Shown here: positions 1 to 64,000 of the stretch, piece after piece
How the letters are laid out: every line of letters begins with the position of its first letter
Numbering within the stretch: the first letter of the stretch is position 1
From: Alphaproteobacteria bacterium
Lineage (GTDB): Bacteria > Pseudomonadota > Alphaproteobacteria > GCA-2731375
Length of the DNA: 64,000 bases
NCBI GenBank assembly: GCA_965216645.1
Contig: CBDCGJ010000070.1
Span: 1-64,000 of the forward strand
Reading direction: 5' to 3'
Notes under the pieces: generated by a model
Told to the model about the DNA's origin: nothing
The model's database searches: none
Seen by the model: the letters and a program-made list of their open reading frames with translations, nothing else
Made by a program: the position numbers and the translations under genes

Positions 1-499
1 CCGTCGGCCGTTTCGCGATCGCTCTGGCGATCGCCACCCGCTGTTGCTCCCCGCCGGACAGCTGCGCCGGGAAATGGTCGACCCGGTCGGACAAGCCGAC
101 CAGCGCCAGAGCCTCAGCCGGATCGAAGGGGTCATCCGCGATTTCGGTCACCAGCTCGACATTTTCGAACGCCGTCAGGCTGGGCATCAGATTGTAGAAC
201 TGAAACACGAAGCCGACATGGCGGCGGCGGTAAAGGGTCAGCTGACGGTCGGTCATCGCTGTCAGTTCCTGGTCGAAGAACCGAACCACCCCGTCGCTGG
301 CATGATCGAGACCGCCGAGGATGTTCAGCAGGGTCGATTTGCCGCTGCCGGAAGCGCCGAGCAGAACCACCAACTCGCCGCGCGGCAAAGACAGATCGAC
401 GCCGCGCAAAGCGTGCACCGCGGACGGCCCGCGACCGTAAACCTTGGTGACCCCGCGCGTGCGGAAGGCCGCCGCCGCGTCCGTGTTGGCACTTTCCAT
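1..499 (-). CDS. ABC transporter ATP-binding protein (LolD/MacB/FtsE-type); 3' end lies outside the window
   Basis: Hand translation of the minus strand gives [63 protein letters not shown]...[18 protein letters not shown]...[15 protein letters not shown], showing Walker A, Q-loop and the ABC signature. ATG at 499-497. It is missing from the ORF track because the stop lies beyond the window edge. Confidence 0.8.
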
Positions 500-665
500 C
501 CCGTCTGTCTCGCCCGGATCTGTCCCGGTTTTCCTTACTCTACTTGGTAATCCCGGATTTGACGAACAATAGCCAAGACTGCGGCGGATCGTCCCGCCCG
601 CGCTTGGCCCCTCGCCGATCCTGCGCTACTAATGGAGAGACACACCCCCACGGAGCTTTCATATC

Positions 666-1100
666 ATGGCATCGAAATTGAGCCCGGACGCCTGCCGGGT
701 CTTCTTGGCCGAGGTTCGGCCGGCGATTTTGAGTTTGAACGACGATGGGCGCGGCCCCCTCGCCTCGCCGGTCTGGTACGACCAACTGGACAATGGCGAC
801 ATTTGGTTCGTGACCCAAAGCAGCAGCCGCAAGGGCCGCCTGATCGACGTCGGCACGCGGCTCAGCCTGACCGTGCAGCGGGAGACCTCCCCCTACGCCT
901 ATGTCTCGGTCGAAGGACCGGTGGTAGAGGTTCGGCCCTACACGCTGGAGGACGACCTGCTGCCGATGGCGACCCGTTATCTCGGCGAGGACGGCGGGCG
1001 CGCCTATGTCGACGGGTCCCGCGCCGGTTTCAATGCCGAAACAAGTATCCGCGTGACCGTTCGCCCGGAACGCTATCTCAGCGCGGACTACAGTCAATGA
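666..1100 (+). CDS. pyridoxamine 5'-phosphate oxidase family (PPOX-like FMN-binding split-barrel) protein
   Basis: 144-aa ORF with ...PVWYDQLDNGDIWFVTQSSSRKGRLI...LSLTV... The fold assignment is from recall of the family pattern, not a search. Confidence 0.5.
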   Translation: MASKLSPDACRVFLAEVRPAILSLNDDGRGPLASPVWYDQLDNGDIWFVTQSSSRKGRLIDVGTRLSLTVQRETSPYAYVSVEGPVVEVRPYTLEDDLLPMATRYLGEDGGRAYVDGSRAGFNAETSIRVTVRPERYLSADYSQ

Positions 1101-1762
1101 TCTACGATAGCGTCGAAAACAAACATGGTCTGAAGCACGATCCCTTCAAGGCCCTGATCGCGCCGCGGCCAATCGGCTGGATCGGCAGCGTCGGCACCGA
1201 TGGAGTGTTCAATCTGGCGCCCTACAGTTTCTTTAATGCGGTCAGCGACAAGCCGCATTACGTGATGTTCTCCTCCACCCATGTGAAGGACAGTCTGCGT
1301 AACATCCGCGAGACTGGGGAGTTCACCTGCTCCCTCTCCACCTGGGATACGCGCGACGGGATGAATACCTCCTCGGCGCCCGTGCCGCCGGAGACTGACG
1401 AGTTCGCCATAGCCGGTCTCACCGCGACGCCGTCGGCCTATGTGACGCCGCCGCGGGTGAAGGAAAGTCCGGCCGCCTTCGAATGCAAGCATTGGCGTAC
1501 CATTGAATTGCCGGACGTCGATCCCGAAACCGGCCGCGGCCATCATGTGGTGATCGGCCAAGTGGTCGGTATCTATATCGACGATGCCTATATCAAGGAC
1601 GGCATGGTCGACACCGGCGCGATGCAGCCGATCGCCCGCATGGGATATATGGAATATGCCGTCGTCCGGCCGGACACGGTGTTCACGCTAAACCGGCCGC
1701 AGGTCGACGCCGACGGCCAAGTCCAGGCCCCGCCGAAGCAGTGGGACGGCGTCTACCGCTGA
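1097..1762 (+). CDS. flavin reductase family protein (NAD(P)H:flavin oxidoreductase-like)
   Basis: ATG overlaps the upstream stop (ATGA). Motifs GWIGSVGTDGVFNLAPYSFFNAVSDKPHYVMFS match the flavin reductase-like domain. The longer 632..1762 track ORF is an in-frame read-through artefact. Confidence 0.65.
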   Translation: MIYDSVENKHGLKHDPFKALIAPRPIGWIGSVGTDGVFNLAPYSFFNAVSDKPHYVMFSSTHVKDSLRNIRETGEFTCSLSTWDTRDGMNTSSAPVPPETDEFAIAGLTATPSAYVTPPRVKESPAAFECKHWRTIELPDVDPETGRGHHVVIGQVVGIYIDDAYIKDGMVDTGAMQPIARMGYMEYAVVRPDTVFTLNRPQVDADGQVQAPPKQWDGVYR

Positions 1763-1843
1763 CGTCATAGATTAGCGATCACGAATTTGTCGCTGGTCAG
1801 GCACCGGGCGGCGCGCTAGCTTCGGGCGAAACGGAGTTCGCCC

Positions 1844-2029
1844 ATGCGCATTCTCGCCATTACCTTTTGCTTCACATTTTTCGCGGCCTGTACGGCAGAC
1901 AGCTATATGGGCGCGCGTTGCGAAAAACAGGGCCTGACCAAAGGCAGCGCCGAATACAATAGCTGCGTCGACCGGGAAGCCCGCAAGAACCGACGCGATG
2001 TTAACAGGTATTGCTGCGGCGGGCCGTAA
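1844..2029 (+). CDS. small putative lipoprotein or secreted protein
   Basis: 61-aa ORF; N-terminal MRILAITFCFTFFAAC looks like a lipobox. It begins MRIL, like the next paralogue, and is Cys-rich. Confidence 0.3.
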   Translation: MRILAITFCFTFFAACTADSYMGARCEKQGLTKGSAEYNSCVDREARKNRRDVNRYCCGGP

Positions 2030-2116
2030 TAGATGGCGCTAAATATCGACTAGACAATTTTTCCAATTATATATATAGCTATTGTACTAATTTTGGTTAA
2101 TTTTTTGATTATCTGA

Positions 2117-2686
2117 ATGCGCATATTAATTATTGTCTCTCTCCTGATTTTGACCGCTTGTCAAACAACCTCGAACCGCAGCGGAATGAACGATTGGCAC
2201 GACGTTGTCGAAGATCAATCGCGACTCATAGTGGTCAACAATAGCGATGAAGTCGTCCGGCGAAGACAGCGGACCGGCCCACATAGTTGGCAGGAACATG
2301 TTCAATTCAATGATGCCAATATTTATGTCACGGCTGTTTTAGAGCGCTATTACTTCATCGGTACGGATAATGTAGAAGAAACCGAAATGCGGCGCATTTT
2401 CCCTAGGCTGAATGAGCACGGTTTTTCCTATGGAAGTGTCGTCCGCAAGTCGGTCGGCATCGACCCTTTGTTCCTTCTCGTCGCCCGCGGCGAGAAAATT
2501 AGCTGCGTGGTTTTTCGCAAATATACCACCCATCCAGGTTCCTCCCATTACTATCTGCAGTCGGACGAGCAAAAATCAGCACTGATATTTGGCATCGGAT
2601 GTCTGGACGGAAAATCCGCGCCGGAACCCAGTTTGCACAACTTGGCTTCAAAACTAATACAACGGGTCCGGTTCAAAAAATCCTAA
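2117..2686 (+). CDS. lipoprotein of unknown function (paralogue 1 of a tandem family)
   Basis: Lipobox LILTAC. Shares WQEHVQF, C[VL][VL]FRKY..HPGS, IG.AC and a C-terminal R.RFKK motif with the 3584..4162 ORF. Lies in an AT-rich, low-GC patch. Confidence 0.6.
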   Translation: MRILIIVSLLILTACQTTSNRSGMNDWHDVVEDQSRLIVVNNSDEVVRRRQRTGPHSWQEHVQFNDANIYVTAVLERYYFIGTDNVEETEMRRIFPRLNEHGFSYGSVVRKSVGIDPLFLLVARGEKISCVVFRKYTTHPGSSHYYLQSDEQKSALIFGIGCLDGKSAPEPSLHNLASKLIQRVRFKKS

Positions 2687-2923
2687 TCGTGAGGTACCGC
2701 GCCAATGCACGGATGTAAGATTTCGCCTTGAGGTATTGGATAATTCCCAACGCCGACAGTAGAGGGCGGATGTCGATTAAATAGGCGCACGAACAAGAGC
2801 CGACTGAACAGAATGGATCCGCTATCGTCTCTCTTCGTCAACGAATCTTGAATTCCCTGAGATCGACAATTTTCTACAATTCGGCTATTCTGATCTTCAA
2901 TTCGCGCATTTAGTATTGCCGGT

Positions 2924-3511
2924 ATGTATCGTTTATTTATCATAATTTCGGTTTTATTCTTAACCTCCTGCGCCACACCGCCACCGCCGCCGGAGAACAC
3001 GCCGCTGGTCGATGATGGTTGGCGGCAGGTCAATCCCTACGACGTCGTCAACGACTCCATGGTCGAAATCGTCGGCGACGGCGGCGAGGTGCGTAGCCAC
3101 CGATATCGCGAGTTGGCGGATATCCGGCATGAGAAACTACGCTTCTTCGACGGCCTGCTCGATATCCAGGTAAAGCATAAGGGCGAATTCAAGGTCTATT
3201 CGATGAGCCGCGAACATCGGCGTTTGCTGGAAAATTTCCGCCCTCTCCGCGACCTCGGCTTCGTCATCACCGGAATCAAACGGGAAACCCACGGCAGCGA
3301 CAAGTTCTTTTATGCTTTCGCCGAAGGCGATTACCGGCGCTGCGTCACCTTTCGGCTGTACCCGGTACGAAAAACGAAAGTTGGCCGACGGATTCAGATT
3401 ACGGGTTTGGCCTGCGACGAAGACGGCAAGGCGTCTGACAACGTGCTTCTCGACAAAGCCGAAGAGATGTTGACCCGCATACGTTTCAAGGGCCAAAGCA
3501 AGCGAGTGTAA
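2924..3511 (+). CDS. lipoprotein of unknown function (paralogue 2, more divergent)
   Basis: Lipobox LFLTSC followed by a PPPP linker. Shares CVTFRLYP, ITGLACDEDGKASD and a C-terminal RIRFKG with its neighbours. Confidence 0.55.
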   Translation: MYRLFIIISVLFLTSCATPPPPPENTPLVDDGWRQVNPYDVVNDSMVEIVGDGGEVRSHRYRELADIRHEKLRFFDGLLDIQVKHKGEFKVYSMSREHRRLLENFRPLRDLGFVITGIKRETHGSDKFFYAFAEGDYRRCVTFRLYPVRKTKVGRRIQITGLACDEDGKASDNVLLDKAEEMLTRIRFKGQSKRV

Positions 3512-3583
3512 AGGATTGGCCGTTATCTTCCGCCGCCGGTATCGCGGCAATCAACCTCAACCAACAAATGGATAGTCAGTATC

Positions 3584-4162
3584 ATGCGTCGTAGATTCAC
3601 CTCGTCTCTCTACCTGTTGGCCGTGTTGACCGGCTGGCTGACCTTTTCGAACGCGGCCTGGTCGCAACAATGGAACGATATCACGCCCGAACAGTCGAAA
3701 CTGGAAATTCTGAAAAAGAAGGACGACATCGTCGCCTGGCGCGGCCGTACGGCGAACGGGGTCTGGCAAGAACATGTTCAGTTCTCGGACGTGCATATTG
3801 TCGCCTCGTCCCTGCCGGAAAAGGCCTATCGTATCTCCGGTGTGGAAGAGGAGCACACGAAACTCGCCGCCAACTTCAAGTCGCTGGTGGAGAAGGGCTT
3901 CAAATTCGAGCGCTGTGACGCCGTCGCCACCGACGAAGACCCCCTTTACTATTGTATTGCGCGACGGGACGCCGGTGCCTGCGTGCTGTTCCGCAAATAC
4001 CTCGACCATCCCGGCAGTCCGCTCTATGCCAAGCCCGAGATTGCCCGCAAATCCGCCCAATTCATCGGCACTGCCTGCCAGCTCGACACCAAGGTTAGTG
4101 ACGACGAACTCAAAACCCTGGTCATCGAGATGAGCCAAAGGGCGGCGTTCAAGAAAAACTAA
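3584..4162 (+). CDS. secreted protein of unknown function (paralogue 3 of the tandem family)
   Basis: Signal peptide with a SNA/AWS cleavage-like site; WQEHVQFSDVHI, ACVLFRKYLDHPGSP, IGTACQLDTKVSD, C-terminal RAAFKKN. Confidence 0.6.
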   Translation: MRRRFTSSLYLLAVLTGWLTFSNAAWSQQWNDITPEQSKLEILKKKDDIVAWRGRTANGVWQEHVQFSDVHIVASSLPEKAYRISGVEEEHTKLAANFKSLVEKGFKFERCDAVATDEDPLYYCIARRDAGACVLFRKYLDHPGSPLYAKPEIARKSAQFIGTACQLDTKVSDDELKTLVIEMSQRAAFKKN

Positions 4163-5013
4163 GCGGCTGCGCCGTTCATGATCACCTCGACCTGATCCTC
4201 CGGCACGTAAAAGTAACTGCCGGGGCGGAAGTCATAGCCGAGGTCGCCGAGCAAGCGGCGTTGGCGCGGCGTGCAGGCATTCGGGATCTCCGGCACGCCG
4301 CCGAAGTCGTAGGCGCGGACGAACATCTGGCAGTAGTTGTAGAGCAGGGTCTTGCGCCCCCGCCCCGAATTGTTCGGCGCCGGGCCGTGCCACAGGGCGT
4401 GGGAGAAGAGGAAACAATCCCCCGCCTTGCCGCAAAGCTGCACCGCGCCCGGTGCGTGGGGATGGGGTGCCATCGCCGGGTCCTCCGGGAACGGCCGCAT
4501 ATGGCTGCCAGGAAAGACGGTAAAGTTGCCGCAATCGGTCCCGTCTACATCAGTCAGCAGATAGAGCGCCTTCATGGCGATGGGCCGGCTGGTTTCGGTC
4601 ACCCGGATGCGCCGCAGCCCCTCACCCCCGTCCGTATGGGTGAAGCCTTCGAAACCGTCGCCGGAGCCGCGCACGATCGCCTGGGACATGGAAAAAGACA
4701 GATACGGCCCCATGATATCGACCACCAGATCGAACACTTCCGGCCGGTCGATCAGTTCGTAGAAGGCCGGGTGATAGGGCAAGATATGGCGCCGGTCCAT
4801 GAAAGCTTCCGGATCCGGATTCTGCGCCGCCGCCACCCACTGATAATGCCCGCGGGGCAGCATGCCCGAAATCGGCTCATACCCACCGACCCGGCGCATG
4901 GCGTCGATCTGGTCGGAAAAGAAGGCCACCTCGTCGGCGTCGAACACGCCTTCAAGATGCAAATACCCATCCGTCGCCCATTGGACCCGCTGCTGTTCCG
5001 TCAATTTCCGCAT
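4159..5013 (-). CDS. phytanoyl-CoA dioxygenase (PhyH) family Fe(II)/2-oxoglutarate-dependent oxygenase
   Basis: WATDGYLHLEGVF...HTDGG...FPGSH...HALWHGP are PhyH-like motifs. RBS GGGAG lies before the ATG at 5013; an alternative ATG is at 5037. Confidence 0.65.
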   Translation of the reverse strand: MRKLTEQQRVQWATDGYLHLEGVFDADEVAFFSDQIDAMRRVGGYEPISGMLPRGHYQWVAAAQNPDPEAFMDRRHILPYHPAFYELIDRPEVFDLVVDIMGPYLSFSMSQAIVRGSGDGFEGFTHTDGGEGLRRIRVTETSRPIAMKALYLLTDVDGTDCGNFTVFPGSHMRPFPEDPAMAPHPHAPGAVQLCGKAGDCFLFSHALWHGPAPNNSGRGRKTLLYNYCQMFVRAYDFGGVPEIPNACTPRQRRLLGDLGYDFRPGSYFYVPEDQVEVIMNGAAA

Positions 5014-5104
5014 CGCGCCGCTCCCTTCATCGACCAAGAAAGATTAGCGCGACAGCGATTTACGACGCAAACGGCGGATGTTCGACTTCGATTGCCATCG
5101 CCGC

Positions 5105-5509
5105 TTACCACAACGCCTCCCCGTCCGTGGTCGAGACGTGGGCGCTGACGACTTTCCAACCGAGGTCGGGGAACTTGACCCAGAATTGGCTCTGGCGGCC
5201 GATCAGGTCCTGGCCCCGGACCTTGAATTCCAGGTTCACCGCCGCCTTGTCCCGGCCGATGGTGAGAATTTCGAGGCGGATGCGCTTCTCCTTGATCCCC
5301 GGTCCCGGCGGACGGGCGACCCGGTGGGCGTGGATGGCGTCGAAGCCATAGCCATGTTCGTTCATGGCCAAACGCACCGTATGGGGACTGCGCCAGAAGA
5401 TGTCGTCCAACACGTCCACATCCTTCTCCGCCAATGCCGTCTCGTAGCGTTCGAAGAGCTCGCGGACTTCCGCCACGACTTCCGCATTGTTGACCTCATA
5501 CTCGTCCAT
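5105..5509 (-). CDS. SnoaL-like / AtzH-like (DUF3225-type) small protein, translationally coupled to the upstream amidase
   Basis: The internal start MDEYEVNNAEVVAEVRELFERYETALAEKDVDVLDDIFW gives 134 aa; ATG overlaps the amidase stop (ATGA). The longer 186-aa track ORF has an Arg-rich spurious N-terminus. Confidence 0.5.
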   Translation of the reverse strand: MDEYEVNNAEVVAEVRELFERYETALAEKDVDVLDDIFWRSPHTVRLAMNEHGYGFDAIHAHRVARPPGPGIKEKRIRLEILTIGRDKAAVNLEFKVRGQDLIGRQSQFWVKFPDLGWKVVSAHVSTTDGEALW

Positions 5510-5511
5510 CA

Positions 5512-6684
5512 CAAGCTCTCTCCTAAGGCACATGCCAAGGCGACCAGCGCCGCGTCCTCGTTGGCGCCGGCGACCAACGACAGGCCGACCGGCGCGCCGT
5601 CCACCATGGCGCCGGGAATGCTGACCTGCGGCATGCCGGCCAAGCCACCATGGGCGCAGAGGCAAAGAATCGCCTCCCGGATCGGATTCTGTTCCCTCAA
5701 CGGCAGGTCCTTAAGCGGCGCCGGAAACGGCGTCGTCGGCATTGCCAGGGCCGTGCCCGGCGGCAGCAGATAGGTCAGCCGCGCCCGCGCCTCTCGCCGC
5801 ATCAACTCGGCCCACTGTCTTTCGCTTTCCGGAATAGCGGCGCCATAGAGCAATCCGCGCGCCACATTGAATGCCAGGCGCGGATTGCAGGTATCGAGCC
5901 ACTCCTTGAAGGTCTCGTAAGCCTCCGCCGGTTGCAGCGTGCGTTGCGCCCGGCCCCAGACCGACAATCCCTGCGGCGCCAGGATGTCCTCTTTCATGGT
6001 CGAAACCAGGCCCGTCAGTTTCCCAATCAGCGGCGCCAGCGCGTTCATGGTTTCTGTCTCGGCGAAACCGAAGGCGTCGCTGGCGATGATCACCCGATCG
6101 ATCTTCGGCGCGCTCAATGGTTCCTGCAACAGCACGGTGGAGATCCGGCGGAACACGGCCGCGTCCTTCGCCAACCAGCCGCAGGTATCGCTGCTCGGCG
6201 CCTGCGGCAGCATACCGGACAGATCGAGCCGACCATGGGTCGGACGAATACCATAGAGGCCGCAAAAACTGGCCGGCACCCGCACGCTGCCGCCCGTATC
6301 GGTGCCAAGGCCAAAGTCGGCCAAACCCGCCCCTACCGCAGCCGCTGTGCCCGAAGACGAACCGCCGGGCACCCGGTCGGGCGCCGCTGTGTTGAGCGGC
6401 GTGCCGTAAAACGCATTCTCCCCCAATATACCGAGCGAGACTTCGTCGGTAATGGTCTTACCGATCAGCGCCGCGCCGGCGTCGAGCAGGCATTGCACCG
6501 CCCAGGCATGATGCGTCGCCTTGCCTTGGCGATTCGCCCAATCCGGATTGCCGCCACCGGTAACATAACCGGCAACGTCGAACAGATCTTTTGCGACGAA
6601 CTCCAGTCCGCTCAGCGGCCCTTCCGCCGCGCCGGCGATGCGAAATTTCGGACCATCCGTAAAGGCATTAACTTTTTCTGACAT
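5512..6684 (-). CDS. amidase-signature family amidohydrolase
   Basis: GGSSSGTAAAVGAGLADFGLGTDTGGSVRVPASFCGLYGIRPTHGRLD matches the AS-family Ser-cisSer-Lys signature region. The track ORF begins at a GTG (6696); the ATG at 6684 has GGGAG 5 nt upstream. Confidence 0.75.
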
Positions 6685-6716
6685 ATCGGCTCCCACTCAA
6701 TGGGTCGAGTTTAGAG

Positions 6717-6764
6717 CATATATCGACCATACGGCATCATTTGATGGCGTATGGTCGATATATG
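6717..6764. repeat. 48-bp near-perfect palindrome just upstream of the amidase start
   Basis: Arms CATATATCGACCATACG and CGTATGGTCGATATATG are perfect 17-mers. The 14-nt spacer GCATCATTTGATGG is itself an inverted CATCA-TT-TGATG. It sits ~33 nt upstream of the amidase ATG and ~115 nt upstream of the divergent 6879 ORF. Confidence 0.9.
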
Positions 6765-6878
6765 TTCAAGCCCTGGCCGGCGACCGACACCAACCCCGGC
6801 TTGCCCGCTTGCGCCGATCGGTCGGATGCCCGAAGATAGGCGACGGTTCGATCGAATTCATAAGGAAGGAAACTCACC

Positions 6879-7220
6879 ATGCTCATCGCCATCGTCCTGT
6901 TCGCCCGCGACGGCAAGCGGCCGCGGGAAGAAGCCATCGGCGGCGGTTTGAAAACCGCGCCGACCTATGTCGACCTGCCCGGATTGATCCGCAAGGACTA
7001 TCTGAACGGCGATACCGCCGCCGGCGGCGTCTATCTATGGGAAAGTAAGGAAGCCGCGGACGCCTGGTATACCGATGACTGGTACGACCGCATGGAGAAG
7101 CAGTTCGGCGTACGTCCAACGCTCACTTACTTCGACCATCATGTCAGCGTCGACAATGGCGCCGGTCAAGTCCGCGTCGACGGCGAACCGGTCTCCCTCG
7201 ATCAGGCCGCGGCGGAATAG
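6879..7220 (+). CDS. YdhR-like putative monooxygenase (dimeric alpha/beta-barrel family)
   Basis: 113-aa ORF; DYLNGDTAAGGVYLWESKEAADAWYTDDWYDRMEKQFGVRPTLTYFD resembles YdhR-family proteins (from recall). Confidence 0.45.
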   Translation: MLIAIVLFARDGKRPREEAIGGGLKTAPTYVDLPGLIRKDYLNGDTAAGGVYLWESKEAADAWYTDDWYDRMEKQFGVRPTLTYFDHHVSVDNGAGQVRVDGEPVSLDQAAAE

Positions 7221-7221
7221 T

Positions 7222-7854
7222 TTGCGGCGGCTCATCCCGCTTCTTCTGGCCGTCTCTCTCGGTCTGAGCGGCTGCCTGACCTTCGACGACAATGCCAAAC
7301 TGGCCGGTTTGACGCCGGCCACGCCACTGGCGGACGGCGCCAAATTAAGACTTTCGCCGAAGAGCGATTTGGCGAGCGACGATCTCAAGCTCGATCCCGC
7401 CTGCGCCCTGTCTGTCCGACTGCAACAACCGGCGAAATCCTATACCTTCACGGATTGCGATGGTGAAATCTACGAATTGGCGCCGTCGGGAAACCGGTTT
7501 TACGCGGTCGAGCCGGAAGACGGGATATTTGTCACCACGATCTGTGACAACAGCGATGACGCGACCGATTGCACCCTGGTGCCGGCTCGTTTTGCCCAGA
7601 CGCGTCTGACCGTCATTTCCCATGTCTTCGCCTCCGGATTGATTTCGGCCCAGTTGAAGGCGTGGCGGGCGCGCCTCGACGATCCTTCGGCCCAAGCCGT
7701 CCTGGATCAAGTCGCCGACCGGAATCGGCGCGACGGCGCCCTGTCGAGCGGCTTGATCACGATCGTCGACGAGGAACAGCTGGCGCTGCTGACCCGTCTG
7801 TTCCTGGAACAGCCGCCGACCGGCGCGCAAATCCTGTATTTCGATATTGAATAG
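7222..7854 (+). CDS. lipoprotein of unknown function (probable TTG start)
   Basis: LRRLIPLLLAVSLGLSGCLTFDD is a lipobox signal peptide. The in-frame upstream part of the track ORF overlaps the previous gene. No ATG is available, so TTG at 7222 is proposed. Confidence 0.4.
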   Translation: MRRLIPLLLAVSLGLSGCLTFDDNAKLAGLTPATPLADGAKLRLSPKSDLASDDLKLDPACALSVRLQQPAKSYTFTDCDGEIYELAPSGNRFYAVEPEDGIFVTTICDNSDDATDCTLVPARFAQTRLTVISHVFASGLISAQLKAWRARLDDPSAQAVLDQVADRNRRDGALSSGLITIVDEEQLALLTRLFLEQPPTGAQILYFDIE

Positions 7855-7860
7855 AACGCG

Positions 7861-8745
7861 TCAATTGGCGAAGGCCTTGCAATAGACGCGGAGCACCAAG
7901 GCGCTTTTACGGTAGCCGGCACCGATATGTGTCCAGTTCTGCGGCGTGATCAGGTCGCGCATGGTGTTCAAGCCGCGCGCGGCCGGATCGACGCCCGACT
8001 GCTCGAACATCTTGCCGAAGGCGGCGGGTGCCGTGGTCATGATACGTCCCCGGCGTTTCGACTCCGCCGACGTCACCCCGACCACCTCGCCCCGGCGATT
8101 GAACACCGGACCGCCGGAAAGCCCGCCCAGACTGCCGCTCAAATTCGGATCCCGCCGCACCTCCGCCCAGACGATCACCCGATCCTCATAACGCGAGCGT
8201 CCGATATGACGTAGCCGTTGCCGGCCGATCGCGGTCGTCCGCACGGCCGCCGGCGTGCCTTGGGGGAAGCCGTAGTGGAAGCCGTCCGCCCCTCGCCCCG
8301 GCGGCGCCGAGGCCAGTTTCACGCTGACCTTCGGCTTGGCGCCGGAGAGCAGGGCGATATCCGAATTCTTATGGATCCAGACCCGTGCCACCTTGAAATA
8401 TTTCTTCCGCTGATGGGACAGGTAGACCGAATGGCAGCCCTCGACCACATGGCGGGCGGTGAACCAAAGGCCTTGGCTTTCGTCGATCGAAAACGCGGTG
8501 CCGAGCGTGTTCCCGGAACGTGGGCCGGATTCGACTTGCCCGATCGGATCGTCCGGCCGCGGCACCAGCGCCGGTCCGGCCGGGCGGTCGTCCTCCCGCG
8601 CCGGCGGCGGGTCCCGCCGCGCCTCCGGTTGCGGCGGCGCGATGAAATCGTCCAGATTGGGTTTGCGCGGCGCTTTCTCCTCGGCGACGTAATTGTTGAA
8701 GACGATCATCAGAACCAGCAGCACGGCCAGCAGCACCAGGCGCAT
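7861..8745 (-). CDS. membrane-anchored trypsin-like (S1/chymotrypsin fold) serine peptidase
   Basis: N-terminal TM helix; TAFSI...TARHVV (His), DIALL (Asp) and GLSGGPVF (Ser) are in the canonical order. Confidence 0.65.
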   Translation of the reverse strand: MRLVLLAVLLVLMIVFNNYVAEEKAPRKPNLDDFIAPPQPEARRDPPPAREDDRPAGPALVPRPDDPIGQVESGPRSGNTLGTAFSIDESQGLWFTARHVVEGCHSVYLSHQRKKYFKVARVWIHKNSDIALLSGAKPKVSVKLASAPPGRGADGFHYGFPQGTPAAVRTTAIGRQRLRHIGRSRYEDRVIVWAEVRRDPNLSGSLGGLSGGPVFNRRGEVVGVTSAESKRRGRIMTTAPAAFGKMFEQSGVDPAARGLNTMRDLITPQNWTHIGAGYRKSALVLRVYCKAFAN

Positions 8746-8754
8746 GACGCGACC

Positions 8755-9168
8755 TTATCCGGAAACGGCGGCCGCGTTGACGGCGGCGGTCGACAATTTT
8801 ACCAGCAATAGAAACACGGCCCCGGCCACATCTCCCTCCTCGATCCGCTGGGACAGGTTGCGTAGAACCAGATCCACGACACGGAAGGCGATGAGCTGCA
8901 GGACTAAAGTCACCGACCCCCAGACCAGGATATCGAGCACGGACACCGAGAAAGCCAGGCAGAAGGACAGCGGGATCGCCAGCCCCAGGATGGCCCCGCC
9001 GAAGGAGATGGCGGCGGCCACATTGCCGGCGCGGACCAATTCGATCTCGCGGTGCGGGGTCAACCAGAGATAGATCATAGCGCCGGCCAACAGCATCGCC
9101 AATGTCGTCGCGCTTTGCGCCAGGAACGCCGGTAGGCCGGTCATCAATGTCTGCAAAATGGCTTCCAT
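8755..9168 (-). CDS. DUF350-type small membrane protein
   Basis: The internal start MEAILQTLMTGLPAFLAQSATTLAMLLAGAMIYLWLTPHREIELVRAGNVAAAISFGGAILGLAIPL gives a 137-aa polytopic membrane protein. DUF350 assignment is from recall. The 5' extension of the track ORF overlaps the divergent LLM gene. Confidence 0.45.
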   Translation of the reverse strand: MEAILQTLMTGLPAFLAQSATTLAMLLAGAMIYLWLTPHREIELVRAGNVAAAISFGGAILGLAIPLSFCLAFSVSVLDILVWGSVTLVLQLIAFRVVDLVLRNLSQRIEEGDVAGAVFLLLVKLSTAAVNAAAVSG

Positions 9169-9362
9169 AGGCCGACGCCCCCTCACAACAAAACCCGCGC
9201 CATCATGCCGTATGGCGGGCGGACAGGCAATCGATCGCACCTGGATGAAACTACGCCCCATTTCGCTCGTAAAAACGGCGTATTCGCCGTCACCCCAAGC
9301 ACATGCGTTTCCTGCTGCACGACCATGTTCAATCAACAGCCCGCCAGGTTATGATCGAGCCG

Positions 9363-10280
9363 ATGAAGAAGAGCTATTCGATCGGTATTCACGTACCCAG
9401 CGTTTCGGCCACCGGCCTCGCGGATGGCGCCGCCTATGCGGACTATTTCCGCCTGGTCGAGACGTTGGGTTTCGACGCCGTATGGGTGGAGGACCGAATC
9501 CTGCACCCGGCCCCCTTGGCGGATTCGCTAACTCTGTTGACCTGGGCCGCCGCGCATACCGAGCGCCTGGAGCTCGGCACGGCGGTCCTGGTCCTGAACC
9601 TGCGTCCGGCGCCGCTATTGGCGCGGCAGGTCGCGACCTTGCGGCATCTCGCCGGCGATCGGGTGACCTTGGGTGTGTCGCTGGGCGGGCGCGCCAACGA
9701 ATATGCTGCCCTGCGGCAGCCGATGGACAAGCGGGTCGGATTGTTTCGCGACGGTCTCGCGACCCTGCGCGCGCTGCTATCCGGTGACGAGATCACGCGG
9801 GACAGCACCTATTTCCCGCTTGACGGCGCCACCGTCCGCCCCGCCGGCCCCTTGCCGATCCTGATCGGCGGCTTGGCGCCGGCGGCGATCCGCCGCGCGG
9901 GGGAATTGGGCGACGGCTGGATCATGGGACCGTTCGGCGGATTGGAGGACATCGACAAGGGCCTTACGGAAGCCCGTGCCGGTGCCACCGCCGCCGGGAA
10001 GGTTCCGGACCAATTGCGTATCGGCCGGCTTCTTTATGTCGCCGTCGATCCCGACCGAGCCAAGGCGCAACGGGATATGACCGTCTTCCTTCACGGCTAT
10101 TACGGGAGCGACTTCGATGTCGACAAACATGCCATCATCGGTCCGGCGGCGGAGGTCGCGGATCGCCTGAAAGCACAGATGGACGCCGGTATCGGGACCC
10201 TGATGCTGGCCCCGCCGAATCTCGATCCGTCCTACATTCGCCGATTGGCCGACGAGGTTCTACCGGTCTTGCGCGGTTAG
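9363..10280 (+). CDS. LLM-class (luciferase-like) flavin-dependent oxidoreductase
   Basis: TIM-barrel LLM motifs (ETLGFDAVWVEDRIL...LGTAVLVLNLRPAPLLARQVATL...LGVSLGG). The start could be ATG 9351 or 9363. Confidence 0.7.
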   Translation: MKKSYSIGIHVPSVSATGLADGAAYADYFRLVETLGFDAVWVEDRILHPAPLADSLTLLTWAAAHTERLELGTAVLVLNLRPAPLLARQVATLRHLAGDRVTLGVSLGGRANEYAALRQPMDKRVGLFRDGLATLRALLSGDEITRDSTYFPLDGATVRPAGPLPILIGGLAPAAIRRAGELGDGWIMGPFGGLEDIDKGLTEARAGATAAGKVPDQLRIGRLLYVAVDPDRAKAQRDMTVFLHGYYGSDFDVDKHAIIGPAAEVADRLKAQMDAGIGTLMLAPPNLDPSYIRRLADEVLPVLRG

Positions 10281-11173
10281 CCCGCCGCCTTCCCGTTCCC
10301 CGCTTTCTCTTCTATTGGCACATGGTCCGGCACCAAGGTTTGCTCGTCCTTGGGCGGGCGGACGTAACCGACCGCATTTTCTCGCGGCGGCAACTCAACC
10401 GGCTCCGGGGTCAGGTCCTTATAGTCGAACATGCCGAGAAAATGGCTGATACAATTGAGGCGCGCGCGTTTCTTGACGTCCGCCTCCACCACATACCAGG
10501 GCGCCAGTTTGATATCCGTATGGGCGAACATGGCGTCCTTCGCCTTCGAGTAATCGATCCAGCGGCGGCGCGATTCCAAATCCATCGGGCTCAGTTTCCA
10601 GCGCTTGGTCGGGTCCGTAATGCGACCCTGGAAGCGCCGTTCCTGCTCTTCGTCGCTGACCGAAAACCAGTATTTGATCAGCTTGATGCCGGAGCGGATC
10701 AGCATCCGTTCGAACTCCGGACAGCTGCGCATGAATTCGGCGTATTCGTCGTCCGAACAGAAGCCCATGACGCGCTCGACCCCGGCGCGGTTATACCAAC
10801 TCCGATCGAATAGCACGATCTCGCCCGCCGCCGGCAGATGCGGCACGTAGCGCTGGAAATACCATTGGGTCTTCTCCCGCTCCGTCGGGGTGCCGAGCGC
10901 GACGACGCGGCAGACCCGAGGATTGAGCGACTGGGTGATCCGCTTGATGGTCCCGCCCTTGCCGGCGGCGTCGCGGCCTTCGAACAGCACCACCACTTTC
11001 AAGCCTTCGGCCTTCACCCATTCCTGCAGCTTGACCAACTCAATCTGCATTTTGGCGAGTTCGTGGTTATAGACCTTGTTGGAGATCTTCCGCGTGTCTC
11101 CCTTGATATCGGCACCGATCCGACGGCCTGCGGCTTTCTTCGCCGCAACATTTCCGGCTTCGCTGGCTGACAT
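10277..11173 (-). CDS. ppk2: polyphosphate kinase 2 (PPK2 family)
   Basis: VVLFEGRDAAGKGGTIKRI (Walker A), FDRSWYNRAGVERV and RWKLSPMDLESRRRWIDY are the PPK2 hallmarks. The track ORF starts at a GTG; the ATG at 11173 has GGAAGGGG upstream. Confidence 0.8.
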   Translation of the reverse strand: MSASEAGNVAAKKAAGRRIGADIKGDTRKISNKVYNHELAKMQIELVKLQEWVKAEGLKVVVLFEGRDAAGKGGTIKRITQSLNPRVCRVVALGTPTEREKTQWYFQRYVPHLPAAGEIVLFDRSWYNRAGVERVMGFCSDDEYAEFMRSCPEFERMLIRSGIKLIKYWFSVSDEEQERRFQGRITDPTKRWKLSPMDLESRRRWIDYSKAKDAMFAHTDIKLAPWYVVEADVKKRARLNCISHFLGMFDYKDLTPEPVELPPRENAVGYVRPPKDEQTLVPDHVPIEEKAGNGKAAG

Positions 11174-11423
11174 GATAACCCCTTCCCTGTTTGACACATT
11201 ATTCGACGACGCCGTATCTCACCGGTACGGCGGTCGCTGGTCTGGTTCGGTCGCTGGAAGAACGGGCGGCACGCGCCCGGTCAGGCTGAAATAATTTCAC
11301 AAATAATTAGAAACGAGTAATGCAAACGAACCGATTCCGGCGGAAAATTGCCGGAGGCGACGGTTAATCCTAACGCTTCTGCCGCGTGGACGCAAACCCA
11401 TGCAACCGCATTGATTGCCACGT

Positions 11424-11888
11424 TCAATGCTCCTTCTTCACGCGAAACGATTTATGACAATCTGCGCATTGCCGTCCCAACGCCTTGAATTGGGGAGCAA
11501 TATCGGTCACTGAGCTTTCCGGCGCCGCCGCATCGGCCAATCCTTTCGCTTCGATCTTCAGGGCATTCGCTAATTCGACGAAACGTGGCCAATCCCGCCA
11601 GATTTCCGGCGAGGCTTCGCTTGGGCTTTTGTCGGAGCCTTCGGGGAACAGCTCGGCTATGCCGTCTGCATGCGTCGCGATAGCCGTGGCGTCGGTGCGA
11701 ACTTTCGCCGCATCGTAATCGGTGCGTCCCTTGATCATCTGGGCAACAGCCTTCATCCGCCGGCCGACGTCGGACATGGCGTCCATACGCTGCTTTACCA
11801 CACCGGTGGCGCCCTTGTGGGTCCAACCAGCATCGATCGGCGCGGCAAGCAAGACGGCGAGCAATGCAAATAGAAGAAAGAACCGCAT
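11424..11888 (-). CDS. class II c-type cytochrome (cytochrome c'/c556-like; single CxxCH at the C-terminus)
   Basis: Signal peptide, four-helix-bundle-like sequence, C-terminal CADCH heme-binding motif. Confidence 0.6.
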   Translation of the reverse strand: MRFFLLFALLAVLLAAPIDAGWTHKGATGVVKQRMDAMSDVGRRMKAVAQMIKGRTDYDAAKVRTDATAIATHADGIAELFPEGSDKSPSEASPEIWRDWPRFVELANALKIEAKGLADAAAPESSVTDIAPQFKALGRQCADCHKSFRVKKEH

Positions 11889-11900
11889 GCTACCTCGCTC

Positions 11901-12332
11901 TCAGTAAATCCCGTTGGCTTTTTGCAATTGCCGGACATAGACGATGATCTTACGGACCTCCACTTCGCGAATACCCTCCACCGGTGGCATGTCGCCGAAG
12001 CGCCAATGATGCCCGCGCACACCTAGCTTGGCGGCTCGCACGAAGGCGAAATCGCCATGATGATTGGGTTCGTAAATGCGATGGACCAACGGCGGGCCGG
12101 CGCCGTCCACCCCCGCCGCATGCTTGCCGTGACAACGCATGCAATTGCGCTCGAACAACATATGTCCGGCGACCGCGTCGCCGCTCAATTCCGGCACTTT
12201 GACGTTCACCAAGGATGGGCCGGTTTGCCCCGACGTCGCCGCATCCTCGGCCCAGGGCTGCCAGAGCCAAATAATAATAGCAGCAACGACAACCAAAGTA
12301 ATTCCAATTATGTAGATCGGCTTATTAAACAA
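11901..12332 (-). CDS. membrane-anchored class I c-type cytochrome
   Basis: N-terminal TM anchor, CMRCH heme motif, distal Met region (GDMPP). Confidence 0.6.
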   Translation of the reverse strand: MFNKPIYIIGITLVVVAAIIIWLWQPWAEDAATSGQTGPSLVNVKVPELSGDAVAGHMLFERNCMRCHGKHAAGVDGAGPPLVHRIYEPNHHGDFAFVRAAKLGVRGHHWRFGDMPPVEGIREVEVRKIIVYVRQLQKANGIY

Positions 12333-12463
12333 TCACATGTCTCACAAGTGTCATTCAATATCTTTAATGTCGGGACAGGCTACCGCTTCCAGCCGCTGTA
12401 AGGTCAAGCCGGCGTCGGCATACAACCGCAATTCTGCTATCACAGTTTCGGGAGGATTCGGAA

Positions 12464-13291
12464 ATGACAACAGCCACGCCGACCGCGTTCGTCTTGGAAA
12501 GCGAACCGCCGCAATTGTCCGACGTCGACTTTACCGCCGCCGCGGTGGACGGCAAAAAATCCTATGACGACAGGCTAAAGACGTTGCGGAAACATATGCT
12601 GCAAATTCAACAGGCCTATTACCACCAGGGCCGCCGCGCCGTGATCGTCTTCGAAGGCTGGGACGCCGCCGGCAAGGGTGGGGCCATTCGCCGCCTCACC
12701 GCCGGGCTGGACCCGCGCGGCGTCCGGGTTCATCCGATCGGCGCGCCACGGGCGGAAAATCAGGCGCGGCACTATCTCTTCCGCTTTTTTCAGCGCCTGC
12801 CCACCGCTGGCCGGCTGGCGATTTTCGACCGCTCCTGGTACGGCCGGGTGCTGGTCGAACGGGTCGAAGGCTTCGCGGCGCCGGACGCGTGGCAGCGCGC
12901 CTATCAGGAGATCAACGAGTTCGAACGTCTGCTGATCGACGACGGCGCCCGGGTCATCAAGCTCTTCGTCCATATCACCAAGGACGAACAGCTAGCGCGC
13001 TTCGAACAACGCCTGCGCGATCCCGTGAAGCGCTGGAAACTGACGGAAGAGGATATTCGCAATCGCGAAAAATGGCCGGATTACGAAGCGGCGATCGACG
13101 ACATGTTCGCGCGGACCTCGACCCGCCGCGCGCCCTGGTGCCTGGTGCCCGGCAACAAGAAATGGTTCGCCCGCCTCGCCGTCCTCGAACATGTCACGGA
13201 ACGCCTGGCCGAGGGCGTCGATATCAGCCCGCCGCCGCTCGATCCGGAGATCATCCGGGCCGCGGAAGCGAAACTCGGCATTACGCTCTGA
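12464..13291 (+). CDS. ppk2: polyphosphate kinase 2 (PPK2 family), second paralogue
   Basis: VIVFEGWDAAGKGGAIRRL, FDRSWYGRVLVERV, RWKLTEEDIRNREKW. Paralogous to 10277..11173. Confidence 0.8.
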   Translation: MTTATPTAFVLESEPPQLSDVDFTAAAVDGKKSYDDRLKTLRKHMLQIQQAYYHQGRRAVIVFEGWDAAGKGGAIRRLTAGLDPRGVRVHPIGAPRAENQARHYLFRFFQRLPTAGRLAIFDRSWYGRVLVERVEGFAAPDAWQRAYQEINEFERLLIDDGARVIKLFVHITKDEQLARFEQRLRDPVKRWKLTEEDIRNREKWPDYEAAIDDMFARTSTRRAPWCLVPGNKKWFARLAVLEHVTERLAEGVDISPPPLDPEIIRAAEAKLGITL

Positions 13292-13343
13292 AGTCGGTCG
13301 AAAACGTGATAAACTGACGCAAGCAGGCGAAGGAGAAGTGGCG

Positions 13344-14132
13344 ATGCGTCTAACCGACCGGCAACTGACCGACTTTGACGATCTCGGCTATTTGGTGATG
13401 GAGAACGCCTTCAGCGAAGCGGAAGTCTCGGTCCTGAGGACGGACGCGCAGCGTATCTACGCTTTGGAACGGGAGGAGGTCTGGCGCGAAACCTCCGGCG
13501 CGCCGCGTACCGCCTTCGCCGCCCACACCTATAGCGACGCCTTCGGCGCCCTCGGCCGGCACCCGCGCCTGATCGAACCGGTCGCTCAATACTTCGACGA
13601 ACCCGTCTACATGCACCAGTTCAAGGTCAATGCCAAAGCGCCCTTCGACGGCGAGGTTTGGCAATGGCATCAAGACTACGGCACCTGGGCTCGCGATGAC
13701 GGCATGCCGGAACCTCGCGCCATGAATATCGCTGTCTTCCTGGACGAGGTGATGGCGATCAACGGCCCGCTGATGTTCATTCCCAAGAGCCACCGGGACG
13801 GCGTGTTCGACGCCGGCCACGATATCGAGACGACAAGCTACCCCTTATGGACGTTGGACAAGGCAACGGTGACCCGTCTGGTCGACGACGGCGGTATCGT
13901 CGCGCCGACCGGCAAGCCCGGCACGGTGCTGATGTTCCACGGCAACCTGGTCCATGCCAGCCCGCCCAACATCACCCCCTACCCGCGCACCATCGTCTAC
14001 CTGACCCTTTGCGCCGTCTCCAACCACATCACCCAATTCAAGCGCCCCGATTTCATCGCCCACCGCGATTTCACCCCCATCGAACCGGCCAGCGACGACA
14101 TCCTGCTGCAAATGTCGGCCGCGGCGGCTTAG
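13344..14132 (+). CDS. ectoine-hydroxylase-like PhyH-family non-heme Fe(II)/2-OG dioxygenase
   Basis: EVWQWHQDYGTWARDDGMPEP closely resembles the EctD signature F-x-WHSDFETWH-x-EDGMP. HGNLVHAS is a distal His motif. AAGGAG RBS precedes the ATG at 13344. Confidence 0.6.
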   Translation: MRLTDRQLTDFDDLGYLVMENAFSEAEVSVLRTDAQRIYALEREEVWRETSGAPRTAFAAHTYSDAFGALGRHPRLIEPVAQYFDEPVYMHQFKVNAKAPFDGEVWQWHQDYGTWARDDGMPEPRAMNIAVFLDEVMAINGPLMFIPKSHRDGVFDAGHDIETTSYPLWTLDKATVTRLVDDGGIVAPTGKPGTVLMFHGNLVHASPPNITPYPRTIVYLTLCAVSNHITQFKRPDFIAHRDFTPIEPASDDILLQMSAAAA

Positions 14133-14134
14133 GT

Positions 14135-14380
14135 TTATGGAGCATCCCGCGACAGAAAGCCGGCGACGAAGGCGCTGAAGGCGTCGCGCATGGGTAGGTC
14201 GTGGTCGATCTTGATCTGCCGGCGCCTTGCGGTCACCGGTTTACCGGTTTTGCCGTCGACGGCCGCTTTCTCCACGCTTTGCCAGTAGAGCCCAATGCCT
14301 CGCTTCTGCCAGCGCGGCAGATCGTTGAAGTTGATCCCGCCTTTGGAAAACAGAAACTCGTTCTTGGCCGGAACGGACAT
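14135..14380 (-). pseudogene. remnant corresponding to the C-terminal ~80 aa of a Thg1-like tRNA(His) guanylyltransferase
   Basis: GGINFNDLPRWQKRGIGLYW resembles the C-terminal domain motif of bacterial Thg1-like proteins (recalled GINWNDYPxGxKRG). The ORF has no room for the ~160-aa catalytic N-domain; its 5' end abuts the repeat element at 14405. Confidence 0.35.
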
Positions 14381-14404
14381 ACCGTTCAGGATCGCCTGCG
14401 CCTC

Positions 14405-14575
14405 CTTAAAGGGGTCGGAGGGAATTAAAAAAGGGGTCGGAGGGAATTAATTTTGAGCCAGCGCACTGAACTTGAAAAAGGGGTCGGAGGGATTTAATTT
14501 TCAAAGATAGGATAAATTTCTTTTTTAATTTCAATGTGTTGACAAAAATTAAATCCCTCCGACCCCTTTTTGACC
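14405..14575. repeat. iteron-like repeat element: three direct and one inverted copy of a 20-mer around an AT-rich loop
   Basis: AAAGGGGTCGGAGGGA(A/T)TTAA occurs at ~14409, ~14431 and ~14478 in direct orientation and inverted at ~14549-14570. Copy 3 and the inverted copy form a ~27-bp perfect stem around a 46-nt loop containing TTGACA (<30% GC). Confidence 0.85.
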
Positions 14576-14831
14576 GAATGCGCGGTGGCGGGCGCGGCGT
14601 CTGACGTGACGGGAGAATATGTCGGCACAGGTCACTCGTGATCGGACTCATGGTGCGCACGATTATTTGCGCTTGACAATGCCCGTTCATTGCGGCATTT
14701 ACCGCGGCCCGGAAATTGGCCTGGGGCGACAGCGGCGCCGGTTCTGAACGCCGGCCCGGCGGCGCGACCTGAGATCGGTCGTGTCCGTATCGACGCTCCA
14801 CCGCGGTTTCCGTGACCCTGATCATCAGGTC

Positions 14832-14856
14832 GCGGGTTCGATTCCCGCCCCGGCCT
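14832..14856 (+). other. tRNA 3'-end fragment (T-arm plus acceptor 3' strand), followed by GCCA
   Basis: GCGGG-TTCGATT-CCCGC is a canonical T-arm, followed by CCCGGCC and T. No canonical D or anticodon arm was found upstream. Confidence 0.5.
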
Positions 14857-14860
14857 GCCA

Positions 14861-14946
14861 GGTCGGGTAGCTCAGCGGTTAGAGCGGATGAGGCTTTCAA
14901 GCCAACGACTCATAATCGTTTGCGGGTGAAATTCCCGCCCGGATCG
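14861..14946 (+). tRNA. tRNA-like sequence, probable pseudo-tRNA: canonical 5' acceptor plus D-arm, aberrant anticodon region and T-loop
   Basis: GGTCGGG-TA-GCTC-AGCGGTTA-GAGC is a textbook acceptor plus D-arm, and its acceptor strand is fully complementary to the CCCGGCC of the upstream fragment (U3-G70). Downstream are a 17-nt insert, an AACGA-CTCATAA-TCGTT hairpin (CAU in the anticodon position), a T-arm with the non-canonical loop TGAAATT, and an acceptor with one mismatch. Confidence 0.3.
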
Positions 14947-15244
14947 AGAGATCTTGAAAAAAAATGACGGGGGCGCCAGGTGTCCCGCCAAAGTGGTCGG
15001 CAAGGCCGGATTTTGATCCGGCGGCGGCGAATGCGGCGGCACGGCGGTCCGGACTTGAATGACGTTGGATACCGATGTCGACGGCGCGCGGACGCGCCGG
15101 CGGAAAAGCCATGGCCGTTTCGGCGGTCCGGCCAGACCGACCGGTGCGTGGCGCGGGCCCTCGGCGTCTCAAAGCGTCATCCTCCGGCCCGCCGCAAAGG
15201 ATACCTGGCAAACCTTGATTGGTAGAAATTGAATTGGAAGACGA

Positions 15245-16402
15245 GTGATTGGCATGAGAAAGACGATTTTGAAGCTATTGGGCTTCGACGAGATCGTCGT
15301 CGGACCCCAGCATCGGGCGATCGTGATGATCGACGGGAAGTTTGCGGAAATTCTCGAGCCGGGCCGACACTATCTGCGGCGCAGTCTGCGCGACCTGCGG
15401 ATACATCGGTCGGATGTCGAGATGGTGCGCTATGACGGCGACCATGAACAGACGCTGGTCCGGGACAATCCGCAATTGCTCGACAGCTATTTCGCGGTTG
15501 CCGACGTGGCCGACAATCAGATCGCTATCGTCACCGCCGACGGCAAGGTCCACGACACCCTGGCGCCGGGCCTCTACCGGCTGTACTGGAACGTGCTGAA
15601 GCGGATCGAGGTGGAGTTGGTCGACGTCGAGGCGAACTTCGAGGTCTCCGACACCCATGCCCGGAAGATGGCGCATCTGTTCAAGCACAATACCTTGTTG
15701 AGCTACAACCTAGTGCCGGACGGCCATGTCGGCCTGCTTTACGTCGACGGCAAGTTCGACCGGATCCTGCCGCCTGGGGCGCATGCCTTCTGGCGAGGTC
15801 AGCGGAAGATCGAGATGAGCTTGATCGACGGCCGGCTGCGGGAGAAGGAGATCGTCGGCCAGGAGGTGCTGACCAAAGACAAGGTCGGTATTCGGGTCAA
15901 CCTGACCTGCCACTACCGGATCGACGATCCGGTCAAGGTGGCGGGTGCCCTCGCCTCTCTGGACGACTATATGCACAAGTCCATCCAATTCGCGCTACGG
16001 GAAGCGGTCGGCCGCAATACGCTCGACGACATTCTCGACGGCAAGGACCGGCTTGACGCCGCCGTGCGCGAGGACGCGGCGGCGAAGTTCGAAGCCTATG
16101 GCGTGTCCCTGCACGATATCGGCGTGAAGGACGTGGTCCTGCCAGGCGATATGCGGGCGATCATGAACCAGGTGGTGCAGGCGGAAAAGGCGGCCCAGGC
16201 CAGCCTGATCCAGCGGCGGGAGGAAACCGCCGCCACCCGATCCCTGCTCAACACCGCCAAGCTGATGGACGACAACCCGACCCTGATGCGCCTCAAGGAG
16301 CTCGAGTCCCTGGAGCGGATCGTGGACAAGGTCGAAACCCTCAACGTCGTCGGCGGCCTAGACGGCGTGCTGAACGAGCTCGGCAAGCTGAAGACCGGTT
16401 GA
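15245..16402 (+). CDS. SPFH/band-7 (stomatin-prohibitin-flotillin-HflK/C) family protein
   Basis: Long SPFH-domain-like sequence with a C-terminal coiled coil (AEKAAQASLIQRREETAATRSLL...), from recall of the family pattern. An alternative start is at 15254. Confidence 0.65.
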   Translation: MIGMRKTILKLLGFDEIVVGPQHRAIVMIDGKFAEILEPGRHYLRRSLRDLRIHRSDVEMVRYDGDHEQTLVRDNPQLLDSYFAVADVADNQIAIVTADGKVHDTLAPGLYRLYWNVLKRIEVELVDVEANFEVSDTHARKMAHLFKHNTLLSYNLVPDGHVGLLYVDGKFDRILPPGAHAFWRGQRKIEMSLIDGRLREKEIVGQEVLTKDKVGIRVNLTCHYRIDDPVKVAGALASLDDYMHKSIQFALREAVGRNTLDDILDGKDRLDAAVREDAAAKFEAYGVSLHDIGVKDVVLPGDMRAIMNQVVQAEKAAQASLIQRREETAATRSLLNTAKLMDDNPTLMRLKELESLERIVDKVETLNVVGGLDGVLNELGKLKTG

Positions 16403-16445
16403 CCAGTGGAGAGCCTCGGGGACTTCGGTCCTCGGGGCTCTCCCG

Positions 16446-16814
16446 TCAAATCCGCCGGTCTTTCTCGGTGAGATACAACCCCTTCATCCGAGCGTTGTTG
16501 AAGCGCAGATTTTTACCTTGGGCGATGATGCAGAAATGGCTGTTGTCCGCGCCGGTGGCGACGACGATGCTGAAGCTTTCGCCGCCCGGGCTGGACCATA
16601 CGGTCACGTTGCTGTCGCTCGTTTTCCCGTGTCCGATTGGCACCTCGCTGTAGCGTTCGCTCAATAAAGCGGCGACATGGGCACTGGGCCAGCAGGCGAC
16701 GCCGGGCCACATCCTTGGCATTTCGGATTGGGCATGGTTCGGGATGATGAGTGTTCCGATCCCTATCGAACCGGCAATAGCAAGGGCAATGTAATATGCG
16801 AGACGGTCTGCCAT
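16446..16814 (-). CDS. hypothetical membrane-anchored protein
   Basis: GGAGGAGGA RBS lies 6 nt before the ATG at 16814; one N-terminal TM helix; no recognisable family. Confidence 0.35.
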   Translation of the reverse strand: MADRLAYYIALAIAGSIGIGTLIIPNHAQSEMPRMWPGVACWPSAHVAALLSERYSEVPIGHGKTSDSNVTVWSSPGGESFSIVVATGADNSHFCIIAQGKNLRFNNARMKGLYLTEKDRRI

Positions 16815-16934
16815 GGCGTATCCTCCTCCAAGCCGAGGATAAAGTTCGCCGTCGCCGGACACCTTGAGAAAATCTCCAGAACGCCTCGATTTTTGAGCTT
16901 CGCCATTATTCGTTTAAGGAGATGACGGCGCCGA

Positions 16935-19900
16935 TCAAGCGGGTTCGCCGTTCGACGGTACCGCCAGGTCGGGGGTGTCGCGATCCCGCGCCAAGGTCGT
17001 CAATCCCAGATCGTCGAGAATGGTGTAGAGGGCCGGTACCACCAGTAGGACCATTACCGTCGACGACATCAATCCGAAAACCAAACTGGTCACCAACGGG
17101 ATCAAGATCTGCGCCTGCAGACTGGTTTCCGACAGGATCGGCAGCAGGCCGACGAGCGTCGTTAGCGACGTTAGGAAGATCGCCCGGAAGCGGGCCCGGC
17201 TGGCCTGCGCCGCCGCTTCGTGGATCGTCTCGCCCGCCTCATGACGCAGCTTAGTGAAATTGACCAGCAGGATGGAATTGTTCACCACAACGCCGGCCAA
17301 AGAGACGAAGCCGAGCATACTGGGCATGGAGATATCCAGGCCCATCGCCGCATGGCCCAGGATCATGCCGACCAGAGCCAGGGGAATGGCCAGCAGGACC
17401 ACGATCGGCTCCACATAACTGCGCAGAAGAAAACAAAGCAGCAGGAAGACGCCGATGACGCCGACGGCGAAACCGCCGAGCATGGATTGCTGGGTGATCT
17501 CGGCTTCTTTGTTCTGCCCTTCGAGGGCCAGGCTAACGCCCGGATACCGCTTCAGCAGGTCGGGCATGAAGCGGCGTAGGGTGTCGTTGACGATAGCGTT
17601 GGCGTTGGCCGTCGCCGTGTCCACGTCCCCTTGTATCGTGACCGTCGCCAGGCCGTCGATCCGATTGATCCGGGCGTAGCCGCGGTCGAGGATAAGGTCG
17701 GCGACCGCCGTGATCGGGACCCGAGCGCCGTCGCTCGAGACCACGGCGAAGTCCTCCAGATCCGCTACGCCGCTTTTGTTGGCCCGGTTCAGGCGGACGT
17801 CGATCTCGACCACGTCCGGACCGATCTGGATCTCGTTCACAGTGGTGCCGAAGAAGGCGTTGCGCAACTGCTCGGCCACGGTGCGGCCATCAATGCCCAG
17901 GGTGGCAGCACCGTCCTTCAAGCGGACCCGCACCTCCGGCTTGCCGGGACGCAGGTCGTCGGTCAGATCGTTGACCCCGCGATAGCCAGTCAGCCAGGTC
18001 TGCAGCTCCAGCGACGCCTGCTTCAGCCGATCCAGGTCCTGGCCCTTCAGTCGGATATCAATAGGCAGACCGCCCGGACCCAGCGCCGTTTCGGCGAATT
18101 TCAGGTTGAGAACGTCTGCATGGCTGCCCGTCTCCCGCCGCCAGCGTTCCAGGAGCTGGGCCGCCGACAGGGTACGCAGTTCGGCGCTCAGCAAATCGGC
18201 GGTCACGGTGGCGACATGGCCGCCATTTTCGAACGCGTCCGGATTGTTGTTGAAGCGCAGGGTGATGCTGCGCACCAATTGCTGGCCGTCCGGTTGGGCG
18301 GGCGATAGATCCTCGTCGATGCGGCGAAGCGCCGCCGCAACCTTGTCGACAACCGCCTCTGTCCGCGGTAACGGCGTGCCTTGGGGCAGCAGAATCCGCG
18401 CCTCTATGGTGTCGCTGTCGAGCTCGGGAAAGGCGACGAATTTGAGGTAACCGCCGGCCGGCAGACTAAGCACCAGGATCAACGCCGCCAGCGCGGCGCC
18501 CAGGGTGAGATAACGCCAGCGGATACAGGCGTCGACGGCCGGCCCGACCAATCGTTCCCGCAGCCAGCTTATCCGATCATCGACCCAGCCTTGCACCCGC
18601 CCTTGGCCCATTTGCGCTTTGCTCAAGGCGTGGTTCAGATGGTTGGGCAGGACCAGGAAGGCCTCAACCAGACTGACCGTCAGCACGATCAGCATGACCA
18701 CGGGCACGACCCGCAGCATCTGCCCGATATCGCCTTTGATGAAGGCCAGCGAGCCGAAGATGAAGGTGGTTGTAAAGAACGACGCGGCGACGCTGGGCAG
18801 TACTTCCCGCGCCCCGTCGACGGCGGCGTCGAGCGGCGTTTTGCCGCGCAGGCGATGGCTGGCGATATTTTCGGCGATGACGATGGCGTCGTCCATCAGC
18901 AGCCCGATGGCGATCAGCAGGCCGACCATGGTCAACATATTGATCGAGTAACCGATCACCACCATGGCGACGAAGGCGCCGGCGAAGGAGACCGGCAATC
19001 CCATGGCGACCCAGAAAGAATAGCGCAGGCCAAAGACCAACCACATGACCAGAAAGACCAGCAACAATCCCTGGACGCCGTTGCTAACCAGGAGCTGTAG
19101 GCGGTCGCGGACGATGGAACTGCCGTCGCGGGTCACCGACAGTTTGACTCCGGGCGGCGCCGTCGCCCGCTCCACTTCCAGGAAGGCATTGACCGCGTCG
19201 ATCGCCGTCAAGGTATCCTCCCGCGCCGCCTTGGAAACCTCCAGCAACGCGGCCCGGCGGCCGTCGAACAGGATCTTCTCCTCGTCCAGTTCGAAGCGTT
19301 CCGTCACGTGGGCGATATCGCCCAACCGGATTTGCCCGCCGCCCGACCCGGCGACGACGACCAGATCGAGGAAATCGTTGACCTTGCGGCGCTCGTCGGC
19401 ATAGCGGATTAGCACTTCCCGTTCCGTCGTGAACAGATTGCCAGCCGGCAGGTCGAGGCTTTGCCGCGCTATTTTCTGCGCGATATCGCCGGCGGACAGG
19501 CCGAATTGCCTGAGGACGCGATCGTCCAGTTCGATGCGGATCTGCCGGTCTGAGAAGCCTTTGACGGTGACTTTCGTGATATCCGGCCATTGCAGCATGC
19601 GGGTTTTCACGGCCTCCGCATAGGCCTTCAGGTCCGGCACGGTGGAGGGTTCGGGCAGACTGACGGCAACGGCGGCGACGAAGTCGGTCAGGCCCAATTG
19701 CTTGACGATGGGCGATTCCGCGTTGTCGGGGAAGTCGGTGATCGCGTCGATCTCGGTTTTGATCTCGGCGGTGAAGCGATCCAGGCTCGCCCCTTCCTCC
19801 ATCTCGACCACGGCGCGGGCCAGACCTTCCTTGGCTTCGCAGGCCACTTCGTTGACATCGTTGACGGTGTCCATGGCGTCTTCGATGCGCTGGCAGATCG

Positions 19901-20078
19901 CCTCGCGGATATCCTCGGCTCGCGCGCCCGGATAGGGGACCGCGACCTCGACCCGCCGGGGTTCCAGCCGCGGGAACGTCGCGCGCTGCAGGCTGGGCCA
20001 GGCCAGGATGCCGCCGATCAGGAAGGCCATCATGATCAGGTTGGCCGCGGTCTGATGCCCGGCGAAGAAGCGGATCAC
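16935..20078 (-). CDS. efflux RND transporter permease subunit (AcrB/CzcA superfamily)
   Basis: 1047 aa, 12-TM RND architecture with two large periplasmic loops; its start overlaps the adaptor gene's stop. Confidence 0.85.
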   Translation of the reverse strand: MIRFFAGHQTAANLIMMAFLIGGILAWPSLQRATFPRLEPRRVEVAVPYPGARAEDIREAICQRIEDAMDTVNDVNEVACEAKEGLARAVVEMEEGASLDRFTAEIKTEIDAITDFPDNAESPIVKQLGLTDFVAAVAVSLPEPSTVPDLKAYAEAVKTRMLQWPDITKVTVKGFSDRQIRIELDDRVLRQFGLSAGDIAQKIARQSLDLPAGNLFTTEREVLIRYADERRKVNDFLDLVVVAGSGGGQIRLGDIAHVTERFELDEEKILFDGRRAALLEVSKAAREDTLTAIDAVNAFLEVERATAPPGVKLSVTRDGSSIVRDRLQLLVSNGVQGLLLVFLVMWLVFGLRYSFWVAMGLPVSFAGAFVAMVVIGYSINMLTMVGLLIAIGLLMDDAIVIAENIASHRLRGKTPLDAAVDGAREVLPSVAASFFTTTFIFGSLAFIKGDIGQMLRVVPVVMLIVLTVSLVEAFLVLPNHLNHALSKAQMGQGRVQGWVDDRISWLRERLVGPAVDACIRWRYLTLGAALAALILVLSLPAGGYLKFVAFPELDSDTIEARILLPQGTPLPRTEAVVDKVAAALRRIDEDLSPAQPDGQQLVRSITLRFNNNPDAFENGGHVATVTADLLSAELRTLSAAQLLERWRRETGSHADVLNLKFAETALGPGGLPIDIRLKGQDLDRLKQASLELQTWLTGYRGVNDLTDDLRPGKPEVRVRLKDGAATLGIDGRTVAEQLRNAFFGTTVNEIQIGPDVVEIDVRLNRANKSGVADLEDFAVVSSDGARVPITAVADLILDRGYARINRIDGLATVTIQGDVDTATANANAIVNDTLRRFMPDLLKRYPGVSLALEGQNKEAEITQQSMLGGFAVGVIGVFLLLCFLLRSYVEPIVVLLAIPLALVGMILGHAAMGLDISMPSMLGFVSLAGVVVNNSILLVNFTKLRHEAGETIHEAAAQASRARFRAIFLTSLTTLVGLLPILSETSLQAQILIPLVTSLVFGLMSSTVMVLLVVPALYTILDDLGLTTLARDRDTPDLAVPSNGEPA

Positions 20079-21466
20079 CGGGCCGCCTCCCCGCTCCGCG
20101 CGACCGTCGCCAGCCAGTCGGCGACCGCCGCATCGACATCGGGTTTCAACAGCATCCCCTCGATCGCCGGCGCCAGATCGCTGACCACGATGGTCTCGCC
20201 CGCCGTCAATCCGTCGGTCACGGAGATAATGTCGTCCTGGACCGCGCCGGTTTTCACCGACCGTATTTCCAGTCTGTTTTCGGCATTGACGACGAAAAGC
20301 CTGCCTTCATGCAGGGCCGCCCGTGGGATCAGGAGCTGCCCCGGCACCGCGTCGCGACGCAGTTCCACTTCGACGAACATGCCCTTGGTCAAAGGCGGGC
20401 GTCGGCCCGGAACCGCTTGCTTGTAGCTGTCGCGAACGATGGAGATGATCCCGACGGTCCGCGTACTCTGGTCGATCACGTCGCTGGCCCGAACGATCTC
20501 GCCTCGCCACTCCACCAGCAACTCGCCGGCGCCCAGGCGGACGATCGAATGCAGGCCGATCTGCTTCGCCATCTCCGCCAAAGCCTGGCGCGTGAAGGGT
20601 TCGTTGGCGCGGCCGTCGACGGTCATGCCTTGCCCGATCGACGCAAGCCGGCCGATCGGAAACTGCGCCTCGATCTCCGAAATCCGAATATCGTCCGCGG
20701 TGCCGAGTTTGCTGCCGGCCTGAACGAATTGCGTGACCTCCACATCGACATCGGCGATGCGGGCGGGAAACGGCAGGCGAATGCTGGTGCGGAACAGGTT
20801 GAGCTTGGCGGTCTCGAGATGCGCCTTGTTTACGGAGACCTGCTCGGCCTGAACCGCCTCCTGTGTCGGCAGCAGGCGCAACGAATTCTCCAGATCGCGC
20901 ACCAGTTTGCGTTGCGACAACGTGACCCGGGTTTCGTCATCCACGCGCGCCTGCGGCAGGGTCCCGCTTTTACGCAGGTTTTCGGTTCGTTTCAGCTGCG
21001 TTTCCTGGAGTTGCAGGGAGCGTTTTTCGATTTTCAACAGATCCGTCAAATTCTGTTTATTGACGGCTATTTCAGCCATCTTAGACTCGGCCGCGCGGAT
21101 ATTGGCTTCCGCCTCCGCAATGGCCAGCTCATAGTCGCGGGCGTCGATGCGGATGATTTCCGTGTCCGCCGGCAGCACCGCGCCTTTCTTGAAGTCCGGG
21201 TGGACATAGACGATTTGTCCGGCCACCTGGGCCACCACGTTGAAGACGGCGATGGGACGCACCGTGCCGAAACCGCGCACCCGCGGCACCAGCGCCATTT
21301 CCTCGATCTTGATGACCCGGACATGACGCGCCGCCTCCTCCGGCGGCTTGCGTTCGGGCGGCTTCGCCCCGGAGACGACCCAGAACAAAACGGCCGCGGC
21401 AATCGCCAGGGGCGGGATAAACAAGAGTTTGCGCCACCAAGACGCTTCCGCGCGTTCATCCGCCAT
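20075..21466 (-). CDS. efflux RND transporter periplasmic adaptor (membrane fusion protein, HlyD family)
   Basis: N-terminal TM, long coiled-coil hairpin, beta-barrel and MP domains. The chosen start is MADERAEASWW; the 5' track extension is not supported. Confidence 0.8.
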   Translation of the reverse strand: MADERAEASWWRKLLFIPPLAIAAAVLFWVVSGAKPPERKPPEEAARHVRVIKIEEMALVPRVRGFGTVRPIAVFNVVAQVAGQIVYVHPDFKKGAVLPADTEIIRIDARDYELAIAEAEANIRAAESKMAEIAVNKQNLTDLLKIEKRSLQLQETQLKRTENLRKSGTLPQARVDDETRVTLSQRKLVRDLENSLRLLPTQEAVQAEQVSVNKAHLETAKLNLFRTSIRLPFPARIADVDVEVTQFVQAGSKLGTADDIRISEIEAQFPIGRLASIGQGMTVDGRANEPFTRQALAEMAKQIGLHSIVRLGAGELLVEWRGEIVRASDVIDQSTRTVGIISIVRDSYKQAVPGRRPPLTKGMFVEVELRRDAVPGQLLIPRAALHEGRLFVVNAENRLEIRSVKTGAVQDDIISVTDGLTAGETIVVSDLAPAIEGMLLKPDVDAAVADWLATVARSGEAAR

Positions 21467-21583
21467 CGCAACCCCCGTCGAAGTTTCTCGTAAAAATAGT
21501 GTTAAGGAATACGCGGCGCTGGGCAAGTAAACCTTGGCCCACAACGTTCCGCCGTCTAACATCCGTCGCCGAGGAGTTCAACC

Positions 21584-21973
21584 ATGGCCCGCCGAAATAT
21601 CGACGTCGACAAACCCTGGCACAAGGCATTGCCCTTCGTGCAAAGCGTGGAGGTCTCGGGGCGACTGCTGTTCACTTCCGGGATCACCGCGCGCGACCCG
21701 CAGGGCGTATTGCTCGGCGTCGGCGATATGAAACGGCAAATCGAGGTCTGCTTAGACAATCTTGGCGACGTTCTAAAATCCGCCGATGCGTCCTTCGACA
21801 ATCTCGTGAAAATCGTCATGTATACGACGGATATCGAGACTTTCAGCCAACATCCGGACGCCTGGCGGGGTCACTTCTCGGCAAGGCCTGCCAGCACGCT
21901 GGTCGAGGTTCGCCGCTTGGCGCTGCCCGAAATGATGGTCGAAATCGAAGCCGTGGCGGAATTGGGAGACTGA
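21584..21973 (+). CDS. RidA/YjgF family reactive-intermediate deaminase
   Basis: 129 aa; LLFTSGI...VKIVMYTTDIE...MVEIEAVA are RidA hallmarks. Confidence 0.8.
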   Translation: MARRNIDVDKPWHKALPFVQSVEVSGRLLFTSGITARDPQGVLLGVGDMKRQIEVCLDNLGDVLKSADASFDNLVKIVMYTTDIETFSQHPDAWRGHFSARPASTLVEVRRLALPEMMVEIEAVAELGD

Positions 21974-21974
21974 C

Positions 21975-23276
21975 ATGAACGACTTAAGCCTCACCGCCTT
22001 CGCCGACAAAACCGCGACGGGCATCGCGGACGCCTGCACCCGCTGTGGCGATTGCGTGACGATCTGTCCCGTCGCGCCCCATGCCGGCGTCGCGGATATC
22101 CCTCCCGAACGTGTCGTGGGCGGTATTCTCGAGGTCCTGCGCGGCGACGGCGAAATGGCTGGCGCCGCCGAAGCTTGGGCCGGCCAGTGCGACGGCTGCG
22201 GTAAATGCATTCCCGCCTGTTCGGAAAATATCAATCCCCGGCAGATGTTGATGTTGGCGATGAGCAAAGCCGCCGTCGGCAACAGCAAAACGCCGCAACT
22301 CTTCCGCAAAATGTCCCGCTCAATTCGACTGATGGCGGCGATGCAGTTGGCGCCGGCGGAAATGACGAAACTGCTGCGGCCGCCACGCGCCCGACAGGTT
22401 CCGGTGGTATTTTACACTGGGTGCAACGCCATCAAGACGCCGCATCTTTTGTTCAATGCCATGTATGCCTTGGATGCGATCGAAGTCGACTACGAGGTTC
22501 TGGGCGGACCGGCCGCCTGCTGCGGCATCATTCACACCAAGTGGGAGGGTAAGGCCGACGCCGGCGGCAAAGTCACCAATGGCACGCTGAACCGCTTCGG
22601 CGACTTCCAACCGGATCGCGTGCTGAGCTGGTGTCCCTCCTGCCAGCTTCACATCGGCGAAACCCTGTCCGATTATCGCCGGACCGAATTCGCGTTCGAG
22701 CATGTGACGGCCTTTCTGCTCGAGCACCAGGACAAACTGCGCCGGCAATATCGCGCCGAGGTGCCGCTCAACATCCTCCTTCATGCCCATGAAGGCATGG
22801 CCGATTTAGGCGAAAATGTCGCCGCCCTGCTCCGCGATCTACCGGGTCTGTCGATCGCCGGGATCGCGTGGGAATCCGGCTATACCTGCGGCGGTTCCGG
22901 CGCCGACCGGTCGCCGACATTGAAAGCGGTCCGTCGCGAAGCGACGGTGGACTGGGCCAAGCGGCCGGAGATTGACGCCTTGGTGTCGCTTTACCATGGC
23001 TGCCACGGCCAATTGGCGACATTGACCGAAACCATCGGCAAGCCGGTGGTCAATTTTACCGACCTCTTGGTCCGCGCCCTCGGCGGCGAGCCGCATAAGG
23101 ATGCGTTGGACGGTTGGCGCATCGCCACCGACTGGCACGCCTTGGCGGCGGACCGGCAAGCCCAACTGCGGGCAAACGGTATGGAGCTCGAACCGGACTG
23201 GCTCGCTGACGTGCTGCCCGACGTCTTCGCCGGTAAGGAATTCGCCGGCGGCCTCGACGTCTTCGCCAAGCCATAA
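21975..23276 (+). CDS. (Fe-S)-binding oxidoreductase (GlcF/HdrD/GlpC-like: N-terminal 4Fe-4S dicluster plus CCG domains)
   Basis: CTRCGDCVTICP and CDGCGKCIPAC ferredoxin motifs, followed by Cys-rich CCG-like regions (CCGII...CPSCQLH...). Confidence 0.6.
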   Translation: MNDLSLTAFADKTATGIADACTRCGDCVTICPVAPHAGVADIPPERVVGGILEVLRGDGEMAGAAEAWAGQCDGCGKCIPACSENINPRQMLMLAMSKAAVGNSKTPQLFRKMSRSIRLMAAMQLAPAEMTKLLRPPRARQVPVVFYTGCNAIKTPHLLFNAMYALDAIEVDYEVLGGPAACCGIIHTKWEGKADAGGKVTNGTLNRFGDFQPDRVLSWCPSCQLHIGETLSDYRRTEFAFEHVTAFLLEHQDKLRRQYRAEVPLNILLHAHEGMADLGENVAALLRDLPGLSIAGIAWESGYTCGGSGADRSPTLKAVRREATVDWAKRPEIDALVSLYHGCHGQLATLTETIGKPVVNFTDLLVRALGGEPHKDALDGWRIATDWHALAADRQAQLRANGMELEPDWLADVLPDVFAGKEFAGGLDVFAKP

Positions 23277-23290
23277 AAAGCGCTCAATTC

Positions 23291-23992
23291 ATGCAGACTC
23301 TCAACTTCGACCGCCGTTACTGCGGCCCGCCCGCATCGACCAATGGCGGTATCGCGGCGGGTACTTTGGCCGAAGGCATGGGCGGTGCCGTCAAGGTACG
23401 TCTCATACGGCCGGTGCCCTATGATCAAGATATCCGCGTCCGTGCGGAAGACAATCAACGCACGGCCTTCGACGAGGACGGCGATATCTACCGGGCTTGG
23501 CGGGAGCCTTTGGAACTGGACGTGCCGATGTTGCCGGACAAAGCGGCACTCGAAGTCGCCGCGGCCCGGCACTACACGCCGGCGGACAGCCAGTTCGACA
23601 ATTGCTTCGTTTGCGGCCACAAACGGCCGGTTGGTCAGGGTCTCCGCATTCACACCGGTTGTGCCGCGGACGGCGAAGAATTCGCCGCCGCCCTCTGGCG
23701 GCCCCATGCCGATTTCGCCAACGACACCGGTGCCTTACCTCTGCCGATGGTATGGGGGAGCATGGATTGTCCCGGTGCCGTCGCCGCGATGCTGTTGACG
23801 ACGGCGCATATGCTGACCGGCGAAATGCATGTGCAGGTTTTCCGCCCAGTACTCGTCGACCGGCCGCATACCGTCCTGGCCTGGCCGCTTTGGACCGAAG
23901 GCCGGAAGATCGAAACCGGCACGGCCTTGTTCGACGAACAGGGCGATATCTGCGCCAAAGGAAAGCAGCTCTGGATTACCGTGTCCGGTTAG
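23291..23992 (+). CDS. hypothetical protein, possibly hotdog-fold thioesterase-like
   Basis: 233-aa ORF; the NCFVCG motif and length suggest a PaaI/4HBT-like fold. This is a weak inference. Confidence 0.3.
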   Translation: MQTLNFDRRYCGPPASTNGGIAAGTLAEGMGGAVKVRLIRPVPYDQDIRVRAEDNQRTAFDEDGDIYRAWREPLELDVPMLPDKAALEVAAARHYTPADSQFDNCFVCGHKRPVGQGLRIHTGCAADGEEFAAALWRPHADFANDTGALPLPMVWGSMDCPGAVAAMLLTTAHMLTGEMHVQVFRPVLVDRPHTVLAWPLWTEGRKIETGTALFDEQGDICAKGKQLWITVSG

Positions 23993-23993
23993 C

Positions 23994-26033
23994 CTAGTCG
24001 GTCTGCAACAAGGCTTCGAACAATGGTTTCGGCACCGCCTTCGAAAACAGGAAACCTTGAAACTGGTCGCAATTTCGTTCCATCAGGAATTTGAATTGCT
24101 CTTCCGTTTCGACCCCTTCGGCGACTGTTTTCAAGTTCAAGCTTTGGGCCAATCGTAGGATCGCCATGGTAATCGCCGCATCCTCCGGATGAGACGGAAT
24201 GCCGGCGATGAACGACTGATCCACCTTGAGAGCGTCGAAAGGAAATTCCTTCAAATAGCTCATGGACGAGAAGCCCGTGCCGAAGTCGTCGATCGCCAGC
24301 GACACGCCGAGCTTACGGATTTCCGCCAATTTACCGCGGACAAGTTCGGCACCGTACATCACCATTCCCTCGGTAATCTCGACCTCCAACTGCGTCGCCG
24401 GTAATCCGCTGTCCGCCAGGTTCTGCCCGATATACTCGACGATGTCCGGTCGGCGAAAGTCGACGGGAGAAAGATTTACCGAGAGAACCAGGTGGTCTTG
24501 GAACTTTCGGGACCATTCCGCCATATCCCGACAGGCGGTTTGCATGACCACGTCGGTAATCTTCGTGATCAGGCCCGTGCTTTCCGCGACAGGCACAAAT
24601 TCGGCGGGCGAAATATGGCCGTGCGCCGGATCGTTCAGACGGACCAGTGCCTCCGCACCGACAATCCGGCGGTCGTCGGCGCTATAGCGCGGTTGGTAGT
24701 GAACTTCCAAGCCGCCATTGTCGAGCGCCTGACGCAAAATGCCTTCCAGCTCATGCCGGCGGCGCACGGACGCCTGCATATCGCTGTCGAAGAGTTGGAA
24801 GCGACCGCGTCCCTCCTCCTTTGCGCGGTAAAGGGCAAGTTCCGCGTTTTGTAGCAACTGACTGGAATCGTTGACATCGTCAGGGAATATGGTCACACCC
24901 ACACTGGCCGTGGTGTGGAGCTGCGAATCATTGATTAAGTATGCTCGAGCCAAGCCGGAGATAATTCGGTTAGCGAAATTTCCGACACTATCCTGATGAT
25001 TGGCGTGACTTCGGATGATGGCGAATTCGTCGCCGCCGAGACGGGCCACCATGTCCGTCTCCCGCGTTGCTTCTTGCAGACGTTCGGCGACCTGAAGCAG
25101 CAGCGAATCTCCCGCGTCATGTCCCAACGTGTCGTTTAGATCCTTGAAGTTATCGATATCGATTACATAGACCGCGACTTGGTCGCCGGAGCGCCGGGCA
25201 TGCTCGATGGTTTCCTTCAAACGATCGGAGAACAGCCGCCGGTTGGGGAGCGCGGTGAGCGGGTCGAGATGGCCCAATTGCTCCAACGCCATGCCCTGGG
25301 CTTGGCGTTTTTCCAAAGCGGTGTTGATTGCGGCCGCCAATTGACTGAGTTCGTCGTCGCCTTCGATATCGATATTACCGGTCTGATCCGAATCCGCGAG
25401 CGCTCTGGTTTGACTGAGGATATCGGAAATCGGATACAACACACCGCGCAGCAGCACGATGGCCGCCATAGCGCCGATGATTCCGGATACGCCAGCCATT
25501 AAACTTAACGCGTAACGCGGTTGCGCCGCGAGATTTTGCAAGTCGAGCAGGCGCAGGATATTGCCGCTTTGAGTGCGCCGCAGGACGTCCGTCTTGAACC
25601 AGGCATTCAAGGCGCGATATTGCTCTTGAAACGCCGACAGGGTCTTGTTTCGGTGGGAGGTCGGCGCGGCGATCGCGACACGGGCGAGCCGATCCAGCCG
25701 ATGCATCCGCTGGACGACGTCCCGTGCTTGAAGGGCGGTTTTCCATCCCGCGAGTTTTTTTGCCGTTTGATCGAATTCGCCGACGAGTTCGGCCAACCTG
25801 TCAGGCGCCGGGGCCCGCGCCTTGACGGTACCGGCAACCAACGCCTCATACTCGCTCAACAAGGCCTGCAATCTCAGTGCAGCGCGTTCTCTCGGCGCAT
25901 CCAGCGTGGTGTAGCGCATAATACCGTCTTCGAGCCGCTTGACGACGAATAGCGTCGCGATACTCGTCACAAACATCAGAAAGACCAGAACACCGATCGT
26001 CAAGGCGATCCGGCCGCCGATATTCATCCTCAT
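23994..26033 (-). CDS. membrane-anchored diguanylate cyclase/phosphodiesterase (GGDEF plus EAL domains)
   Basis: RLGGDEFAII is an intact GGDEF motif; the EAL domain has EALVRL...DDFGTGFSS...KVDQSFI; N-terminal TM plus HAMP-like linker. The start was chosen at MRMNIGG. Confidence 0.8.
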   Translation of the reverse strand: MRMNIGGRIALTIGVLVFLMFVTSIATLFVVKRLEDGIMRYTTLDAPRERAALRLQALLSEYEALVAGTVKARAPAPDRLAELVGEFDQTAKKLAGWKTALQARDVVQRMHRLDRLARVAIAAPTSHRNKTLSAFQEQYRALNAWFKTDVLRRTQSGNILRLLDLQNLAAQPRYALSLMAGVSGIIGAMAAIVLLRGVLYPISDILSQTRALADSDQTGNIDIEGDDELSQLAAAINTALEKRQAQGMALEQLGHLDPLTALPNRRLFSDRLKETIEHARRSGDQVAVYVIDIDNFKDLNDTLGHDAGDSLLLQVAERLQEATRETDMVARLGGDEFAIIRSHANHQDSVGNFANRIISGLARAYLINDSQLHTTASVGVTIFPDDVNDSSQLLQNAELALYRAKEEGRGRFQLFDSDMQASVRRRHELEGILRQALDNGGLEVHYQPRYSADDRRIVGAEALVRLNDPAHGHISPAEFVPVAESTGLITKITDVVMQTACRDMAEWSRKFQDHLVLSVNLSPVDFRRPDIVEYIGQNLADSGLPATQLEVEITEGMVMYGAELVRGKLAEIRKLGVSLAIDDFGTGFSSMSYLKEFPFDALKVDQSFIAGIPSHPEDAAITMAILRLAQSLNLKTVAEGVETEEQFKFLMERNCDQFQGFLFSKAVPKPLFEALLQTD

Positions 26034-26220
26034 ACTGACAACCCAAATCCTACGCAAACAGACGCCGGCCAAGCCGGCAAATTAGCGAATCAAGATATAC
26101 AATCCAATACTTGGTGGGAATTGTCCAATAACTATGTTTTTGGCAAAATTATTGTATTTCCCGTACTATTCCGACAAACGCGCCTACTGATGATTTGGCG
26201 GACTTGGAGATGGAAATGAA

Positions 26221-26480
26221 ATGACGCACGCCAATTGGTATTTCGATTTCATATCGCCCTTCGCCTATTTGCAGCTGCATCGTTTTGACAGATTGCCCGA
26301 CGATATAACCGTGACCATAAAACCCGTCCTATTCGCGGGTTTGTTGGAGCATTGGGGTCAACTGGGGCCGGCGGAAATCGAGCCGAAACGCCGTTTTGTC
26401 TACCGTTTCTTCAAATGGCGGGCGTCCCGGCGCGGGTTGCCTTTCCGCATGCCGCCGAGCCATCCTTTCAATCCCTGGCC
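26221..26480 (+). pseudogene. 2-hydroxychromene-2-carboxylate isomerase-like (DsbA-like) gene, apparently truncated
   Basis: The N-terminal ~87 aa, WYFDFISPFAYL...GLPFRMPPSHPFNPWPALRW, match the HCCA-isomerase/DsbA-like family from recall. The frame then degenerates, and there is no room for the ~110-aa remainder before the next gene at 26639. Confidence 0.4.
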
Positions 26481-26638
26481 GGCCCTGCGCTGGACATACT
26501 GCTGGATTTCACCGCTAATCCGAACTTGTTCGAGGATACGGAAATGCAACGCCTGTCGACCATGCCAAAGGGCCGTCAACAGCGGAAGTGACGGCACTGA
26601 ACTACGCATAGACGAAAATTCATATGGAGGAATACGAG

Positions 26639-27583
26639 ATGCGATTTGGCTTTTATTTGCCGACCCGGGGGCCAACGGCAACACGCGAAGATCTGGCCAA
26701 AATCGTCGGGCGGGCGGAAGCGCTGGGCTTCGATTCCGTGATGATCGCCGATCACATCGTCTTCCCGACGGAGATCGAGTCGAAATATCCCTACACGGTG
26801 ACCGGCGCCTTTCCCGGCCATGGCGACGCGCTGGAGCAGCTGGCGCTGATGGCCTTCATCGCGGGCAAGACGGAACGGCTGCGCCTCGTCAGCAGCATCA
26901 TGGTGATCCCCTACCGTAATCCGATCCTGACCGCCAAGGCGCTCGCCACCATCGACGTGCTGTCCGGCGGCCGGGTGACGGTCGGGGTCGGGGTCGGTTG
27001 GATGCGCGAGGAATTCGAAGCCCTCGATTCCCCCCCATTCGAAGCGCGCGGCGCCTCGACCGACGAATATCTCCGCATCTTCAAAAAACTTTGGACGGAC
27101 GAGGTCGTCGAACATGACGGCGAGCATTATAGTTTCAAAGCTTTACGCTGTGATCCGAAACCGATACAGAAACCGCACCCGCCGATCTGGATCGGCGGAC
27201 ACAGCCGCCCGGCGCTGCGCCGCACGGCTCGTCTCGGCGACGGCTGGCATCCGGTTGGCGCCAATGCGGCCGTGCCGTTGAAGCCCGACGAGCTGTCGCC
27301 GATGCTGAGCGAGTTGAAGCAATTGACGGAGGCTGAAGGACGGGACTTCGAAGCCCTGACCATCTCCTTCAAGGCGCCGATCTACGATCCGGGGGCGTCG
27401 TTGCCGGATGGCGAACGCCGCCCCTTCACGGGTCCGGCCGCTCAGGTATTGGAGGATGTCGAGACCTATCGCGGGCTCGGCATTTCCGAACTGATCTTCG
27501 ATTTCCGCAGCGACAGCGTCGAGGAAAGCCTGGCGCGTATGGACGAGTTCGCGGCGACAATCTTGCAGCCGTTGAGAGGATAA
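26639..27583 (+). CDS. LLM-class flavin/F420-dependent oxidoreductase
   Basis: MRFGFYLPTRGP...ALGFDSVMIADHIV...VTVGVGVGWMREEF; its stop lies 7 nt before the next gene. Confidence 0.7.
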   Translation: MRFGFYLPTRGPTATREDLAKIVGRAEALGFDSVMIADHIVFPTEIESKYPYTVTGAFPGHGDALEQLALMAFIAGKTERLRLVSSIMVIPYRNPILTAKALATIDVLSGGRVTVGVGVGWMREEFEALDSPPFEARGASTDEYLRIFKKLWTDEVVEHDGEHYSFKALRCDPKPIQKPHPPIWIGGHSRPALRRTARLGDGWHPVGANAAVPLKPDELSPMLSELKQLTEAEGRDFEALTISFKAPIYDPGASLPDGERRPFTGPAAQVLEDVETYRGLGISELIFDFRSDSVEESLARMDEFAATILQPLRG

Positions 27584-27589
27584 ACCCCG

Positions 27590-29011
27590 GTGGTTGCGAA
27601 CCGGGTCCAGATTGTCCGCGGCTATCTGAAATCCGGTGACGAACTGATTGCCGCCGGCGACTATGAGGGCGCGCAGGCTGCATTCGAGCGCGGCCTCGCC
27701 CAGTTTCCGGAAGCGCCGCGCCTGCATCTGCGACTCGGCCAACTGCATCTGCGGCACAACCGCTATGCCGACGCGGACCGCCATTTCCGCCGCGTCATCG
27801 AGACCGCGCCGCATACACCTTTCGGCTATCTCGGACGCGGCCGCGCCTTGGCCGGCCTCGGCGACCGGTCCGGCGCCGAAACCGTATTGACGGAAGGGCG
27901 GCGCCGCTTCCCGAAAGCCGCCAATTTCGACAAGTTGCTGGGGGATCTGCACGCCGCCAATGGTGAGTTCGATACGGCGATCGACTATTACGCCAGCGCC
28001 TTGGACAAAAACCCGGAGGATTTTTTCGGCTACCATGTCTTGAGTTCCTACTTAACGCGGTTGGGCCGCCGAAAGGAGGCGGACGCCGTTATTCATGCCA
28101 GAAACCGACAGGTCGAACTCTTCGTACTCCGGAACTGGCGTGAGATATTGGAGTTCCCGGAGGCTGCGGCGGACGACGATTTCTTTCAGCTCGGCGGCGA
28201 CTCGCTGAAAGCGGAGCAACTGCTGATGGAGATCGAAGCCCGCATCGGCGTCCATCTGCCGTTGGATGTCTTGCTGGACGCGCCGACGCCGCGACGCTTG
28301 GCCGCCAAGATCGATCCCATGGCGAAGCATGTGTTGCAGGATAGCGTGACCTTCAAGGATACGGGAAAACGCCCGGCTCTCATGCTTCTGCACAATCTGT
28401 CCGGCACGCTTATGCAGTACCGCGCGCTTTGCCAGTATCTGCATCCGAACCAGCCGGCGTTTGGATTACCGCTCCCCGGCTTCGCGCTCGAGAATGACGG
28501 CGACGACGGAAACGACCTCAGCATCGGCGCGCTGTCCGAGGCGCATCTCCGGATAATGACACGGATCGCGCCGCCGCCCTATGTCTTGTGCGGCCATTCT
28601 TATGCCGGTGTGATCGCCTTCGAACTGGCTTGTTGCTGCGCCGACGCGGGCATCTCCACAAAACTGGTTCTGTTGGACAGCTGGCCGCCCATTTCGGCGA
28701 CGGCCTGGCAAGAGGAGGAGGACGACGACGATTATTTGCGGAAAGTGAAACGGAAACTTACGCCCGCCGCAAAACGCTACCGCCCGCGAGAATTCGCCGG
28801 GGACACCCTGCTGATCACCGCCGACGAGCAGCCGGCAGCGCAACGCCGCGACACGATCGAGGGTTGGCGTCCATTACTGGCGGGACATCTGTCCGTGGAA
28901 ACCGTGGCCGGCAATCACACATCGCTCCTGTCCAGGCGGCACGCCAAGCACTGCGCCGAGGCGCTGGAACGCTATTTGTCCCGTTGGTCGGCCCCGCCGC
29001 CCGACACCTGA
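27590..29011 (+). CDS. TPR-repeat / peptidyl-carrier-protein / thioesterase tri-domain protein
   Basis: N-terminal TPR-like helices; FFQLGGDSLKAEQLLMEIEARIG is the phosphopantetheine attachment motif; GHSYAG (GxSxG), LLDSW and C-terminal AGNHTSLL define a TE-type alpha/beta-hydrolase domain. GTG start. Confidence 0.7.
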   Translation: MVANRVQIVRGYLKSGDELIAAGDYEGAQAAFERGLAQFPEAPRLHLRLGQLHLRHNRYADADRHFRRVIETAPHTPFGYLGRGRALAGLGDRSGAETVLTEGRRRFPKAANFDKLLGDLHAANGEFDTAIDYYASALDKNPEDFFGYHVLSSYLTRLGRRKEADAVIHARNRQVELFVLRNWREILEFPEAAADDDFFQLGGDSLKAEQLLMEIEARIGVHLPLDVLLDAPTPRRLAAKIDPMAKHVLQDSVTFKDTGKRPALMLLHNLSGTLMQYRALCQYLHPNQPAFGLPLPGFALENDGDDGNDLSIGALSEAHLRIMTRIAPPPYVLCGHSYAGVIAFELACCCADAGISTKLVLLDSWPPISATAWQEEEDDDDYLRKVKRKLTPAAKRYRPREFAGDTLLITADEQPAAQRRDTIEGWRPLLAGHLSVETVAGNHTSLLSRRHAKHCAEALERYLSRWSAPPPDT

Positions 29012-30441
29012 TCGCGTAGGCGTTGGCGCTGGATCTTGCCGGCGATCCCGCGCGGGACGGTTGGTATCCGGACAATCGAGGTGGGAACCTTGTAAGCGCT
29101 CAACCTGGTCCGGCAAAACCGTAGGATATCGATGTCCGCCAGGTCGGTCCCGGCCACCACGCAGGCGACCACTCGCTCCCCAAGTTTCGGATCCGGCAGG
29201 CCAAGCACGGCAACGTCGGCGATGTCCGGATGCCCGCGCAGCACCGCCTCGACTTCTTCCGGATTGACGTTGTTGCCGCCGGTAATGATCAGATCGCTGG
29301 CCCGGCCGCGGAGATGCAGATAACCCTCGTCGTCAAGCCGCGCCAGCTCCCCGGAATAGTACCAGCCGTCCCGGAAAAACTCGTGTCCCGTCGTGCCGGG
29401 ATCGGTAAACGCCGTGGCCATGCCGTCCATCCGGCAACGCAATCGGCCCGTGGCACCCGCCGGCAAGGGGCGATCTTCCTCGTCGACGATTTGAACCTCG
29501 ATACCGCCCGCCGGTCGGCCGACCGTATCCGCGCGATCGGCAATGTCGGCCGGTTGTAAGCAGGCGATAGTGCCGAAGCCGGAGGCGCCATATTCGTCAT
29601 AGAGATTGGCGTTGACCCGTTCGGCCAAAGCCCGCTTTTCCCGCCCCTGTAACGCCGAGCCGGTCAGCCATAGATATCGCAAGTCCGGCAGCAACGGCGC
29701 ACCCTCGCCAGCAATGTCGAGCAAGCTCCGCGCCTGAGTGGGGACAACGAAAATAGCGGTCGCCCGATGGCGCTCGATGGCCGCAACCAATTCCCGGCTG
29801 CGGTGAAGCGGCGGAAACAACACCACGGTATTGCCACTCAAAAGATGAAACAGGCAACAATTCCGCGTCGCCGTAAAAGCCATATGACCGGCGGACAAAT
29901 AGCGTTCGCCGTCGCCCCAACCCAAGGCCCGACGGGTAACGGCGTAGCGCGAGAGATATTGGCGATGGCTCAGCATCAGACCTTTTGGCCGACCGGTGGT
30001 ACCGGAGGTTACATTGATGACGAAAGGAACATCGTCGTCGAACTCGCTCGGCGCCGCCGCAGATTGGTCACGCAATATCCCTTCGTCGAAATCGATCCGG
30101 CGAACGCGGAACTGCCGGTCCGGCAAGTCGCAAAGCACGGCGGAAATCGCGAACTCATCGATCTGCGCGTCGATTTCCGCCGGTTGCGCGCGCCAGTCGA
30201 AGGCGATCAACGTAGCGCCCCGGCTGGCCAGCCCGACGATTGCAGCTAGATGTATAAAGTCGTCCTTCAAGCAAATGCCGACCCGGTCGCCACGCTCAAT
30301 TCCGTTGGAAGCCAAACAGCCGGTCGCGCGTCCAGCCAAGATCGACAGGTCCGCGAAATTCAGGCTCCGCTCCCGATCGCATAAGGCGGGATGGTCCGGG
30401 CGGGATGCTGCCCAATCCAGAATCTCCGTTGCGACAGACAT
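28972..30441 (-). CDS. class I adenylate-forming enzyme (AMP-dependent synthetase/ligase, stand-alone A-domain-like)
   Basis: TSGTTGRPKG (A3), YGASG (A5), GELARLDDEGYLHLRGRASDLIITGGNNVNPEEVE (A7/A8), final K (A10). Convergent and overlapping by 40 nt with the PCP-TE gene. Confidence 0.8.
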   Translation of the reverse strand: MSVATEILDWAASRPDHPALCDRERSLNFADLSILAGRATGCLASNGIERGDRVGICLKDDFIHLAAIVGLASRGATLIAFDWRAQPAEIDAQIDEFAISAVLCDLPDRQFRVRRIDFDEGILRDQSAAAPSEFDDDVPFVINVTSGTTGRPKGLMLSHRQYLSRYAVTRRALGWGDGERYLSAGHMAFTATRNCCLFHLLSGNTVVLFPPLHRSRELVAAIERHRATAIFVVPTQARSLLDIAGEGAPLLPDLRYLWLTGSALQGREKRALAERVNANLYDEYGASGFGTIACLQPADIADRADTVGRPAGGIEVQIVDEEDRPLPAGATGRLRCRMDGMATAFTDPGTTGHEFFRDGWYYSGELARLDDEGYLHLRGRASDLIITGGNNVNPEEVEAVLRGHPDIADVAVLGLPDPKLGERVVACVVAGTDLADIDILRFCRTRLSAYKVPTSIVRIPTVPRGIAGKIQRQRLRDQVSGGGADQRDK

Positions 30442-30464
30442 CGATTGCGGTCCGTTTCCTCGAA

Positions 30465-31964
30465 CTATCCGTAAACCAGCGTACCGTCTTCCAAATCCGC
30501 GACCGGCAGGGTGTCTTTCTCCGTGTCATAATCCTGGCTGAAGACCCATGGCTCCCGATCGCCCTGTTTCGGCAAGATGTGAATTTTGCGCATGATATAG
30601 CCGGCGTTGAAATTCTCTTCTTCCACAAACGGCTTGGCCGGCATGTCCCGGTCTTCGGGGCGCAGCTCCGGGGTCACGATTTGAACCCCCTTCTCGTCCA
30701 TATGGTTGAGCAGGCGGCAGACGAATCCGGACACCAGATCGGCCCGCATGGTCCAACTGGTGCGCAGATAGCCAAAGACATGGGCCAAATTCGGCACGCC
30801 CGAAAACATGATGCCGCGGTGGGCCCAGCGCTCGTGAAGCCGCAAGGGCTTGCCATCGATGACGATATCGACATCGCCCAAGACGGACATGTTGAAGCCG
30901 GTGGCGGTAATGATGATGTCGGCCGGCAAATCACGACCCGACTGCAGTTTGATACCGGTTTCGGTAAAGGTCTCGATCTGGTCGGTCACCACCGAGGCCT
31001 CGCCGGCCCGTATGCTCTTGAACAGGTCGCCGTCCGGCACCACAGCCAGTCGTTGGCGCCAGGGCCGATAGGTCGGCGTGAAATGCGGATCGATTTCCGC
31101 CGCGTCGCCCAGATGGGCACGCGCGCCGGCGATCAGATCGGCTTTCAAGGACTCGGGTTCCTCGAAGGAGCGGCGGGCGATCTCCTTCTGATCGTAGAGG
31201 ATCTTGCGCCGCGTGATGTCATGGATGATGGCCTTGTCGACCCCCATCTCGCGCAGCATGTCCGCCGTCTCGTTGCGGTTGGGTGCGGCGTAGAAATAGG
31301 TGGGGGAACGTTGCAACATCGTGATGTGGGCGCAGTCGGCCGCCATCGCCGGAATGATCGTTGCCGCCGTCGCGCCGGAGCCGATGACGACCACCTTCTT
31401 GTCCCGATAATCCAGATCCGCCGGCCAGTTCTGCGGATGAACGATGGGTCCGGCGAAGCGCTCCGCGCCCGGGAAGTCGGGCGTGTAACCTTCGCTATGG
31501 CGGTAATAGCCTTGGCACATCCACAGGAAATTCGCCGTCATCTCGCACGACCCGCCTTCCGCCAGGTCGACGGTCAAGCGCCAGCGCGCCTCATCGCTCG
31601 ACCAATCGGCCGCACGAACCTGATGGCGATAGCGGATGTGACGGCGGATGTCCTGCTCGTCCAAGGCTTCGTCAAGATATTTCAGGATCTCCTCGGCGAT
31701 CGCGATCGGCGGCCCGGACCAAGGCTTCCAGCTGAACCCGAAGGTAAACAGGTCGCTGTCGGAACGGATGCCGGGATATTTGTGGGTCCACCAGGTCCCG
31801 CCGAACGTTTCCTGCGTCTCCAACAACGCGAATGTCTTGTCCGGACAGCGCTGCCTCAGATGATAGGCGGCGTCGATGCCGGAGATTCCGGCGCCGACGA
31901 TCAGAACGTCGAAATGTTCGGCCTCGTCTTCCGTTTCCCGGACGGCGTCAGGCGCGGCATTCAT
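30465..31964 (-). CDS. flavin-containing / Baeyer-Villiger-type (class B) monooxygenase
   Basis: GAGISGI (FAD GxGxxG), FGGTWWTHKYPGIRSD (BVMO/FMO fingerprint region), a second Rossmann motif GSGATA. Confidence 0.75.
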   Translation of the reverse strand: MNAAPDAVRETEDEAEHFDVLIVGAGISGIDAAYHLRQRCPDKTFALLETQETFGGTWWTHKYPGIRSDSDLFTFGFSWKPWSGPPIAIAEEILKYLDEALDEQDIRRHIRYRHQVRAADWSSDEARWRLTVDLAEGGSCEMTANFLWMCQGYYRHSEGYTPDFPGAERFAGPIVHPQNWPADLDYRDKKVVVIGSGATAATIIPAMAADCAHITMLQRSPTYFYAAPNRNETADMLREMGVDKAIIHDITRRKILYDQKEIARRSFEEPESLKADLIAGARAHLGDAAEIDPHFTPTYRPWRQRLAVVPDGDLFKSIRAGEASVVTDQIETFTETGIKLQSGRDLPADIIITATGFNMSVLGDVDIVIDGKPLRLHERWAHRGIMFSGVPNLAHVFGYLRTSWTMRADLVSGFVCRLLNHMDEKGVQIVTPELRPEDRDMPAKPFVEEENFNAGYIMRKIHILPKQGDREPWVFSQDYDTEKDTLPVADLEDGTLVYG

Positions 31965-31976
31965 CGATGATCTCCC

Positions 31977-32924
31977 TCACGTCCCGGCGGCGGCGCGCAG
32001 GACCGCGGCCGCCTTGTCGTGGGCGGCGACGCTGCGTTCGCAACAGCGGGTATAATGCATGAAGCCATGCAGGACGCCGTCGATCGTTACGCTTTCAGCG
32101 GGCACGCCGGCGGCATCGAGCTTTTCCTTCATGGCCGGGCTGTTGTCATGTAACGGGTCCATTTCGGCCGCCAATAACAAGACCGGCGGCAGGCCGCTTA
32201 GATCGGCGCTTAGGGCCGCGATACGCGGGTCTTGCCAATCCTCCGCCCGGCCGAGATAGGATCCCCGGAAAAACTTGCGCAAGTCCGGCCCCAGGCCGAA
32301 TTCACCGCCGCCATAGAGCCGCATGGAGTCGCAGTCGTCGCCCAAGCCGTAATTGCCGTAGATCAGGATCAATTGTTTCAGGAAGCCGGGCCGGCGTTGC
32401 CGGCAATCCATCGCCACACCGAGCATGATCGACGCGCCGGCGCTGTCGCCGCCGACCGCGACCATGCCTAGATCGAGATCCTGTTCCGCCGCCGCGCCGG
32501 CTTCGAGCCAATCGATCACCGCCTGCACGTCGTCCAACGGCGTGGGGAACTTATGTTCCGGCGCCAAATGATAGTCTATGGCCAGCACCGCCCAGCCGGA
32601 ACGGCTGGCGAGTTGCCGGCAGACATTATCGTGGCTGTCCAGGTTCCCGTAGACGAAGCCACCGCCATGGCAATAGAGAAGCAACGGCAGGGTGCCGGTC
32701 GCTTCCGGCCGGTAAAGCCGAACGCCGATCGGGCCGGCCGGTGCGGCGACCTGAAAGTTGCCGACCGACGCCATCGCCGGCACGTCCTCGTTCCAATATT
32801 TCCGGCCGCGCAGATAATGTTCCCGCATTTCGCCGATCGTCTCCACCGACGGCACCGGTCCGGGACCGTTCTCGGCATTCTTCTCGGCGGCCATCTTCAT
32901 GCCCGGACACATGCTGGCGGTCAT
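31977..32924 (-). CDS. alpha/beta-hydrolase-fold esterase (HSL/arylesterase family)
   Basis: HGGGF oxyanion motif, GDSAGA nucleophile elbow, and DPLHD...GVLHGF for the Asp/His. Confidence 0.75.
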   Translation of the reverse strand: MTASMCPGMKMAAEKNAENGPGPVPSVETIGEMREHYLRGRKYWNEDVPAMASVGNFQVAAPAGPIGVRLYRPEATGTLPLLLYCHGGGFVYGNLDSHDNVCRQLASRSGWAVLAIDYHLAPEHKFPTPLDDVQAVIDWLEAGAAAEQDLDLGMVAVGGDSAGASIMLGVAMDCRQRRPGFLKQLILIYGNYGLGDDCDSMRLYGGGEFGLGPDLRKFFRGSYLGRAEDWQDPRIAALSADLSGLPPVLLLAAEMDPLHDNSPAMKEKLDAAGVPAESVTIDGVLHGFMHYTRCCERSVAAHDKAAAVLRAAAGT

Positions 32925-33020
32925 CTTTTTCTCCCTTTGAATTGTTGAATTGGAACATTGGACTTCGATGGAATACCTGTCACATTACACCCAACGACGT
33001 ATCGGACAAAGGCAACGCGG

Positions 33021-33767
33021 ATGACCATCGGCAACGAAGACGAATTGGACGCCATGAAGCGGATCGGCGCCATCGTCGCCCGGATCCTGCGTCAGATGGC
33101 GGCGGCGGTGGAGCCGGGCATACGCACAGACGAGTTGGACGAACTGGGCCGGCAGGCGCTCGCGGTCGAAGGCGCCCGTTCCGCGCCGGAAGTCTCCTAC
33201 AATTTTCCCGGTGCCACCTGCATCAGCGTCAACCAACATGTCGCACACGGCATTCCGGGCGCGCGACGAGTCGAAGCCGGCGATCTGGTCAATATCGACG
33301 TGTCGGCGGAAAAAGACGGCTACTTCGCCGATACCGGTGCCACCGTCATGGTGCCACCCACCGACCCTACACAGAACCGCCTTTGCCGGGCGACGCAACA
33401 GGCGCTGAAGGCCGCCCTCACCCAGGTGAAAAGCGGCGGCCGGATCAATCAGCTCGGCCGCGCCGTCGAGCGTACGGCCCGTAAACATGGCTTCCACATC
33501 ATCGAAAATCTGGCCGGGCATGGCGTCGGCCGCTCCCTGCACGAGGCGCCTGGTCATATTCGCAGCGTCTTCGTGAAAGAGGACCCCCGGCGTTTCGAGC
33601 ATGGTCAGGTGGTCGCCATCGAACCCTTCCTGTCGACCGGGCCCCGCTTCGCCGAACAGCTGAAGGACGGCTGGACCCTGGCCATCGACAGGGGCCATTT
33701 TGCCGCGCAATACGAGCATACGGTCGTGGTCACGAAACGCGGCCCGCTGATCCTGACACGGGTCTGA
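33021..33767 (+). CDS. map: type I methionine aminopeptidase
   Basis: Metal ligands and motifs DLVNIDVS, GHGVG, EPF; 248 aa from the ATG at 33021. The upstream in-frame extension is not supported. Confidence 0.85.
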   Translation: MTIGNEDELDAMKRIGAIVARILRQMAAAVEPGIRTDELDELGRQALAVEGARSAPEVSYNFPGATCISVNQHVAHGIPGARRVEAGDLVNIDVSAEKDGYFADTGATVMVPPTDPTQNRLCRATQQALKAALTQVKSGGRINQLGRAVERTARKHGFHIIENLAGHGVGRSLHEAPGHIRSVFVKEDPRRFEHGQVVAIEPFLSTGPRFAEQLKDGWTLAIDRGHFAAQYEHTVVVTKRGPLILTRV

Positions 33768-34079
33768 CGACGGGCCGTCCTGAGCGCGGCCGGTCCCGCG
33801 CGGCGAACCGGGGTTTCTTGTCAGGGCTGCAAATAATCGCCCCTTCCACCCGCGAAAACTGAACATTGTCCAACCGTCCGCGATCGCAAGCGTAACCAAA
33901 TTATCGATCGAAATTGGTCGATCCCCTTGATTTACGATTTCGAGAGAAAAGCGCTATTTCTTACCGATTCCGGCGGCTTATTAACCCTAAAGGGTCAGAC
34001 CCTTTGATTTCCGTCCGGACCGGATTTCAGGTCGGATTGGTGGCTGGAAACGGGATCAAGAGTCCAAGGAGAATCGGCA

Positions 34080-34127
34080 ACAACACTGACCTATGTTTCA
34101 CGTGAAACATAGGTCAGTGTTGTTGTC
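34080..34127. repeat. perfect 48-bp palindrome with no spacer (centre CACGTG)
   Basis: CAACAACACTGACCTATGTTTCAC|GTGAAACATAGGTCAGTGTTGTTG; sits in a lower-GC intergenic stretch between map and the IS element. Confidence 0.9.
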
Positions 34128-34360
34128 CTAGTTGCTCCGGAACGATGCGCGCCGGAGTTCCAATGGACATAGGTAGGGCAAAGTCGTAGCCCCCGTCGAC
34201 ACCGCATGTTTTAGATATTCATGCCAGCTCGCGCTAGGCACCGGCTCCTCCATACCATTGCACCGCCATCATCCCGGAATCGCGAGGGCGATGTCCGGGA
34301 TCATTTCGAACGCCGAGCCCGTGACGATCCCGGACATCGCCTGCGGCGATTCCGGGATGA

Positions 34361-35758
34361 TGGGATGGACCTTTCCCTCTTTCTTTGTCTCAAATGACGA
34401 CTTCTATGAGCCAGAGAGACAGATTTGAAAGGAGAAAGGCCCATGACGGAGATTAAATTGTTGAGCATCGATTTGGCAAAGAACATTTTTCACATTCACG
34501 GGACCGATGGGGCGGGCGAGACGGTGTTGGAGAAGAAACTGCGCCGCGCCGCTTTGAAGCGTTATCTGGCGGCCTTGCCGCCCTGTCGCATCGCCATGGA
34601 GAGCTGCGGCGGGGCGAACTATTGGGGCCGCTATTGCCAATCACTGGGCCATGAGGTGGTGCTGATCCATCCGCGCCGGGTGGCGATGTTTTTGGGCGCG
34701 CATAAGAGCGATACGCGGGACGCCCGCGCCATCACCACCGCGGCCAGGCAGCCGGACACACGGTTTATCCCGGTGAAGACGATGACGCAGCAGGACCTGG
34801 GCAGCCTCTTGCGCCTGCGCGAGGGCCTGCTCGGCCAGCGCACCGAGACGGTCAACCGGCTGCGCGGCCTGTTGGCCGAATACGGCCATGTCTACCCCAA
34901 AGGCCGGGCCCGCTTCTGCCGCCAGCTGCCGCTTTGGCTGGCCGAGCTCGAACTCGCTCCGGCGCTCCTGCGCGGCCTGGAAATGCAGGCACTGATGCTG
35001 CTCGAGATCGAGGCTCAGATCCGCGAACTCAACGGCCTGATCAAGGCTCAGCTGAAGGCCGACGAGCGCGCCCCGTGGCTGCTTTCGATCCCCGGCATCG
35101 GCCCCTTGACCGCCGCCGCCCTCATCGCCGCCGTCGACGATCCCGGCCTCTATGCCTCGGCCCGCATGTTCGCCGCCTGGCTCGGTCTGGTGCCCAGACA
35201 GCACGGCACCGGCGGGCGCACCCGATTGTTGCGCATCACCAAACGCGGCAACGCCCTGATCCGCAAATGGCTGGTCCAGGGCGCGCACAGCCTGATCACC
35301 GTCGCCGGCCGCCAGCAACAGCCGCGCAACCGGCTCGAGGCCTTCATCATGCGCAAGCGCGCCGAAAACCTCAATCGCAACGTCCTCGCCGTCGCCGTCG
35401 CCAACCGACTGGCCCGCATCGCCTGGGCCTGCCTGAGCAAACAAACCAGCTTCAATCCCGCCGGCTGAAGCTGACCACCGCCACGCAACCGAAACCACGA
35501 ACGAAACGCAAAAGACCAGCAAAACACAGCAGAAAAGGACAAACCCCATTCACCGCGAGAAGAAGACATGGCAGGACCGAGACCCGGGTCAGGACGGAGC
35601 GTCATCGACCAAAAAAGGTCGTCGGGATGATTGTACCGACCCGGGCCGCGATCGACCCATTCCGTCCAGGGCAACAAAACCCGCAAACAGGACGAATACA
35701 TGAGCGTGGGTCAAAGCCACAGTTTCTTCTTGCAAATCCGGAAAGGTCCATACATGAC
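34361..35758 (+). mobile_element. IS110-family insertion sequence, copy A (~1.4 kb), inserted after a CCGGGATGA REP-like hairpin
   Basis: Boundaries come from comparing the three copies and from an uninterrupted paralogous target at 51200-51215 (GATTCCGGGATGAC|GAGAAT). No terminal inverted repeats; the right end is ...GGTCCATACATGAC. Confidence 0.7.
34443..35468 (+). CDS. IS110-family transposase (DEDD-type)
   Basis: 341 aa; MTEIKLLSIDLAKNIFHIHG and ...IPGIGPLTAAALIAAVDDPGLY match the IS110/IS621 transposase family. AGGAG RBS. Confidence 0.85.
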   Translation: MTEIKLLSIDLAKNIFHIHGTDGAGETVLEKKLRRAALKRYLAALPPCRIAMESCGGANYWGRYCQSLGHEVVLIHPRRVAMFLGAHKSDTRDARAITTAARQPDTRFIPVKTMTQQDLGSLLRLREGLLGQRTETVNRLRGLLAEYGHVYPKGRARFCRQLPLWLAELELAPALLRGLEMQALMLLEIEAQIRELNGLIKAQLKADERAPWLLSIPGIGPLTAAALIAAVDDPGLYASARMFAAWLGLVPRQHGTGGRTRLLRITKRGNALIRKWLVQGAHSLITVAGRQQQPRNRLEAFIMRKRAENLNRNVLAVAVANRLARIAWACLSKQTSFNPAG

Positions 35759-35769
35759 GAGAATACAAA

Positions 35770-35905
35770 AGTTGATGACAAGTAAGGGCAACGCTGTGGC
35801 CGGGATGACAAATAGGGGCTGCGCTTCCGACGGGATGACAAGTTAGGGCGGCGCTGCGGCCGTGTTGACGCGTACGGGACGCGCTGCGGCCGGGATGGCA
35901 CAGGG
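35770..35905. repeat. array of about four tandem REP-like units (GC(G/T)CTG(C/T)GGCCGGGATGACA, ~30-bp period)
   Basis: Units start at ~35788, ~35815, ~35845 and ~35876. Related hairpins ATCCCGGA...TCCGGGAT occur at 34262-34360, 48700-48735 and 51160-51215. Confidence 0.6.
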
Positions 35906-35941
35906 GGCTGGGCCGAGGCTGAGATAGCGGCAGGCGGTGCG

Positions 35942-38263
35942 CTACTCGACCGGTGCCGGTAGCTTTTTCGGCTTCGCTTTCTTTGCGGTCGATTTGCCTT
36001 CGAGATAGGCGAAGGTGAGCTTCTTGTCCTCGACGCCGACCATGACTTTGCCGCCCTTGGCGAGCTTGCCGAAGAGCAGTTCGTCGGCCAGCGGTTTCTT
36101 GACCTCTTCCTGGATCAAGCGGGCCAGCGGGCGGGCGCCGTTGGTCTTGTCGTAGCCCTTCTCCGCCAACCAGGCCTTGGCCTCGTCGGTCAGTTCGATC
36201 TCGACCTTGCGTTCGGCCAGTTGATCGGCCAGCTCGACGACGAACTTGTCCACCACCTTGGCGACGACCCGGGGATCGAGATAGCTGAAGGGAATGACCG
36301 CGTCGAGCCGGTTGCGGAATTCCGGCGTGAACAGGCGTTTGATCGCCTCCTCGTCCTCGCCTTCCCGGCTCTCCCGACTGAAGCCGATCGCCGCCTTGGC
36401 CATTTCCTGGGCCCCGGCATTGGTGGTCATGATCAACACCACATTGCGGAAATCCACATGCTTACCGTTATGGTCGGTCAGCTTGCCATAGTCCATCACC
36501 TGCAACAGGATGTTGAACAGGTCGGGATGGGCCTTCTCGATCTCGTCCAGCAGCAGCACCGCGTGGGGATGCTGGTCGATGGCGTCGGTCAGCATGCCGC
36601 CCTGGTCGAAACCGACATAGCCGGGCGGGGCGCCGATCAGGCGCGACACCGTATGTCGCTCCATATATTCCGACATATCGAAGCGGACCAGCTCCATGCC
36701 CATGATCCGGGCCAACTGCCGGGCCACTTCGGTCTTGCCGACACCGGTGGGGCCGGAGAAAAGATAGCTGCCGATCGGTTTCTCGCCTTCGCGCAGGCCG
36801 GCCCGCGACATCTTGATCGCCGTCGATAGGGCCTCGATGGCGTCGTCCTGACCGTAGACCACCTCGCGTAGATCCTCCGACAGGCTCTTCAGATTGGCCT
36901 TGTCGTCCTTCGACACGGATTTCGGTGGAATGCGGGCGATCTTGGCGACCACGGCCTCAACTTCCTTGACCCCGATGGTCCGCCGGCGTTGGCGCTCCGG
37001 CACCAGCATCTGGGCCGCGCCGACCTCATCGATGACGTCGATCGCCTTGTCGGGCAGCTTGCGGTCGTTGATGTATTTCGCCGCCAACTCGACCGAGGCT
37101 TTGATCGCCCCCTTGGTGTAGCGGATCTTGTGATAATCCTCGTAATAGGGCTTCAGCCCCATCATGATTTTGATCGCGTCGGAAACCGAGGGTTCGTTGA
37201 TGTCGATCTTCTGGAAGCGGCGCAGCAGGGCCCGGTCCTTCTCGAAGTAACCGCGGTATTCCTTATAGGTCGTGCTGCCCATGCAGCGGATGGAGCCGCT
37301 GGCGAGCGCCGGCTTCAGCATGTTGGACGCATCCATGGCGCCGCCGGAGGTGGCGCCGGCGCCGATTACCGTGTGGATTTCGTCGATGAAGAGGATGGCG
37401 TTGTCATGATTCTCCAACTCTTGGATGACGCCCTTCAGCCGCTCCTCGAAGTCGCCGCGATAGCGGGTGCCGGCCAAAAGCGTGCCCATGTCGAGGGCGA
37501 AGATGGTGCTCTCCTTCAACACTTCCGGCACCTCGCCGAGCACGATGCGCCGCGCCAGTCCCTCGGCGATGGCGGTCTTGCCGACGCCCGGATCGCCGAC
37601 GAAAAGCGGATTGTTCTTCTGCCGCCGGCAGAGTACCTGGATGGTCCGTTCCAATTCCAGACCGCGGCCGATCAATGGGTCGACCCGGCCTTCGCGCGCC
37701 TTCTCGTTCAGGTTGACGCAATAGGCCGAAAGCGCCTCGCCCTCGGGCGCGACCGTGGCTTCCTCGCCCTCCTCCTCCTCGTCGGCGCCGCGGACCGGCC
37801 GGTATTCGGACTTGCCGTCCGATTTGGCGACGCCATGGGAGATGAAGCTGACGGCGTCGAGCCGGGTCATCCCCTGCTCCTGCAGGAAATAGACGGCATG
37901 GCTCTCCCGCTCCGAAAACAGCGCGACCAGCACATTGGCGCCCGTGACATTCTCCCGCCCGGATGATTGCACATGGTAGACCGCGCGCTGGATCACGCGC
38001 TGAAATCCGGCCGTCGGCTTGGCGTCTTCGTTGCTGTCGCCGGGGACGGTCAGCGCCGCGAGTTCGTTGTCGAGATAGTTGCCCAGCTGTTGGCGCAACT
38101 GCTCGATATCGATCTCGCAGGCCTGCAGCACATTCTCGGCATCGTGATCGTCGATCAAGGCCAAGAGCAGATGTTCGAGGGTAGCATATTCATGCCGCCG
38201 GTCGTTCGCTTCCTTCAGCGCCCGATGCAGACTTTGTTCGAGTTCGGTGGCGAATGAGGGCAC
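35942..38263 (-). CDS. clpA: ATP-dependent Clp protease ATP-binding subunit ClpA
   Basis: Two AAA+ modules ([30 protein letters not shown]). A GTG start at 38263 gives [16 protein letters not shown]... with GGAGAAGG RBS, and overlaps the clpS stop by 1 nt. Confidence 0.9.
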
Positions 38264-38265
38264 TA

Positions 38266-38607
38266 TTCCTTCTCCAAAGTACATTGCAACGGGTGTTGAT
38301 GCTTACGCGCAAAATCGATGGTCTGCATGACCTTGGTCTCGGCCACGTCATAGGTATAGATGCCGCAGACGCCGACCCCGCGCTGATGGACATGCAGCAT
38401 GATCTGCACCGCCTCATCGGAATTCTTGTGAAAGAATCGCTGCAGGACGTCGACGACAAACTCCATCGGCGTGTAATCGTCGTTCAACATTAGAACACGG
38501 TACATGGACGGTTTCTTGGTCTTGGTGCGCGTCTGTGTGACGACACCGGTTCCGCTGTCACCGTTGTCCGTGTCGTTGTCGCTCATCGTGATCGACAGTC
38601 TGATCAT
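38266..38607 (-). CDS. clpS: ATP-dependent Clp protease adaptor ClpS
   Basis: [25 protein letters not shown]...[14 protein letters not shown] is the canonical ClpS core. Confidence 0.85.
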
Positions 38608-38798
38608 ACCATGTCTCGATACGGTCCCTCATAATAAGGACGAAATTGTGGTGATTGGAAGGGGAATTCTCCCCATCACGGTTAATGTGACGAGGCGGAT
38701 TTCACCATATCCATTTCGGCATACGAAAAAGGGCGCCAACCGGATGTTGGCGCCCTCCATCGATTTTTCAAGCCGAAATTTCGGCAGAACTGTTGCCT

Positions 38799-39296
38799 TT
38801 AGGCCGCGGCCTTGGACATGGTCTCGACCGTCTTGCTGACCTGTCCGTTCACCGGCTTGGCAACATTTTCGGCCAATTCCTTGGTCATCTTGCCGATTTT
38901 CTCGCCCTGCGCGACCCAGTTCTCGACCCGCGTCTTGACGTGATCGTTCTGGATCTCCATCGCTTCCTTCAGGGTGCCGGCGGCGGCCATGGCCTGGGCG
39001 GCTTTCACGTTAGCGTCGAAGGTGGACTTGCCGTAGGCCATCCACTCGGCGGCCATGGCTTCCATGCCCTTGGTGTAGACCGTGGCCACTTCCTTCATGA
39101 CCTCGACGTTTTCCTGATTAAATGCCGCCAAGTCGTCGTAATTAAACGCGGTTTTCTGCCACTGAGCGTTGGCGTCGCCCCACATTTTTTCGTAGCTTTC
39201 GGTGCTGGCGGCCCAGAAAGATTGCCAAGCTTCCTTATTCGCGTTCATGGCCTCTTCGACCGGGTTCGCCTTCGATTGAGTCTTCTTCGTCATCAC
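38799..39296 (-). CDS. phasin-family (PHA-granule-associated) protein
   Basis: 165 aa, Ala/Lys/Glu-rich amphipathic helices with a phasin-like N-terminal pattern. Confidence 0.65.
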   Translation of the reverse strand: MMTKKTQSKANPVEEAMNANKEAWQSFWAASTESYEKMWGDANAQWQKTAFNYDDLAAFNQENVEVMKEVATVYTKGMEAMAAEWMAYGKSTFDANVKAAQAMAAAGTLKEAMEIQNDHVKTRVENWVAQGEKIGKMTKELAENVAKPVNGQVSKTVETMSKAAA

Positions 39297-39655
39297 AAAA
39301 CCTTTCCACTCGTTCCGCCGGATCGCCGACGATTTTGCTGGCTGTTCGCGGTCAAACCTTGACCGTTTCCGAACCGTTATCCCGTATTCCGCAGTGCGTC
39401 ATATGAATTTGTGCACCGCAATATCGTTAAACATAATGATGGCGTTCCCGAAGTCAATGGATTTTTTTGTGCACTGCACAAAAAATTTTTGCGCATGCAC
39501 ATTCAGACAACATTAACCCAGTTTTGCTAGGAAAGTTGAAGCCGGTGCTTGTCTAATATTATGATGGTAGAGATTCGGGTATCGGAGACATTGGGTTGGA
39601 TATACCGAGAATCGCCATAGAGCGGTCGAATCAACTTGTATCGAGTAGCGGGAAG

Positions 39656-40912
39656 ATGCTGAAAAACAGACTCCACCGAATTTCCATCCCCATCGTATTC
39701 GGCTTGTTTGCGGGTTACGCCTTCGGCGCGCAAGCCGCGTTGAAACCGCGCTATGCCGGATTCGTTATGGAGGAGAATTCCAGTTACGTCTTGTTCGACA
39801 AAGGCGCGACGCTCCGCAACCACCCGGCCTCCCTGACCAAGATCATGACTCTCTACCTTCTGTTCGAAGCGATCGAGGTCGGTCGCATGAAGCTCACCTC
39901 GAAGCTGAAGGTATCCAAACATGCGGCGAGCCAACCGCCGTCGAAAATCGGCGTGGTTGCCGGGACGACGATCACGGCGGAGCAGGCGATTAAGGCGCTG
40001 GTGACGAAATCCGCCAACGATGTCGCCGTGGTGATCGCGGAAAACCTGGCGAAAACCGAGCAGAACTTCGCCCGGCTCATGACCAAACGCGCCAGGGTCA
40101 TCGGCATGAACCGCACGACCTTCAAAAACGCCTCCGGCCTACATGACGACAAGCAATTGTCGACCGCCCGGGACATGGCCCGTTTGACGAAGATCTTGCG
40201 CCTGCGCTTTCGCAAGTATTATCACTACTTCTCGACCCGTTCCTTCACCTATCGCGGCCGCACCTTCGGCAATCACAACAATCTGCTCGGCAGCTATCGC
40301 GGCATGGACGGTGTCAAAACCGGCTATACGCGTAAGTCCGGCTACAATCTGGTCTCGGCAGTGGAGCGGAATGGCGTCCGGCTTATCGGCGTCGTCTTCG
40401 GCGGAAGCTCGGCCGGCGCCCGGGATCAGGAAATGGCCCGGATGTTGAACCAAGCGTTCAAGAAGATCAAAACCGTGCCGAAGTCGAAACTGAAGGCGCC
40501 GCAATCCTTCTACCGGGTCGGCAAACCGCGCCTGCGCTTCCGTGGCCTGCCGGCGCCGCGCCAGCGACCCGGCAAGAACCGCGGCAACCCCACGGCCGCG
40601 ATCGAAAAACCGAAGGCGAGACCGGCGGCGATCGGCGGCGGCGGCAGCGATGCCGATTGGGCGGTCCAAATCGGCGCCTACACCCGCTATACCAGCGCGC
40701 GGCGTCGCGTGTCGGAAGTCACCGATAGCCTGGGCTCGGGCGATTCATCCGTGCGCAGCGACATCGATAAGATTACGACAGGCGGCGGCACCATATTTCG
40801 GGCCCGGTTTGTCGACTTGACGGAACGCGAAGCGGAATCCCTGTGCGAGGAACTAAAAGGCAAGGGCATCAAATGCCTCATCCTCGATCCGGAGAAACAA
40901 GACCCGCTTTAA
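39656..40912 (+). CDS. serine-type D-alanyl-D-alanine carboxypeptidase (S11) with a C-terminal SPOR domain
   Basis: Signal peptide; SLTKIM (SxxK), SAND (SxN) and KTG motifs; the C-terminal AVQIGAYTRYTSARRR...IFRARFVDLTEREAESLCEEL is SPOR-like. ATG at 39656. Confidence 0.75.
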   Translation: MLKNRLHRISIPIVFGLFAGYAFGAQAALKPRYAGFVMEENSSYVLFDKGATLRNHPASLTKIMTLYLLFEAIEVGRMKLTSKLKVSKHAASQPPSKIGVVAGTTITAEQAIKALVTKSANDVAVVIAENLAKTEQNFARLMTKRARVIGMNRTTFKNASGLHDDKQLSTARDMARLTKILRLRFRKYYHYFSTRSFTYRGRTFGNHNNLLGSYRGMDGVKTGYTRKSGYNLVSAVERNGVRLIGVVFGGSSAGARDQEMARMLNQAFKKIKTVPKSKLKAPQSFYRVGKPRLRFRGLPAPRQRPGKNRGNPTAAIEKPKARPAAIGGGGSDADWAVQIGAYTRYTSARRRVSEVTDSLGSGDSSVRSDIDKITTGGGTIFRARFVDLTEREAESLCEELKGKGIKCLILDPEKQDPL

Positions 40913-41071
40913 GAGCCTCGAGAAACCCATCAATAGCCCCTCCTCTCGGACGATTTGCCAATAGTCATGGCGGCGGTTTCCGTCCGACGAAGAATTGCTC
41001 TAGGATAACGCACTCTCCCGGCGGCTGGATTGGCCGCTTTTTCGTATTTGGACAGCCTCTGGTTCTAGGGC

Positions 41072-42328
41072 ATGACCGATTCCCGCAGCTTAAGCTTTGC
41101 CCGCGCCCTGATCCTGGTCTTCGCCCCCTTTGCCGGCGGCTACTTCTTTTCCTATCTGTTCAGATCGGTCAATGCCGTGGTGGCGCCGCGTCTGATCGAC
41201 GAATTGCAGGTGAACGCGGAGCAGCTTGGCCTGATCGCGGCCTGCTATTTCTTTACTTTCGCGATCTGTCAGGTACCTCTGGGCGTATTGCTCGACCGTT
41301 TCGGTCCGCGCCGGGTTCAGGGCACGCTCTACATCCTGGCGGCCGTCGGCGCGCTGCTGTTTTCCATGGCGGATTCCGTCCTGACTTTAGCGCTGGCCCG
41401 GGCGCTGATCGGCGTCGGCGTATCCGGCGGCCTGATGGCGGCGCTGAAAGCGATCGTGCAATGGTTTCCGCGGGAACGCATCGCCCTGGTAAACGGCTGG
41501 TATCTTTCCTCCGGCGGGTTCGGCGCCTTGTTTTCGACCGTGCCCGTGGAGTGGGGGATGAGCGAAATCGGTTGGCGCAGCGTTTTCGTCGTGCTGGCGG
41601 CGGGCACTCTTATCGCCGCGGTAGCGATCCTACTGGTGGTGCCGGACAAGAAGGAGGGAATCGACAGCGGCGGTTGGGCCGACAATATCCGCGGCATGGG
41701 CCTGGTCTACCGCGACCCGTTCTTCTGGCGCCTGGTGCCGCTGATGTTCACCAGCGCCTCGGCCAATATGGCGGTGCAGGGATTGTGGGCCGGCCCCTGG
41801 TTGGCCGACGTGCGCGGCGAGGATACGGCCAGCGTCGCCAACCATCTGCTGGTCCTGGCGATCGGCATGGTCATCGGCATGTTCCTGTCCGGCATTTACG
41901 CGGACGCCCTGCGCAGATGGTTCCGCCTGACCATGCAGCAAATCTGCGTGGTATCCGGCATAATCTATACGCTGTGCTTCGCCGCCATCACCACCACATG
42001 GTTCGACGCCAGCTACCTGCTGTGGGGTCTGGTGGGATTGACAGGTATCTGGACCTCGCTGGTCTTCGCGACCCTGGCCCTGCACTTCCCCGACACCCAT
42101 ATCGGCCGGGCCAATACGGCCTGCAACCTATTCGTCTTCGCCATGGCCTTCGTCTACCAATACGCGATCGGCGTGATTGTCGATCAATGGCCACAGGCGG
42201 AAGACGGCAGCTATCCGGCCGCCGCCTATGTCACCGCCTTCACCATCGTCGCCGTCAGCCAGGCGGCCGCGATCCTTTGGTTTTTCGTGCTCGGTTGGAT
42301 CAATCCGCGATCGCGCGGCTCAGAATAG
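41072..42328 (+). CDS. MFS transporter
   Basis: 12 predicted TM helices; [11 protein letters not shown] is the MFS loop 2-3 motif. Confidence 0.75.
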
Positions 42329-43699
42329 ACCGTCTGTCGACAAACCCGATTGGCCGAGGACGTCTCGCAGATTGTCTTTCAATCGGCCGAGGCCGGCATC
42401 GTCCGCGCTCTCGCATCGGGCAACCAGCGCGGGCTGCGTGTTCGAGGCGCGCAGCAACCACCAACCGTCGGCCGTGTTGACCCGAACCCCGTCCACGTCG
42501 ATGACCTCGTCCGGGCCCTCGGCCAGTCGGGCCTTGACCTCGTCGACGATTTCGAACTTCCGGGTTTCATCGCAATCGATGCGAATTTCAGGCGTATTGA
42601 TCACCTTCGGCAGCCGGTCATAGAGGGCTGCCGCACTGACGCCCTGACGGGCCAGAAGGTCGAGAAAGCGCACCGCCACATATTGGGCATCGTCATAGCC
42701 GAAATACTTGTCGCCGAAGAAGATATGACCGCTCATTTCGCCGGCCAAAGGCGCCTTCAGCTCCTTCATCTTCGTCTTGATGTGGGAATGGCCGGTTCTA
42801 TACATGACCGGATTGCCGCCGGCATCCGCGATCTCGTCGAACAGAACCTGACTGGCCTTCACGTCGGCGATGATGCTGGCACCCGGCAGCTCGCGCAGCA
42901 CGTCGCGCCCCATGATCGCCAGCAACTGATCGCCCCACAGGATGCGGCCCTGTCCGTCGACCACGCCGATCCGATCGCCGTCGCCGTCGAACGCGATCCC
43001 GATGTCCAACCGCTGTTCGGCGACGGCCGCCTGCAGCTGGCGCAAATTCTCCGGCACGGTCGGGTCCGGATGATGGGCCGGGAACGTGCCGTCGATCTTC
43101 TCGTTCAGCAGCACATGGCGTCCGGGCAACCGTCCCGTCAGTTCGGCCACCACCTCACCTGCCGCGCCGTTACCGCAATCCCAACCAACATTGAGCGCGA
43201 TATCCGTCGTATAGGCGTCGCGCAGGATTTGGACATAGGCCGGGTTTAAGTCCACATCCTCAACCCGGCCGTCGCCGGCAACCCAATCGCCATTGGCCGC
43301 CGCTTCGCCGAGCGCCTGGATTTGGCCCCCGTGATAAGAGTCTTGGCCGACCATCATCTTGAAACCGTTATAGTCGGGCGGATTGTGGGAGCCTGTGACC
43401 ATCACCCCGCCGTCCGTTTCCAGATGAAAGACGCTGAAATACAGCATCGGCGTCGGGCCGCAGCCGATGCGAAGAACGGTAAGACCGCAATCGCGCAAAC
43501 CCTCCGTCAGCGCCGCCGCCAATTCGGGCGAGCTGACCCGCCCGTCATAGCCGACGGACGCCCGTTCGCCGCCCTTGCGCCGGATCGCGCTTCCGATACC
43601 GCGCCCCACCGCATACGCGTCCTTGGCGGACAGGGTGTCGCCGACAATGCCGCGAATATCGTATTCGCGCAGAACCGAAGGATGAAATTGATGACTCAT
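42320..43699 (-). CDS. algC: phosphomannomutase/phosphoglucomutase (alpha-D-phosphohexomutase)
   Basis: TGSHNP active-site loop. The start MSHQFHP overlaps the ugd stop (ATGA); the 5' extension in the track is not supported. Confidence 0.8.
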
Positions 43700-45000
43700 G
43701 GCCGCCCCACCGAATGATAACTGAAGCCGAGATCCGCCATATGTGTGGGATCGTAGATATTTCTGAGGTCGACCAACACCGGCGACGACAGCAGATTTTT
43801 GACCCGGTCGAAATCGAGGGCGCGGAACTCGTTCCATTCGGTGATGATGAGGATGGCGTCCGCGCCTTCCATGGTGTCGTAAGTATCCTCGCACCAATGC
43901 ACGTCGCTCAGTAGCTCCCGCGCTTCCGTCATGCCTTCCGGATCGAAGGCGCGGATCGACGCGCCCGCTTTTTGTAGAGCCGGTACGATATCCAGGCTTG
44001 GCGAGTCGCGCATATCGTCCGTATTCGGCTTGAATGTCAGGCCCAAGACCGCCACGGTCTTGCCCTTAAGGTCGCCGCCGCAAGCCGCCGCGACCTTGTC
44101 CGACATCCGCTGCTTTCGATTGTCGTTGGCCTCCACCGTGGCGGCGACGATACGTAAGGGCACGTCGTAATCCTGGGCGGTATGCAACAGCGCCAGCGTA
44201 TCCTTGGGGAAGCAACTGCCGCCATAGCCCGGGCCCGAATGCAGAAACTTGCTGCCGATGCGGCCGTCGAGGCCGATGCCCTTGGCCACGTCCTGCACGT
44301 CGGCGTCGACTTTCTCGCAAAGATCGGCGATCTCGTTAATGAACGTGATCTTTGTCGCCAGGAAAGCGTTGGCCGCGTATTTGGTCAGCTCGGCGGTCGT
44401 CCGCTTAGTGAATAGCACCGGCGTTTCGTTCAAAAACAACGGCCGGTACAGTTCCCGCATCACCTGGCGGGCACGCGCGCTATTGGTGCCGACGACGATC
44501 CGGTCCGGCCGCATGAAATCCTCGATGGCGCTGCCTTCGCGCAGGAATTCGGGGTTCGAGGCAACATCCACGTCAGCCTCCGGATTGACCTCGCGGATGA
44601 TATTCTCCACTTCGCGCCCGGTCCCGACCGGGACGGTGGATTTGGTCACCACCACGGTATAGCCATCCAACAAGCCGCCGATCTCCCGCGACGCGTCATA
44701 GACATAGCTCAGATCCGCATGGCCGCCGCCACGCCGCGTCGGAGTGCCGACGGCGATAAATACCGCATCGGCGTTCGGCACCACTTCCTCGATATTCGTG
44801 GAGAAACGTAGCCTGCCGGCCCTCACATTACTCTCGACCAAGCTGTCGAGGCCCGGTTCGTAAATCGGCATGACACCTTGGTTCAAGGCGTCGATTTTGG
44901 TCTCGTCTTTATCGATACAGGTGACTTCATGCCCGAACTCGGAAAAACAAGTACCGGACACCAGGCCGACATAGCCGGCCCCAATCATCGCTACATGCAT
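43696..45000 (-). CDS. ugd: UDP-glucose 6-dehydrogenase
   Basis: [16 protein letters not shown] Rossmann motif and catalytic Cys region GGSCFPKD. Confidence 0.85.
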
Positions 45001-45006
45001 GTAATT

Positions 45007-45882
45007 CTACTTCCTGCTTTCTAGAGCGGCTGATGCGTAATCCCGCAGACCGTCCCCCAAATCCGGCCGCGATAGGCCGACTTTGAAGTTGGCTTGTAAA
45101 AAGCCCAGCTTGTCGCCGCAGTCGAAGCGTTCACCGGTGAAACGATAGCCATGGAACGGGTGTTGGCCGATCATTTTGGCCATTGCGTCCGTCAGCTGAA
45201 TTTCACCACCAGCCCCGGTTTCGTGTGCACTTAAATGTGAAAACACTTCAGGCAGTAGAATATATCTTCCGATTACAGCTAAATTCGAAGGCGAATGTGC
45301 CGGATCCGGCTTTTCGACCAGACCACGAACCTCGATGGTCCGATCCTGAACGACACCCGGATCGATGACGCCGTAGCGCGCGGTATGCTCCGGCGCCACT
45401 TCCATCACCGCGATCACATTGCCTTCCGTTTCGGCTGCCGCCTCGGCCAATTCTTGTAAGGCCGGACGACCGCCATGAATCAAATCGTCGACCAACAGAA
45501 CCGCGAACGGTTCGTCGCCGACCATGTCTCGGGCGCACCAGACCGCATGGCCGAGCCCCAAAGGTTTTTGCTGCCGCGTGTAAGTCACCGCGCCAGCGTC
45601 AAGCACAGTGGTTTCCAAAATCTTAATTTGTGCAATTTTATTTGCTTTCGAGAGAATATCCTCGAGCTCATAGGCAACGTCGAAGTGATCTTCGATGGCG
45701 CCTTTGCCGCGGCCCGTGACAAAGATGAACTCTTCGACGCCGGCGGCGGCGGCTTCCTCCACCGCATATTGGATCAACGGTTTGTCGACCACGGGCAGCA
45801 ATTCTTTGGGGATCGCCTTGGTTGCCGGTAGAAATCTGGTTCCCAGACCGGCCACGGGAAACACGGCTTTACGTACCCTCAT
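45007..45882 (-). CDS. galU: UTP--glucose-1-phosphate uridylyltransferase
   Basis: VFPVAGLGTRFLPATKAIPKE is the GalU signature. Confidence 0.85.
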   Translation of the reverse strand: MRVRKAVFPVAGLGTRFLPATKAIPKELLPVVDKPLIQYAVEEAAAAGVEEFIFVTGRGKGAIEDHFDVAYELEDILSKANKIAQIKILETTVLDAGAVTYTRQQKPLGLGHAVWCARDMVGDEPFAVLLVDDLIHGGRPALQELAEAAAETEGNVIAVMEVAPEHTARYGVIDPGVVQDRTIEVRGLVEKPDPAHSPSNLAVIGRYILLPEVFSHLSAHETGAGGEIQLTDAMAKMIGQHPFHGYRFTGERFDCGDKLGFLQANFKVGLSRPDLGDGLRDYASAALESRK

Positions 45883-45954
45883 ACCCATCTCTCGACCTCA
45901 GTCGCGCAATCGAAGGACTATTGCCACGCCGAATAAGCCGACGCAAGCCAGTCT

Positions 45955-46704
45955 TCAATTCAACAATAAGTCCTTGGCTTGGTTGATTTTCGCCGCGAGA
46001 AAACTGGACCCGCCGCGGTCCGGGTGGTTTTTCAGCATCAATCGGTGATGCGCCGCTTTGATTTCGTCCTCGCTGGCCCCAGGCGCAACGCCCAGAATTT
46101 CACACGCCTCTTCCAGGGTCATCTGTCCGGCCGGGCGGGATTTCCGGCCCCAACCGCGGCCCGGCTCGTGCTCGCCCCCATTTTCCGCCGCCGATCCTCC
46201 GGCTTGTTCGCGCCACCCCTCGGCGGTGCGGTCGAGATAGGTTTCCAACAGCTGTGCCGCCTCCAGATCGTTGGTCTCGCATTCCCGCAGCAGGGAAAGC
46301 AGTTGGTTCAGATTGAGACTGCCGAGTTCGCGGCCGGCGAAGGTTCCCTGCAGCACCTCACCGCCCATGGCGCCGCTGCCGTGATCCAAGGTCATGCGGA
46401 TATAGTCCGTGGACACCGTCGATGTCTGGCCGCCGCCGCGCTTACCGCCACCGAATTTCGGCAAGCTGAAATTCAAGCCCGGCAAGGCCCACCGGCGCAG
46501 CAGGCTGAGCGAAAACAGCCCCACCATGGCGCCGACGGCGAACCGGCCGGTCAACATCAGGAACAGCGAAATCGACGCGGCGATGCCGAAAAATAGCCAC
46601 TTTATCGCGTTGGCCAGCTTCGCCGGATCCACATTCACCAGCGCCCGGCCGGCCAGGATGAGCGCTACCACCAGGCAGACACCGAAGATAAGGTAACCGA
46701 TCAT
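45955..46704 (-). CDS. DjlA-like membrane protein with a C-terminal J-domain
   Basis: Two N-terminal TM helices, a Gly-rich linker, and a C-terminal J-domain with the HPD motif ([15 protein letters not shown]). Confidence 0.6.
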
Positions 46705-46713
46705 GGCGTCAGA

Positions 46714-47424
46714 TTATTTCAGCTGATGGGCGATTTGCAATATGGGCCCACCTTTGCCGCGGCTGTAGTCCGTCAATGCGCGGCGACCGCCGGCGGCATA
46801 GACGGCGACGGCGCTCAACAGATCCTTCAACTGCCGGGCGCTGGAGGAATCGAAGGCGCAATAGGCGCCATTGGTCAGCTTGGCGATTTGCCGGAAGGCA
46901 TTGGCGACCAACGGATTGCCGCCCTCGTGAAACATGAAGCACGGCACGCCCAGCATGCCCAATTCGCCGGCCCGGTTGCAGACCGCGTCGACATCCTCCT
47001 CCAACGCGTCGCCGACGAAGACCAGGGCGTTGATCGGCTTCGCCTTGGTTTCACGCGCGGCATAGCGCAGCGCCCGCTCCAACTGGGTATAGCCGCCAAG
47101 GCAGCGGGTCCGGGTCATGTAGGGGATCAGGTCGGCGGAAGACGACACCCAGGGTGTCGCCCGAAACTCGTTGTAGCCGCGGTAATAGGCGAGCTGCACG
47201 TCGAGGCCGCCGAGGGTCGCCGTCTCCGCAAACATATCGCCCTGAATCTGACAGGCAATGTCCCAGGTCGGCTCCCGGCTGGCGGTCGCGTCCATGACGA
47301 AGAGCAGCCGTCCGCGCACGCCGGCCGGCTTCACCGACGGCGTCGCCGCGACTTTGCGCAGAAACTCGCGCACGTCCGGGCTGCCTTCTTCCCGCTCCGT
47401 AATGTTCTTGTCGTTTTCGGCCAT
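46714..47424 (-). CDS. cytoplasmic VWA (von Willebrand factor type A) domain protein
   Basis: LLFVMDATASREPTWD is a MIDAS-like DxTxS motif; 236 aa; no signal peptide. Confidence 0.5.
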   Translation of the reverse strand: MAENDKNITEREEGSPDVREFLRKVAATPSVKPAGVRGRLLFVMDATASREPTWDIACQIQGDMFAETATLGGLDVQLAYYRGYNEFRATPWVSSSADLIPYMTRTRCLGGYTQLERALRYAARETKAKPINALVFVGDALEEDVDAVCNRAGELGMLGVPCFMFHEGGNPLVANAFRQIAKLTNGAYCAFDSSSARQLKDLLSAVAVYAAGGRRALTDYSRGKGGPILQIAHQLK

Positions 47425-47468
47425 GCTCTAGTTCAAGTTAAACATCAACCAGCATAGGATAAAACCAT

Positions 47469-48473
47469 CTATTTGACGATGATTTCCCGATCCGGGTTAA
47501 AGGCGACATAGGCGAAGGCGAAGTCGACGGTATAATGGACATCCACCATTTCGCCATCCTCGCCCTTCTTCTGTACCACCACGTTGCCCACATCCTGCCC
47601 TTCCGCGATGATCGGAGTGTCGAGGGCGGAGTTCTGTCCCGGCTCCCAGGTGATGATGATACCATCCTCTGTCTCTATACGTTTCATCTTACGCAACAGA
47701 TCAAGCGCCCATGCCGTGCCGTTGACGGTTACCACCCGATCCAGCGCGCCGATGTCTTTCGGTGCCTTACCTTTGTAGAGGAACGGCCAAGCGGAGGTAT
47801 CGTAACCGGCATAGGGATTGGCGCCATACCGGCGCATATGGACATTGTTCGGCACCAGGACAAGCCCCGCCGGCGCCCGCGCCTTGAACCTGCCGAAGGA
47901 TTCGATGCGCGCGGCGACGAATTTCAGCTCGGTTCCGGTCATCTCGCCGACGATGGCGCTACCGGTAAACTGCTGCCACCAGCTCTCGGTCTGCCGATCA
48001 TACATCACCAAATCGGAATTCCTGAGATTTCCCGTGGTGCCGAAGTCCAGGACTTTGTCGCCGACCCGGCGGTCGAACACCACGGCAGCGTTGCAAAGCG
48101 GGCAGAAAGTGACGGAAACCGGCACGCCACCAATCTCGTCATTGACGATTTCGTGCCAGATCAGGATGCGCAAGGGATAAGCCTTGCTCTCGCCGTTCAG
48201 GGTCAGGCCGATCACCGGCTCCGTATCCGGCAGCCCCTGCACCTCGGCGATGGCGGTGAATTCCGGCTTGTCGATCGCCGGAATACCGTCCTTCGGCACC
48301 CCACCGGAAAGGATTTCGCGGAGGTCGATGGAGGTTTTGGAGAAATCCGTGTTCGGCCAGGCCCCTTCAAAACGGGACGCGTCGGCCCAGGCCGTCGTGG
48401 TCAGCGCCAATACGAGCACCAGGGTTGCAAAGCGAGAAACAGACCGCATCACCATATCCTCCAATCGCGCCAA
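47469..48473 (-). CDS. DUF3179-family secreted protein
   Basis: Signal peptide; recalled family pattern GIPAIDKPEF...FCPLCN...WWQQFTG. Confidence 0.45.
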   Translation of the reverse strand: MARLEDMVMRSVSRFATLVLVLALTTTAWADASRFEGAWPNTDFSKTSIDLREILSGGVPKDGIPAIDKPEFTAIAEVQGLPDTEPVIGLTLNGESKAYPLRILIWHEIVNDEIGGVPVSVTFCPLCNAAVVFDRRVGDKVLDFGTTGNLRNSDLVMYDRQTESWWQQFTGSAIVGEMTGTELKFVAARIESFGRFKARAPAGLVLVPNNVHMRRYGANPYAGYDTSAWPFLYKGKAPKDIGALDRVVTVNGTAWALDLLRKMKRIETEDGIIITWEPGQNSALDTPIIAEGQDVGNVVVQKKGEDGEMVDVHYTVDFAFAYVAFNPDREIIVK

Positions 48474-48735
48474 ATCGCATCCTCACCCGCGGCCCCAGGC
48501 CTGGCAAATCACGGCTGGGTGACGAATGCTTGACCGCGTCACCGCCGGCGGTCATAGCTTAGAGCATATATCTACCAGGCTGCCGAAAAAGTCGACACCG
48601 GCCCAATTTCTTTCAGTGTCATGCCGGAAACGGCGAAGCCGTTATCCGGTATCTCGGGCAGGATAGAGCGTCGTTTCGACAGCTTGCTCCATTCTACTCA
48701 AGATCCCGGATCGCGCTACGCTTGCCCGGGATGAT

Positions 48736-50132
48736 GGGATGGACCTTTCCCGCTTTCTATTCCTCAATGGACGGCTTCTAAGAGCCAGTGAGGTGGATTT
48801 GAAAGGAGAAAGGCCCATGACGGAGATTAGTTTGTTGAGCATCGATTTGGCAAAGAACATTTTTCACATTCACGGGACCGATGGGGCGGGCGAGACGGTG
48901 TTGGAGAAGAAACTGCGCCGCGCCGCTTTGAAGCGTTATCTGGCGGCCTTGCCGCCCTGTCGCATCGCCATGGAGAGCTGCGGCGGGGCGAACTATTGGG
49001 GCCGCTATTGCCAATCACTGGGCCATGAGGTGGTGCTGATCCATCCGCGCCGGGTGGCGATGTTTTTGGGCGCGCATAAGAGCGATACGCGGGACGCCCG
49101 CGCCATCACCACCGCGGCCAGGCAGCCGGACACACGGTTTATCCCGGTGAAGACGATGACGCAGCAGGACCTGGGCAGCCTCTTGCGCCTGCGCGAGGGC
49201 CTGCTCGGCCAGCGCACCGAGACGGTCAACCGGCTGCGCGGCCTGTTGGCCGAATACGGCCATGTCTACCCCAAAGGCCGGGCCCGCTTCTGCCGCCAGC
49301 TGCCGCTTTGGCTGGCCGAGCTCGAACTCGCTCCGGCGCTCCTGCGCGGCCTGGAAATGCAGGCACTGATGCTGCTCGAGATCGAGGCTCAGATCCGCGA
49401 ACTCGACGGCCTGATCAAGGCTCAGCTGAAGGCCGACGAGCGCGCCCCGTGGCTGCTTTCGATCCCCGGCATCGGCCCCTTGACCGCCGCCGCCCTCATC
49501 GCCGCCGTCGACGATCCCGGCCTCTATGCCTCGGCCCGCATGTTCGCCGCCTGGCTCGGTCTGGTGCCCAGACAGCACGGCACCGGCGGGCGCACCCGAT
49601 TGTTGCGCATCACCAAACGCGGCAACGCCCTGATCCGCAAATGGCTGGTCCAGGGCGCGCACAGCCTGATCACCGTCGCCGGCCGCCAGCAACAGCCGCG
49701 CAACCGGCTCGAGGCCTTCATCATGCGCAAGCGCGCCGAAAACCTCAATCGCAACGTCCTCGCCGTCGCCGTCGCCAACCGACTGGCCCGCATCGCCTGG
49801 GCCTGCCTGAGCAAACAAACCAGCTTCAATCCCGCCGGCTGAAGCTGACCACCGCCACGCAACCGAAACCACGAACGAAACGCAAAAGACCAGCAAAACA
49901 CAGCAGAAAAGGACAAACCCCATTCACCGCGAGAAGAAGACATGGCAGGACCGAGACCCGGGTCAGGACGGAGCGTCATCGACCAAAAAAGGTCGTCGGG
50001 ATGATTGTACCGACCCGGGCCGCGATCGACCCATTCCGTCCAGGGCAACAAAACCCGCAAACAGGACGAATACATGAGCGTGGGTCAAAGCCACAGTTTC
50101 TTCTTGCAAATCCGGAAAGGTCCATACATGAC
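48736..50132 (+). mobile_element. IS110-family IS, copy B (full length), inserted after a CCCGGGATGA REP-like motif
   Basis: Near-identical to copy A over the transposase (one N/D difference seen) and ~85-90% identical over the 5' UTR; the right end ...CATACATGAC lies at 50128-50132. Confidence 0.7.
48817..49842 (+). CDS. IS110-family transposase
   Basis: 341 aa, MTEISLLSIDLAKNIFHIHG...; the longer track ORF has an unsupported 5' extension. Confidence 0.85.
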   Translation: MTEISLLSIDLAKNIFHIHGTDGAGETVLEKKLRRAALKRYLAALPPCRIAMESCGGANYWGRYCQSLGHEVVLIHPRRVAMFLGAHKSDTRDARAITTAARQPDTRFIPVKTMTQQDLGSLLRLREGLLGQRTETVNRLRGLLAEYGHVYPKGRARFCRQLPLWLAELELAPALLRGLEMQALMLLEIEAQIRELDGLIKAQLKADERAPWLLSIPGIGPLTAAALIAAVDDPGLYASARMFAAWLGLVPRQHGTGGRTRLLRITKRGNALIRKWLVQGAHSLITVAGRQQQPRNRLEAFIMRKRAENLNRNVLAVAVANRLARIAWACLSKQTSFNPAG

Positions 50133-51114
50133 GCAGCAGGACCTGGGCAGCCTCTTGCGCCTGCGCGAGGGCCTGCTCGGCCAGCGCACCGAGACGGTCA
50201 ACCGGCTGCGCGGCCTGTTGGCCGAATACGGCCATGTCTACCCCAAAGGCCGGGCCCGCTTCTGCCGCCAGCTGCCGCTTTGGCTGGCCGAGCTCGAACT
50301 CGCTCCGGCGCTCCTGCGCGGCCTGGAAATGCAGGCACTGATGCTGCTCGAGATCGAGGCTCAGATCCGCGAACTCGACGGCCTGATCAAGGCTCAGCTG
50401 AAGGCCGACGAGCGCGCCCCGTGGCTGCTTTCGATCCCCGGCATCGGCCCCTTGACCGCCGCCGCCCTCATCGCCGCCGTCGACGATCCCGGCCTCTATG
50501 CCTCGGCCCGCATGTTCGCCGCCTGGCTCGGTCTGGTGCCCAGACAGCACGGCACCGGCGGGCGCACCCGATTGTTGCGCATCACCAAACGCGGCAACGC
50601 CCTGATCCGCAAATGGCTGGTCCAGGGCGCGCACAGCCTGATCACCGTCGCCGGCCGCCAGCAACAGCCGCGCAACCGGCTCGAGGCCTTCATCATGCGC
50701 AAGCGCGCCGAAAACCTCAATCGCAACGTCCTCGCCGTCGCCGTCGCCAACCGACTGGCCCGCATCGCCTGGGCCTGCCTGAGCAAACAAACCAGCTTCA
50801 ATCCCGCCGGCTGAAGCTGACCACCGCCACGCAACCGAAACCACGAACGAAACGCAAAAGACCAGCAAAACACAGCAGAAAAGGACAAACCCCATTCACC
50901 GCGAGAAGAAGACATGGCAGGACCGAGACCCGGGTCAGGACGGAGCGTCATCGACCAAAAAAGGTCGTCGGGATGATTGTACCGACCCGGGCCGCGATCG
51001 ACCCATTCCGTCCAGGGCAACAAAACCCGCAAACAGGACGAATACATGAGCGTGGGTCAAAGCCACAGTTTCTTCTTGCAAATCCGGAAAGGTCCATACA
51101 TGACGCGACCTCTC
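50133..51114 (+). mobile_element. IS110-family IS, copy C, 5'-truncated and fused directly to the right end of copy B
   Basis: The junction ...CATACATGAC|GCAGCAGGACCTGGGC matches the internal site GATGAC|GCAGCAGG of the full-length IS (copy A 34792-34804). The transposase remnant 50133..50814 lacks its first ~115 codons; right end is at 51110-51114. Confidence 0.7.
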
Positions 51115-51303
51115 CGTCATCCCGGCCGCAACGTAGTGGAGAGCCGGGATCGTCGCGGGCGCAGTGTTTGGGACGATCCCGGATATCGCCTGCGGCGATT
51201 CCGGGATGACGAGAATGGGAACGACAGAACAGAGATGATGACCAGATTATTGTTCGTTTGGTTTTTTCAGTAGCCTGCTAAGCTTGATTATGAGGTATTT
51301 GGC

Positions 51304-52413
51304 ATGACGGATCGAGTGGATTGCATCGTTGTCGGCGCCGGCGTGGTCGGCTTGGCGATCGCCCGCGATTTGGCGATGAGCGGCCGCGAGGTCGTGGTTG
51401 TCGAACGGGCCGACGCCATCGGCACCGAAACCTCTTCCCGCAACAGCGAGGTGATCCATGCCGGCATCTATTATCCCAAGGACAGTTTGAAAGCCCGTTT
51501 CTGCGTCCAGGGCAAGCATATGCTCTACGCCTATTGTGACAGTCATCACGTCCCCTATCGGCGCTGCGGCAAGCTGATCGTCGCGGCGGACGAAGATGAA
51601 ACCGACATACTGCAGGAGATCACGGTGAAGGCCCGCAATAACGGCGTGCCGGATCTGGAACAGCTGACCGCCGATCAAGCTCAAGCACTCGAACCGGAAC
51701 TGGCCTGCGCCGGCGCCCTCTTATCGCCGTCCACGGGCATCATCGACAGCCATGCCCTGATGCTGAGCTATCAGGGGGAAGCGGAAGATCACGGCGCGAT
51801 GGTCGCCTTTCTCAGCCAGGTCGTCGGCGGCCGGATCGGCAATGACGGCTTTAATCTCCAGGTCGACATGGCCGACGGACGCTATGAATTGGCCTGCCGG
51901 GAGTTGGTCAACACCGCCGGGCTCGGCGCCGTCGAACTAGCCAATAAGCTGGAAAACGGGCCAATGGAGATGATCCCGCCGGCTTATTTGTGCAAGGGCA
52001 GCTATTATGCGTTAGTGGGGAAGCAGCCTTTCTCCCGCCTGATCTATCCGGTACCGGCCTCCGCCAGTCTAGGCGTTCATGTCACCGTCGATATGGGTGG
52101 ACAAACAAAGTTCGGCCCGGACCAGGAATGGGTCGACGAATTGGACTATGATGTCGATCCCCGCCGCGCCGACGCCTTTTACGCCGCCGTGCGCCGCTAT
52201 TGGCCGGGCCTGCAAGACGGGCAATTACACCCCGCCTATGCCGGTATGCGGCCGAAAATCAACGCCCCGGACGAGCCGGCGGCGGATTTCATGATCCAAG
52301 GCCCCTCGGACCATGGTACCCGGGGTCTTGTCCATCTCTTCGGTGTGGAATCGCCCGGCCTGACCTCTTCCCTCGCGATTGCCGAATATGTCCGGGAATT
52401 GCTCGATTCTTAA
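51304..52413 (+). CDS. FAD-dependent oxidoreductase (L-2-hydroxyglutarate oxidase/dehydrogenase-like, DAO family)
   Basis: [15 protein letters not shown] dinucleotide motif; length and pattern are LhgO-like. Confidence 0.55.
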
Positions 52414-52611
52414 GATTTAGGGCCGGTGGACCCTGCTGGTTGGGCGCCTAAAGTTGCGTCCAAACAAAGCTTCGAGAAATTCTTCGTTCCGCCCAACCGC
52501 ACGCTCGAAACTTCCTTGCGGGCATCTTCACAACCGCGTCAAGTAATTGAAAATTAACCATTTTGTGACAAGGTAGATGATGTAGTTCGAAGTCTCGAAG
52601 GGAGTTATCCC

Positions 52612-53685
52612 GTGTCTGTATTCAGAGCCGACGATTTTCACGATCACGAATCCATTCATTTCTTTCATGACAAAGACAGCGGTTTAAAGGCGATAATCGC
52701 CATCCATGACCGCACCATGGGCCCGGCCCTCGGCGGCACCCGGATGTGGCCCTATGCCAGCGATGAAGAGGCCTTGACCGACGTGCTGCGGCTCTCCCGC
52801 GGCATGACGTATAAAAGCGCGCTGGCGCGCCTGCCCTTCGGCGGCGGCAAGGCGGTTATCCTCGCCAACGCCAAAACCGACAAGACCCCGCAGCTTCTAT
52901 CCGCCTATGGCGATGCGGTGGACCAGTTGGGCGGTGCCTACATCACCGCGGAAGATGTCGGCGTCAGTCCGGCGGATATGGAAATCGTCGCCGGACGCAC
53001 GAAACATGTCGCCGGTATCGCGGCCGGCGGCGCCGGTGACGGCGACCCCTCTCCCGCCACGGCCTGGGGCGTTTTCCACGGCATCAAGGCCGCCGTTAAG
53101 CATCGCCTGAAGCGCGACACGCTCTCCGGATTGCGGGTCGCCGTTCAGGGACTGGGTCATGTCGGTTGGCATCTGTGCCGGCATCTGCATGACGCCGGAG
53201 CCAAGCTAATCGTCGCCGACCTGAACGCGGCGCAAACCAAGAAGGCCGCGCGGCAATTCGCCGCCACCGTGGTCGCGCCGGATGAAATCCTGTCCGTCGA
53301 GGCGGATGTCTTCGCGCCCTGCGCCTTGGGCGCCATCCTGAACGACGACACTCTGTCGGGTCTGAACGTCGGTATCGTCGCCGGTTCCGCCAACAACCAA
53401 CTGGCGGAAGAGCGCCATGGCGACGAACTGCGCCGCCGCGGCATCCTCTATGCGCCCGACTATGTCATCAACGCTGGCGGCATCATCAACATCGCCCATG
53501 AAGGTCCGGACTATGACCGGGAGGCCGCCTTCGCCCATTGTGCGCGCATTGCCGAGACCCTGGCCGACATTTTCGCCGAAGCCGATGCCCAGGACCGCTC
53601 ACCGCATCACATCGCCGACGATTTGGCGGAGCGGTTGATCGCGGAGAAAAAGCGGGCCGCGCAGCCGCTTAAACTGGCTGTCTAA
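52612..53685 (+). CDS. Glu/Leu/Phe/Val dehydrogenase family enzyme (leucine dehydrogenase-like)
   Basis: LPFGGGKAVI catalytic-Lys region and GLGHVGWHL NAD motif. Confidence 0.75.
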   Translation: MSVFRADDFHDHESIHFFHDKDSGLKAIIAIHDRTMGPALGGTRMWPYASDEEALTDVLRLSRGMTYKSALARLPFGGGKAVILANAKTDKTPQLLSAYGDAVDQLGGAYITAEDVGVSPADMEIVAGRTKHVAGIAAGGAGDGDPSPATAWGVFHGIKAAVKHRLKRDTLSGLRVAVQGLGHVGWHLCRHLHDAGAKLIVADLNAAQTKKAARQFAATVVAPDEILSVEADVFAPCALGAILNDDTLSGLNVGIVAGSANNQLAEERHGDELRRRGILYAPDYVINAGGIINIAHEGPDYDREAAFAHCARIAETLADIFAEADAQDRSPHHIADDLAERLIAEKKRAAQPLKLAV

Positions 53686-54098
53686 GTCGCGGCCCAGACA
53701 ATAGCCGCATATCGGGCCGCCTTCCCAAGCGTCACGAGCAGCAGGAAGCGCCCGAGCGGCACCCTCAAAACACCGGCGGCGAAGGTCAGCGGATCGCCAA
53801 CGATGGGTAGCCAGGCGAGCAACAGGCTCCATTGACCCCAACGGCGGAACCGGGCCGTTGCCTTGGCCAAGGCTTCCTCCGAAAACGGAAACCAGGACCG
53901 GTCGCGGAAACCAAGCAGATACTGGCCCAATCCCCAATTGACCACCGCGCCCAACACATTGCCGACGGTCACCGCCGCCCAGGCCGGCCACGGGGCCGCC
54001 TCCCCCGACACGATCGCCGCGGCCAATCCAAGCTCCGAAAATGCGGGCAACAACGTCGCGGCGACAAAGGCGGTGAAAAACAGCCCGAGATAGATCAC
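53682..54098 (-). CDS. DedA/YqaA-family small membrane protein
   Basis: A GTG-start ORF of ~139 aa with 3-4 TM helices. The upstream track extension is Arg/Cys-rich and overlaps the next gene. Confidence 0.4.
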   Translation of the reverse strand: MIYLGLFFTAFVAATLLPAFSELGLAAAIVSGEAAPWPAWAAVTVGNVLGAVVNWGLGQYLLGFRDRSWFPFSEEALAKATARFRRWGQWSLLLAWLPIVGDPLTFAAGVLRVPLGRFLLLVTLGKAARYAAIVWAAT

Positions 54099-54102
54099 AG
54101 GC

Positions 54103-54546
54103 TCAGATAAGACCCAGACGCCGCAATTCGGCCTGCATTTCCGTCGGCATTTCGTCGATTTCGCCAGCGGTCGCACCGGGCGGCAGGTCCGGCGGCGCAT
54201 CCTCGCCCGGCAGATAGCGCCAGCCCTGAAACGGCCGGCGGGCGCGCCACTGGGTCCGCACCAGCTCGGGATGCAACACGATGGCACAGCGCCGAATGCC
54301 GTCGGCGTCATGGACTTCGTCCAGGCGCAAAATCCGCTGCCGGACCTGGACATAGCCGGAAATTACCCAGTAGAGGGAGCCGCCGTCCAGCAGCTCCACC
54401 CGTCGTCGCGGCGTCATCCGCGTAATATGCCGGCTTTCCGCCGGCTCGCCGGCCGCCTTGCGTTCGGCCCGCCGCCGCTTCTGCGATTCTGCCAGGACGT
54501 CAATTGAATCAACGCCAACACAGAGCTTTATGAGGTTTAATTTCAA
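54103..54546 (-). CDS. DUF1489-family protein
   Basis: 147 aa, MKLNLIKLCVGVDSIDVL...; family assignment is from recall. Confidence 0.45.
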   Translation of the reverse strand: MKLNLIKLCVGVDSIDVLAESQKRRRAERKAAGEPAESRHITRMTPRRRVELLDGGSLYWVISGYVQVRQRILRLDEVHDADGIRRCAIVLHPELVRTQWRARRPFQGWRYLPGEDAPPDLPPGATAGEIDEMPTEMQAELRRLGLI

Positions 54547-56558
54547 CTGTCTTCGAAGGTGACCAAAACCGCGCCTTCGTCGACCTGGTCGCCGGCACCG
54601 CAGCAGATTTCCTTGATCTTGCCGGCGGCCGGAGCGGTGATGGTGTGCTCCATCTTCATGGCTTCCAATATCATCAGCGGCGCGCCCTTCTTGACCGCGT
54701 CGCCATTGTTGGCGGACACCTCGAGTATCTTGCCCGGCAGCGGGGCCGTCACGTCGCTCAACACGTCTTGATCGATGTCGCTGAGATTCATCGGATCCGA
54801 ACGCTTCAGCCGATGACTGCCGCCGTCGGCGAAGATGACGATTTGATCGCCGTCATGCACCACCGCCGCGTTCACGCGCACGCCGTCGAGATCGGCCGAC
54901 AGACTGCCGTCCTCGTCCAGCTCGCCCCGCACCGCCATTTCGCCGTTGGGTAGGCCCAGGCGGTACAAATCGTCGCCGGCGAAGTCGACGCGGATTTCGA
55001 TTTCGCTGCCTTGATCCTCCAAATGCACCAGATCGTAGCCCCGGCCATTCAAACGCCAACCATTGGTGGAAAACCAGGGAGAATACCGATCTTCGCTCGA
55101 CACTGCCTGCGATGCCGCGCTTTGCCGGCGGCGGACCAACACATCCAGCGTTGCCAAGGCCAGCACCCGGTCGCTGCTGGCGCCCGTGTCCGGCAGCAGA
55201 TCGGCGGCATGATTTTCAATAAAACCGGTTTCCAGGTCGCCGGCAACAAATGCCGGATGCCCCGCGACCGCGTTCAGGAAATCCACATTGTTCATCACCC
55301 CGGCGATTTGATAGGCCGCCAATCCCTGCCGCAGACGCCGCAAGGCCGCGTCCCGGTCGCGATCCCAGGCGATCAGCTTGGCGATCATCGGATCGTAGAA
55401 GATCGTCACCTCGTCGCCTTCGCGGACGCCGCTATCGACCCGGAGATGCGCCCCTTCCGCGGGCACCCGCAGCCGCTTCAGGACGCCGGTCGAGGGGAAG
55501 AACTTCTTGGCCGGATTTTCGGCGTAGATCCGTGCCTCCACGGCGTGGCCGGTGATCGACAACTCTTCCTGGCCCAGCGGCAGCTTTCCGCCGGCAGCCA
55601 CGCGCAACTGCCATTCCACCAGGTCCTGGCCGGTCACCATTTCGGTGACCGGATGTTCCACCTGAAGGCGGGTGTTCATCTCCATGAAATAAAAGCGATC
55701 TTGACGCAGGCCGTCACTCACATCCGCAATGAATTCGACGGTCCCGGCACCGACATAGTCGATCGCCTTGGCCGCCGCTACCGCCGCCTCGCCCATGGCG
55801 CGGCGCATCTCCGCCGACATGCCCGGCGCCGGCGCTTCCTCCAATACTTTCTGATGGCGCCGCTGTACGGAGCAGTCGCGTTCGAACAGATGTACCGCGT
55901 TGCCGTGTTTGTCGGCGAAGACCTGGACCTCGATATGACGCGGGCGCAGCAGGTATTTCTCCAGCAAGACCTTGTCGTCGCCGAAGGCATTCGCCGCTTC
56001 GCGCCGGGCGCCGGCCAATTCCTTGGCGAAAATTTCGCCATCGTCGACCCGGCGCATCCCCTTACCGCCACCGCCGGCGACCGCCTTGATCAACACGGGA
56101 TAACCGATCTTGTCCGCTTCGCTTTGCAGCAAAGCGTCGTCCTGATCGTCGCCATGATAGCCGGGCACCACCGGCACGTTGGCCGCCTCCATCCGGGCCT
56201 TGGCCGCCGCTTTTTCGCCCATCTCCTGAATTGCCGCCGCGGGCGGGCCGATGAAGACCATGTCCGCCGCCGCGCAAGCCTCCGCGAATTCGGCGTTTTC
56301 CGAGAGGAAACCATAGCCGGGATGGATTGCCTGCGCGCCGGTTTTCTTCGCGGCATCGATCACTGCCTCGATCCGCAAGTAACTTTCGGTCGCCGGGGCC
56401 GGGCCGATCAGGACCGCCTCGTCCGCTTCGGCCACATGCAGGGCGCCGCTGTCCGCTTCGGAATAGACCGCCACCGTGGCAACGCCGAGGCGACGGGCGG
56501 TGCGGATCACGCGGCAGGCGATTTCGCCGCGGTTGGCTATAAGTATCTTCTCGAACAT
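54543..56558 (-). CDS. acyl-CoA carboxylase alpha subunit (biotin carboxylase plus C-terminal biotinyl domain), likely methylcrotonyl-CoA carboxylase MccA
   Basis: MFEKILIANRGEIACRVIRT biotin-carboxylase N-terminus; C-terminal EAMKMEHTI biotinylation motif; adjacent to a 535-aa carboxyltransferase. Confidence 0.8.
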   Translation of the reverse strand: MFEKILIANRGEIACRVIRTARRLGVATVAVYSEADSGALHVAEADEAVLIGPAPATESYLRIEAVIDAAKKTGAQAIHPGYGFLSENAEFAEACAAADMVFIGPPAAAIQEMGEKAAAKARMEAANVPVVPGYHGDDQDDALLQSEADKIGYPVLIKAVAGGGGKGMRRVDDGEIFAKELAGARREAANAFGDDKVLLEKYLLRPRHIEVQVFADKHGNAVHLFERDCSVQRRHQKVLEEAPAPGMSAEMRRAMGEAAVAAAKAIDYVGAGTVEFIADVSDGLRQDRFYFMEMNTRLQVEHPVTEMVTGQDLVEWQLRVAAGGKLPLGQEELSITGHAVEARIYAENPAKKFFPSTGVLKRLRVPAEGAHLRVDSGVREGDEVTIFYDPMIAKLIAWDRDRDAALRRLRQGLAAYQIAGVMNNVDFLNAVAGHPAFVAGDLETGFIENHAADLLPDTGASSDRVLALATLDVLVRRRQSAASQAVSSEDRYSPWFSTNGWRLNGRGYDLVHLEDQGSEIEIRVDFAGDDLYRLGLPNGEMAVRGELDEDGSLSADLDGVRVNAAVVHDGDQIVIFADGGSHRLKRSDPMNLSDIDQDVLSDVTAPLPGKILEVSANNGDAVKKGAPLMILEAMKMEHTITAPAAGKIKEICCGAGDQVDEGAVLVTFEDS

Positions 56559-56567
56559 CGCCGCCCC

Positions 56568-58175
56568 CTACATCCGGAAAATGCCGAACTTGGTCTCCTC
56601 GATCGGCGCGTTCAGCGCCGCCGAGATCCCAAGGCCGAGGACGTTGCGGGTTTCCGCCGGGTCGATAATGCCGTCGTCCCAGAGCCGGGCGGTGGCGAAA
56701 TAGGGCGAGCTCTGCGCCTCGAACTGATCGATGATCGGTTGCTTGAACGCGGCCTCTTCCGCCTCGCTCCAGTCTTCTCCGGCCCGTTCCTTGTTCGCCC
56801 GCGTCACGGTGGCGAGCACGCCCGCCGCCTGCTCCGGCCCCATCAGCGCCAACGACGCGCTGGGCCAGGTCCACAGGAAACGCGGACTATAGGCCCGCCC
56901 GCACATGCCGTAATTGCCGGCGCCGTAGGAGCCGCCGATGATCACGGTGAATTTGGGCACCCGAGTGGTGCTGACCGCGGTCACCAGCTTCGCCCCGTCC
57001 TTGGCGATGCCACCCGCCTCGTATTTTCGGCCAACCATGAAGCCGGAGATGTTCTGCAGGAAAATCAATGGGATATTCCGCTGACTGCAGAGTTCGATGA
57101 AATGCGCGCCTTTCAGCGCGCTTTCCGAAAACAGAATGCCGTTATTGGCGACGATGCCGACCGGATAACCCCAGATATGGGCAAAGCCACAGACCAATGT
57201 GGTGGCGTAGAGTTTCTTGAACTCGTCGAACTCGCTGCCGTCGACGATCCGGGCGATGACTTCGTGGACATCGTAGGGCACCCGCACGTCTTCCGGCAGA
57301 ATGCCATAGAGTTCCGCCGGATCGTAAGCGGGCGCCGCCGGCGCTTGCACCGCCAAAGGATTGGCTTTCTTGCGGTTCAGATTGCTGACGATGGTGCGAG
57401 CGATGGCCAGTGCGTGGTGATCGTTATGGGCATAGTGATCGGTGACGCCGGAGGTGCGCGAATGCAGATCGGCGCCGCCCAGTTCTTCGGGCGAAACCTC
57501 CTCCCCCGTCGCGGCCTTCACCAAAGGCGGGCCGCCGAGGAAGATGGTGCCCTGCTGGCGGACGATGATGCTTTCGTCGGACATTGCCGGGACATAGGCG
57601 CCGCCGGCGGTACAGGAACCCATAACGACGGCGATCTGTGGGATGCCGGCGGCAGACATATTCGCCTGATTGTAGAAAATCCGGCCGAAATGGTCCCGGT
57701 CGGGAAACACGTCCGGCCATTCGGGCAGGTTGGCGCCGCCGGAATCGACCAGGTAGATGCAGGGCAGATTGTTCTGGATCGCGATTTCCTGTGCCCGCGT
57801 ATGTTTCTTCACGGTAATGGCGTAATAGGTGCCGCCCTTCACGGTCGCGTCGTTGGCGACGATCAGGCATTCGCGACCCGATACCCGGCCGATGCCTGTG
57901 ATCACACCGCCGCTGGCGATATTGTCGTCATAGACTTCATGAGCCGCCAGTTGCGACAGTTCCAGAAACGGCGCGCCGCGATCCAATAGGGCCCGAATGC
58001 GATCGCGCGGCAGCAATTTACCGCGGGACAAATGCCTCGTCCGCGCCCGTTCGCCGCCGCCTTGTTTGACCAGTTCGATACGATCCTTCAAATCCGCGAG
58101 CTTCGCTGACATGGCCGACCGATTGGCCTTATATCCGTCCGAACGGGCGTTTATCTTGCTTTCGATCTTGGCCAT
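56568..58175 (-). CDS. acyl-CoA carboxylase carboxyltransferase (beta) subunit, MccB/PccB-like
   Basis: 535 aa with two crotonase-fold carboxyltransferase halves. Confidence 0.8.
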
Positions 58176-58292
58176 CGGGCAGGACCTCGGAAAATCTGGA
58201 ATATGCCGCGACTAGGGCGGAAATGACGGGACTATCGGGCCATGGCATAACCCAATTCCTGTCGGGGGAAAAGCGGTAATCGGCAGTGACGC

Positions 58293-58724
58293 TTAAAGCC
58301 CGGGCTGCAATTCCTGCAATCGGGGACGGCGGTCTTCCTCGCGCAGTTCGCCGGACAGAAAACGCCGCCAATAGTCGACGCGGTCGAGCAGGCTCTCGGG
58401 CGACCCTTCCTTGACCAGATAGTCGTCGGCGCCGGCATCCGTGCAACGCTGCAACGTATCGGCGTCGTCCAACGCGGTAAGGAACAGGATCGGCACGTCC
58501 GGATGGTGGCGATGTCTGACCTCACGGCAGAGCGACAAACCGTCCATGCGTGGCATCATCACATCGATCACCAACATGTCGTGCTCGTCCGCCGCGACCT
58601 TTTCCAGCGCCTCGATACCGTCCGTTGCGACGGTCACCAGATAGCCCTCGAGAGCGAGAACATGCGCATAGATTTTACGAAGTACGGGGTCGTCTTCCGC
58701 CAATAAGATTCGTTTCAGGGCCAT
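58293..58724 (-). CDS. single-domain response regulator (CheY-like receiver)
   Basis: LLAEDDPVLRKI...LVIDVMMPRMDG...DDYLVK, with the phospho-accepting Asp in LVIDVMMP. Confidence 0.75.
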   Translation of the reverse strand: MALKRILLAEDDPVLRKIYAHVLALEGYLVTVATDGIEALEKVAADEHDMLVIDVMMPRMDGLSLCREVRHRHHPDVPILFLTALDDADTLQRCTDAGADDYLVKEGSPESLLDRVDYWRRFLSGELREEDRRPRLQELQPGL

Positions 58725-59304
58725 GGCCTACCTGGATTGTCCGAACGTTCCGGTCTGTTTTACCCGGCGACGTTCTTATTGGCCAACTCAGCCGCGGCCA
58801 CCGCCCCCGGGTTTAGTCATTTGTAGCAATATCGGTGAACTGTCGCACAATCTGCCCGAGACTTGAAGACGTTTGTTCCGCTTCCGCCGATTGGCGGCCG
58901 TCCTGCTCCTGCAAGAGCAGGATGTTGTCGCCGTTCAACAGCGGACTGGGTAAGCCAAGGCTATGTGGTGTGGCTTGCGGTAAATCCGCGCTGTCTCGGG
59001 ATTTGGGCATGTTTTCCGATTGCGATTGCGAGTCGCGCCATGCCGTCGAGGCGATCGGCGTCACCGCAAAATGGGCCCGGGCGGAAGAATTGCCCAGACT
59101 TTGAACGGATGAACTCGGGATGGCAAACATGCTCGAACCACTTGCTATCTATTTCACGCCCGCCCCACATACGCGTATCTCGGGCGGCGTTTGGTTACTC
59201 AATGTTCACCATTTTACCGGTCGTTAACCGCAATTCAGCAGAAATCGTCTGTAATTTTAGATGAATTGTAGGCGAACCAGCCCCCTTCCCTTACTCTCCG
59301 GGCC

Positions 59305-60303
59305 ATGGTGAAACTCAGCGTCCTCGACCAAAGTCCGATCCGCCAGGGCGGCAGCCCCGCGCAGGCAATCGCGGAAACCCTTGAATTGGCGCGCTTTTGC
59401 GACGACCTGGGGTACCATCGCTACTGGCTCGCGGAGCATCATAATTCGCGGGCCCTGGCCGGTACGGCACCGGAAATCCTGATCGGCCGGGTCGCCGGTT
59501 TGACGGAGAACATCCGCGTCGGCTCCGGCGGAGTGATGCTGTCCCACTATTCGCCATTGAAAGTGGCGGAGAGTTTTCGTGTCCTGGAAACGCTCTATCC
59601 GGGCCGCATCGATCTCGGTATCGGCCGCGCGCCGGGCAGCGATTATCAGACCATGCAAGCGCTCGCCGCCGGGCCCGGCAGTCTGTCGGTCGAGTATTTT
59701 CCGCATCAGGTCAATAGTTTGATCGAGTTTCTGCACGACCAGGTTCCCGCTGGTCACGCCTTCGAACGCATTCACGCCGAGCCGACAGGACCGGGCGCGC
59801 CCGAGTTTTGGCTGCTGGGCTCCAGCGATCAGAGCGCGCAACTGGCCGCCTATTTCGGCACGCCCTTCTCCTTCGCCCATTTCATCACCGCCCATGGCGG
59901 CGTCGCGGCGATGCAGATGTACCGCGAGAACTTTCGACCGACCCCTCGGCGGGATAAACCGCAAGGCAGTATCGGTATCTTCGCGATCTGCGCGGAAACC
60001 CAGGAAGCCGCCGAATATCACGCCATCAGCCGCCAGGAATTCATTCTGTCTTTGCGTCAGGGCAATCCGCAGCCCGTCGCGCCGCCGGAAGACGTGATAT
60101 CGAAAGACTATTCCGTGCATGAACGTGCCATCATCGCCGAGGCCATGGAGCGGGCGATCGTCGGCGATCCGGATCACGTGAAGGCGCGCATAGAAGAGCT
60201 GTTGGCGGCCTACGAGGTCGACGAAGCGGTGATCGTCACCATCACCTACGATTTTGAGGCCCGCAAACGCTCCTATGCCCTAATCGCCGACGCCATGCTA
60301 TAA
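59305..60303 (+). CDS. LLM-class flavin-dependent oxidoreductase (MsnO8/YhbW-like)
   Basis: MVKLSVLDQSPI...RYWLAEHHNS...is the typical N-terminus of this LLM subfamily. Confidence 0.7.
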   Translation: MVKLSVLDQSPIRQGGSPAQAIAETLELARFCDDLGYHRYWLAEHHNSRALAGTAPEILIGRVAGLTENIRVGSGGVMLSHYSPLKVAESFRVLETLYPGRIDLGIGRAPGSDYQTMQALAAGPGSLSVEYFPHQVNSLIEFLHDQVPAGHAFERIHAEPTGPGAPEFWLLGSSDQSAQLAAYFGTPFSFAHFITAHGGVAAMQMYRENFRPTPRRDKPQGSIGIFAICAETQEAAEYHAISRQEFILSLRQGNPQPVAPPEDVISKDYSVHERAIIAEAMERAIVGDPDHVKARIEELLAAYEVDEAVIVTITYDFEARKRSYALIADAML

Positions 60304-60310
60304 GTAACTG

Positions 60311-61300
60311 ATGAATGCCAAGGGAACCGAGTTTCGCGAGGATCGGCGCGCGATCAGCGGTCAATTGCCGGCGCCGCTCCTTAAGGAACTCAATGTGATC
60401 AATGACCTGCGAGCCGCTTTGTCGGTGCTGGAAACCCTGGGGGTCCTCGCGATTTGCCTCGGCCGCCGCGCTCTATTGGTGGACGCCTTGGGTGGTCGTC
60501 CCGGCGATCCTGCTGATCGCCACGCGCCAGCAGGCCTGTTTCGTCCTCGCCCATGACGCGGCCCATTACCGCCTGTTCCGTGCCCGCTGGCTCAACGATC
60601 TGGTTGGCGGCTTCGTCGCCACCATCGTCGGCATTTCCATGCGCACCTATCGGGTCGTGCATCGCCTGCATCACAATCATCTTTACGAGGCACGCGATCC
60701 CGACATCCCGCTCCATGGCGGCTATCCGCGCGGGCGCGGGTATCTGTTGAAGAAGCTGGCCAAGGACCTGACGGGCCTGACCGCTTACAAGACCTACAGC
60801 TATTTCTTCGGTGCACCGGCGATCAACGACGATGCCGAAGGCACCAAGAGGCCGCTGGACGATACCCTCGCCGGCATTGCGCCTTGGCGGCGCGGCGCGA
60901 TCGGTGGCTGGTCGTCGGCTTCCACGTCGTGGCCCCACTGTTCGCCTATGTCGGCGGCTATCTTCTGGAATATCTCTCCTGTTGTGGATCTTACCGCTGG
61001 TCACGCTGCTGCAGGCGCTCCTGCGCTTCCGGGCGATTTGCGAGCATGGCGCGGTGGCGGACCAAAACTCACCGCTAAAAGCCGCCAGAAACCAATATCT
61101 GGCCCGCGCCTCTGGGTTGGCTGATCTTTCCCCACCAAGTGAACTATCATATCGAGCACCACCTCTACCCGGCCGTGCCCCATTACAATTTGCCGCGCTG
61201 CCACCGCGAGATGCGGGCAAGAGGCCTGCTCGACGGAGCGGAAGTCTCAGGTGTCCGGCGAACGGTCGGTCTGATCTTCGCCGAACCAGCACTACAATAG
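60311..61300 (+). pseudogene. membrane fatty-acid desaturase family gene disrupted by about four frameshifts
   Basis: All three His boxes are present but in different frames: HDAAH (frame of the 60402 ORF), HRLHHNH, and HIEHHLYPAVPHYNL (61139..61300). N-terminal and middle segments lie in two further frames (60311 and 60811 ORFs). Confidence 0.55.
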
Positions 61301-62690
61301 AAAACCAGGCGGCCAATCCCAGAAACGAAAAGAAGCCGACGACATCGGTGATCGTGGTCAACACTACGGTGGCGGCGATGGCCGGGTCGAGCCCGAGCCG
61401 GGCCAAGCCGATCGGCACCAGGGCGCCGGCCAGCCCGGCAACAATCATATTGACCACCATCGCCGCCGCGATCACCATGCCCAGCACCGGGCCGGAGAAC
61501 CAAAAGGCGGCGATCAAACCGACCAGAAGCGCGAACAAAACGCCGTTGAAGGCGCCGACGATCAACTCCTTCATCACGGTTCGATAAGCGTTGGCGGAGG
61601 TCAAGTCATGGGTCGCCAAGGCCCGCACCGCGACAGTCAGGGTTTGCGTACCGGCATTCCCGCCCATGGAGGCGACGATGGGCATCAGGATGGCCAACGC
61701 GACGATCTGTTGGATCGTCGCGTCGAATTGGGCGATGACGATGGAAGCGAGAACCGCCGTCACCAAATTGAGCAGCAGCCAGGTGAAGCGATTCCGCGCC
61801 GTGCGTAGGATCGGCAGCAGCAAATCGCTTTCGCTGGCGACGCCGCCCAGGCGCATGATGTCTTCCTCCGTCTCCTCCTCGATCACCTCCGCCACATCGT
61901 CGAAGGTGATGACGCCGAGCAGGCGCCCGGAATCGTCGACCCACCGGCGCCGAGGCGAGATCGTATTGCCGGAACAGATAAGCCACCTCTTCCTGATCCA
62001 TATCGACCGGGATCGGCGTCGTCTCCTCTTCCATGATCTCGCGCATCAAACATGGGCCGTTTCGAGCGCATGGCCCGGTTTAGCGGGACGTAGCCGATCG
62101 GGTGATGGCGCGGATCGACGACGACGATTTCGTAGAAATCCTCCGGCAAGTCGTCATTGTCGCGGCAATAGTCGATGACCTGGCCGACGGTCCAATAGGC
62201 CGGAACGGCGATCACTTCCCGCTGCATTAAGCGACCGGCACTATCCTCCGGATAGGCCAACCCCTCCTCCACCGCGGCGCGGTCCGGCGCCGGCACCAGG
62301 GGACAGCACCGCATCGCGCTGACGGTCGTCCAAACTGTCGAGAATATAGACGCCGTCGTCGGTATCCATGTCGGCGATGGCGGTGGAGATACGCTCCGCG
62401 GGCAAAAGCGGCAGCACCTCTTCCAGCACCGCTTCGCCCAGCTCGATCAACACTTCCGCGTCGAAGCCCGTCACGCCACAGCGTGACGAATTCGGCGCGG
62501 TCGTCCCGCGGGAGCATTTCGATTAGATCGGCGATATCCGCGATATGCAGATCGGCCAACAAACGCTCGAGTTCGCCTTCGCTTTGCGACGCGATGGCGG
62601 ACTGAACCGCCCCGCAGCAGCGCCCGGTCGACGCTATAGACGTCCTCCAGCGGTGCCGGCGGACCGCTGTTCTCGGCCGCCTCGCTCATC
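61300..62690 (-). pseudogene. mgtE: magnesium transporter mgtE disrupted by several frameshifts
   Basis: The MgtE N-domain (IADLIEMLPRDDRAEFV; AIADMDTDDGVYILDSLDDRQRDAV), the CBS pair (YWTVGQVIDYCRD...VVVDPRHHPIGYV) and the TM domain (MPIVASMGGNAGTQ...VVNMIVAGLAGALVPIGL) occur in four different minus-strand frames. The 3' end reads antisense through the desaturase gene. Confidence 0.55.
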
Positions 62691-64000
62691 AATCGGCCGC
62701 CTCGCGCAGGCGGCGTTGGTGGGCCTGGGCGTCGACGGTGGCGATCGCCGTCATGTTGACGAGACCGCGTACGGTGATCGACTGACTGACGATATGGGCC
62801 GGTAGCGCGATGCCGATCAGCATCGGCCCGACGGAAATTCCGTTGGCCAGGACCCGTGCCAGGTTGAAGGAGATATTGGCGGCGTCGAGCGAAGGCATGA
62901 CCAGGAGGTTGGCCGGCCCCTCCAGTTCGCAATGATCGAGAATGAGTGGCCGCAGATGCGGTTCCATGGCCGTGTCCGCGCGCATTTCTCCATCGACTTC
63001 CAACTCGGGCGCCTGCTGTTTGAGCAAGTCTCGCGCCCGCCGCATCTTGCGGGCGCTCGCCGTATCGTCGGCGCCGAAATCCACATGGCTAAGCAGGGCC
63101 ACTTTCGGCTCGATACCGAAGCGGCGGATATGAACCGCCGCCAGCAGCGTCATCTCGGCGATCTGTTCCGCCGTGGGGTCATAGGTCGCGGCGGTATCGC
63201 AGATGAAGACGGAGCCCCGATCCGTGATCATCATTTCCAATGCGGATACGTCGGAGACATCGTCGGCCAAACCGATGACGTCCTGCACGTGATGCAGATG
63301 GGCATTGTAGCCGCCGACGGCGCCGCAAATCAGCGCGTCGGCGTCTCCCATGGCCACCATCATGGCGCCGATCAGGGTCGGCCGCGACGCCATCAGGACG
63401 CGCGCCCGGTTCGGCGACACTCCGTGGCGCCCCATGATGCGGTGATATTCCGCCACATAGCGTTCGTATTGCGGATAGTAGGCGCGGTCGAGCAATTCGA
63501 CATCCTCGCCGATCCGTATTCTCAACCCGAGTTCCTTGATCCGCTGCTCGACCAGACTGCGTTGGCCGACCAGAATCGGCCGCGCCAACCCGTCGTCGAG
63601 CGCGATCTGCACCGCCTGCAGAACCCGGCTGTCGCTGCCTTCCGTATAGACGATCCGCATGGGCTGTTCCCGCGCCCGGTCGAACAGCGGCTTCATGGCA
63701 AAGCCGGTGCGGTAGACAATGCCCGTTAGGCTCTCCACATAGGCGTCCAAATCTTCCCGGGGCCGGCTGGCGACACCGCTGTCCATCGCCGCCTTCGCCA
63801 CCGCCGGCGCGACCGAGGTGATCAGACGCGGATCGAACGGCTTCGGGATCAGATATTCCGGTCCGAAGGCCAGATCCTCGCCGCGATAGGCCTTGGCGAC
63901 GATATCCGAAGACTCGGCCATGGCCAGCTCGGCGATGGCCTCGGCCGCCGCGATCTTCATTTCCTCATTGATTGTTGTGGCCCCGACGTCGAGCGCGCCG
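62689..64000 (-). CDS. maeB: NADP-dependent malic enzyme (C-terminal PTA-like domain and part of the malic-enzyme domain; 5' end outside the window)
   Basis: The in-frame sequence continues past the window edge (...GALDVGATTINEEMKIAAAEAIAELA...), matching the MaeB junction region. The PTA-like domain has GAVGGYNAHL...SHVDFG. Confidence 0.8.
   Translation of the reverse strand, partial: GALDVGATTINEEMKIAAAEAIAELAMAESSDIVAKAYRGEDLAFGPEYLIPKPFDPRLITSVAPAVAKAAMDSGVASRPREDLDAYVESLTGIVYRTGFAMKPLFDRAREQPMRIVYTEGSDSRVLQAVQIALDDGLARPILVGQRSLVEQRIKELGLRIRIGEDVELLDRAYYPQYERYVAEYHRIMGRHGVSPNRARVLMASRPTLIGAMMVAMGDADALICGAVGGYNAHLHHVQDVIGLADDVSDVSALEMMITDRGSVFICDTAATYDPTAEQIAEMTLLAAVHIRRFGIEPKVALLSHVDFGADDTASARKMRRARDLLKQQAPELEVDGEMRADTAMEPHLRPLILDHCELEGPANLLVMPSLDAANISFNLARVLANGISVGPMLIGIALPAHIVSQSITVRGLVNMTAIATVDAQAHQRRLREAAD

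Follow-up and report, generated by a model that had tools for sequence, protein, structure and literature searches.

A YrlA-type tRNA mimic and slipin gene beside a truncated Thg1-like gene: a putative deletion junction in an alphaproteobacterial contig

Introduction

Within some 800 bp of a 64-kb stretch of alphaproteobacterial DNA (hereafter the window), a truncated gene for a Thg1-like protein (TLP), a cluster of AT-rich repeats and several pieces of tRNA sequence lie side by side. Are the tRNA pieces debris of past integration, or parts of an RNA, and what brought them next to a broken gene? A first-pass annotation had described the interval as a rearrangement hotspot, in which the tRNA pieces looked like attachment remnants and the repeats like integrase arm sites or iterons. 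From the sequence comparisons below, we consider it likely that the interval is a junction, with an RNA-slipin unit on the right and a TLP deletion scar with a captured repeat on the left. The features are as follows, with the basis of the main assignments in parentheses.

14135..14407 (−), C-terminal TLP remnant of a tRNA 5'-end repair gene (Pfam Thg1C, tblastn)
14408..14571 (no strand), four half-sites of a putative REP-type extragenic palindrome, AT-rich (repeat search, DNA fold)
14408-14428, 14430-14450 and 14477-14497 (+), 14549-14569 (−), the half-sites
14572..14724 (+), non-conserved spacer (similarity to locus L170 begins only at 14731)
14725..14821 (+), conserved 5' part of the non-coding unit (blastn against L170, alignment)
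14737-14755 (+), T-arm-like hairpin GCCGG-UUCUGAACG-CCGGC
14768-14778 (+), conserved block CCUGAGAUCGG
14822..14891 (+), circularly permuted tRNA mimic of YrlA type (Rfam YrlA, template match)
14822-14826 / 14887-14891 (+), closing helix UCAUC/GAUGA of the mimic, its first strand followed by variable loop AGGUC
14832-14848 (+), T-arm of the mimic
14849-14867 (+), acceptor hairpin CCCGGCC-UGCCA-GGUCGGG of the mimic, followed by UA
14870-14885 (+), D-arm of the mimic
14892..14946 (+), accessory hairpins (Rfam tRNA match, comparison with locus L172)
14892-14903 (+), accessory hairpin GGCUUUCAAGCC
14904-14920 (+), anticodon-arm-like hairpin AACGA-CUCAUAA-UCGUU
14922-14938 (+), second T-arm with a non-canonical loop, GCGGG-UGAAAUU-CCCGC
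14960..15245 (+), structured leader of ~285 nt (RNAalifold, MFE folds, CM R1)
15245..16402 (+), gene for a slipin-family SPFH protein (Pfam Band_7)

Results

A circularly permuted tRNA mimic of the YrlA type

The reported tRNA 3' fragment, a perfect T-arm plus acceptor strand, was found at 14832-14855, and is followed by an acceptor 5' strand and D-arm at 14861-14885. The Rfam YrlA model matched the mimic with 41.6 bits (E=1e-7, model positions 23-87 of 114), which is below the YrlA gathering score of 69 and not a full-length match, whereas the YrlAs of Rhizobium and Shinella align full-length to the same model with 64 bits. The best plasmid matches to the mimic were YrlA genes (~80% identical) located between a Ro-position gene and rtcB in Rhizobium and Shinella. 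All parts of a 14-part template of the YrlA module were present in the mimic, with no mismatches in the closing, T and acceptor helices. These helices differ in sequence yet pair in the window, L174, L048, L173 and L175, and covariation between examples of the permuted module is seen in the closing and acceptor helices. Thermodynamic folding of 14780-14965 alone did not return the tRNA-like fold.

As in YrlA (RF02553; Chen et al. 2014, PMC4201824), the parts come in the order variable loop, T-arm, loop-closed acceptor, UA and D-arm, a helix stands in place of the anticodon arm, and the neighbourhood is one of RNA-repair genes; the sequence identity noted above is to alphaproteobacterial YrlA modules. 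RNase P cleaves the tRNA-like domains of YrlA, which also bear tRNA modifications (PMC4201824). Unlike YrlA, the mimic has no Ro-binding stem, no 5' GNCGAAN0-1G motif, a score below the Rfam threshold and no Ro60/Rsr gene nearby; it is instead followed by extra hairpins, a second T-arm and the structured leader, and is linked to a slipin gene. The GNCGAA motif was absent from the 100 nt upstream of the mimic and no 5'/3' Ro-binding stem was found around the module, and the only GGCGAAUG motif lies at 15026-15034, 135 nt downstream of it. No Ro60/Rsr (TROVE) gene was detected within 4 kb or among the 450-550-aa ORFs of the window, the genes within 4 kb being those for PPK2, PhyH, the TLP stub, the slipin, a 138-aa ORF and an RND pump.

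The 3' half lies upstream of the 5' half, as in circularly permuted tRNA genes (PMC3978253) and in alphaproteobacterial two-piece tmRNA, and the acceptor strands are complementary as they are in both. Unlike permuted tRNA genes, the mimic has no anticodon loop, and ARAGORN finds neither tRNA nor tmRNA. An assignment to tmRNA was rejected on the basis of a score of 19 bits against a gathering score of 47, the negative ARAGORN result and the D-arm, which is of the canonical tRNA type; in addition, the acceptor contains U3-G70, while tmRNA has G3-U70. Four of the five matches in a metagenome scan with a permuted-tRNA pattern proved to be tandem tRNA genes of the ordinary kind, which the YrlA model is documented to pick up as false positives (PMC4201824). 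L048 was found by such a DNA pattern alone, yet has a slipin gene downstream. Two pattern scans of viral contigs gave mostly tRNA arrays or chance matches, and a search of a phage collection from the locus gave no match.

Accessory hairpins and a predicted structured leader follow the mimic

In the spacer upstream of the unit, a weak sigma-70-like candidate can be read from the sequence (TTGACA at 14674-14679, 17 nt, CATTTA). A promoter scan of the locus gave no convincing promoter, and the sigma-54 consensus TGGCAC-N5-TTGC had no match near it. Conservation of the 5' part is seen in a blastn alignment of window 14731-14848 with L170 9557-9663 (70% over 118 nt, E=2e-11).

Downstream of the mimic, the region described earlier as a corrupted anticodon turned out to hold a hairpin with an intact 5-bp stem and the 7-nt loop CUCAUAA (14904-14920). 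The second T-arm is part of a 19-nt direct repeat of the T-arm (14832-14850 / 14922-14940, 90 nt apart). Running tRNA finders here, as had been suggested, gave a divided answer. ARAGORN called no tRNA gene at the locus, and the Rfam tRNA model matched 14861-14891 plus the accessory hairpins above its gathering score (34.1 bits against 29) only by skipping a 25-nt insertion. This match deviates further by the T-loop UGAAAUU, one acceptor mismatch and a variable region of 1 nt. In L172 the same order is observed (D-arm, ~15 nt, hairpin with a 7-nt loop, second T-arm) without a 3' acceptor strand. A canonical tRNA gene was rejected on the basis of the ARAGORN result, the 25-nt skip, the non-canonical T-loop and the missing acceptor strand in L172.

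In the predicted fold of the leader, an outer helix closes off a 5' hairpin and a long, imperfect rod, and motifs such as GGAUACCG and CUCAAnGCG are conserved and unpaired. In the consensus fold obtained by RNAalifold on the window, L170 and L172, 88% of cells are paired compared with ~40% in slid controls. The number of pairs changed on both sides is 49, compared with 6-10 in controls (0/500 shuffles), for a structure predicted from the same alignment and a small close set of 3-4 independent leaders. Independent MFE folds have the same architecture in the window (z=-4.6), L172 (-5.2), L176 (-5.2) and Burkholderia (-6.5). The covariance model CM R1 matches the Subdoligranulum leader (E=4e-8); with default filters it did not recover the leaders of L176, L048 and Burkholderia. 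None of the Rfam families matches the leader. Of 5426 complete E. coli genomes, 1629 have a related leader in full; in the RefSeq record for E. coli that was examined, no RNA is annotated at this position. The comparisons thus delimit a conserved, predicted non-coding unit of ~520 nt (~14725-15245) that comprises the 5' part, the mimic, the accessory hairpins and the leader.

The slipin gene belongs with those of RNA-repair operons

The encoded slipin shows no N-terminal hydrophobic segment by eye. Around its homologues in Burkholderia, Photobacterium, Citrobacter and Subdoligranulum (35-41% identity) lie genes for RtcR, RtcB and RlaP, and by sequence the window slipin is placed in the clade found in Rtc RNA-repair operons. 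All four homologues have tRNA-like elements 190-490 nt ahead of the gene. At this distance, 11 of 14 slipin loci have a T-arm by a strict definition (5-bp stem plus UUCRANN), against a background of ~0.01 per 700 nt; in two further loci, L186 and L187, the T-arm has 4 bp, and the hairpin next to it shows a compensatory change. At least seven lineages have T-arm-bearing elements upstream of slipin genes, and the composite is kept upstream of slipin homologues that are only 36-53% identical in protein (L172, L170/171, L048). In Photobacterium the tRNA-like genes lie between a sigma-54-type promoter and the slipin start codon, in Burkholderia and Citrobacter the elements lie between rtcR and the slipin gene, and in L176 two abutting elements at the equivalent place look like real tRNA genes. 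The tRNA-like parts vary by lineage and comprise a permuted module, tandem tRNA genes, a minihelix, or a T-arm plus hairpin; because the parts differ in this way, a single function for all of them is an assumption. The slipin unit of L170 is flanked by insertion sequences (IS).

The window thus has the slipin gene, the upstream tRNA-like elements and the long structured leader that characterize slipin-type Rtc operons, and lacks RtcR, a sigma-54 promoter and a downstream RtcB and/or RlaP. RtcB had no match in the window, RtcR was absent among the ORFs tested and RlaP is absent from the window, so the window copy of the slipin unit may be a relic. The next ORF after the slipin gene runs in the opposite direction and gave no Pfam match. 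PADLOC gave no defence-system match for the slipin, the neighbouring ORF or the TLP stub.

RtcR is activated by damaged tRNA (PMC7790460), the rtc locus of P. aeruginosa contains an SPFH gene (PMC13086221), and in Anabaena, derepression of the slipin gene alr0740 goes together with that of rtcB and a tRNA operon (PMC10272220). The closest comparison is the RtcR/sigma-54-controlled rsr-yrlBA-rtcBA operon of Salmonella (PMC7790460), where tRNA-mimic RNAs likewise lie inside or ahead of an RNA-repair operon, and the homologous slipin loci have RtcR, RtcB and RlaP. They differ from it in that slipin takes the first-gene position held by Rsr in Salmonella, and the window differs in having no RtcR, RtcB, RtcA or RlaP and no sigma-54 promoter. 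A literature search for slipin or SPFH together with tRNA-like RNA found no description of a tRNA-like leader.

The TLP stub ends at a probably foreign repeat cluster

On the left side, the first-pass annotation was right that the 81-aa ORF (14135-14380, −) covers only the C-terminal part of a Thg1-like protein, as it matches positions 36-89 of 116 of the Pfam Thg1C profile (E=3e-7). Homology to TLPs extends past the ORF to 14407, and all tblastn alignments stop at 14404-14407. Homologues P0002-P0012 (46-54% identity) have an additional upstream segment, VDYFRWR..NALN..CYW. Compared with Thg1-like proteins, which are bacterial tRNA 5'-end repair enzymes, the C-terminal domain is homologous at this level of identity to metagenomic TLPs, but only part of Thg1C is present and ~90 of roughly 250 residues are left; the N-terminal catalytic Thg1 domain (PF04446) is missing, and the stub therefore cannot be an active enzyme. 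No further TLP piece, N-terminal or other, and no RtcB or kinase piece was found in the 64-kb window. In a relative (locus L044) the TLP gene is the last gene of an RtcB-AAA_33 kinase-Thg1 repair cassette, and a second, decayed kinase/TLP fusion occurs in loci L042/L043. The left neighbour PhyH is 80% identical to that of Microbaculum, in keeping with an alphaproteobacterial host; synteny via this gene was not kept in relatives L038-L041, so that no orthologous intact locus was recovered.

The first half-site of the repeat cluster starts at 14408, exactly where TLP homology ends (14407). Exact copies of AAAGGGGTCGGAGGGA are located at 14408, 14430 and 14477 (+) and at 14554 (−). The three direct copies and one inverted copy were thereby confirmed, as was the fold, in which the last two half-sites form a 27-bp stem (arms 14475-14501 / 14545-14571, 100% complementary) around a 43-nt loop containing TTGACA, and the DNA fold of the cluster has z=-5.3. 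The GC content of the cluster is 38% compared with 61% for the window, with the same GC and GC3 on both flanks.

No other copy of AAAGGGGTCGGAGGGA with two or fewer mismatches occurs in the 64 kb (chance expectation 0.04), and the family forms a single cluster in this window, yet in Pseudohongiellaceae/Pseudomonadales genomes (gammaproteobacterial MAGs) the identical 21-mer was recovered from 37 dispersed loci, there as a tight palindrome, in clusters that are intergenic in 45 of 46 cases. Over a 16-nt core, all four half-sites match the gammaproteobacterial repeat exactly, and similar arrays of half-sites and palindromes are found in these genomes (e.g., L004 and L034). This dispersal speaks against both roles proposed earlier for the repeats: integrase arm sites were rejected because the repeat is a dispersed extragenic palindrome and not locus-specific, and iterons of a replicon origin on the same count of loci, together with the lack of a Rep gene among the neighbouring ORFs tested. 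As in REP/REPIN elements, the unit is ~21 nt, occurs in tight palindromes and half-site arrays, and is dispersed and intergenic where common; it also resembles a bidirectional terminator hairpin, because A and T runs flank it. Unlike REP/REPIN elements, it occupies one site only in the window, in a genome of another class and GC content, and its palindrome is interrupted here by the AT-rich loop. The repeat family thus appears native to Pseudohongiellaceae, and the cluster is probably foreign DNA captured at a break.

Discussion

The right side of the likely junction (~14725-16402, +) would consist of a ~520-nt non-coding RNA followed by the slipin (SPFH) gene. The RNA would start with a YrlA-kind mimic, that is, a permuted tRNA top half with a loop-closed acceptor and a closing helix in place of the anticodon stem, and continue through the accessory hairpins into the ~285-nt rod-like leader. 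Elsewhere, slipins of the same kind appear as the first gene of RtcR/sigma-54-controlled operons (slipin-RtcB-RlaP), behind one or two tRNA-like elements and a leader that is again long and structured, and the window would be a stripped-down copy without RtcR, RtcB and RlaP. Most likely, the mimic is transcribed together with the slipin leader. Like YrlA, it could be recognised by RNase P, modification enzymes and the CCA-adding enzyme, and might then serve as an RNA partner, bait or processing signal in a damaged-tRNA response. On the left, a deletion would have removed the rest of an RtcB-kinase-TLP cassette and left the TLP stub, with the breakpoint holding the ~165-bp repeat cluster, probably captured foreign DNA. 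Of the earlier hotspot proposal, the rearrangement itself is upheld, in that the TLP homology ends exactly at a repeat of foreign composition; the reading as attachment debris and iterons is not.

That the tRNA pieces are what remains of tandem tRNA genes, or att remnants of an island, with the slipin cassette as cargo beside tRNA genes, is unlikely, even though tandem tRNA genes are known to mislead the YrlA model (PMC4201824) and two abutting tRNA genes occupy the equivalent place in L176. The slipin unit is also accessory and mobile, being IS-flanked in L170 and having its leader in full in 1629/5426 E. coli genomes, and the 19-nt T-arm direct repeat (14832-14850 / 14922-14940) could be taken for an att duplication. 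The two copies, however, are 90 nt apart and flank no island, and no integrase was found among the neighbouring ORFs tested. Attachment debris was rejected since the pieces fit the permuted YrlA template part for part: neither the 5-bp closing helix nor the 7-bp acceptor hairpin has a mismatch, both covary across unrelated loci, and the composite persists where the adjoining gene has fallen to 36-53% protein identity. Moreover, the elements lie within a sigma-54 transcription unit in Photobacterium and between rtcR and slipin in Burkholderia and Citrobacter.

An ordinary YrlA Y RNA whose Ro60/Rsr partner is encoded elsewhere in the genome is very improbable. It would account for the Rfam match (E=1e-7), the ~80% identity to Rhizobium and Shinella YrlA genes between a Ro-position gene and rtcB, and the GGCGAAUG motif at 15026-15034; against it stand the 41.6 bits below the gathering score of 69 with only model positions 23-87 aligned, the absence of a GNCGAA motif or 5'/3' stem around the module and of a TROVE gene, both within 4 kb and in the ORFs tested, and a conserved partner gene that is slipin, not Ro. 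For the repeat cluster, it is quite unlikely that it represents a metagenome assembly artefact or a functional local element (iterons, integrase arm sites or operators). The locus apparently comes from one 116.5-kb assembly, and gammaproteobacterial genomes with the identical 16-nt core could co-occur in the sample, but equal GC and GC3 on both flanks and the exact end of TLP homology at the first half-site are not the pattern of a chimeric join. The direct and inverted copies, spaced by 22 and 47 bp, do resemble binding-site arrays; on the other hand, the neighbouring ORFs tested include neither a Rep nor an integrase gene, and the same arrays of half-sites and palindromes recur in gammaproteobacterial genomes (e.g., L004, L034).

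If the junction with its RNA-slipin unit is the correct reading, several points follow. The tRNA mimics of Y RNAs have so far been defined by their link to Ro60, and the same mimic appears here without Ro, fused to a long structured RNA with covariation support and coupled to a slipin gene whose relatives open RtcR/RtcB/RlaP repair operons in several phyla. Should the RNA be expressed, it would offer a handle on the role of the unexplained SPFH protein in rtc loci, give annotators a candidate RNA family to add (a related leader is present in ~1600 complete E. coli genomes) and bear on how cells sense or bait tRNA damage. A more far-reaching and doubtful idea, drawn by analogy with Ro60 and Y RNA, is that slipins of Rtc loci might have a dedicated RNA partner made of a tRNA mimic and a rod-like RNA of ~250-300 nt. 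Such a partner would occur widely, in Firmicutes and in Alpha-, Beta- and Gammaproteobacteria (among them ~30% of complete E. coli genomes), and yet be missing from Rfam and the annotations examined, with the window as a minimal version of RNA plus slipin. The left side would also illustrate how the scar of a deletion in one bacterial class can be marked by a repeat that is native to a different class. The first-pass annotation had stated that the window contains no integrase or Rep gene, which holds for the neighbouring ORFs tested but not for mobile elements in the window at large: none lies at this locus, and IS110-family mobile-element genes are located at 34-51 kb.

A putative permuted tRNA upstream of a slipin gene

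Downstream of a repeat cluster, the first-pass annotation had reported a tRNA 3′ fragment (T-arm plus acceptor strand) and a second tRNA-like sequence, and both were found. A canonical T-arm with the acceptor 3′ strand is located at 14832-14855, followed 5 nt further on by the acceptor 5′ strand and D-arm at 14861-14885. The second T-arm, at 14922-14938, has an odd loop. Judged by its predicted pairing, the following element is a circularly permuted tRNA, with the anticodon loop as the sole missing part:

14822-14891, plus strand, tRNA mimic: UCAUC-AGGUC-[GCGGG UUCGAUU CCCGC]-[CCCGGCC UGCCA GGUCGGG]-UA-[GCUC AGCGGUUA GAGC]-G-GAUGA

A covariance-model search for a tRNA had been proposed as a check: the Rfam tRNA model gave 34.1 bits at 14861-14946, with a 25-nt insertion, and ARAGORN called no tRNA gene at the locus. 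The Rfam model for YrlA, the bacterial Y RNA-like partner of Ro/Rsr, matched 14824-14891 over model positions 23-87 (41.6 bits, E=1e-7). When 14700-15250 was compared with 72,556 plasmids, 15 records matched, all confined to the mimic module. In the two examined, from Rhizobium leguminosarum and Shinella, the match sits between a 518-aa gene and rtcB and is adjoined by an RtcR-type activator; Rfam detects full-length YrlA at both sites (64 bits). The 518-aa gene, annotated merely as 'RNA-binding protein' or 'hypothetical protein', occupies the position of Ro/Rsr in Salmonella.

Against a 14-part template of the permuted module, the window mimic and a stand-alone plasmid copy (L174) showed zero mismatches and the two YrlAs one or two closing-helix mismatches; in a metagenomic copy (L048) the helices pair completely and the acceptor is 6 bp. 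Pairing is kept despite sequence differences in the acceptor hairpins and in the closing helices, which read UCAUC/GAUGA, GCCGA/UCGGC and UCUUG/CAAGA. Set beside this retained pairing, the reading of the tRNA pieces as tandem-tRNA or att remnants appears unlikely, even with two abutting tRNA genes in the equivalent position of one slipin locus (L176).

For YrlA, the defining features are the motif GNCGAAN0-1G, a stem that binds Ro and a Ro gene close by (PMC4201824). The permuted tRNA-like module is common to YrlA and the mimic, whereas these three features are YrlA's alone: neither motif nor stem was found around the mimic, and no Ro gene lies near it. By these features the mimic is not a YrlA member, although by analogy it may work like the YrlA module; an orthodox, Ro-dependent YrlA is very improbable, the Rfam match notwithstanding.

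Two plasmids carry related arrangements. About five tandem Y-RNA-like modules, each beginning GNCGAAUGC and two of them detected by Rfam, lie between the Ro-position gene and rtcB in R. leguminosarum (L173, 3960-4640). The L174 module, on a 9.6-kb Gluconobacter sphaericus plasmid (1560-1680), has an intrinsic terminator of its own in addition to a 5-bp closing helix; an IS5 transposase adjoins it, and no Ro, Rtc or slipin gene is near.

The slipin gene and its leader

The gene to the right belongs to the slipin family of SPFH genes, and its closest relatives are just 49-53% identical. Despite this, the non-coding DNA 5′ of these relatives can be aligned to the window. Locus L172 has the order of the window (T-arm, acceptor hairpin CCCGGC-GCUA-GCCGGG, D-arm, spacer, 7-nt-loop hairpin, second T-arm), and L170 and L171 retain the 5′ hairpin, the block CCUGAGAUCGG, the T-arm and one hairpin. 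L048, found by the permuted-module DNA pattern alone, has a slipin homologue immediately downstream. In 11 of 14 loci a strict T-arm was present 190-490 nt 5′ of slipin (background, 10 hits per 713 kb); the tRNA-like parts are heterogeneous between lineages. In L176, a tRNA-like gene at 861-935 with an 8-nt anticodon loop and the four-base anticodon AGAA (ARAGORN) abuts tRNA-Ile(GAU), 5′ of the slipin homologue.

Between the tRNA-like part and the slipin start codon lies a leader of ~285 nt, for which RNAalifold gave a consensus fold of outer helix, 5′ hairpin and long rod. In this comparison, which rests on few close homologues (a three-sequence alignment), 88% of cells were paired (~40% in slid controls), 49 pairs changed on both sides (6-10 in slid controls) and 0 of 500 shuffles attained the observed pairing values. 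Single-sequence folds gave the same architecture (z=-4.6 for the window, -5.2 for both L172 and L176); the L170 fold was weaker (z=-1.6). The leader matched no Rfam family. At 14958-14978, between tRNA-like part and leader, the minus strand has a terminator-like hairpin with a T8 run behind it; no minus-strand gene ends there, and in the plus sense the stretch reads as an A8 purine-rich linker. Inside the leader, 135 nt 3′ of the mimic, GGCGAAUG (15026-15034) matches the Y-RNA 5′ motif GNCGAAN0-1G, and Rfam found no second Y-like RNA around it.

Slipin homologues of 35-41% identity occur in Rtc RNA-repair loci.

Table. Slipin homologues in Rtc RNA-repair loci (organism; locus; arrangement)
Burkholderia cenocepacia; L185; RtcR, then slipin-RtcB-RlaP
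Photobacterium; L189; RtcR, then slipin-RtcB
Citrobacter freundii; L186; rtcR, then slipin-RlaP
Subdoligranulum; L188; slipin-RtcB-RlaP
E. coli; L187 3462-3992 / L190 2494-3022; slipin-RlaP island between yjbD and lysC, with sigma-54-type promoter and T-arm in leader

The Burkholderia leader has the architecture of the window leader (z=-6.5) and is preceded by a minihelix and a tRNA-like fold with GAAA replacing the anticodon loop. In Photobacterium the stretch from the sigma-54 promoter to slipin holds two tRNA-like genes, and a covariance model of the window clade matched the Subdoligranulum leader (E=4e-8). Of 5426 complete E. coli genomes, 1629 carry the leader at full length; the one RefSeq record that was inspected has no RNA feature there. 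The rtc locus of P. aeruginosa contains an SPFH gene (PMC13086221), and in Anabaena regulation is shared by a slipin, rtcB and a tRNA operon (PMC10272220); a tRNA-like leader is mentioned in neither paper. At the level of gene order, these neighbourhoods show the window-type slipin clade to belong to RNA-repair loci, and the alignments show a conserved non-coding unit of tRNA mimic and structured leader preceding it. No RtcR, RtcB, RlaP or sigma-54 promoter accompanies the window's slipin copy.

A truncated Thg1-like gene and the repeat cluster

To the left lies the remnant of a gene for a Thg1-like protein (TLP):

14135-14380, minus strand, TLP stub ORF of 81 residues

As proposed in the first-pass annotation, it covers only the C-terminal segment: Pfam matched Thg1C profile positions 36-89 of 116, and the N-terminal segment VDYFRWR...NALN..CYW, present in all homologues (46-54% identity), is missing. 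In tblastn searches, the homologue alignments stop at 14404-14407, one base short of the first repeat copy, and no further TLP pieces were found within the window. In metagenomic locus L044 the homologue is the final gene of an RtcB - AAA_33 kinase - Thg1 cassette, and in L042 and L043 a similarly truncated Thg1C is fused to a kinase N-terminus. Because of the truncation here, the L044 cassette and these fusions, the stub is in all likelihood a leftover of an RNA-repair cassette prone to repeated decay. The L044 gene (2209-2973) has an in-frame TAG between its Thg1 and Thg1C parts; the kinase-TLP deletion fusion occupies 6389-6971 in L042, and L043 is damaged likewise.

The adjoining repeat cluster contains, as described earlier, three direct copies and one inverted copy. 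The 16-nt core AAAGGGGTCGGAGGGA occurs exactly at 14408, 14430 and 14477 (plus) and 14554 (minus), and nowhere else in the 64 kb even at two mismatches (0.04 expected). Copies 3 and 4 pair without mismatch into a stem of 27 bp, whose 43-nt loop contains TTGACA; folded as DNA, the element gives z=-5.3. A search for AAAGGGGTCGGAGGGAWTTAA with one genome per species gave 37 loci, all in Pseudohongiellaceae, uncultured Pseudomonadales or related gammaproteobacterial MAGs of ~45-53% GC. There the unit is a tight palindrome, AAAGGGGTCGGAGGGATTTAA-n-TTAAATCCCTCCGACCCCTTT, at times with extra half-sites, and 45 of 46 clusters fall outside 150-codon open frames. By form and placement, the repeat appears to be a REP-type extragenic palindrome, bidirectional-terminator-like in shape too.

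The cluster has a GC content of 38% in a window of 61%, between genes with GC3 of 0.78-0.85. PhyH of the window shares 80% identity with its counterpart in the alphaproteobacterium Microbaculum, and nothing beyond the repeat is similar between the window and the gammaproteobacterial loci. We infer that the cluster is probably foreign repeat DNA picked up at a deletion breakpoint. It may instead be a native low-copy family of the source genome, with its only copies in the window at this site; an assembly artefact or a locally functional element is unlikely.

Proposed history and function

The ancestral locus would have had a leftward RtcB-kinase-TLP cassette opposite a rightward mimic-leader-slipin unit; a deletion would have spared only the TLP tail of the cassette, with the repeat cluster remaining at the scar. 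Damaged tRNA is sensed by RtcR (PMC7790460). Enzymes of tRNA processing and modification could recognise the mimic as they do YrlA, and it might act in a slipin branch of the tRNA-damage response as a bait, an RNA partner or a processing signal.

Other features of the window

Three copies of an IS110-family insertion sequence, whose transposase has PF01548 and PF02371, are located at 34352-35759, 48726-50133 and 50128-51106, one being a tandem partial copy. Since they are 98.9-100% identical, the source genome has recently active mobile elements, with none at the mimic/slipin locus. Just upstream of that locus and the TLP stub, a small cytochrome c gene (11901-12332) lies between two PPK2 polyphosphate kinase genes (10277-11197, minus; 12464-13291, plus).

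What the first reader, a model, noticed from the sequence alone, without database searches (positions are those of the whole stretch)
14832..14946. The tRNA-like pieces are in 3'-half-then-5'-half order and their acceptor strands are complementary
The order [T-arm + 3' acceptor strand] followed 4 nt later by [5' acceptor strand + D-arm] is the reverse of what a simple 3'-end integration leaves behind, which is full tRNA ... 3' fragment. All seven acceptor pairs form between the two pieces. A permuted two-piece tmRNA was considered. The text GCC AAC GAC downstream would encode A-N-D as alpha-type tags begin. But the D-arm is fully canonical (tmRNA lacks one), the 3-70 pair is U-G rather than G-U, and the tag frame stops after four codons. 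So tandem duplication plus deletion of a tRNA gene, or recombination between attL/attR-type sites, is more likely.
Basis: partly seen in the sequence, partly recalled or inferred. Interest (0 to 1): 0.55.

Follow-up and report, generated by a model that had tools for sequence, protein, structure and literature searches.

The report
Permuted tRNA mimic upstream of Band-7 gene
The "back-to-front tRNA" is real and is not gene debris: it is a conserved, circularly permuted tRNA look-alike of the bacterial Y-RNA (YrlA) type, sitting in a long conserved leader in front of a Band-7/SPFH gene, a pairing predicted for RNA-repair systems but never tested experimentally.

Summary
Bases 14822-14891 form a complete tRNA body in permuted order: anticodon-stem 3' strand, variable loop, T-arm, acceptor stem closed by a loop, D-arm, anticodon-stem 5' strand. 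ARAGORN calls no tRNA or tmRNA in the native order. It calls a clean tRNA once the two halves are swapped back. Rfam's best local match is the tRNA-like domain of YrlA, the bacterial Y RNA. The nearest DNA relatives in plasmids are true YrlA genes in rtcR-rsr-YrlA-rtcB operons. The window has no Rsr, no RtcB, no Rsr-binding motif and no terminal stem. Instead the element lies 363 nt upstream of a Band-7/SPFH gene. Homologues of that gene elsewhere carry either a tRNA-like gene (the predicted "b7a-tRNA") or the same permuted module plus that tRNA, at the same position. Across six sequences from five loci, 99% of cells pair, and 13 of 21 pairs show compensatory changes in all four helices. Here, and in one relative, the downstream tRNA has shrunk to an anticodon-like hairpin plus a second T-arm. 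The "duplication/deletion or att scar" reading does not hold as an accident, although an ancient tRNA-dimer origin fits the literature. Verdict: new variant of a known kind, moderate interest.

The parts
14673..14701 (+). Candidate promoter: -35 TTGACA (14673-78) and a weak -10-like CATTTA 17 nt downstream
   Evidence: TTGACA aligns in 5 of the 6 relatives' leaders that reach this far (A6). The simple promoter scan did not call it because the -10 is poor. This part is inferred.
14730..14778 (+). Conserved 5' block of the leader: CAGCGG, hairpin GCCGG-UUCUGAACG-CCGGC (14737-55), then CCTGAGATCGG (14768-78)
   Evidence: Aligned blocks in A3, A4 and A6. The hairpin stem covaries: GCCGG/CCGGC, AUGGG/CCCAU, and UCAGG/CCUGA in the gamma-type loci.
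14822..14826 (+). 3' strand of the closing stem (anticodon-stem equivalent), UCAUC
   Evidence: Pairs 5/5 with 14887-91. In relatives the same columns read GCGAG/CUCGC, ACGAG/CUCGU and GCGAU/AUCGC; 4 of 5 pairs show compensatory change.
14827..14831 (+). Variable-loop equivalent AGGUC (A44, G46 and C48 present)
   Evidence: Read from the sequence. Aligned in A5.
14832..14848 (+). T-arm 1 with a canonical T-loop UUCGAUU
   Evidence: 5/5 pairs, 2 of them compensatory across relatives. Matches the YrlA T-arm in Rfam.
14849..14867 (+). Closed acceptor-like stem: CCCGGCC / loop UGCCA / GGUCGGG (7 bp; 8 bp if U14856-A14860 pairs)
   Evidence: 6 of 7 pairs show compensatory change across relatives, whose stems are 6-9 bp with unrelated sequences.
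14868..14886 (+). U8 A9, the D-arm GCUC-AGCGGUUA-GAGC, and G26
   Evidence: unique in the window. The D stem covaries GCUC/GAGC versus GUUC/GAAC.
14887..14891 (+). 5' strand of the closing stem, GAUGA
   Evidence: (MFE of the module).
14892..14903 (+). Small linker hairpin GGCU-UUCA-AGCC. It occupies the place where relatives carry the 5' acceptor strand and D-arm of the b7a-tRNA.
   Evidence: A6 shows a gap here in the window and in L146 relative to L147, L149, L150 and L152. The hairpin is predicted.
14904..14920 (+). Hairpin AACGA-CUCAUAA-UCGUU, homologous to the anticodon arm of the b7a-tRNA of relatives.
   Evidence: Aligns with AGCGA-CUCAUAA-UCGCU (L150), AGCGA-CUGUAAA-UCGCU (L149), AGAGA-...-UCUCU (L147, L152) and GGAC-CUAACAC-GUCC (L146).
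14922..14946 (+). T-arm 2, GCGGG-UGAAAUU-CCCGC (non-canonical loop), followed by CCGGAUC G
   Evidence: Homologous to the T-arm of the b7a-tRNA in relatives, where the loop is canonical. CCGGAUC pairs 6/7 with 14861-67, but the equivalent strand in L146 is not complementary.
14947..15253 (+). Conserved 3' part of the leader, up to the start codon (e.g. GGATACCG 15067-74, CTCAAAG near 15168)
   Evidence: A3, A4 and A6. No convincing intrinsic terminator on the + strand between the module and the gene: the scan lists only two weak 5-bp candidates at 14994-15009.
15254..16402 (+). Band-7/SPFH (slipin) protein gene, the conserved partner of the RNA
   Evidence: Pfam PF01145 at 2.2e-35. 41% identical over its full length both to the RtcB-linked Band-7 of L006 and to the L150 protein.

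Best explanation
Bases 14822-14891 are the tRNA-mimic domain of a non-coding RNA (or long leader) that belongs with the Band-7/SPFH gene at 15254-16402.

**What it is.** The domain is a circularly permuted tRNA of the YrlA (bacterial Y RNA) type. A T-arm, an acceptor stem closed by a loop, and a D-arm are held together by a 5-bp stem where the anticodon stem would be. The fold should give the tRNA L-shape with an intact elbow but no anticodon and no free CCA end. In relatives this module is followed by a complete tRNA-like gene, the 'band-7-associated tRNA' predicted by Burroughs and Aravind. In this genome, and in one relative, that second tRNA has lost its 5' acceptor strand and D-arm. Only its anticodon-arm hairpin and T-arm remain, which is why the region looks like one tRNA with an insertion.

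**Shown here.** The structure, its covariation, its fixed position upstream of homologous Band-7 genes, and its kinship with the YrlA tRNA-like domain.

**Inferred mechanism.** The RNA is transcribed from the conserved upstream promoter. Like Y RNA with Ro/Rsr, it serves as the cognate RNA of the Band-7 scaffold. Its tRNA-like elbow would recruit tRNA-handling enzymes or damaged-tRNA repair factors. In gammaproteobacterial relatives the same gene pair sits beside RtcB, RlaP and large tRNA arrays. The 7-bp acceptor stem could allow RNase P cleavage, as reported for M. smegmatis YrlA.
For: Structure in the window:
-.
- Rfam YrlA local match of 41.6 bits over model positions 23-87, which is exactly the tRNA-like domain.

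Kinship with YrlA:
- blastn finds the module at about 80% identity in rtcR-rsr-YrlA-rtcB loci of Rhizobium, Shinella, Xanthomonas and Novosphingobium plasmids.
- Full-length YrlA scores 60-72 bits in those loci.

Association with Band-7:
- Homologues of the downstream gene carry a tRNA 350-570 nt upstream on the same strand in L001-L012.
- They carry the permuted module plus a tRNA in L147-L150 and L152.
- L146 shows the same fused form as the window.

Covariation and model search:
- 99.2% of cells pair and 13 of 21 pairs have changes on both sides. 0 of 500 shuffles reach this, and slid controls pair at about 40%.
- A covariance model built from the Band-7-type modules finds true YrlA domains at 44-58 bits and phage YrlA-like modules at 40-58 bits. 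Junctions of real tandem tRNAs in arrays score 35 bits or less.

Context in relatives:
- RtcB, RlaP and HNH lie next to Band-7 in the gamma-type loci.

Literature:
- YrlA as a permuted tRNA mimic, with RNase P cleavage when the acceptor stem is 7 bp (PMC4201824).
- b7a-tRNA, and the statement that YrlA is occasionally adjacent to the Band-7 protein (bioRxiv 10.1101/312249, Discussion, citing NAR 44:8525, which I could not read).
Against: - No expression or binding data exist. b7a-tRNA itself has never been validated experimentally (10.1101/312249).
- The window has no RtcB, RlaP or Rsr in 64 kb, so a role in RNA repair is an extrapolation from relatives.
- T-loop 2 is degenerate and the second tRNA is truncated, so part of the locus may be decaying.
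- A competing hairpin, CCUGA-UCA-UCAGG (14817-29), overlaps the closing stem, and the unconstrained MFE of the wider region prefers other pairings.
- Only six sequences support the covariation, and two of them are near-identical.
- Conservation runs right up to the start codon with no convincing terminator, which fits a cis-acting leader as well as a trans-acting RNA.
Confidence: 0.6

Rival explanations
1. The identity is the same (a conserved permuted tRNA mimic), but it acts in cis. It would be a structured 5' leader that controls the Band-7 gene. One possibility is cleavage by RNase P or by a tRNA-targeting nuclease, or binding by a tRNA-binding protein, so that Band-7 expression reports on the state of the tRNA pool.
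For: The whole stretch from the TTGACA box to the ATG is conserved in relatives. There is no convincing + strand terminator between the module and the gene. The distance to the start codon is fixed at about 350-570 nt in all loci. Several carriers have no RtcB nearby.
Against: In Rsr systems the equivalent module is part of a stable trans-acting RNA (PMC4201824). In the gamma-type loci the tRNA-like gene looks like a free-standing tRNA with an encoded CCA. Nothing here tests cis versus trans action.
Confidence: 0.25
2. A decaying pair of tandem tRNA genes, or a duplication-plus-deletion product. The 3' half of copy 1 and the 5' half of copy 2 would happen to be the best-preserved parts.
For: Dimeric tRNAs are a known false positive for YrlA models (PMC4201824, methods). 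T-arm 2 resembles T-arm 1 at 16 of 19 positions. The downstream strand CCGGAUC pairs 6/7 with the 5' acceptor strand. A weak resemblance of 14777-14823 to a tRNA 5' half appears. The exact-arm pattern found no relative in metagenomes.
Against: The same permuted order recurs upstream of homologous genes in five other loci, with compensatory changes in all four helices. In L146 the downstream strand is not complementary, so only the permuted pairing is conserved. All defects lie outside 14822-14891 and none inside. The sequence upstream of the module aligns with the leaders of relatives, not with a tRNA 5' half.
Confidence: 0.05
3. A scar of site-specific recombination: an attR-type tRNA 3' fragment left beside another tRNA by an integrated element.
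For: The 3' piece begins at the anticodon-stem position, a common crossover region. An AT-rich repeat cluster lies 250 nt upstream. The region downstream of AcrB is not syntenic in relatives.
Against: No integrase and no intact tRNA occur in the window. The arrangement is conserved with covariation in unrelated contexts.
Confidence: 0.03
4. A two-piece (permuted) tmRNA gene of the alphaproteobacterial type, or its remnant.
For: The gene order, acceptor piece then coding piece. An A-N-D reading frame at 14901. ARAGORN at -ps80 reports a permuted tmRNA that uses these tRNA-like halves. AcrB homologues suggest an alphaproteobacterial host.
Against: ARAGORN at default settings finds nothing. The best Rfam tmRNA match is 19 bits against a threshold of 47. 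The D-arm is canonical. The tag would be ANDS* or an implausible 26-mer. No pseudoknots are evident. The A-N-D codons lie in a hairpin that is homologous to a tRNA anticodon arm.
Confidence: 0.01

Closest known systems
YrlA (Rfam RF02553), the tRNA-like bacterial Y RNA bound by Rsr/Ro60
   Same: The domain order is the same: T-arm, closed acceptor-like stem, D-arm, closing stem. The T and D arm sequences are nearly identical (about 80% identity to the Rhizobium and Shinella YrlA domains). The two are recognised reciprocally by covariance models. A 7-bp acceptor stem, as in M. smegmatis and Novosphingobium YrlA (PMC4201824).
   Different: There is no GNCGAAN0-1G Rsr-binding motif upstream. There is no long terminal helix. 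No rsr lies within 64 kb. The score is 41.6 bits against a gathering score of 69. The closing stem is a clean 5 bp with a 5-nt variable loop, with no V-arm insertion. The module is embedded in a conserved leader of about 590 nt upstream of a Band-7 gene.
b7a-tRNA (band-7-associated tRNA), predicted by Burroughs & Aravind 2016 as summarised in bioRxiv 10.1101/312249
   Same: It lies immediately upstream of, and on the same strand as, a Band-7/SPFH gene of the same family (41% identity to RtcB-linked members). The hairpin at 14904-20 and T-arm 2 are homologous to the anticodon arm and T-arm of that tRNA. The summary already notes that YrlA is occasionally adjacent to the Band-7 protein.
   Different: Here the linear tRNA is truncated: its own 5' acceptor strand and D-arm are missing, the variable loop is 1 nt, and the T-loop is degenerate. 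The intact fold is the permuted one. No RtcB is nearby.
Two-piece tmRNA of Alphaproteobacteria
   Same: A permuted gene order in which the T-arm and 3' acceptor strand precede the 5' acceptor strand.
   Different: The D-arm is full, the acceptor end is closed, there is no credible tag frame or pseudoknots, and ARAGORN and Rfam do not detect it.
Circularly permuted tRNA genes of Cyanidioschyzon and some archaea
   Same: The 3' half precedes the 5' half, and the acceptor stem is initially closed (as discussed in 10.1101/312249).
   Different: Those genes are processed through a bulge-helix-bulge splice into decoding tRNAs. Bacteria lack that endonuclease, and this module has no anticodon-loop sequence at its ends.

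Membership tests
YrlA (RF02553) | tRNA-like domain in the order T-arm, closed acceptor-like stem, D-arm, with the tRNA tertiary-contact nucleotides | tested here: met
YrlA (RF02553) | GNCGAAN0-1G (Rsr-binding) motif near the 5' end, upstream of the tRNA-like domain | tested here: not met
   The regex finds no match between 14500 and the module. The only nearby match is downstream, at 15026, and the motif occurs 91 times in the window. It is present about 30 nt upstream of the domain in Rhizobium, Shinella and Novosphingobium YrlA.
YrlA (RF02553) | Helix formed by the 5' and 3' ends of the RNA, enclosing the tRNA-like domain | tested here: not met
   Beyond the 5-bp closing stem, the flank-to-flank duplex is no better than shuffled sequence: 371 of 500 shuffles were as good. 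Rfam aligns only model positions 23-87.
YrlA (RF02553) | Encoded within about 4 kb of an rsr (TROVE) gene on the same strand | tested here: not met
   Pfam on all large ORFs. tblastn of Rhizobium Rsr against the whole window gave no hit.
YrlA (RF02553) | Reaches the Rfam gathering score (69 bits) | tested here: not met
   41.6 bits, local alignment. True YrlA next to rsr scored 60-72 bits full length.
b7a-tRNA / Band-7-associated tRNA-like RNA | Located directly upstream of a Band-7/SPFH gene of the RtcB-associated family, on the same strand | tested here: met
   The module ends 363 nt before the ATG at 15254, and the finding's end (14946) lies 308 nt before it. The protein is 41% identical to the L006 Band-7, which is followed by RtcB and RlaP.
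b7a-tRNA / Band-7-associated tRNA-like RNA | Strong resemblance to an authentic linear tRNA | tested here: inconclusive
   Rfam tRNA scores 34.1 bits (threshold 29) but with a 25-nt insertion. ARAGORN finds nothing at default settings. Relatives score 54-66 bits. The window keeps only the anticodon arm and T-arm of that tRNA.
b7a-tRNA / Band-7-associated tRNA-like RNA | Operon partner RtcB (RNA ligase) | tested here: not met
   No RtcB or RlaP hit in the 64-kb window. RtcB is present in L001, L002, L004, L006, L007 and L009, with fragments in L005.
Two-piece tmRNA | Detected by ARAGORN or Rfam, with a tag reading frame that has a resume codon and a proteolysis-type C-terminus | tested here: not met
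   The frame reads ANDS*.
Integrase att-site remnant | Integrase gene and an intact parent tRNA at the other end of an island, with a direct repeat of the tRNA 3' part | tested here: not met
   No tRNA in the window. No integrase among the ORFs scanned. The window covers only 14.8 kb to the left.
Permuted tRNA gene (algal/archaeal type) | Processing through a bulge-helix-bulge splice into a decoding tRNA with an anticodon loop | not testable with these tools
   Needs RNA end-mapping. The module has no anticodon-loop sequence at its ends.

The most novel reading that the evidence does not exclude
The roughly 590-nt stretch from 14673 to 15253 may be one large, previously undescribed structured RNA that accompanies a whole family of Band-7/SPFH genes. 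It would combine a 5' hairpin with a T-loop-like loop, a YrlA-type permuted tRNA, a (here truncated) tRNA and a conserved 3' domain. It would act as the RNA scaffold or tRNA-damage sensor of the Band-7 assembly, independently of Rsr and even of RtcB. The series 'tRNA only', 'permuted module plus tRNA' and 'fused form' would then capture steps in how Y-RNA-like tRNA mimics arise from tRNA dimers.
Probability: 0.3. Interest if true: 0.7.

Novelty: new variant of a known kind. Interest (0 to 1): 0.5.

Why it matters
Y RNAs and their Ro partners are well studied. The proposed second pairing, a Band-7/SPFH protein with a tRNA-like RNA, rests on a single comparative-genomics prediction and has no Rfam family and no experiments.

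This locus and its relatives add four things:
- A YrlA-type permuted tRNA is a conserved, covarying part of the Band-7 RNA.
- It can exist without the Rsr-binding module and without RtcB.
- It sits in a much longer conserved leader.
- Forms with a tRNA only, with module plus tRNA, and with the two fused co-exist. That gives concrete material for the idea that tRNA mimics evolve from tRNA dimers.

There is also a practical point. Such elements are reported by Rfam as odd tRNAs and would be annotated as pseudo-tRNAs or missed altogether.

Tried and rejected
- **tRNA/tmRNA finders.** ARAGORN on the window found no tRNA or tmRNA. Relaxed ARAGORN gave only poor linear cloverleaves and implausible tmRNAs.
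- **Rsr, RtcB or an integrase in the window.** None found.
- **A terminal, Ro-binding-type stem between the flanks.** Not better than shuffled sequence.
- **Metagenome scan.** The exact T-arm and D-arm with a free acceptor stem gave one hit, an ordinary tRNA array.
- **Generic permuted pattern in viral contigs.** Mostly true tandem tRNAs (98 of 132 hits), plus some YrlA-like modules, three of them next to Rsr homologues.
- **Synteny through the AcrB neighbour.** Relatives at 69-74% identity share only MFP-AcrB.
- **E. coli genomes.** No similarity.
- **PADLOC on the Band-7 proteins.** No defence-system match.
- **Burroughs & Aravind 2016.** The paper could not be read. Its content is cited only through 10.1101/312249 and from memory.
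- **Copy 1 as a decayed tRNA 5' half.** The idea, that 14777-14823 is such a half, was dropped once that stretch aligned with the leaders of relatives.
Full report
**1. The observation**

The sequence at 14822-14946 reads as follows (coordinates fixed).

| Element | Sequence | Position |
|---|---|---|
| Closing stem, 3' strand | UCAUC | 14822-26 |
| Variable loop | AGGUC | 14827-31 |
| T-arm 1 | GCGGG-UUCGAUU-CCCGC | 14832-48 |
| Acceptor 3' strand | CCCGGCC | 14849-55 |
| Loop | U, then GCCA | 14856-60 |
| Acceptor 5' strand | GGUCGGG | 14861-67 |
| U8 A9 and D-arm | UA, GCUC-AGCGGUUA-GAGC | 14868-85 |
| G26 | G | 14886 |
| Closing stem, 5' strand | GAUGA | 14887-91 |
| Linker hairpin | GGCUUUCAAGCC | 14892-903 |
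| Anticodon-like hairpin | AACGA-CUCAUAA-UCGUU | 14904-20 |
| T-arm 2 | GCGGG-UGAAAUU-CCCGC | 14922-38 |
| Trailing strand | CCGGAUC G | 14939-46 |

In addition, a 5-bp stem closes the module where an anticodon stem would be.

ARAGORN finds no tRNA or tmRNA in the whole window. When the two halves are swapped back and any 7-nt loop is inserted, ARAGORN calls a clean 76-nt tRNA at default settings. The 70-nt module alone folds into the four-way junction at -31.1 kcal/mol. In native order only relaxed thresholds give poor cloverleaves.

**2. First identification**

- At gathering thresholds Rfam reports only "tRNA", 34.1 bits, for 14861-14946, with a 25-nt insertion in the anticodon region.
- An E-value scan of the surrounding 1 kb puts YrlA (RF02553, bacterial Y RNA-like) on top: 41.6 bits, E=1.3e-7, window 14824-14891. 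It is aligned to model positions 23-87 of 114, which is exactly the T-arm, acceptor-like stem and D-arm.
- YrlA RNAs are Rsr (Ro60) partners whose central domain is a circularly permuted tRNA. They carry psi55 and dihydrouridine. When the acceptor stem has 7 bp (M. smegmatis), they are cut by RNase P and receive CCA (PMC4201824; structure in bioRxiv 10.1101/312249). The same authors warn that dimeric tRNAs are false positives for such models.
- blastn against plasmids finds window 14826-14890 at 77-83% identity in 20 records.
- In the four rsr-linked records inspected (Rhizobium, Xanthomonas, Shinella, Novosphingobium) the hit lies between an rsr-like gene and rtcB, next to rtcR.
- There YrlA aligns full length at 60-72 bits and has the GNCGAAUG motif about 30 nt upstream.
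- One further hit, on a 9.6-kb Gluconobacter plasmid, is an orphan module with no such neighbours.

**3. Why it is not a standard YrlA**

- The window has no TROVE/Rsr, RtcB or RlaP. This rests on Pfam scans of all large ORFs and on tblastn with Rhizobium Rsr and with two RtcB proteins over all 64 kb.
- There is no GNCGAAN0-1G motif upstream of the module.
- The flanks do not form a terminal helix.

**4. The decisive context**

The gene 363 nt downstream of the module (15254-16402, + strand) encodes a Band-7/SPFH "slipin" protein. Its homologues were fetched from genomes (about 40% identity) and from assemblies.

- In L001-L012 an ARAGORN-called tRNA lies 350-570 nt upstream on the same strand, except L009, where only Rfam finds it. 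The anticodon varies: Ile, Met, Val, Lys, Leu.
- In the gammaproteobacterial MAGs that tRNA follows arrays of up to 25 tRNAs and an HNH gene. Band-7 is followed by RtcB in six loci, with fragments in a seventh, and by RlaP in two.
- This is the arrangement summarised in 10.1101/312249 (Discussion). [quoted passage not shown] - The primary paper (Burroughs & Aravind, NAR 44:8525) was not available. From memory, its abstract speaks of Rot/TROVE and SPFH/Band-7 scaffolds with cognate non-coding RNAs.

**5. Relatives with the permuted module**

In L147/L148, L149, L150 and L152 (Band-7 41-43% identical to the window's by BLASTP) the leader contains two elements. First comes a T-arm, closed stem, D-arm module. 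About 10 nt later comes a complete b7a-tRNA with encoded ACCA. Rfam sees a local YrlA match (31-37 bits) in three of these loci and a tRNA (55-66 bits) in all four, side by side where both are found.

L146 (Band-7 53% identical; the contig starts inside T-arm 1) has the same fused form as the window:
- closed stem CCCGGC/GCCGGG;
- D-arm;
- a short linker;
- a 7-nt-loop hairpin GGAC/GUCC;
- 1 nt, then a canonical T-arm 2.

In L146 the strand after T-arm 2 is not complementary to the 5' acceptor strand. The conserved fold is therefore the permuted one, not a linear tRNA. L136/L137 (51%; flanked by transposases) keep T-arm 1 and a hairpin but have lost the D-arm.

**6. Covariation**

On a MAFFT alignment of six modules, with the structure written from the window, one search gives:
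- 99.2% of 126 cells pair;
- 13 of 21 pairs carry changes on both sides, 23 cells in all;
- 0 of 500 shuffles reach these values;
- sliding the partners by 1-3 columns drops pairing to 26-43%.

| Helix | Pairs with compensatory change |
|---|---|
| Closing stem | 4 of 5 |
| T stem | 2 of 5 |
| Acceptor-like stem | 6 of 7 |
| D stem | 1 of 4 |

A covariance model built from these six was searched over held loci.

| Target | Score (bits) |
|---|---|
| The six modules it was built from | 80-90 |
| Gluconobacter orphan | 64.5 |
| True YrlA domains beside rsr | 44-58 |
| Phage YrlA-like modules | 40-58 |
| L146 fragment | 40.9 |
| Junctions of real tandem tRNAs in arrays | 35 or less |

Three of the phage modules lie next to Rsr homologues. 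Caveats: there are few sequences, two of them are nearly identical, and the structure was derived from one member.

**7. The rest of the finding's interval**

Whole-leader alignments show that 14904-20 aligns with the anticodon arm of the relatives' b7a-tRNA. L150 even shares the CUCAUAA loop, and the stems covary: AACGA/UCGUU, AGCGA/UCGCU, AGAGA/UCUCU, GGAC/GUCC. T-arm 2 aligns with that tRNA's T-arm.

The window and L146 lack that tRNA's 5' acceptor strand and D-arm, and both have a 1-nt variable loop. The degenerate T-loop 2 of the window fits this, because it has no D-loop partner left.

The palindromic stem also yields an ANDYESLA* frame on the other strand, which ARAGORN reports only at -ps70.

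**8. A larger conserved region**

The alignments show conservation from a TTGACA box (14673-78) to the start codon. Conserved blocks include:
- CAGCGG plus the covarying hairpin GCCGG-UUCUGAACG-CCGGC (14737-55);
- CCTGAGATCGG (14768-78);
- GGATACCG (15067-74);
- further blocks downstream.

No convincing + strand terminator separates the module from the gene. Rfam has no family for any of this.

**9. Explanation**

Shown: the element is a conserved, structured, permuted tRNA mimic of the YrlA type, tied to a Band-7 gene family that in other bacteria sits in RtcB RNA-repair operons.

Inferred: it is transcribed with, or just ahead of, the Band-7 mRNA. Its tRNA-like elbow then does one of two things.
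- It serves as the cognate RNA of the Band-7 scaffold, recruiting tRNA-handling or repair enzymes by analogy with Y RNA and Ro.
- It acts in cis as a leader that couples Band-7 expression to tRNA-processing or tRNA-damaging activities.

I cannot separate these two. I favour the first at about 0.6 against 0.25. Accident-type explanations (a decaying tRNA dimer, an att scar) and tmRNA together get under 0.1.

**10. Novelty**

The kind is known: YrlA, and the published note that YrlA-like RNAs can neighbour Band-7. This instance differs in four ways:
- it lacks the Rsr-binding module;
- it has no Rsr or RtcB anywhere in the 64-kb window;
- it is fused to a truncated b7a-tRNA;
- it lies inside a long conserved leader.

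I rate it a new variant of a known kind, interest 0.5. The host is probably an alphaproteobacterium, judged from named AcrB homologues. It is poorly sampled: the best non-self Band-7 hit among 5.8 billion proteins is 53% identical.

Noticed in passing
window 14408-14571: An AT-rich island (about 33% GC in a 61% GC window) holds four copies of AAAGGGGTCGGAGGGAWTTAA. Three are direct (spacing 22 and 47 nt) and one is inverted, giving a perfect 27-bp inverted repeat (14475-14501 / 14545-14571). The motif occurs nowhere else in the window. It looks like iterons, a MITE or a protein-binding array, and lies 250 nt upstream of the tRNA-like element.
   Followed up: partly
window 14673-15253: The whole intergenic stretch upstream of the Band-7 gene is conserved in six other loci. 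It includes a TTGACA box, a covarying hairpin with a UUCNGNANG loop (14737-55), and blocks such as GGATACCG (15067-74). It may be one large structured RNA or leader, and it has no Rfam family.
   Followed up: partly
L001-L007 (e.g. L006 5542-9679): Gammaproteobacterial MAG loci carry tRNA gene arrays (up to 25 in L006/L007) with 1-10-nt spacers. These are followed by an HNH endonuclease gene (in six of the seven loci), a b7a-tRNA, Band-7, RtcB and sometimes RlaP.
   Followed up: partly
L140 1563-1641 (Gluconobacter sphaericus plasmid NZ_CP068424.1, about 7950-8030): An orphan permuted tRNA module: 7-bp closed acceptor stem, encoded ACCA, 5-bp closing stem, 64.5 bits with model R1. A hairpin plus a U-run (a likely intrinsic terminator) follows directly. 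The 9.6-kb plasmid carries no Rsr, Band-7 or RtcB.
   Followed up: partly
L142 about 5994-6073 (Novosphingobium sp. THN1 plasmid pTHN): A full-length-type YrlA (GGCGAAUG motif, terminal stem). Its acceptor-like stem is 7 bp with a G3:U70 pair and an encoded ACCA, so it carries the alanine-identity pair.
   Followed up: no
L147 4587-5264 and L152 3467-4090: A gene for a B3_4 domain protein (PF03483, the domain found in the PheRS beta subunit) lies just upstream of the Band-7 RNA in two independent loci.
   Followed up: no
window 14892-14920, minus strand: The reverse strand of the CAU-loop hairpin reads GCA AAC GAT TAT GAG TCG TTG GCT TGA (ANDYESLA*), a tmRNA-tag-like frame. ARAGORN reports it only at -ps70. 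I judge it a coincidence of the palindromic stem.
   Followed up: yes
window 14965-14978, minus strand: A terminator-like hairpin followed by eight T on the minus strand lies just downstream of the element. No convincing minus-strand gene ends there.
   Followed up: no
window 48739-49842: An IS110-family transposase gene (PF01548/PF02371). Low-GC patches at 2001-3000 and 38001-40000 also suggest some mobile DNA in the window.
   Followed up: no
L135 3338-3560: In a metagenome tRNA array, a tRNA 5' half (GGGCCCATAGCTCAGCGGTTAGAGCAGCCGGCTCAGG...) is followed by a long insertion before the next tRNA. It may be an intron-containing tRNA.
   Followed up: no

Follow-up and report, generated by a model that had tools for sequence, protein, structure and literature searches.

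The 64-kb stretch of DNA analysed here (the window) carries a cluster of five genes, the core of which we tentatively read as a two-gene module for carrier-protein-dependent acyl activation and transfer. One gene encodes a stand-alone ligase and the other a fusion of a TPR domain, a peptidyl carrier protein (PCP) and a thioesterase (TE); an esterase and a Baeyer-Villiger monooxygenase (BVMO) would feed the ligase, and an LLM-class oxidoreductase would belong by position only. Taken as a whole, we place this reading a little short of an even chance. All five enzymes, including the PCP and TE domains, had been called in the first-pass annotation, and Pfam and NCBIfam scans confirm the domain calls and their coordinates (Table 1); its interpretation of the cluster is supported in part.

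Table 1. Features of the five-gene cluster and its flanks.
Feature	Coordinates	Strand	Evidence
566-nt divergent intergenic region, 5′ of the LLM gene	26073..26638		sigma-70-like sites
LLM-class flavin/deazaflavin oxidoreductase, 314 aa	26639..27583	+	Bac_luciferase, E 6.5e-51
TPR-PCP-TE gene	27590..29011	+	Pfam/NCBIfam: TPR aa 11-145, PP-binding 179-239, Thioesterase 264-383
TPR domain, aa 1-170, ~5 repeats	27590..28099	+	TPR_16, TPR_14, TPR_2 and others, E 1e-18 to 1e-21
Peptidyl carrier protein domain, aa 171-250	28100..28339	+	PP-binding, E 7e-14
Type I thioesterase domain, aa 251-473	28340..29011	+	Thioesterase, E 6e-15
40-nt overlap, convergent 3′ ends of the TPR-PCP-TE and ligase genes	28972..29011		sequence
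Stand-alone class I adenylate-forming enzyme (ligase), 489 aa	28972..30441	-	AMP-binding, E 1.5e-55, and AMP-binding_C
Type I Baeyer-Villiger monooxygenase, 499 aa	30465..31964	-	flavin monooxygenase match and fingerprints
Hormone-sensitive-lipase-family esterase, 315 aa	31977..32924	-	Abhydrolase_3, E 1e-54
Divergent intergenic region, esterase / methionine aminopeptidase gene	32925..33020		gene layout

The genes are arranged as two operons, LLM followed by TPR-PCP-TE on the plus strand, and esterase, BVMO and ligase, in that order, on the minus strand. Only 6 nt separate the LLM stop codon from the GTG start of the TPR-PCP-TE gene, which has a good ribosome-binding site (GAGAGGA) immediately 5′; the gaps between esterase and BVMO (12 nt) and between BVMO and ligase (23 nt) both contain a Shine-Dalgarno-like sequence. 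Where the operons converge, the overlap is confined to the non-conserved tails of the two proteins, and no terminator-like site was found between their genes. GC3 is of the coding type in all five (0.72-0.79). The LLM ORF opens at 26624, and the start at 26639 agrees with database entry P0287. A plus-strand ORF opposite the BVMO gene (30405..31970) has no family match and was rejected as a shadow ORF. The two divergent intergenic regions are the likely promoter regions of the operons. Upstream of the LLM gene, sigma-70-like sites occur at 26140-26169 (+) and 26177-26148 (-), not above the shuffled expectation, and no riboswitch or other Rfam family was found; no consensus promoter was called in the region upstream of the esterase gene.

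The TPR-PCP-TE protein is a singleton with an unusual one-piece architecture. No close relative was found among ~1.8 billion representative proteins, the best match being at most about 38% identical, which agrees with the earlier remark that the architecture could not be placed in a known family. In the AlphaFold model (mean pLDDT 78.5) the domains are confidently folded; the TPR domain consists of ten helices (H2-H157) and matches by fold the TPR region of O-GlcNAc transferase. The PCP possesses the motif FFQLGGDSL, with the phosphopantetheine-attachment residue Ser205 at 28202-28204. The catalytic triad of the TE is likewise intact, being made up of Ser337 (GHSYAG, 28598-28600), Asp363 (LLDS, 28676-28678) and His443 (GNHTS, 28916-28918), and it aligns with those of relatives, the Asp-His spacing being 80 residues versus 97-130 in the latter. 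The lid is short, and an acidic run (EEEDDDD) is found at 375-381. The best matches of the TE are the TE domains of EntF, AB3403, ObiF1, SulM, Vlm2 and Pks13, and the PCP-TE half aligns in sequence, and in the model also by fold, with the PCP-TE didomain of EntF.

In the PDB, the ligase is matched best by CoA ligases only (FadD5, FadD13, feruloyl-CoA synthetase and MenE), and in NCBIfam by acyl-CoA ligase models, all below cutoff; it has a fatty-acyl/aryl-CoA-ligase-like fold and differs in this from the amino-acid A domains of NRPSs. A FAAL-type insertion is missing: residues 27-480 of the enzyme align with 44-512 of FACL13/FadD13 without any additional segment, and its top PDB hits do not include a FAAL. 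The specificity-determining positions agree with the PCP-associated consensus at three of six. The P-loop, A8 and A10 motifs are intact. Core motif A7 contains Glu365 in place of the Asp present in all 95 aligned relatives, so that activity is not assured, and this counts against the core-module reading.

The Asp365Glu change, unique to this ligase, also bears on whether the TPR-PCP-TE gene, the ligase gene or both are decaying, non-functional remnants of a larger NRPS-like locus. The lack of close relatives of the fusion protein, the shortened TE lid and the absence nearby of the PPTase, glycosyltransferase and deacetylase partners seen in relatives would fit such decay, as would an active IS110 element close to the cluster. 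We nevertheless consider it very improbable, given that both genes have complete reading frames and a GC3 of the coding type (0.75 for TPR-PCP-TE and 0.72 for the ligase), that the PCP and TE catalytic residues and the three ligase motifs are preserved, and that the fusion gene has a good ribosome-binding site and a product with confidently modelled domains.

The CoA-ligase matches and the missing FAAL-type insertion (PMC11837247) lend weight to a reading that we find rather doubtful, namely that the cluster is two unrelated units side by side. On the minus strand there would then be an ordinary catabolic operon for sub-terminal (ketone) oxidation: the BVMO would form an ester, the esterase would split it, and an acyl-CoA synthetase would send the acid to β-oxidation, while the LLM and an orphan TPR-PCP-TE protein would act separately, the carrier being loaded by another enzyme or never. 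That a BVMO and an esterase can lead to a fatty acid is textbook knowledge, and each of the two gene sets has its own strand. Against this, not one of the NCBIfam acyl-CoA-ligase models reaches its cutoff, and the ties between the ligase family and PCP/TE genes are strong and recur, in two architectures and across no fewer than three separate lineages, which makes chance adjacency to the PCP-TE protein here unlikely.

These ties are seen in the nearest ligase relatives (35-47% identity), whose genes time and again have PCP and thioesterase genes as neighbours; the two are fused into a PCP-TE didomain in some cases, and in others TPR, PCP and TE are encoded separately. Relatives that are 40-47% identical come from Stellaceae MAGs and soil metagenomes; in every such locus having upstream DNA the PCP and TE genes lie 5′ of the ligase, together with a TPR gene or a TPR-GT41 fusion, its 3′ end directly against the PCP gene, and some of the loci contain an Sfp/HetI-type PPTase. 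In L009, L120 and L125 (ligase identity 35-37%) a fused PCP-TE didomain adjoins the ligase, and in an NJ tree the window ligase and that of locus L003 are sister to the PCP-associated clade of L009 and Stellaceae. Among the more distant ligases (at most 31% identical) from the same scans, two loci have a PCP, in both cases within NRPS genes, and another four have a TE-like ORF at 0-7 kb. Because the arrangement recurs in this ligase family and not in more distant acyl-CoA ligases, the adjacency is more than chance. The recurrent neighbourhoods, in which ligase relatives share operons with PCP, TE and TPR genes, support loading of the PCP by the ligase, in keeping with the original proposal that the adenylating enzyme serves the carrier protein; and, since the parts are separate neighbouring genes elsewhere, the ligase/TPR-PCP-TE pair would constitute a real, uncharacterised acyl-handling module.

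The window protein is best viewed as a fusion of parts that these neighbourhoods keep separate. Its PCP shares 38-40% identity with those encoded as stand-alone proteins in L004 and L006. No TPR domain is fused to a PCP-TE in any of the 160 ligase-family loci, the TE is 20-30% identical to the TEs of relatives, and the TPR domain shows no specific similarity to theirs; the likeness is therefore one of parallel organization, without demonstrable orthology between fusion and neighbourhood. This remoteness of the TE and TPR counts against the core-module reading, as do several other observations. No PCP or TE lies within 7.7 kb of the closest single ligase homologue, that of L003 (40% identity), which also favours two unrelated units, and about half of the members of the wider family with adequate flanks likewise lack them. 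The ligase and PCP-TE genes are convergent here and co-directional in most relatives, and no PPTase was found within the 64-kb window.

The remaining three genes encode ordinary enzymes that lie outside the ligase/PCP-TE module and are linked to it in this genome only. A BVMO or an Abhydrolase_3 esterase is found in 0/160 of the ligase-family loci and a distant LLM in 1/160. Five-gene synteny is thus not seen in relatives, where conservation holds for the ligase/PCP-TE pair and fails for the LLM, BVMO and esterase; this, too, speaks against the core-module reading and for two unrelated units. The LLM falls in TIGR03619 (246 bits versus a cutoff of 167) and outside the natural-product LLM family TIGR04020 (64 bits versus 244). 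Its homologues number thousands at 65-76% identity in unrelated gene contexts, those at 72-76% including peptide-transporter loci, and its only tie to the TPR-PCP-TE gene is the 6-nt gap. Rather than a dedicated partner, it is probably a redox enzyme of general function that owes its place here to position. The BVMO contains both type I fingerprints, read from the translation as GGTWWTHKYPGIRSD and FAGPIVHPQNWP, and matches PAMO, STMO, CHMO and OTEMO in the PDB (E 1e-28 to 1e-34); we take it to be a member of the EthA-like short subgroup. Its homologues in Pseudomonas aeruginosa and Phenylobacterium (48-52% identity) lie in unrelated contexts. The esterase, the first gene of its operon, has the motifs HGGG and GDSAG in its translation and scores 239 bits with Aes and 236 bits with LipP1 (NCBIfam), each below cutoff. 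A BVMO and an esterase are also paired in Cupriavidus (L172), and the first-pass annotation was right to recognize the classical ketone to ester to acid plus alcohol pair (PMC6304351).

It had gone further, in giving all five enzymes a single carrier-bound substrate: a keto-acid on the PCP would be oxidized while tethered, by the BVMO and/or the LLM, then cleaved and released by the esterase and TE. At this locus only the operon structure makes such a pathway plausible, in the tight packing of the five genes and the overlapping 3′ ends of the two operons. BVMOs and LLM-type oxygenases do act on ACP/PCP-tethered intermediates in trans-AT PKS and mupirocin-type pathways, which we count in its favour. 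With the LLM outside TIGR04020, close homologues of both oxygenases in unrelated contexts and no BVMO or esterase homologue in the related loci, we regard it as quite unlikely. The suggested resemblance to a fatty-aldehyde/luciferase system, with LuxE-type activation, LuxD-type transfer and a LuxAB-type LLM, draws on a loose and superficial analogy between enzyme classes (AMP-forming enzyme, α/β-hydrolase, LLM) and is effectively refuted. No LuxC-type reductase was found in the window, the ligase matches AMP-binding and not LuxE, the TE matches PF00975 and not LuxD (Acyl_transf_2), and the LLM is of another subfamily, TIGR03619, widespread in soil bacteria.

Under the core-module reading, a carboxylic acid would be adenylated by the stand-alone ligase, which would then thioesterify it onto the phosphopantetheine arm at Ser205. 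The acyl group would pass to the in-cis TE (Ser337/Asp363/His443) and be either released to water or handed to a hydroxyl or amine group of an acceptor bound by the TPR domain. Transfer to such an acceptor would be the more likely, because a TPR docking domain is fused to the protein and the lid is short and open; the TE of Pks13 is a precedent for transfer to an acceptor in place of water. The acid would most plausibly be made from a ketone by the esterase and BVMO, co-transcribed with the ligase, and these would in this way feed it. The LLM would be translationally coupled to the carrier protein.

Among known systems, the terminal PCP-TE didomain of EntF (also of AB3403, ObiF1 and SulM) is the best match of the window PCP-TE in both sequence and fold, the likeness extending to the PCP motif GGxS, the Ser-Asp-His layout of the TE and the LLD(S/T)WPP strand after the Asp. 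Unlike these, the window protein lacks condensation and adenylation domains, begins with a TPR domain and has a shorter lid, and its presumptive loader is a separate CoA-ligase-like enzyme instead of an amino-acid A domain. The Pks13 TE and the SyrC/CmaE-type Cys α/β-hydrolase shuttles move acyl groups from a carrier protein to an acceptor, not to water. The former is among the matches of the window TE by fold, sequence-level membership being no part of the likeness, and the Cys nucleophile typical of the latter occurs in relatives of the window TE. Free-standing fatty acyl-AMP ligases with a cognate ACP, such as JamA/JamB, load an acid without CoA (PMC11837247); the window similarly encodes a free-standing adenylating enzyme near a carrier protein, but its ligase is without the FAAL insertion and no PKS/NRPS lies downstream. 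As in the BVMO and esterase pair for sub-terminal oxidation in Thalassolituus oleivorans (PMC6304351), the type I BVMO of the window directly adjoins a carboxylesterase, but here the pair shares an operon with a ligase of a carrier-protein-associated family, and the cluster has no alkane hydroxylase or alcohol dehydrogenase.

The component set of TPR, PCP, TE and ligase is shared with the uncharacterised TPR/PCP/Cys-thioesterase/ligase neighbourhood (L004, L006, L008, L010, L089, L091 and L095) and with the L009/L120/L125 pairs, the ligases being 35-47% and the PCPs 38-40% identical to those of the window. In the neighbourhood the parts are separate genes or a PCP-TE only, the genes being co-directional, and the TE nucleophile is Cys in most loci (GVCGG, GHCAG), whereas the window has a TPR-PCP-TE fusion convergent with its ligase and a Ser nucleophile. 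TPR-GT41 glycosyltransferases, a TPR-methyltransferase, a PuuE/deacetylase-like protein and often a PPTase accompany the neighbourhood and are absent from the window; conversely, the BVMO, the esterase and a close LLM are present in the window and in none of the neighbourhood loci. The core pair would accordingly represent a fused version of an uncharacterised module for carrier-protein acyl activation and transfer.

Five real genes, with a GC3 of coding type (0.72-0.79), lie between 26.6 and 32.9 kb and are arranged in two convergent operons whose 3′-ends overlap by 40 nt. On the plus strand, the gene for an LLM-class oxidoreductase is separated by six nucleotides, with a GAGAGGA ribosome-binding site, from that for a protein joining TPR repeats to a peptidyl carrier protein (PCP) and a thioesterase (TE) domain. 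In the minus-strand operon 12 nt separate the esterase gene from the monooxygenase gene and 23 nt the latter from the ligase gene, every start being preceded by a Shine-Dalgarno-like sequence. A long plus-strand ORF facing the monooxygenase gene has no family matches and is regarded as a shadow ORF. No riboswitch or other RNA regulator was found around the cluster, upstream of either operon, and promoter and terminator scans gave no signal exceeding shuffled expectation.

Genes of the two convergent operons and the evidence for their assignment
Product	Position	Strand	Evidence
LLM-class oxidoreductase	26639..27583	+	TIGR03619, 246 bits (cutoff 166.9)
TPR-PCP-TE protein, 473 aa	27590..29011	+	TPR aa 11-145, PP-binding 179-239, thioesterase from 264
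AMP-binding enzyme (ligase), 489 aa	28972..30441	-	Pfam AMP-binding, E 1.5e-55
Flavin monooxygenase (type I BVMO)	30465..31964	-	Fingerprints and PDB homology
Abhydrolase_3 esterase	31977..32924	-	E 1e-54

Carrier domains of family PF00550 are four-helix bundles in which a conserved Ser, within the motif (L)GG(D/H)S(L), stands at the start of helix 2. The TPR-PCP-TE protein possesses such a domain (PP-binding E 7e-14) with the canonical motif FFQLGGDSL, which includes Ser205; it was aligned with the PCP of EntF, and the model contains helices H205-219, 227-230 and 234-240. No PPTase homologue is found in the 64-kb window, and phosphopantetheinylation of Ser205 is putative. The thioesterases of PF00975 have an alpha/beta-hydrolase fold and a Ser(Cys)-Asp-His triad, with the nucleophile in GxSxG, the Asp some 27 residues further on and the His near the C-terminus. 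Here the corresponding residues are Ser337 (GHSYAG), Asp363 (LLDS; 26 residues from the nucleophile) and His443 (GNHTS). From Asp to His the lid spans only 80 residues, versus 97-130 in seven related proteins, and includes an acidic run (EEEDDDD) which AlphaFold models at low confidence.

In the AlphaFold model (mean pLDDT 78.5) a ten-helix TPR solenoid is joined to a small bundle of helices and to an alpha/beta-hydrolase domain. In fold it comes closest to the PCP-TE didomains of EntF, AB3403, ObiF1 and SulM and to the TE domains from Vlm2 and Pks13; for the N-terminal part, the match is with the TPR region of O-GlcNAc transferase. The EntF PCP-TE didomain is also the nearest match of the PCP-TE half in sequence. 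The protein is not an NRPS termination module (C-A-PCP-TE), in which condensation and adenylation domains belong to the chain itself or to a docking partner: a Pfam scan found no AMP-binding domain in the polypeptide, and condensation domains (PF00668) are absent from the five cluster proteins and from the other window ORFs scanned.

The TPR-PCP-TE protein forms a 90% cluster of its own. When 5.8 billion proteins were searched by word index, the top identity was at most 32%, and none of the matches listed TPR, PP-binding and Thioesterase together. Among the best 150 HMMER matches in 1.84 billion representatives, the PCP-TE half recovered only the terminal PCP-TE regions of giant NRPSs (28-44% identity). 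At the level of sequence these results rule out close orthologues; analogous architectures with lower scores may exist. Two distant PCP-TE matches (P0002 and P0003) lie in a different, glycosyltransferase-rich context. One homologue locus (L002) also contains a PPTase and a partial ligase gene, which is suggestive, yet it is not syntenic. Our literature search found no described TPR-PCP-TE protein, nor a system pairing PCP-TE with a CoA-ligase-like enzyme. As far as these searches reach, both the fused architecture and its combination with a convergent ligase gene are new.

The ligase is a singleton at 90% identity, with many homologues at 35-47%. Members of the ANL superfamily are recognized by the core motifs A3 (P-loop), A7 (Y-x-[ST]-G-D), A8 (GR..D) and A10 (PxxxxGK), the A7 Asp binding ribose. 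In the window ligase A3 (TSGTTGRPKG), A8 (Arg380 and Asp383) and A10 (Lys469) are all intact; A7 reads YYSGE, with Glu365 at a position occupied by Asp in 95 of 95 other aligned ligases. Decay of the genes is very unlikely. The comparison of PCP-associated with other ligases yielded six specificity-determining columns only, of which the window ligase matches three.

Family scores reject membership of Lux, Dlt/Alm-type and exosortase-cassette systems and of the FAALs. The exosortase A-associated cassette comprises a ligase, an ACP and hydrolases 1 and 2 (TIGR03098, TIGR03100, TIGR03101); the window ligase scores 173 bits against a TIGR03098 cutoff of 592, and TIGR03100 and TIGR03101 match neither the window TE nor the TEs of a Stellaceae-type locus (L006). 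The hallmark of FAALs, the best-known CoA-independent loaders, is a specific insertion in the N-terminal domain (PMC11837247). The window ligase lacks it: residues 27-480 align with residues 44-512 of FACL13/FadD13 without any extra segment. No FAAL appears among the best PDB matches listed, which are CoA ligases, aryl-acid-AMP ligases (EntE, PchD and salicylate-AMP ligase) and NRPS A domains, the nearest solved relatives being fatty-acyl, feruloyl and succinylbenzoyl-CoA ligases.

The surroundings of related ligases were surveyed in 160 loci, GTDB genomes and metagenomes contributing 80 each; the genome scan used an alignment of eight ligase sequences. The six-frame ORFs of these loci were scanned with PCP and TE HMMs and with the window LLM, BVMO and esterase. 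Ligases of at least 40% identity, from Stellaceae MAGs and soil metagenomes, have a PCP gene and one or two TE genes directly upstream wherever upstream DNA is present. Ahead of the PCP gene, this clade has either a gene for a 276-aa TPR protein, its stop and the PCP start overlapping, or one for a TPR-GT41 fusion, and several loci also have a Sfp/HetI-type PPTase. More distant ligases in a gammaproteobacterial MAG (L009) and two metagenome contigs (L120 and L125) are located beside a fused PCP-TE didomain. A neighbor-joining tree pairs the window ligase with that of L003, which has no PCP nearby, as sister to L009 plus the Stellaceae clade. Among the more distant acyl-CoA ligases from the same scans (at most 31% identity), two loci had a PCP, only within NRPS genes, and four others had a TE-like ORF at a distance of 0-7 kb.

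The window PCP shares 38-40% identity with the stand-alone PCPs; its TE shares only 20-30% with its relatives, and the TPR region shows no specific similarity. Most relatives use a Cys as TE nucleophile (GVCGG, GHCAG), whereas the window protein and a few others have a Ser. We define a PCP/TE-associated neighbourhood as a clade ligase gene within about 3 kb of genes for a PCP and a TE-fold protein (loci L004-L012, L089-L096, L009, L120 and L125). The window belongs here, its PCP-TE gene overlapping the 3′-end of the ligase gene. TPR, PCP, TE and ligase thus constitute a recurrent, uncharacterized functional neighbourhood, and the window protein joins three of its parts in one polypeptide. A gene fusion like this is classical evidence for the ligase acting on the window carrier.

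Seven of the Stellaceae and soil metagenome loci (L004, L006, L008, L010, L089, L091 and L095) share a conserved, uncharacterized arrangement: a TPR-methyltransferase, two or three TPR-GT41 proteins (OGT/NGT-like), a PCP, one or two Cys-type TEs (GVCGG), one or two ligases, a Sfp/HetI-type PPTase and a 290-aa PuuE/polysaccharide-deacetylase-like protein which is 83-94% identical among loci. It looks like a macromolecule-modification system, the TE proteins of which belong to no curated family. With tblastn we found no TPR-GT41, PuuE/deacetylase-like or PPTase gene in the 64-kb window. In L003, the locus of the nearest homologue of the window ligase, and in L125 a DAO-FAO_M-GCV_T gene (dimethylglycine/sarcosine-dehydrogenase-like; 10742-13168 and 4932-7382, respectively) lies a few kb from the ligase gene; the two loci otherwise differ. 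Substrates of the N-methyl amino acid or betaine type may be hinted at here, or the finding may be a coincidence.

What seems to us the most likely mechanism, proposed tentatively, is that the ligase loads the PCP and the TE off-loads the acyl group in cis. The ligase would adenylate a carboxylic acid and load it onto Ser205-phosphopantetheine, from which the TE of the same polypeptide would release it. The esterase and the BVMO, ahead of the ligase in one operon, could supply the acid from a ketone. For the TE step we consider that the acyl group would more probably go to an acceptor than be simply hydrolysed, in view of the protein-docking function of TPR repeats, the short lid and the location of the relatives' Cys-type TEs beside TPR-bearing GT41 enzymes. 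The main alternative, which we consider less likely, is that the minus-strand operon is purely catabolic, the ligase producing an acyl-CoA and the PCP-TE protein being unrelated to it. The lack of the insertion that marks the best-known CoA-independent loaders (PMC11837247) fits such a role, as does the lack of a PCP near the nearest ligase homologue; the gene-fusion evidence points to the carrier.

What the acceptor of such a transfer might be is suggested by the Stellaceae parts. Their position amid TPR-GT41 proteins, a TPR-methyltransferase and a deacetylase-like enzyme suggests that a carrier feeds acyl groups to a protein or to a glycan attached to one. That the window pair is a compact member of an unstudied NRPS-like class which acylates such a macromolecule, instead of assembling a small molecule, is a long shot; the fused TPR would then hold the target, and the short-lidded TE would pass the PCP-bound acyl group to it.

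The remaining three proteins are each ordinary taken alone. The TIGR03619 family, to which the LLM protein is assigned, is predicted to be F420-dependent, and no F420-biosynthesis gene was seen in the 64-kb window. The window LLM is not a natural-product LLM of the MupA/Atu3671 type (TIGR04020; 64.5 bits, cutoff 244.45). Its homologues number in the thousands at 65-76% identity, in Alphaproteobacteria, Rokubacteria, Methylomirabilota and others. The three contexts inspected are all unrelated, two of them following an oligopeptide ABC transporter and one beside an unrelated flavoprotein (L169), which shares only the dinucleotide-binding motif with the window BVMO and is not its orthologue. Since the LLM is so conserved and its partner is without relatives, its dedication to the TPR-PCP-TE protein is unlikely. 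The window contains two more LLM-class genes (9303-10280 and 59305-60303, both plus strand) and a flavin-reductase-domain gene (632-1762, plus strand). The genome appears LLM-rich, and an argument based simply on an LLM gene lying beside a carrier is the weaker for it.

Type I BVMOs are characterized by two Rossmann motifs flanking the fingerprints [A/G]GxWxxxx[F/Y]P[G/M]xxxD and FxGxxxHxxxW[P/D], applied here as in PMC6304351. The translation contains VGAGISG, GGTWWTHKYPGIRSD, FAGPIVHPQNWP and IGSGATA, and is homologous to PAMO, STMO and CHMO in the PDB; closer homologues (48-52%) from Pseudomonas aeruginosa and Phenylobacterium have unrelated contexts. HSL-family esterases possess an HGGG oxyanion motif, a GDSAG nucleophile motif and a triad Asp and His, and the window protein displays CHGGGF, GGDSAGA, EMDPLHD and LHGF; it reaches no NCBIfam equivalog cutoff. 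With these fingerprints, homologies and esterase motifs added to the domain calls, the description of the cluster in the first-pass annotation is correct in all particulars. A BVMO and an esterase are a well-known pair in sub-terminal oxidation, converting a ketone to an ester and this to acid and alcohol (PMC6304351). The order of genes on plasmid p1 of Cupriavidus sp. KK10 (L172) fits this pairing, a BVMO-like gene (26% identity) being located directly upstream of an esterase homologue (44%) at 4182-6783, which is without annotation in the record. The plasmid collection contained scattered homologues of the BVMO and the esterase and nothing syntenic.

The first-pass annotation had further read the five genes as one pathway, a view that the neighbourhoods do not bear out: BVMO and Abhydrolase_3 homologues occur in none of the 160 ligase-family loci, and a distant LLM in one (L114). 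Given this absence, and the unrelated contexts of the LLM and BVMO homologues, a five-gene unit is argued for by local operon structure only. Tailoring on the carrier by the five enzymes together is, in our view, distinctly improbable. The loose resemblance to Lux logic also noted there falls away. A Lux system comprises a LuxC reductase, a LuxD acyltransferase (Acyl_transf_2), a LuxE acyl-protein synthetase and LuxA/B, and none of the cluster proteins or window neighbours scanned matches the LuxC, LuxD or LuxE families; a Lux-like system is extremely unlikely.

The rest of the window is chromosome-like, with genes for ClpS/ClpA, methionine aminopeptidase, phasin, RND efflux and methylcrotonyl-CoA carboxylase. 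Exact look-ups of the TPR-PCP-TE protein and the ligase gave no gene record, and the GTDB representatives scanned do not include the genome; to judge from the top matches of the LLM and the ligase, it is probably alphaproteobacterial. An IS110-family element (DEDD_Tnp_IS110 and Transposase_20) is present in three copies (34352-35468, 48726-49842 and 50005-50814) sharing 300-nt blocks of 100% identity; the last two are almost adjacent, one of them truncated, and the first is situated about 0.6 kb past the methionine aminopeptidase gene (map) flanking the cluster. Between map and this copy lies a long near-perfect hairpin (34055-34141), which in Rfam resembles a miRNA-like stem-loop on both strands, under all gathering cutoffs; a terminator, a REP-like element and a target site of IS110 are possible identities. 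Two patches are low in GC (2001-4000, 0.51; 38001-40000, 0.54; about 0.61 elsewhere); the first holds two ORFs without a Pfam match and the second covers the ClpS/phasin intergenic area.

Should the fused carrier indeed be loaded by the ligase, no smaller self-contained version would exist of a recurrent module without a characterized member, two genes combining an acid-activating enzyme, a carrier, an enzyme for release or transfer and an integral domain for protein docking. It would then offer a handy way into the function of the larger TPR/PCP/thioesterase/ligase loci of soil Alphaproteobacteria, which are surrounded by protein-type glycosyltransferases. For genome mining, CoA-ligase-like enzymes labelled "acyl-CoA synthetase" can be part of carrier-protein systems, to which gene-fusion evidence is able to tie them.

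Compared with known systems, the cluster departs from the definitions of an NRPS module, a FAAL, TIGR04020, the exosortase-associated cassette and Lux. It agrees with those of a PCP, a type I TE, a type I BVMO, an HSL-family esterase and a TIGR03619 LLM, and the ligase has the Pfam domains and motifs A3, A8 and A10 of the ANL superfamily, with A7 deviating. In its working mode, the pair of ligase and TPR-PCP-TE protein would be akin to the stand-alone pairs of adenylating enzyme and carrier and to the termination chemistry of NRPSs.
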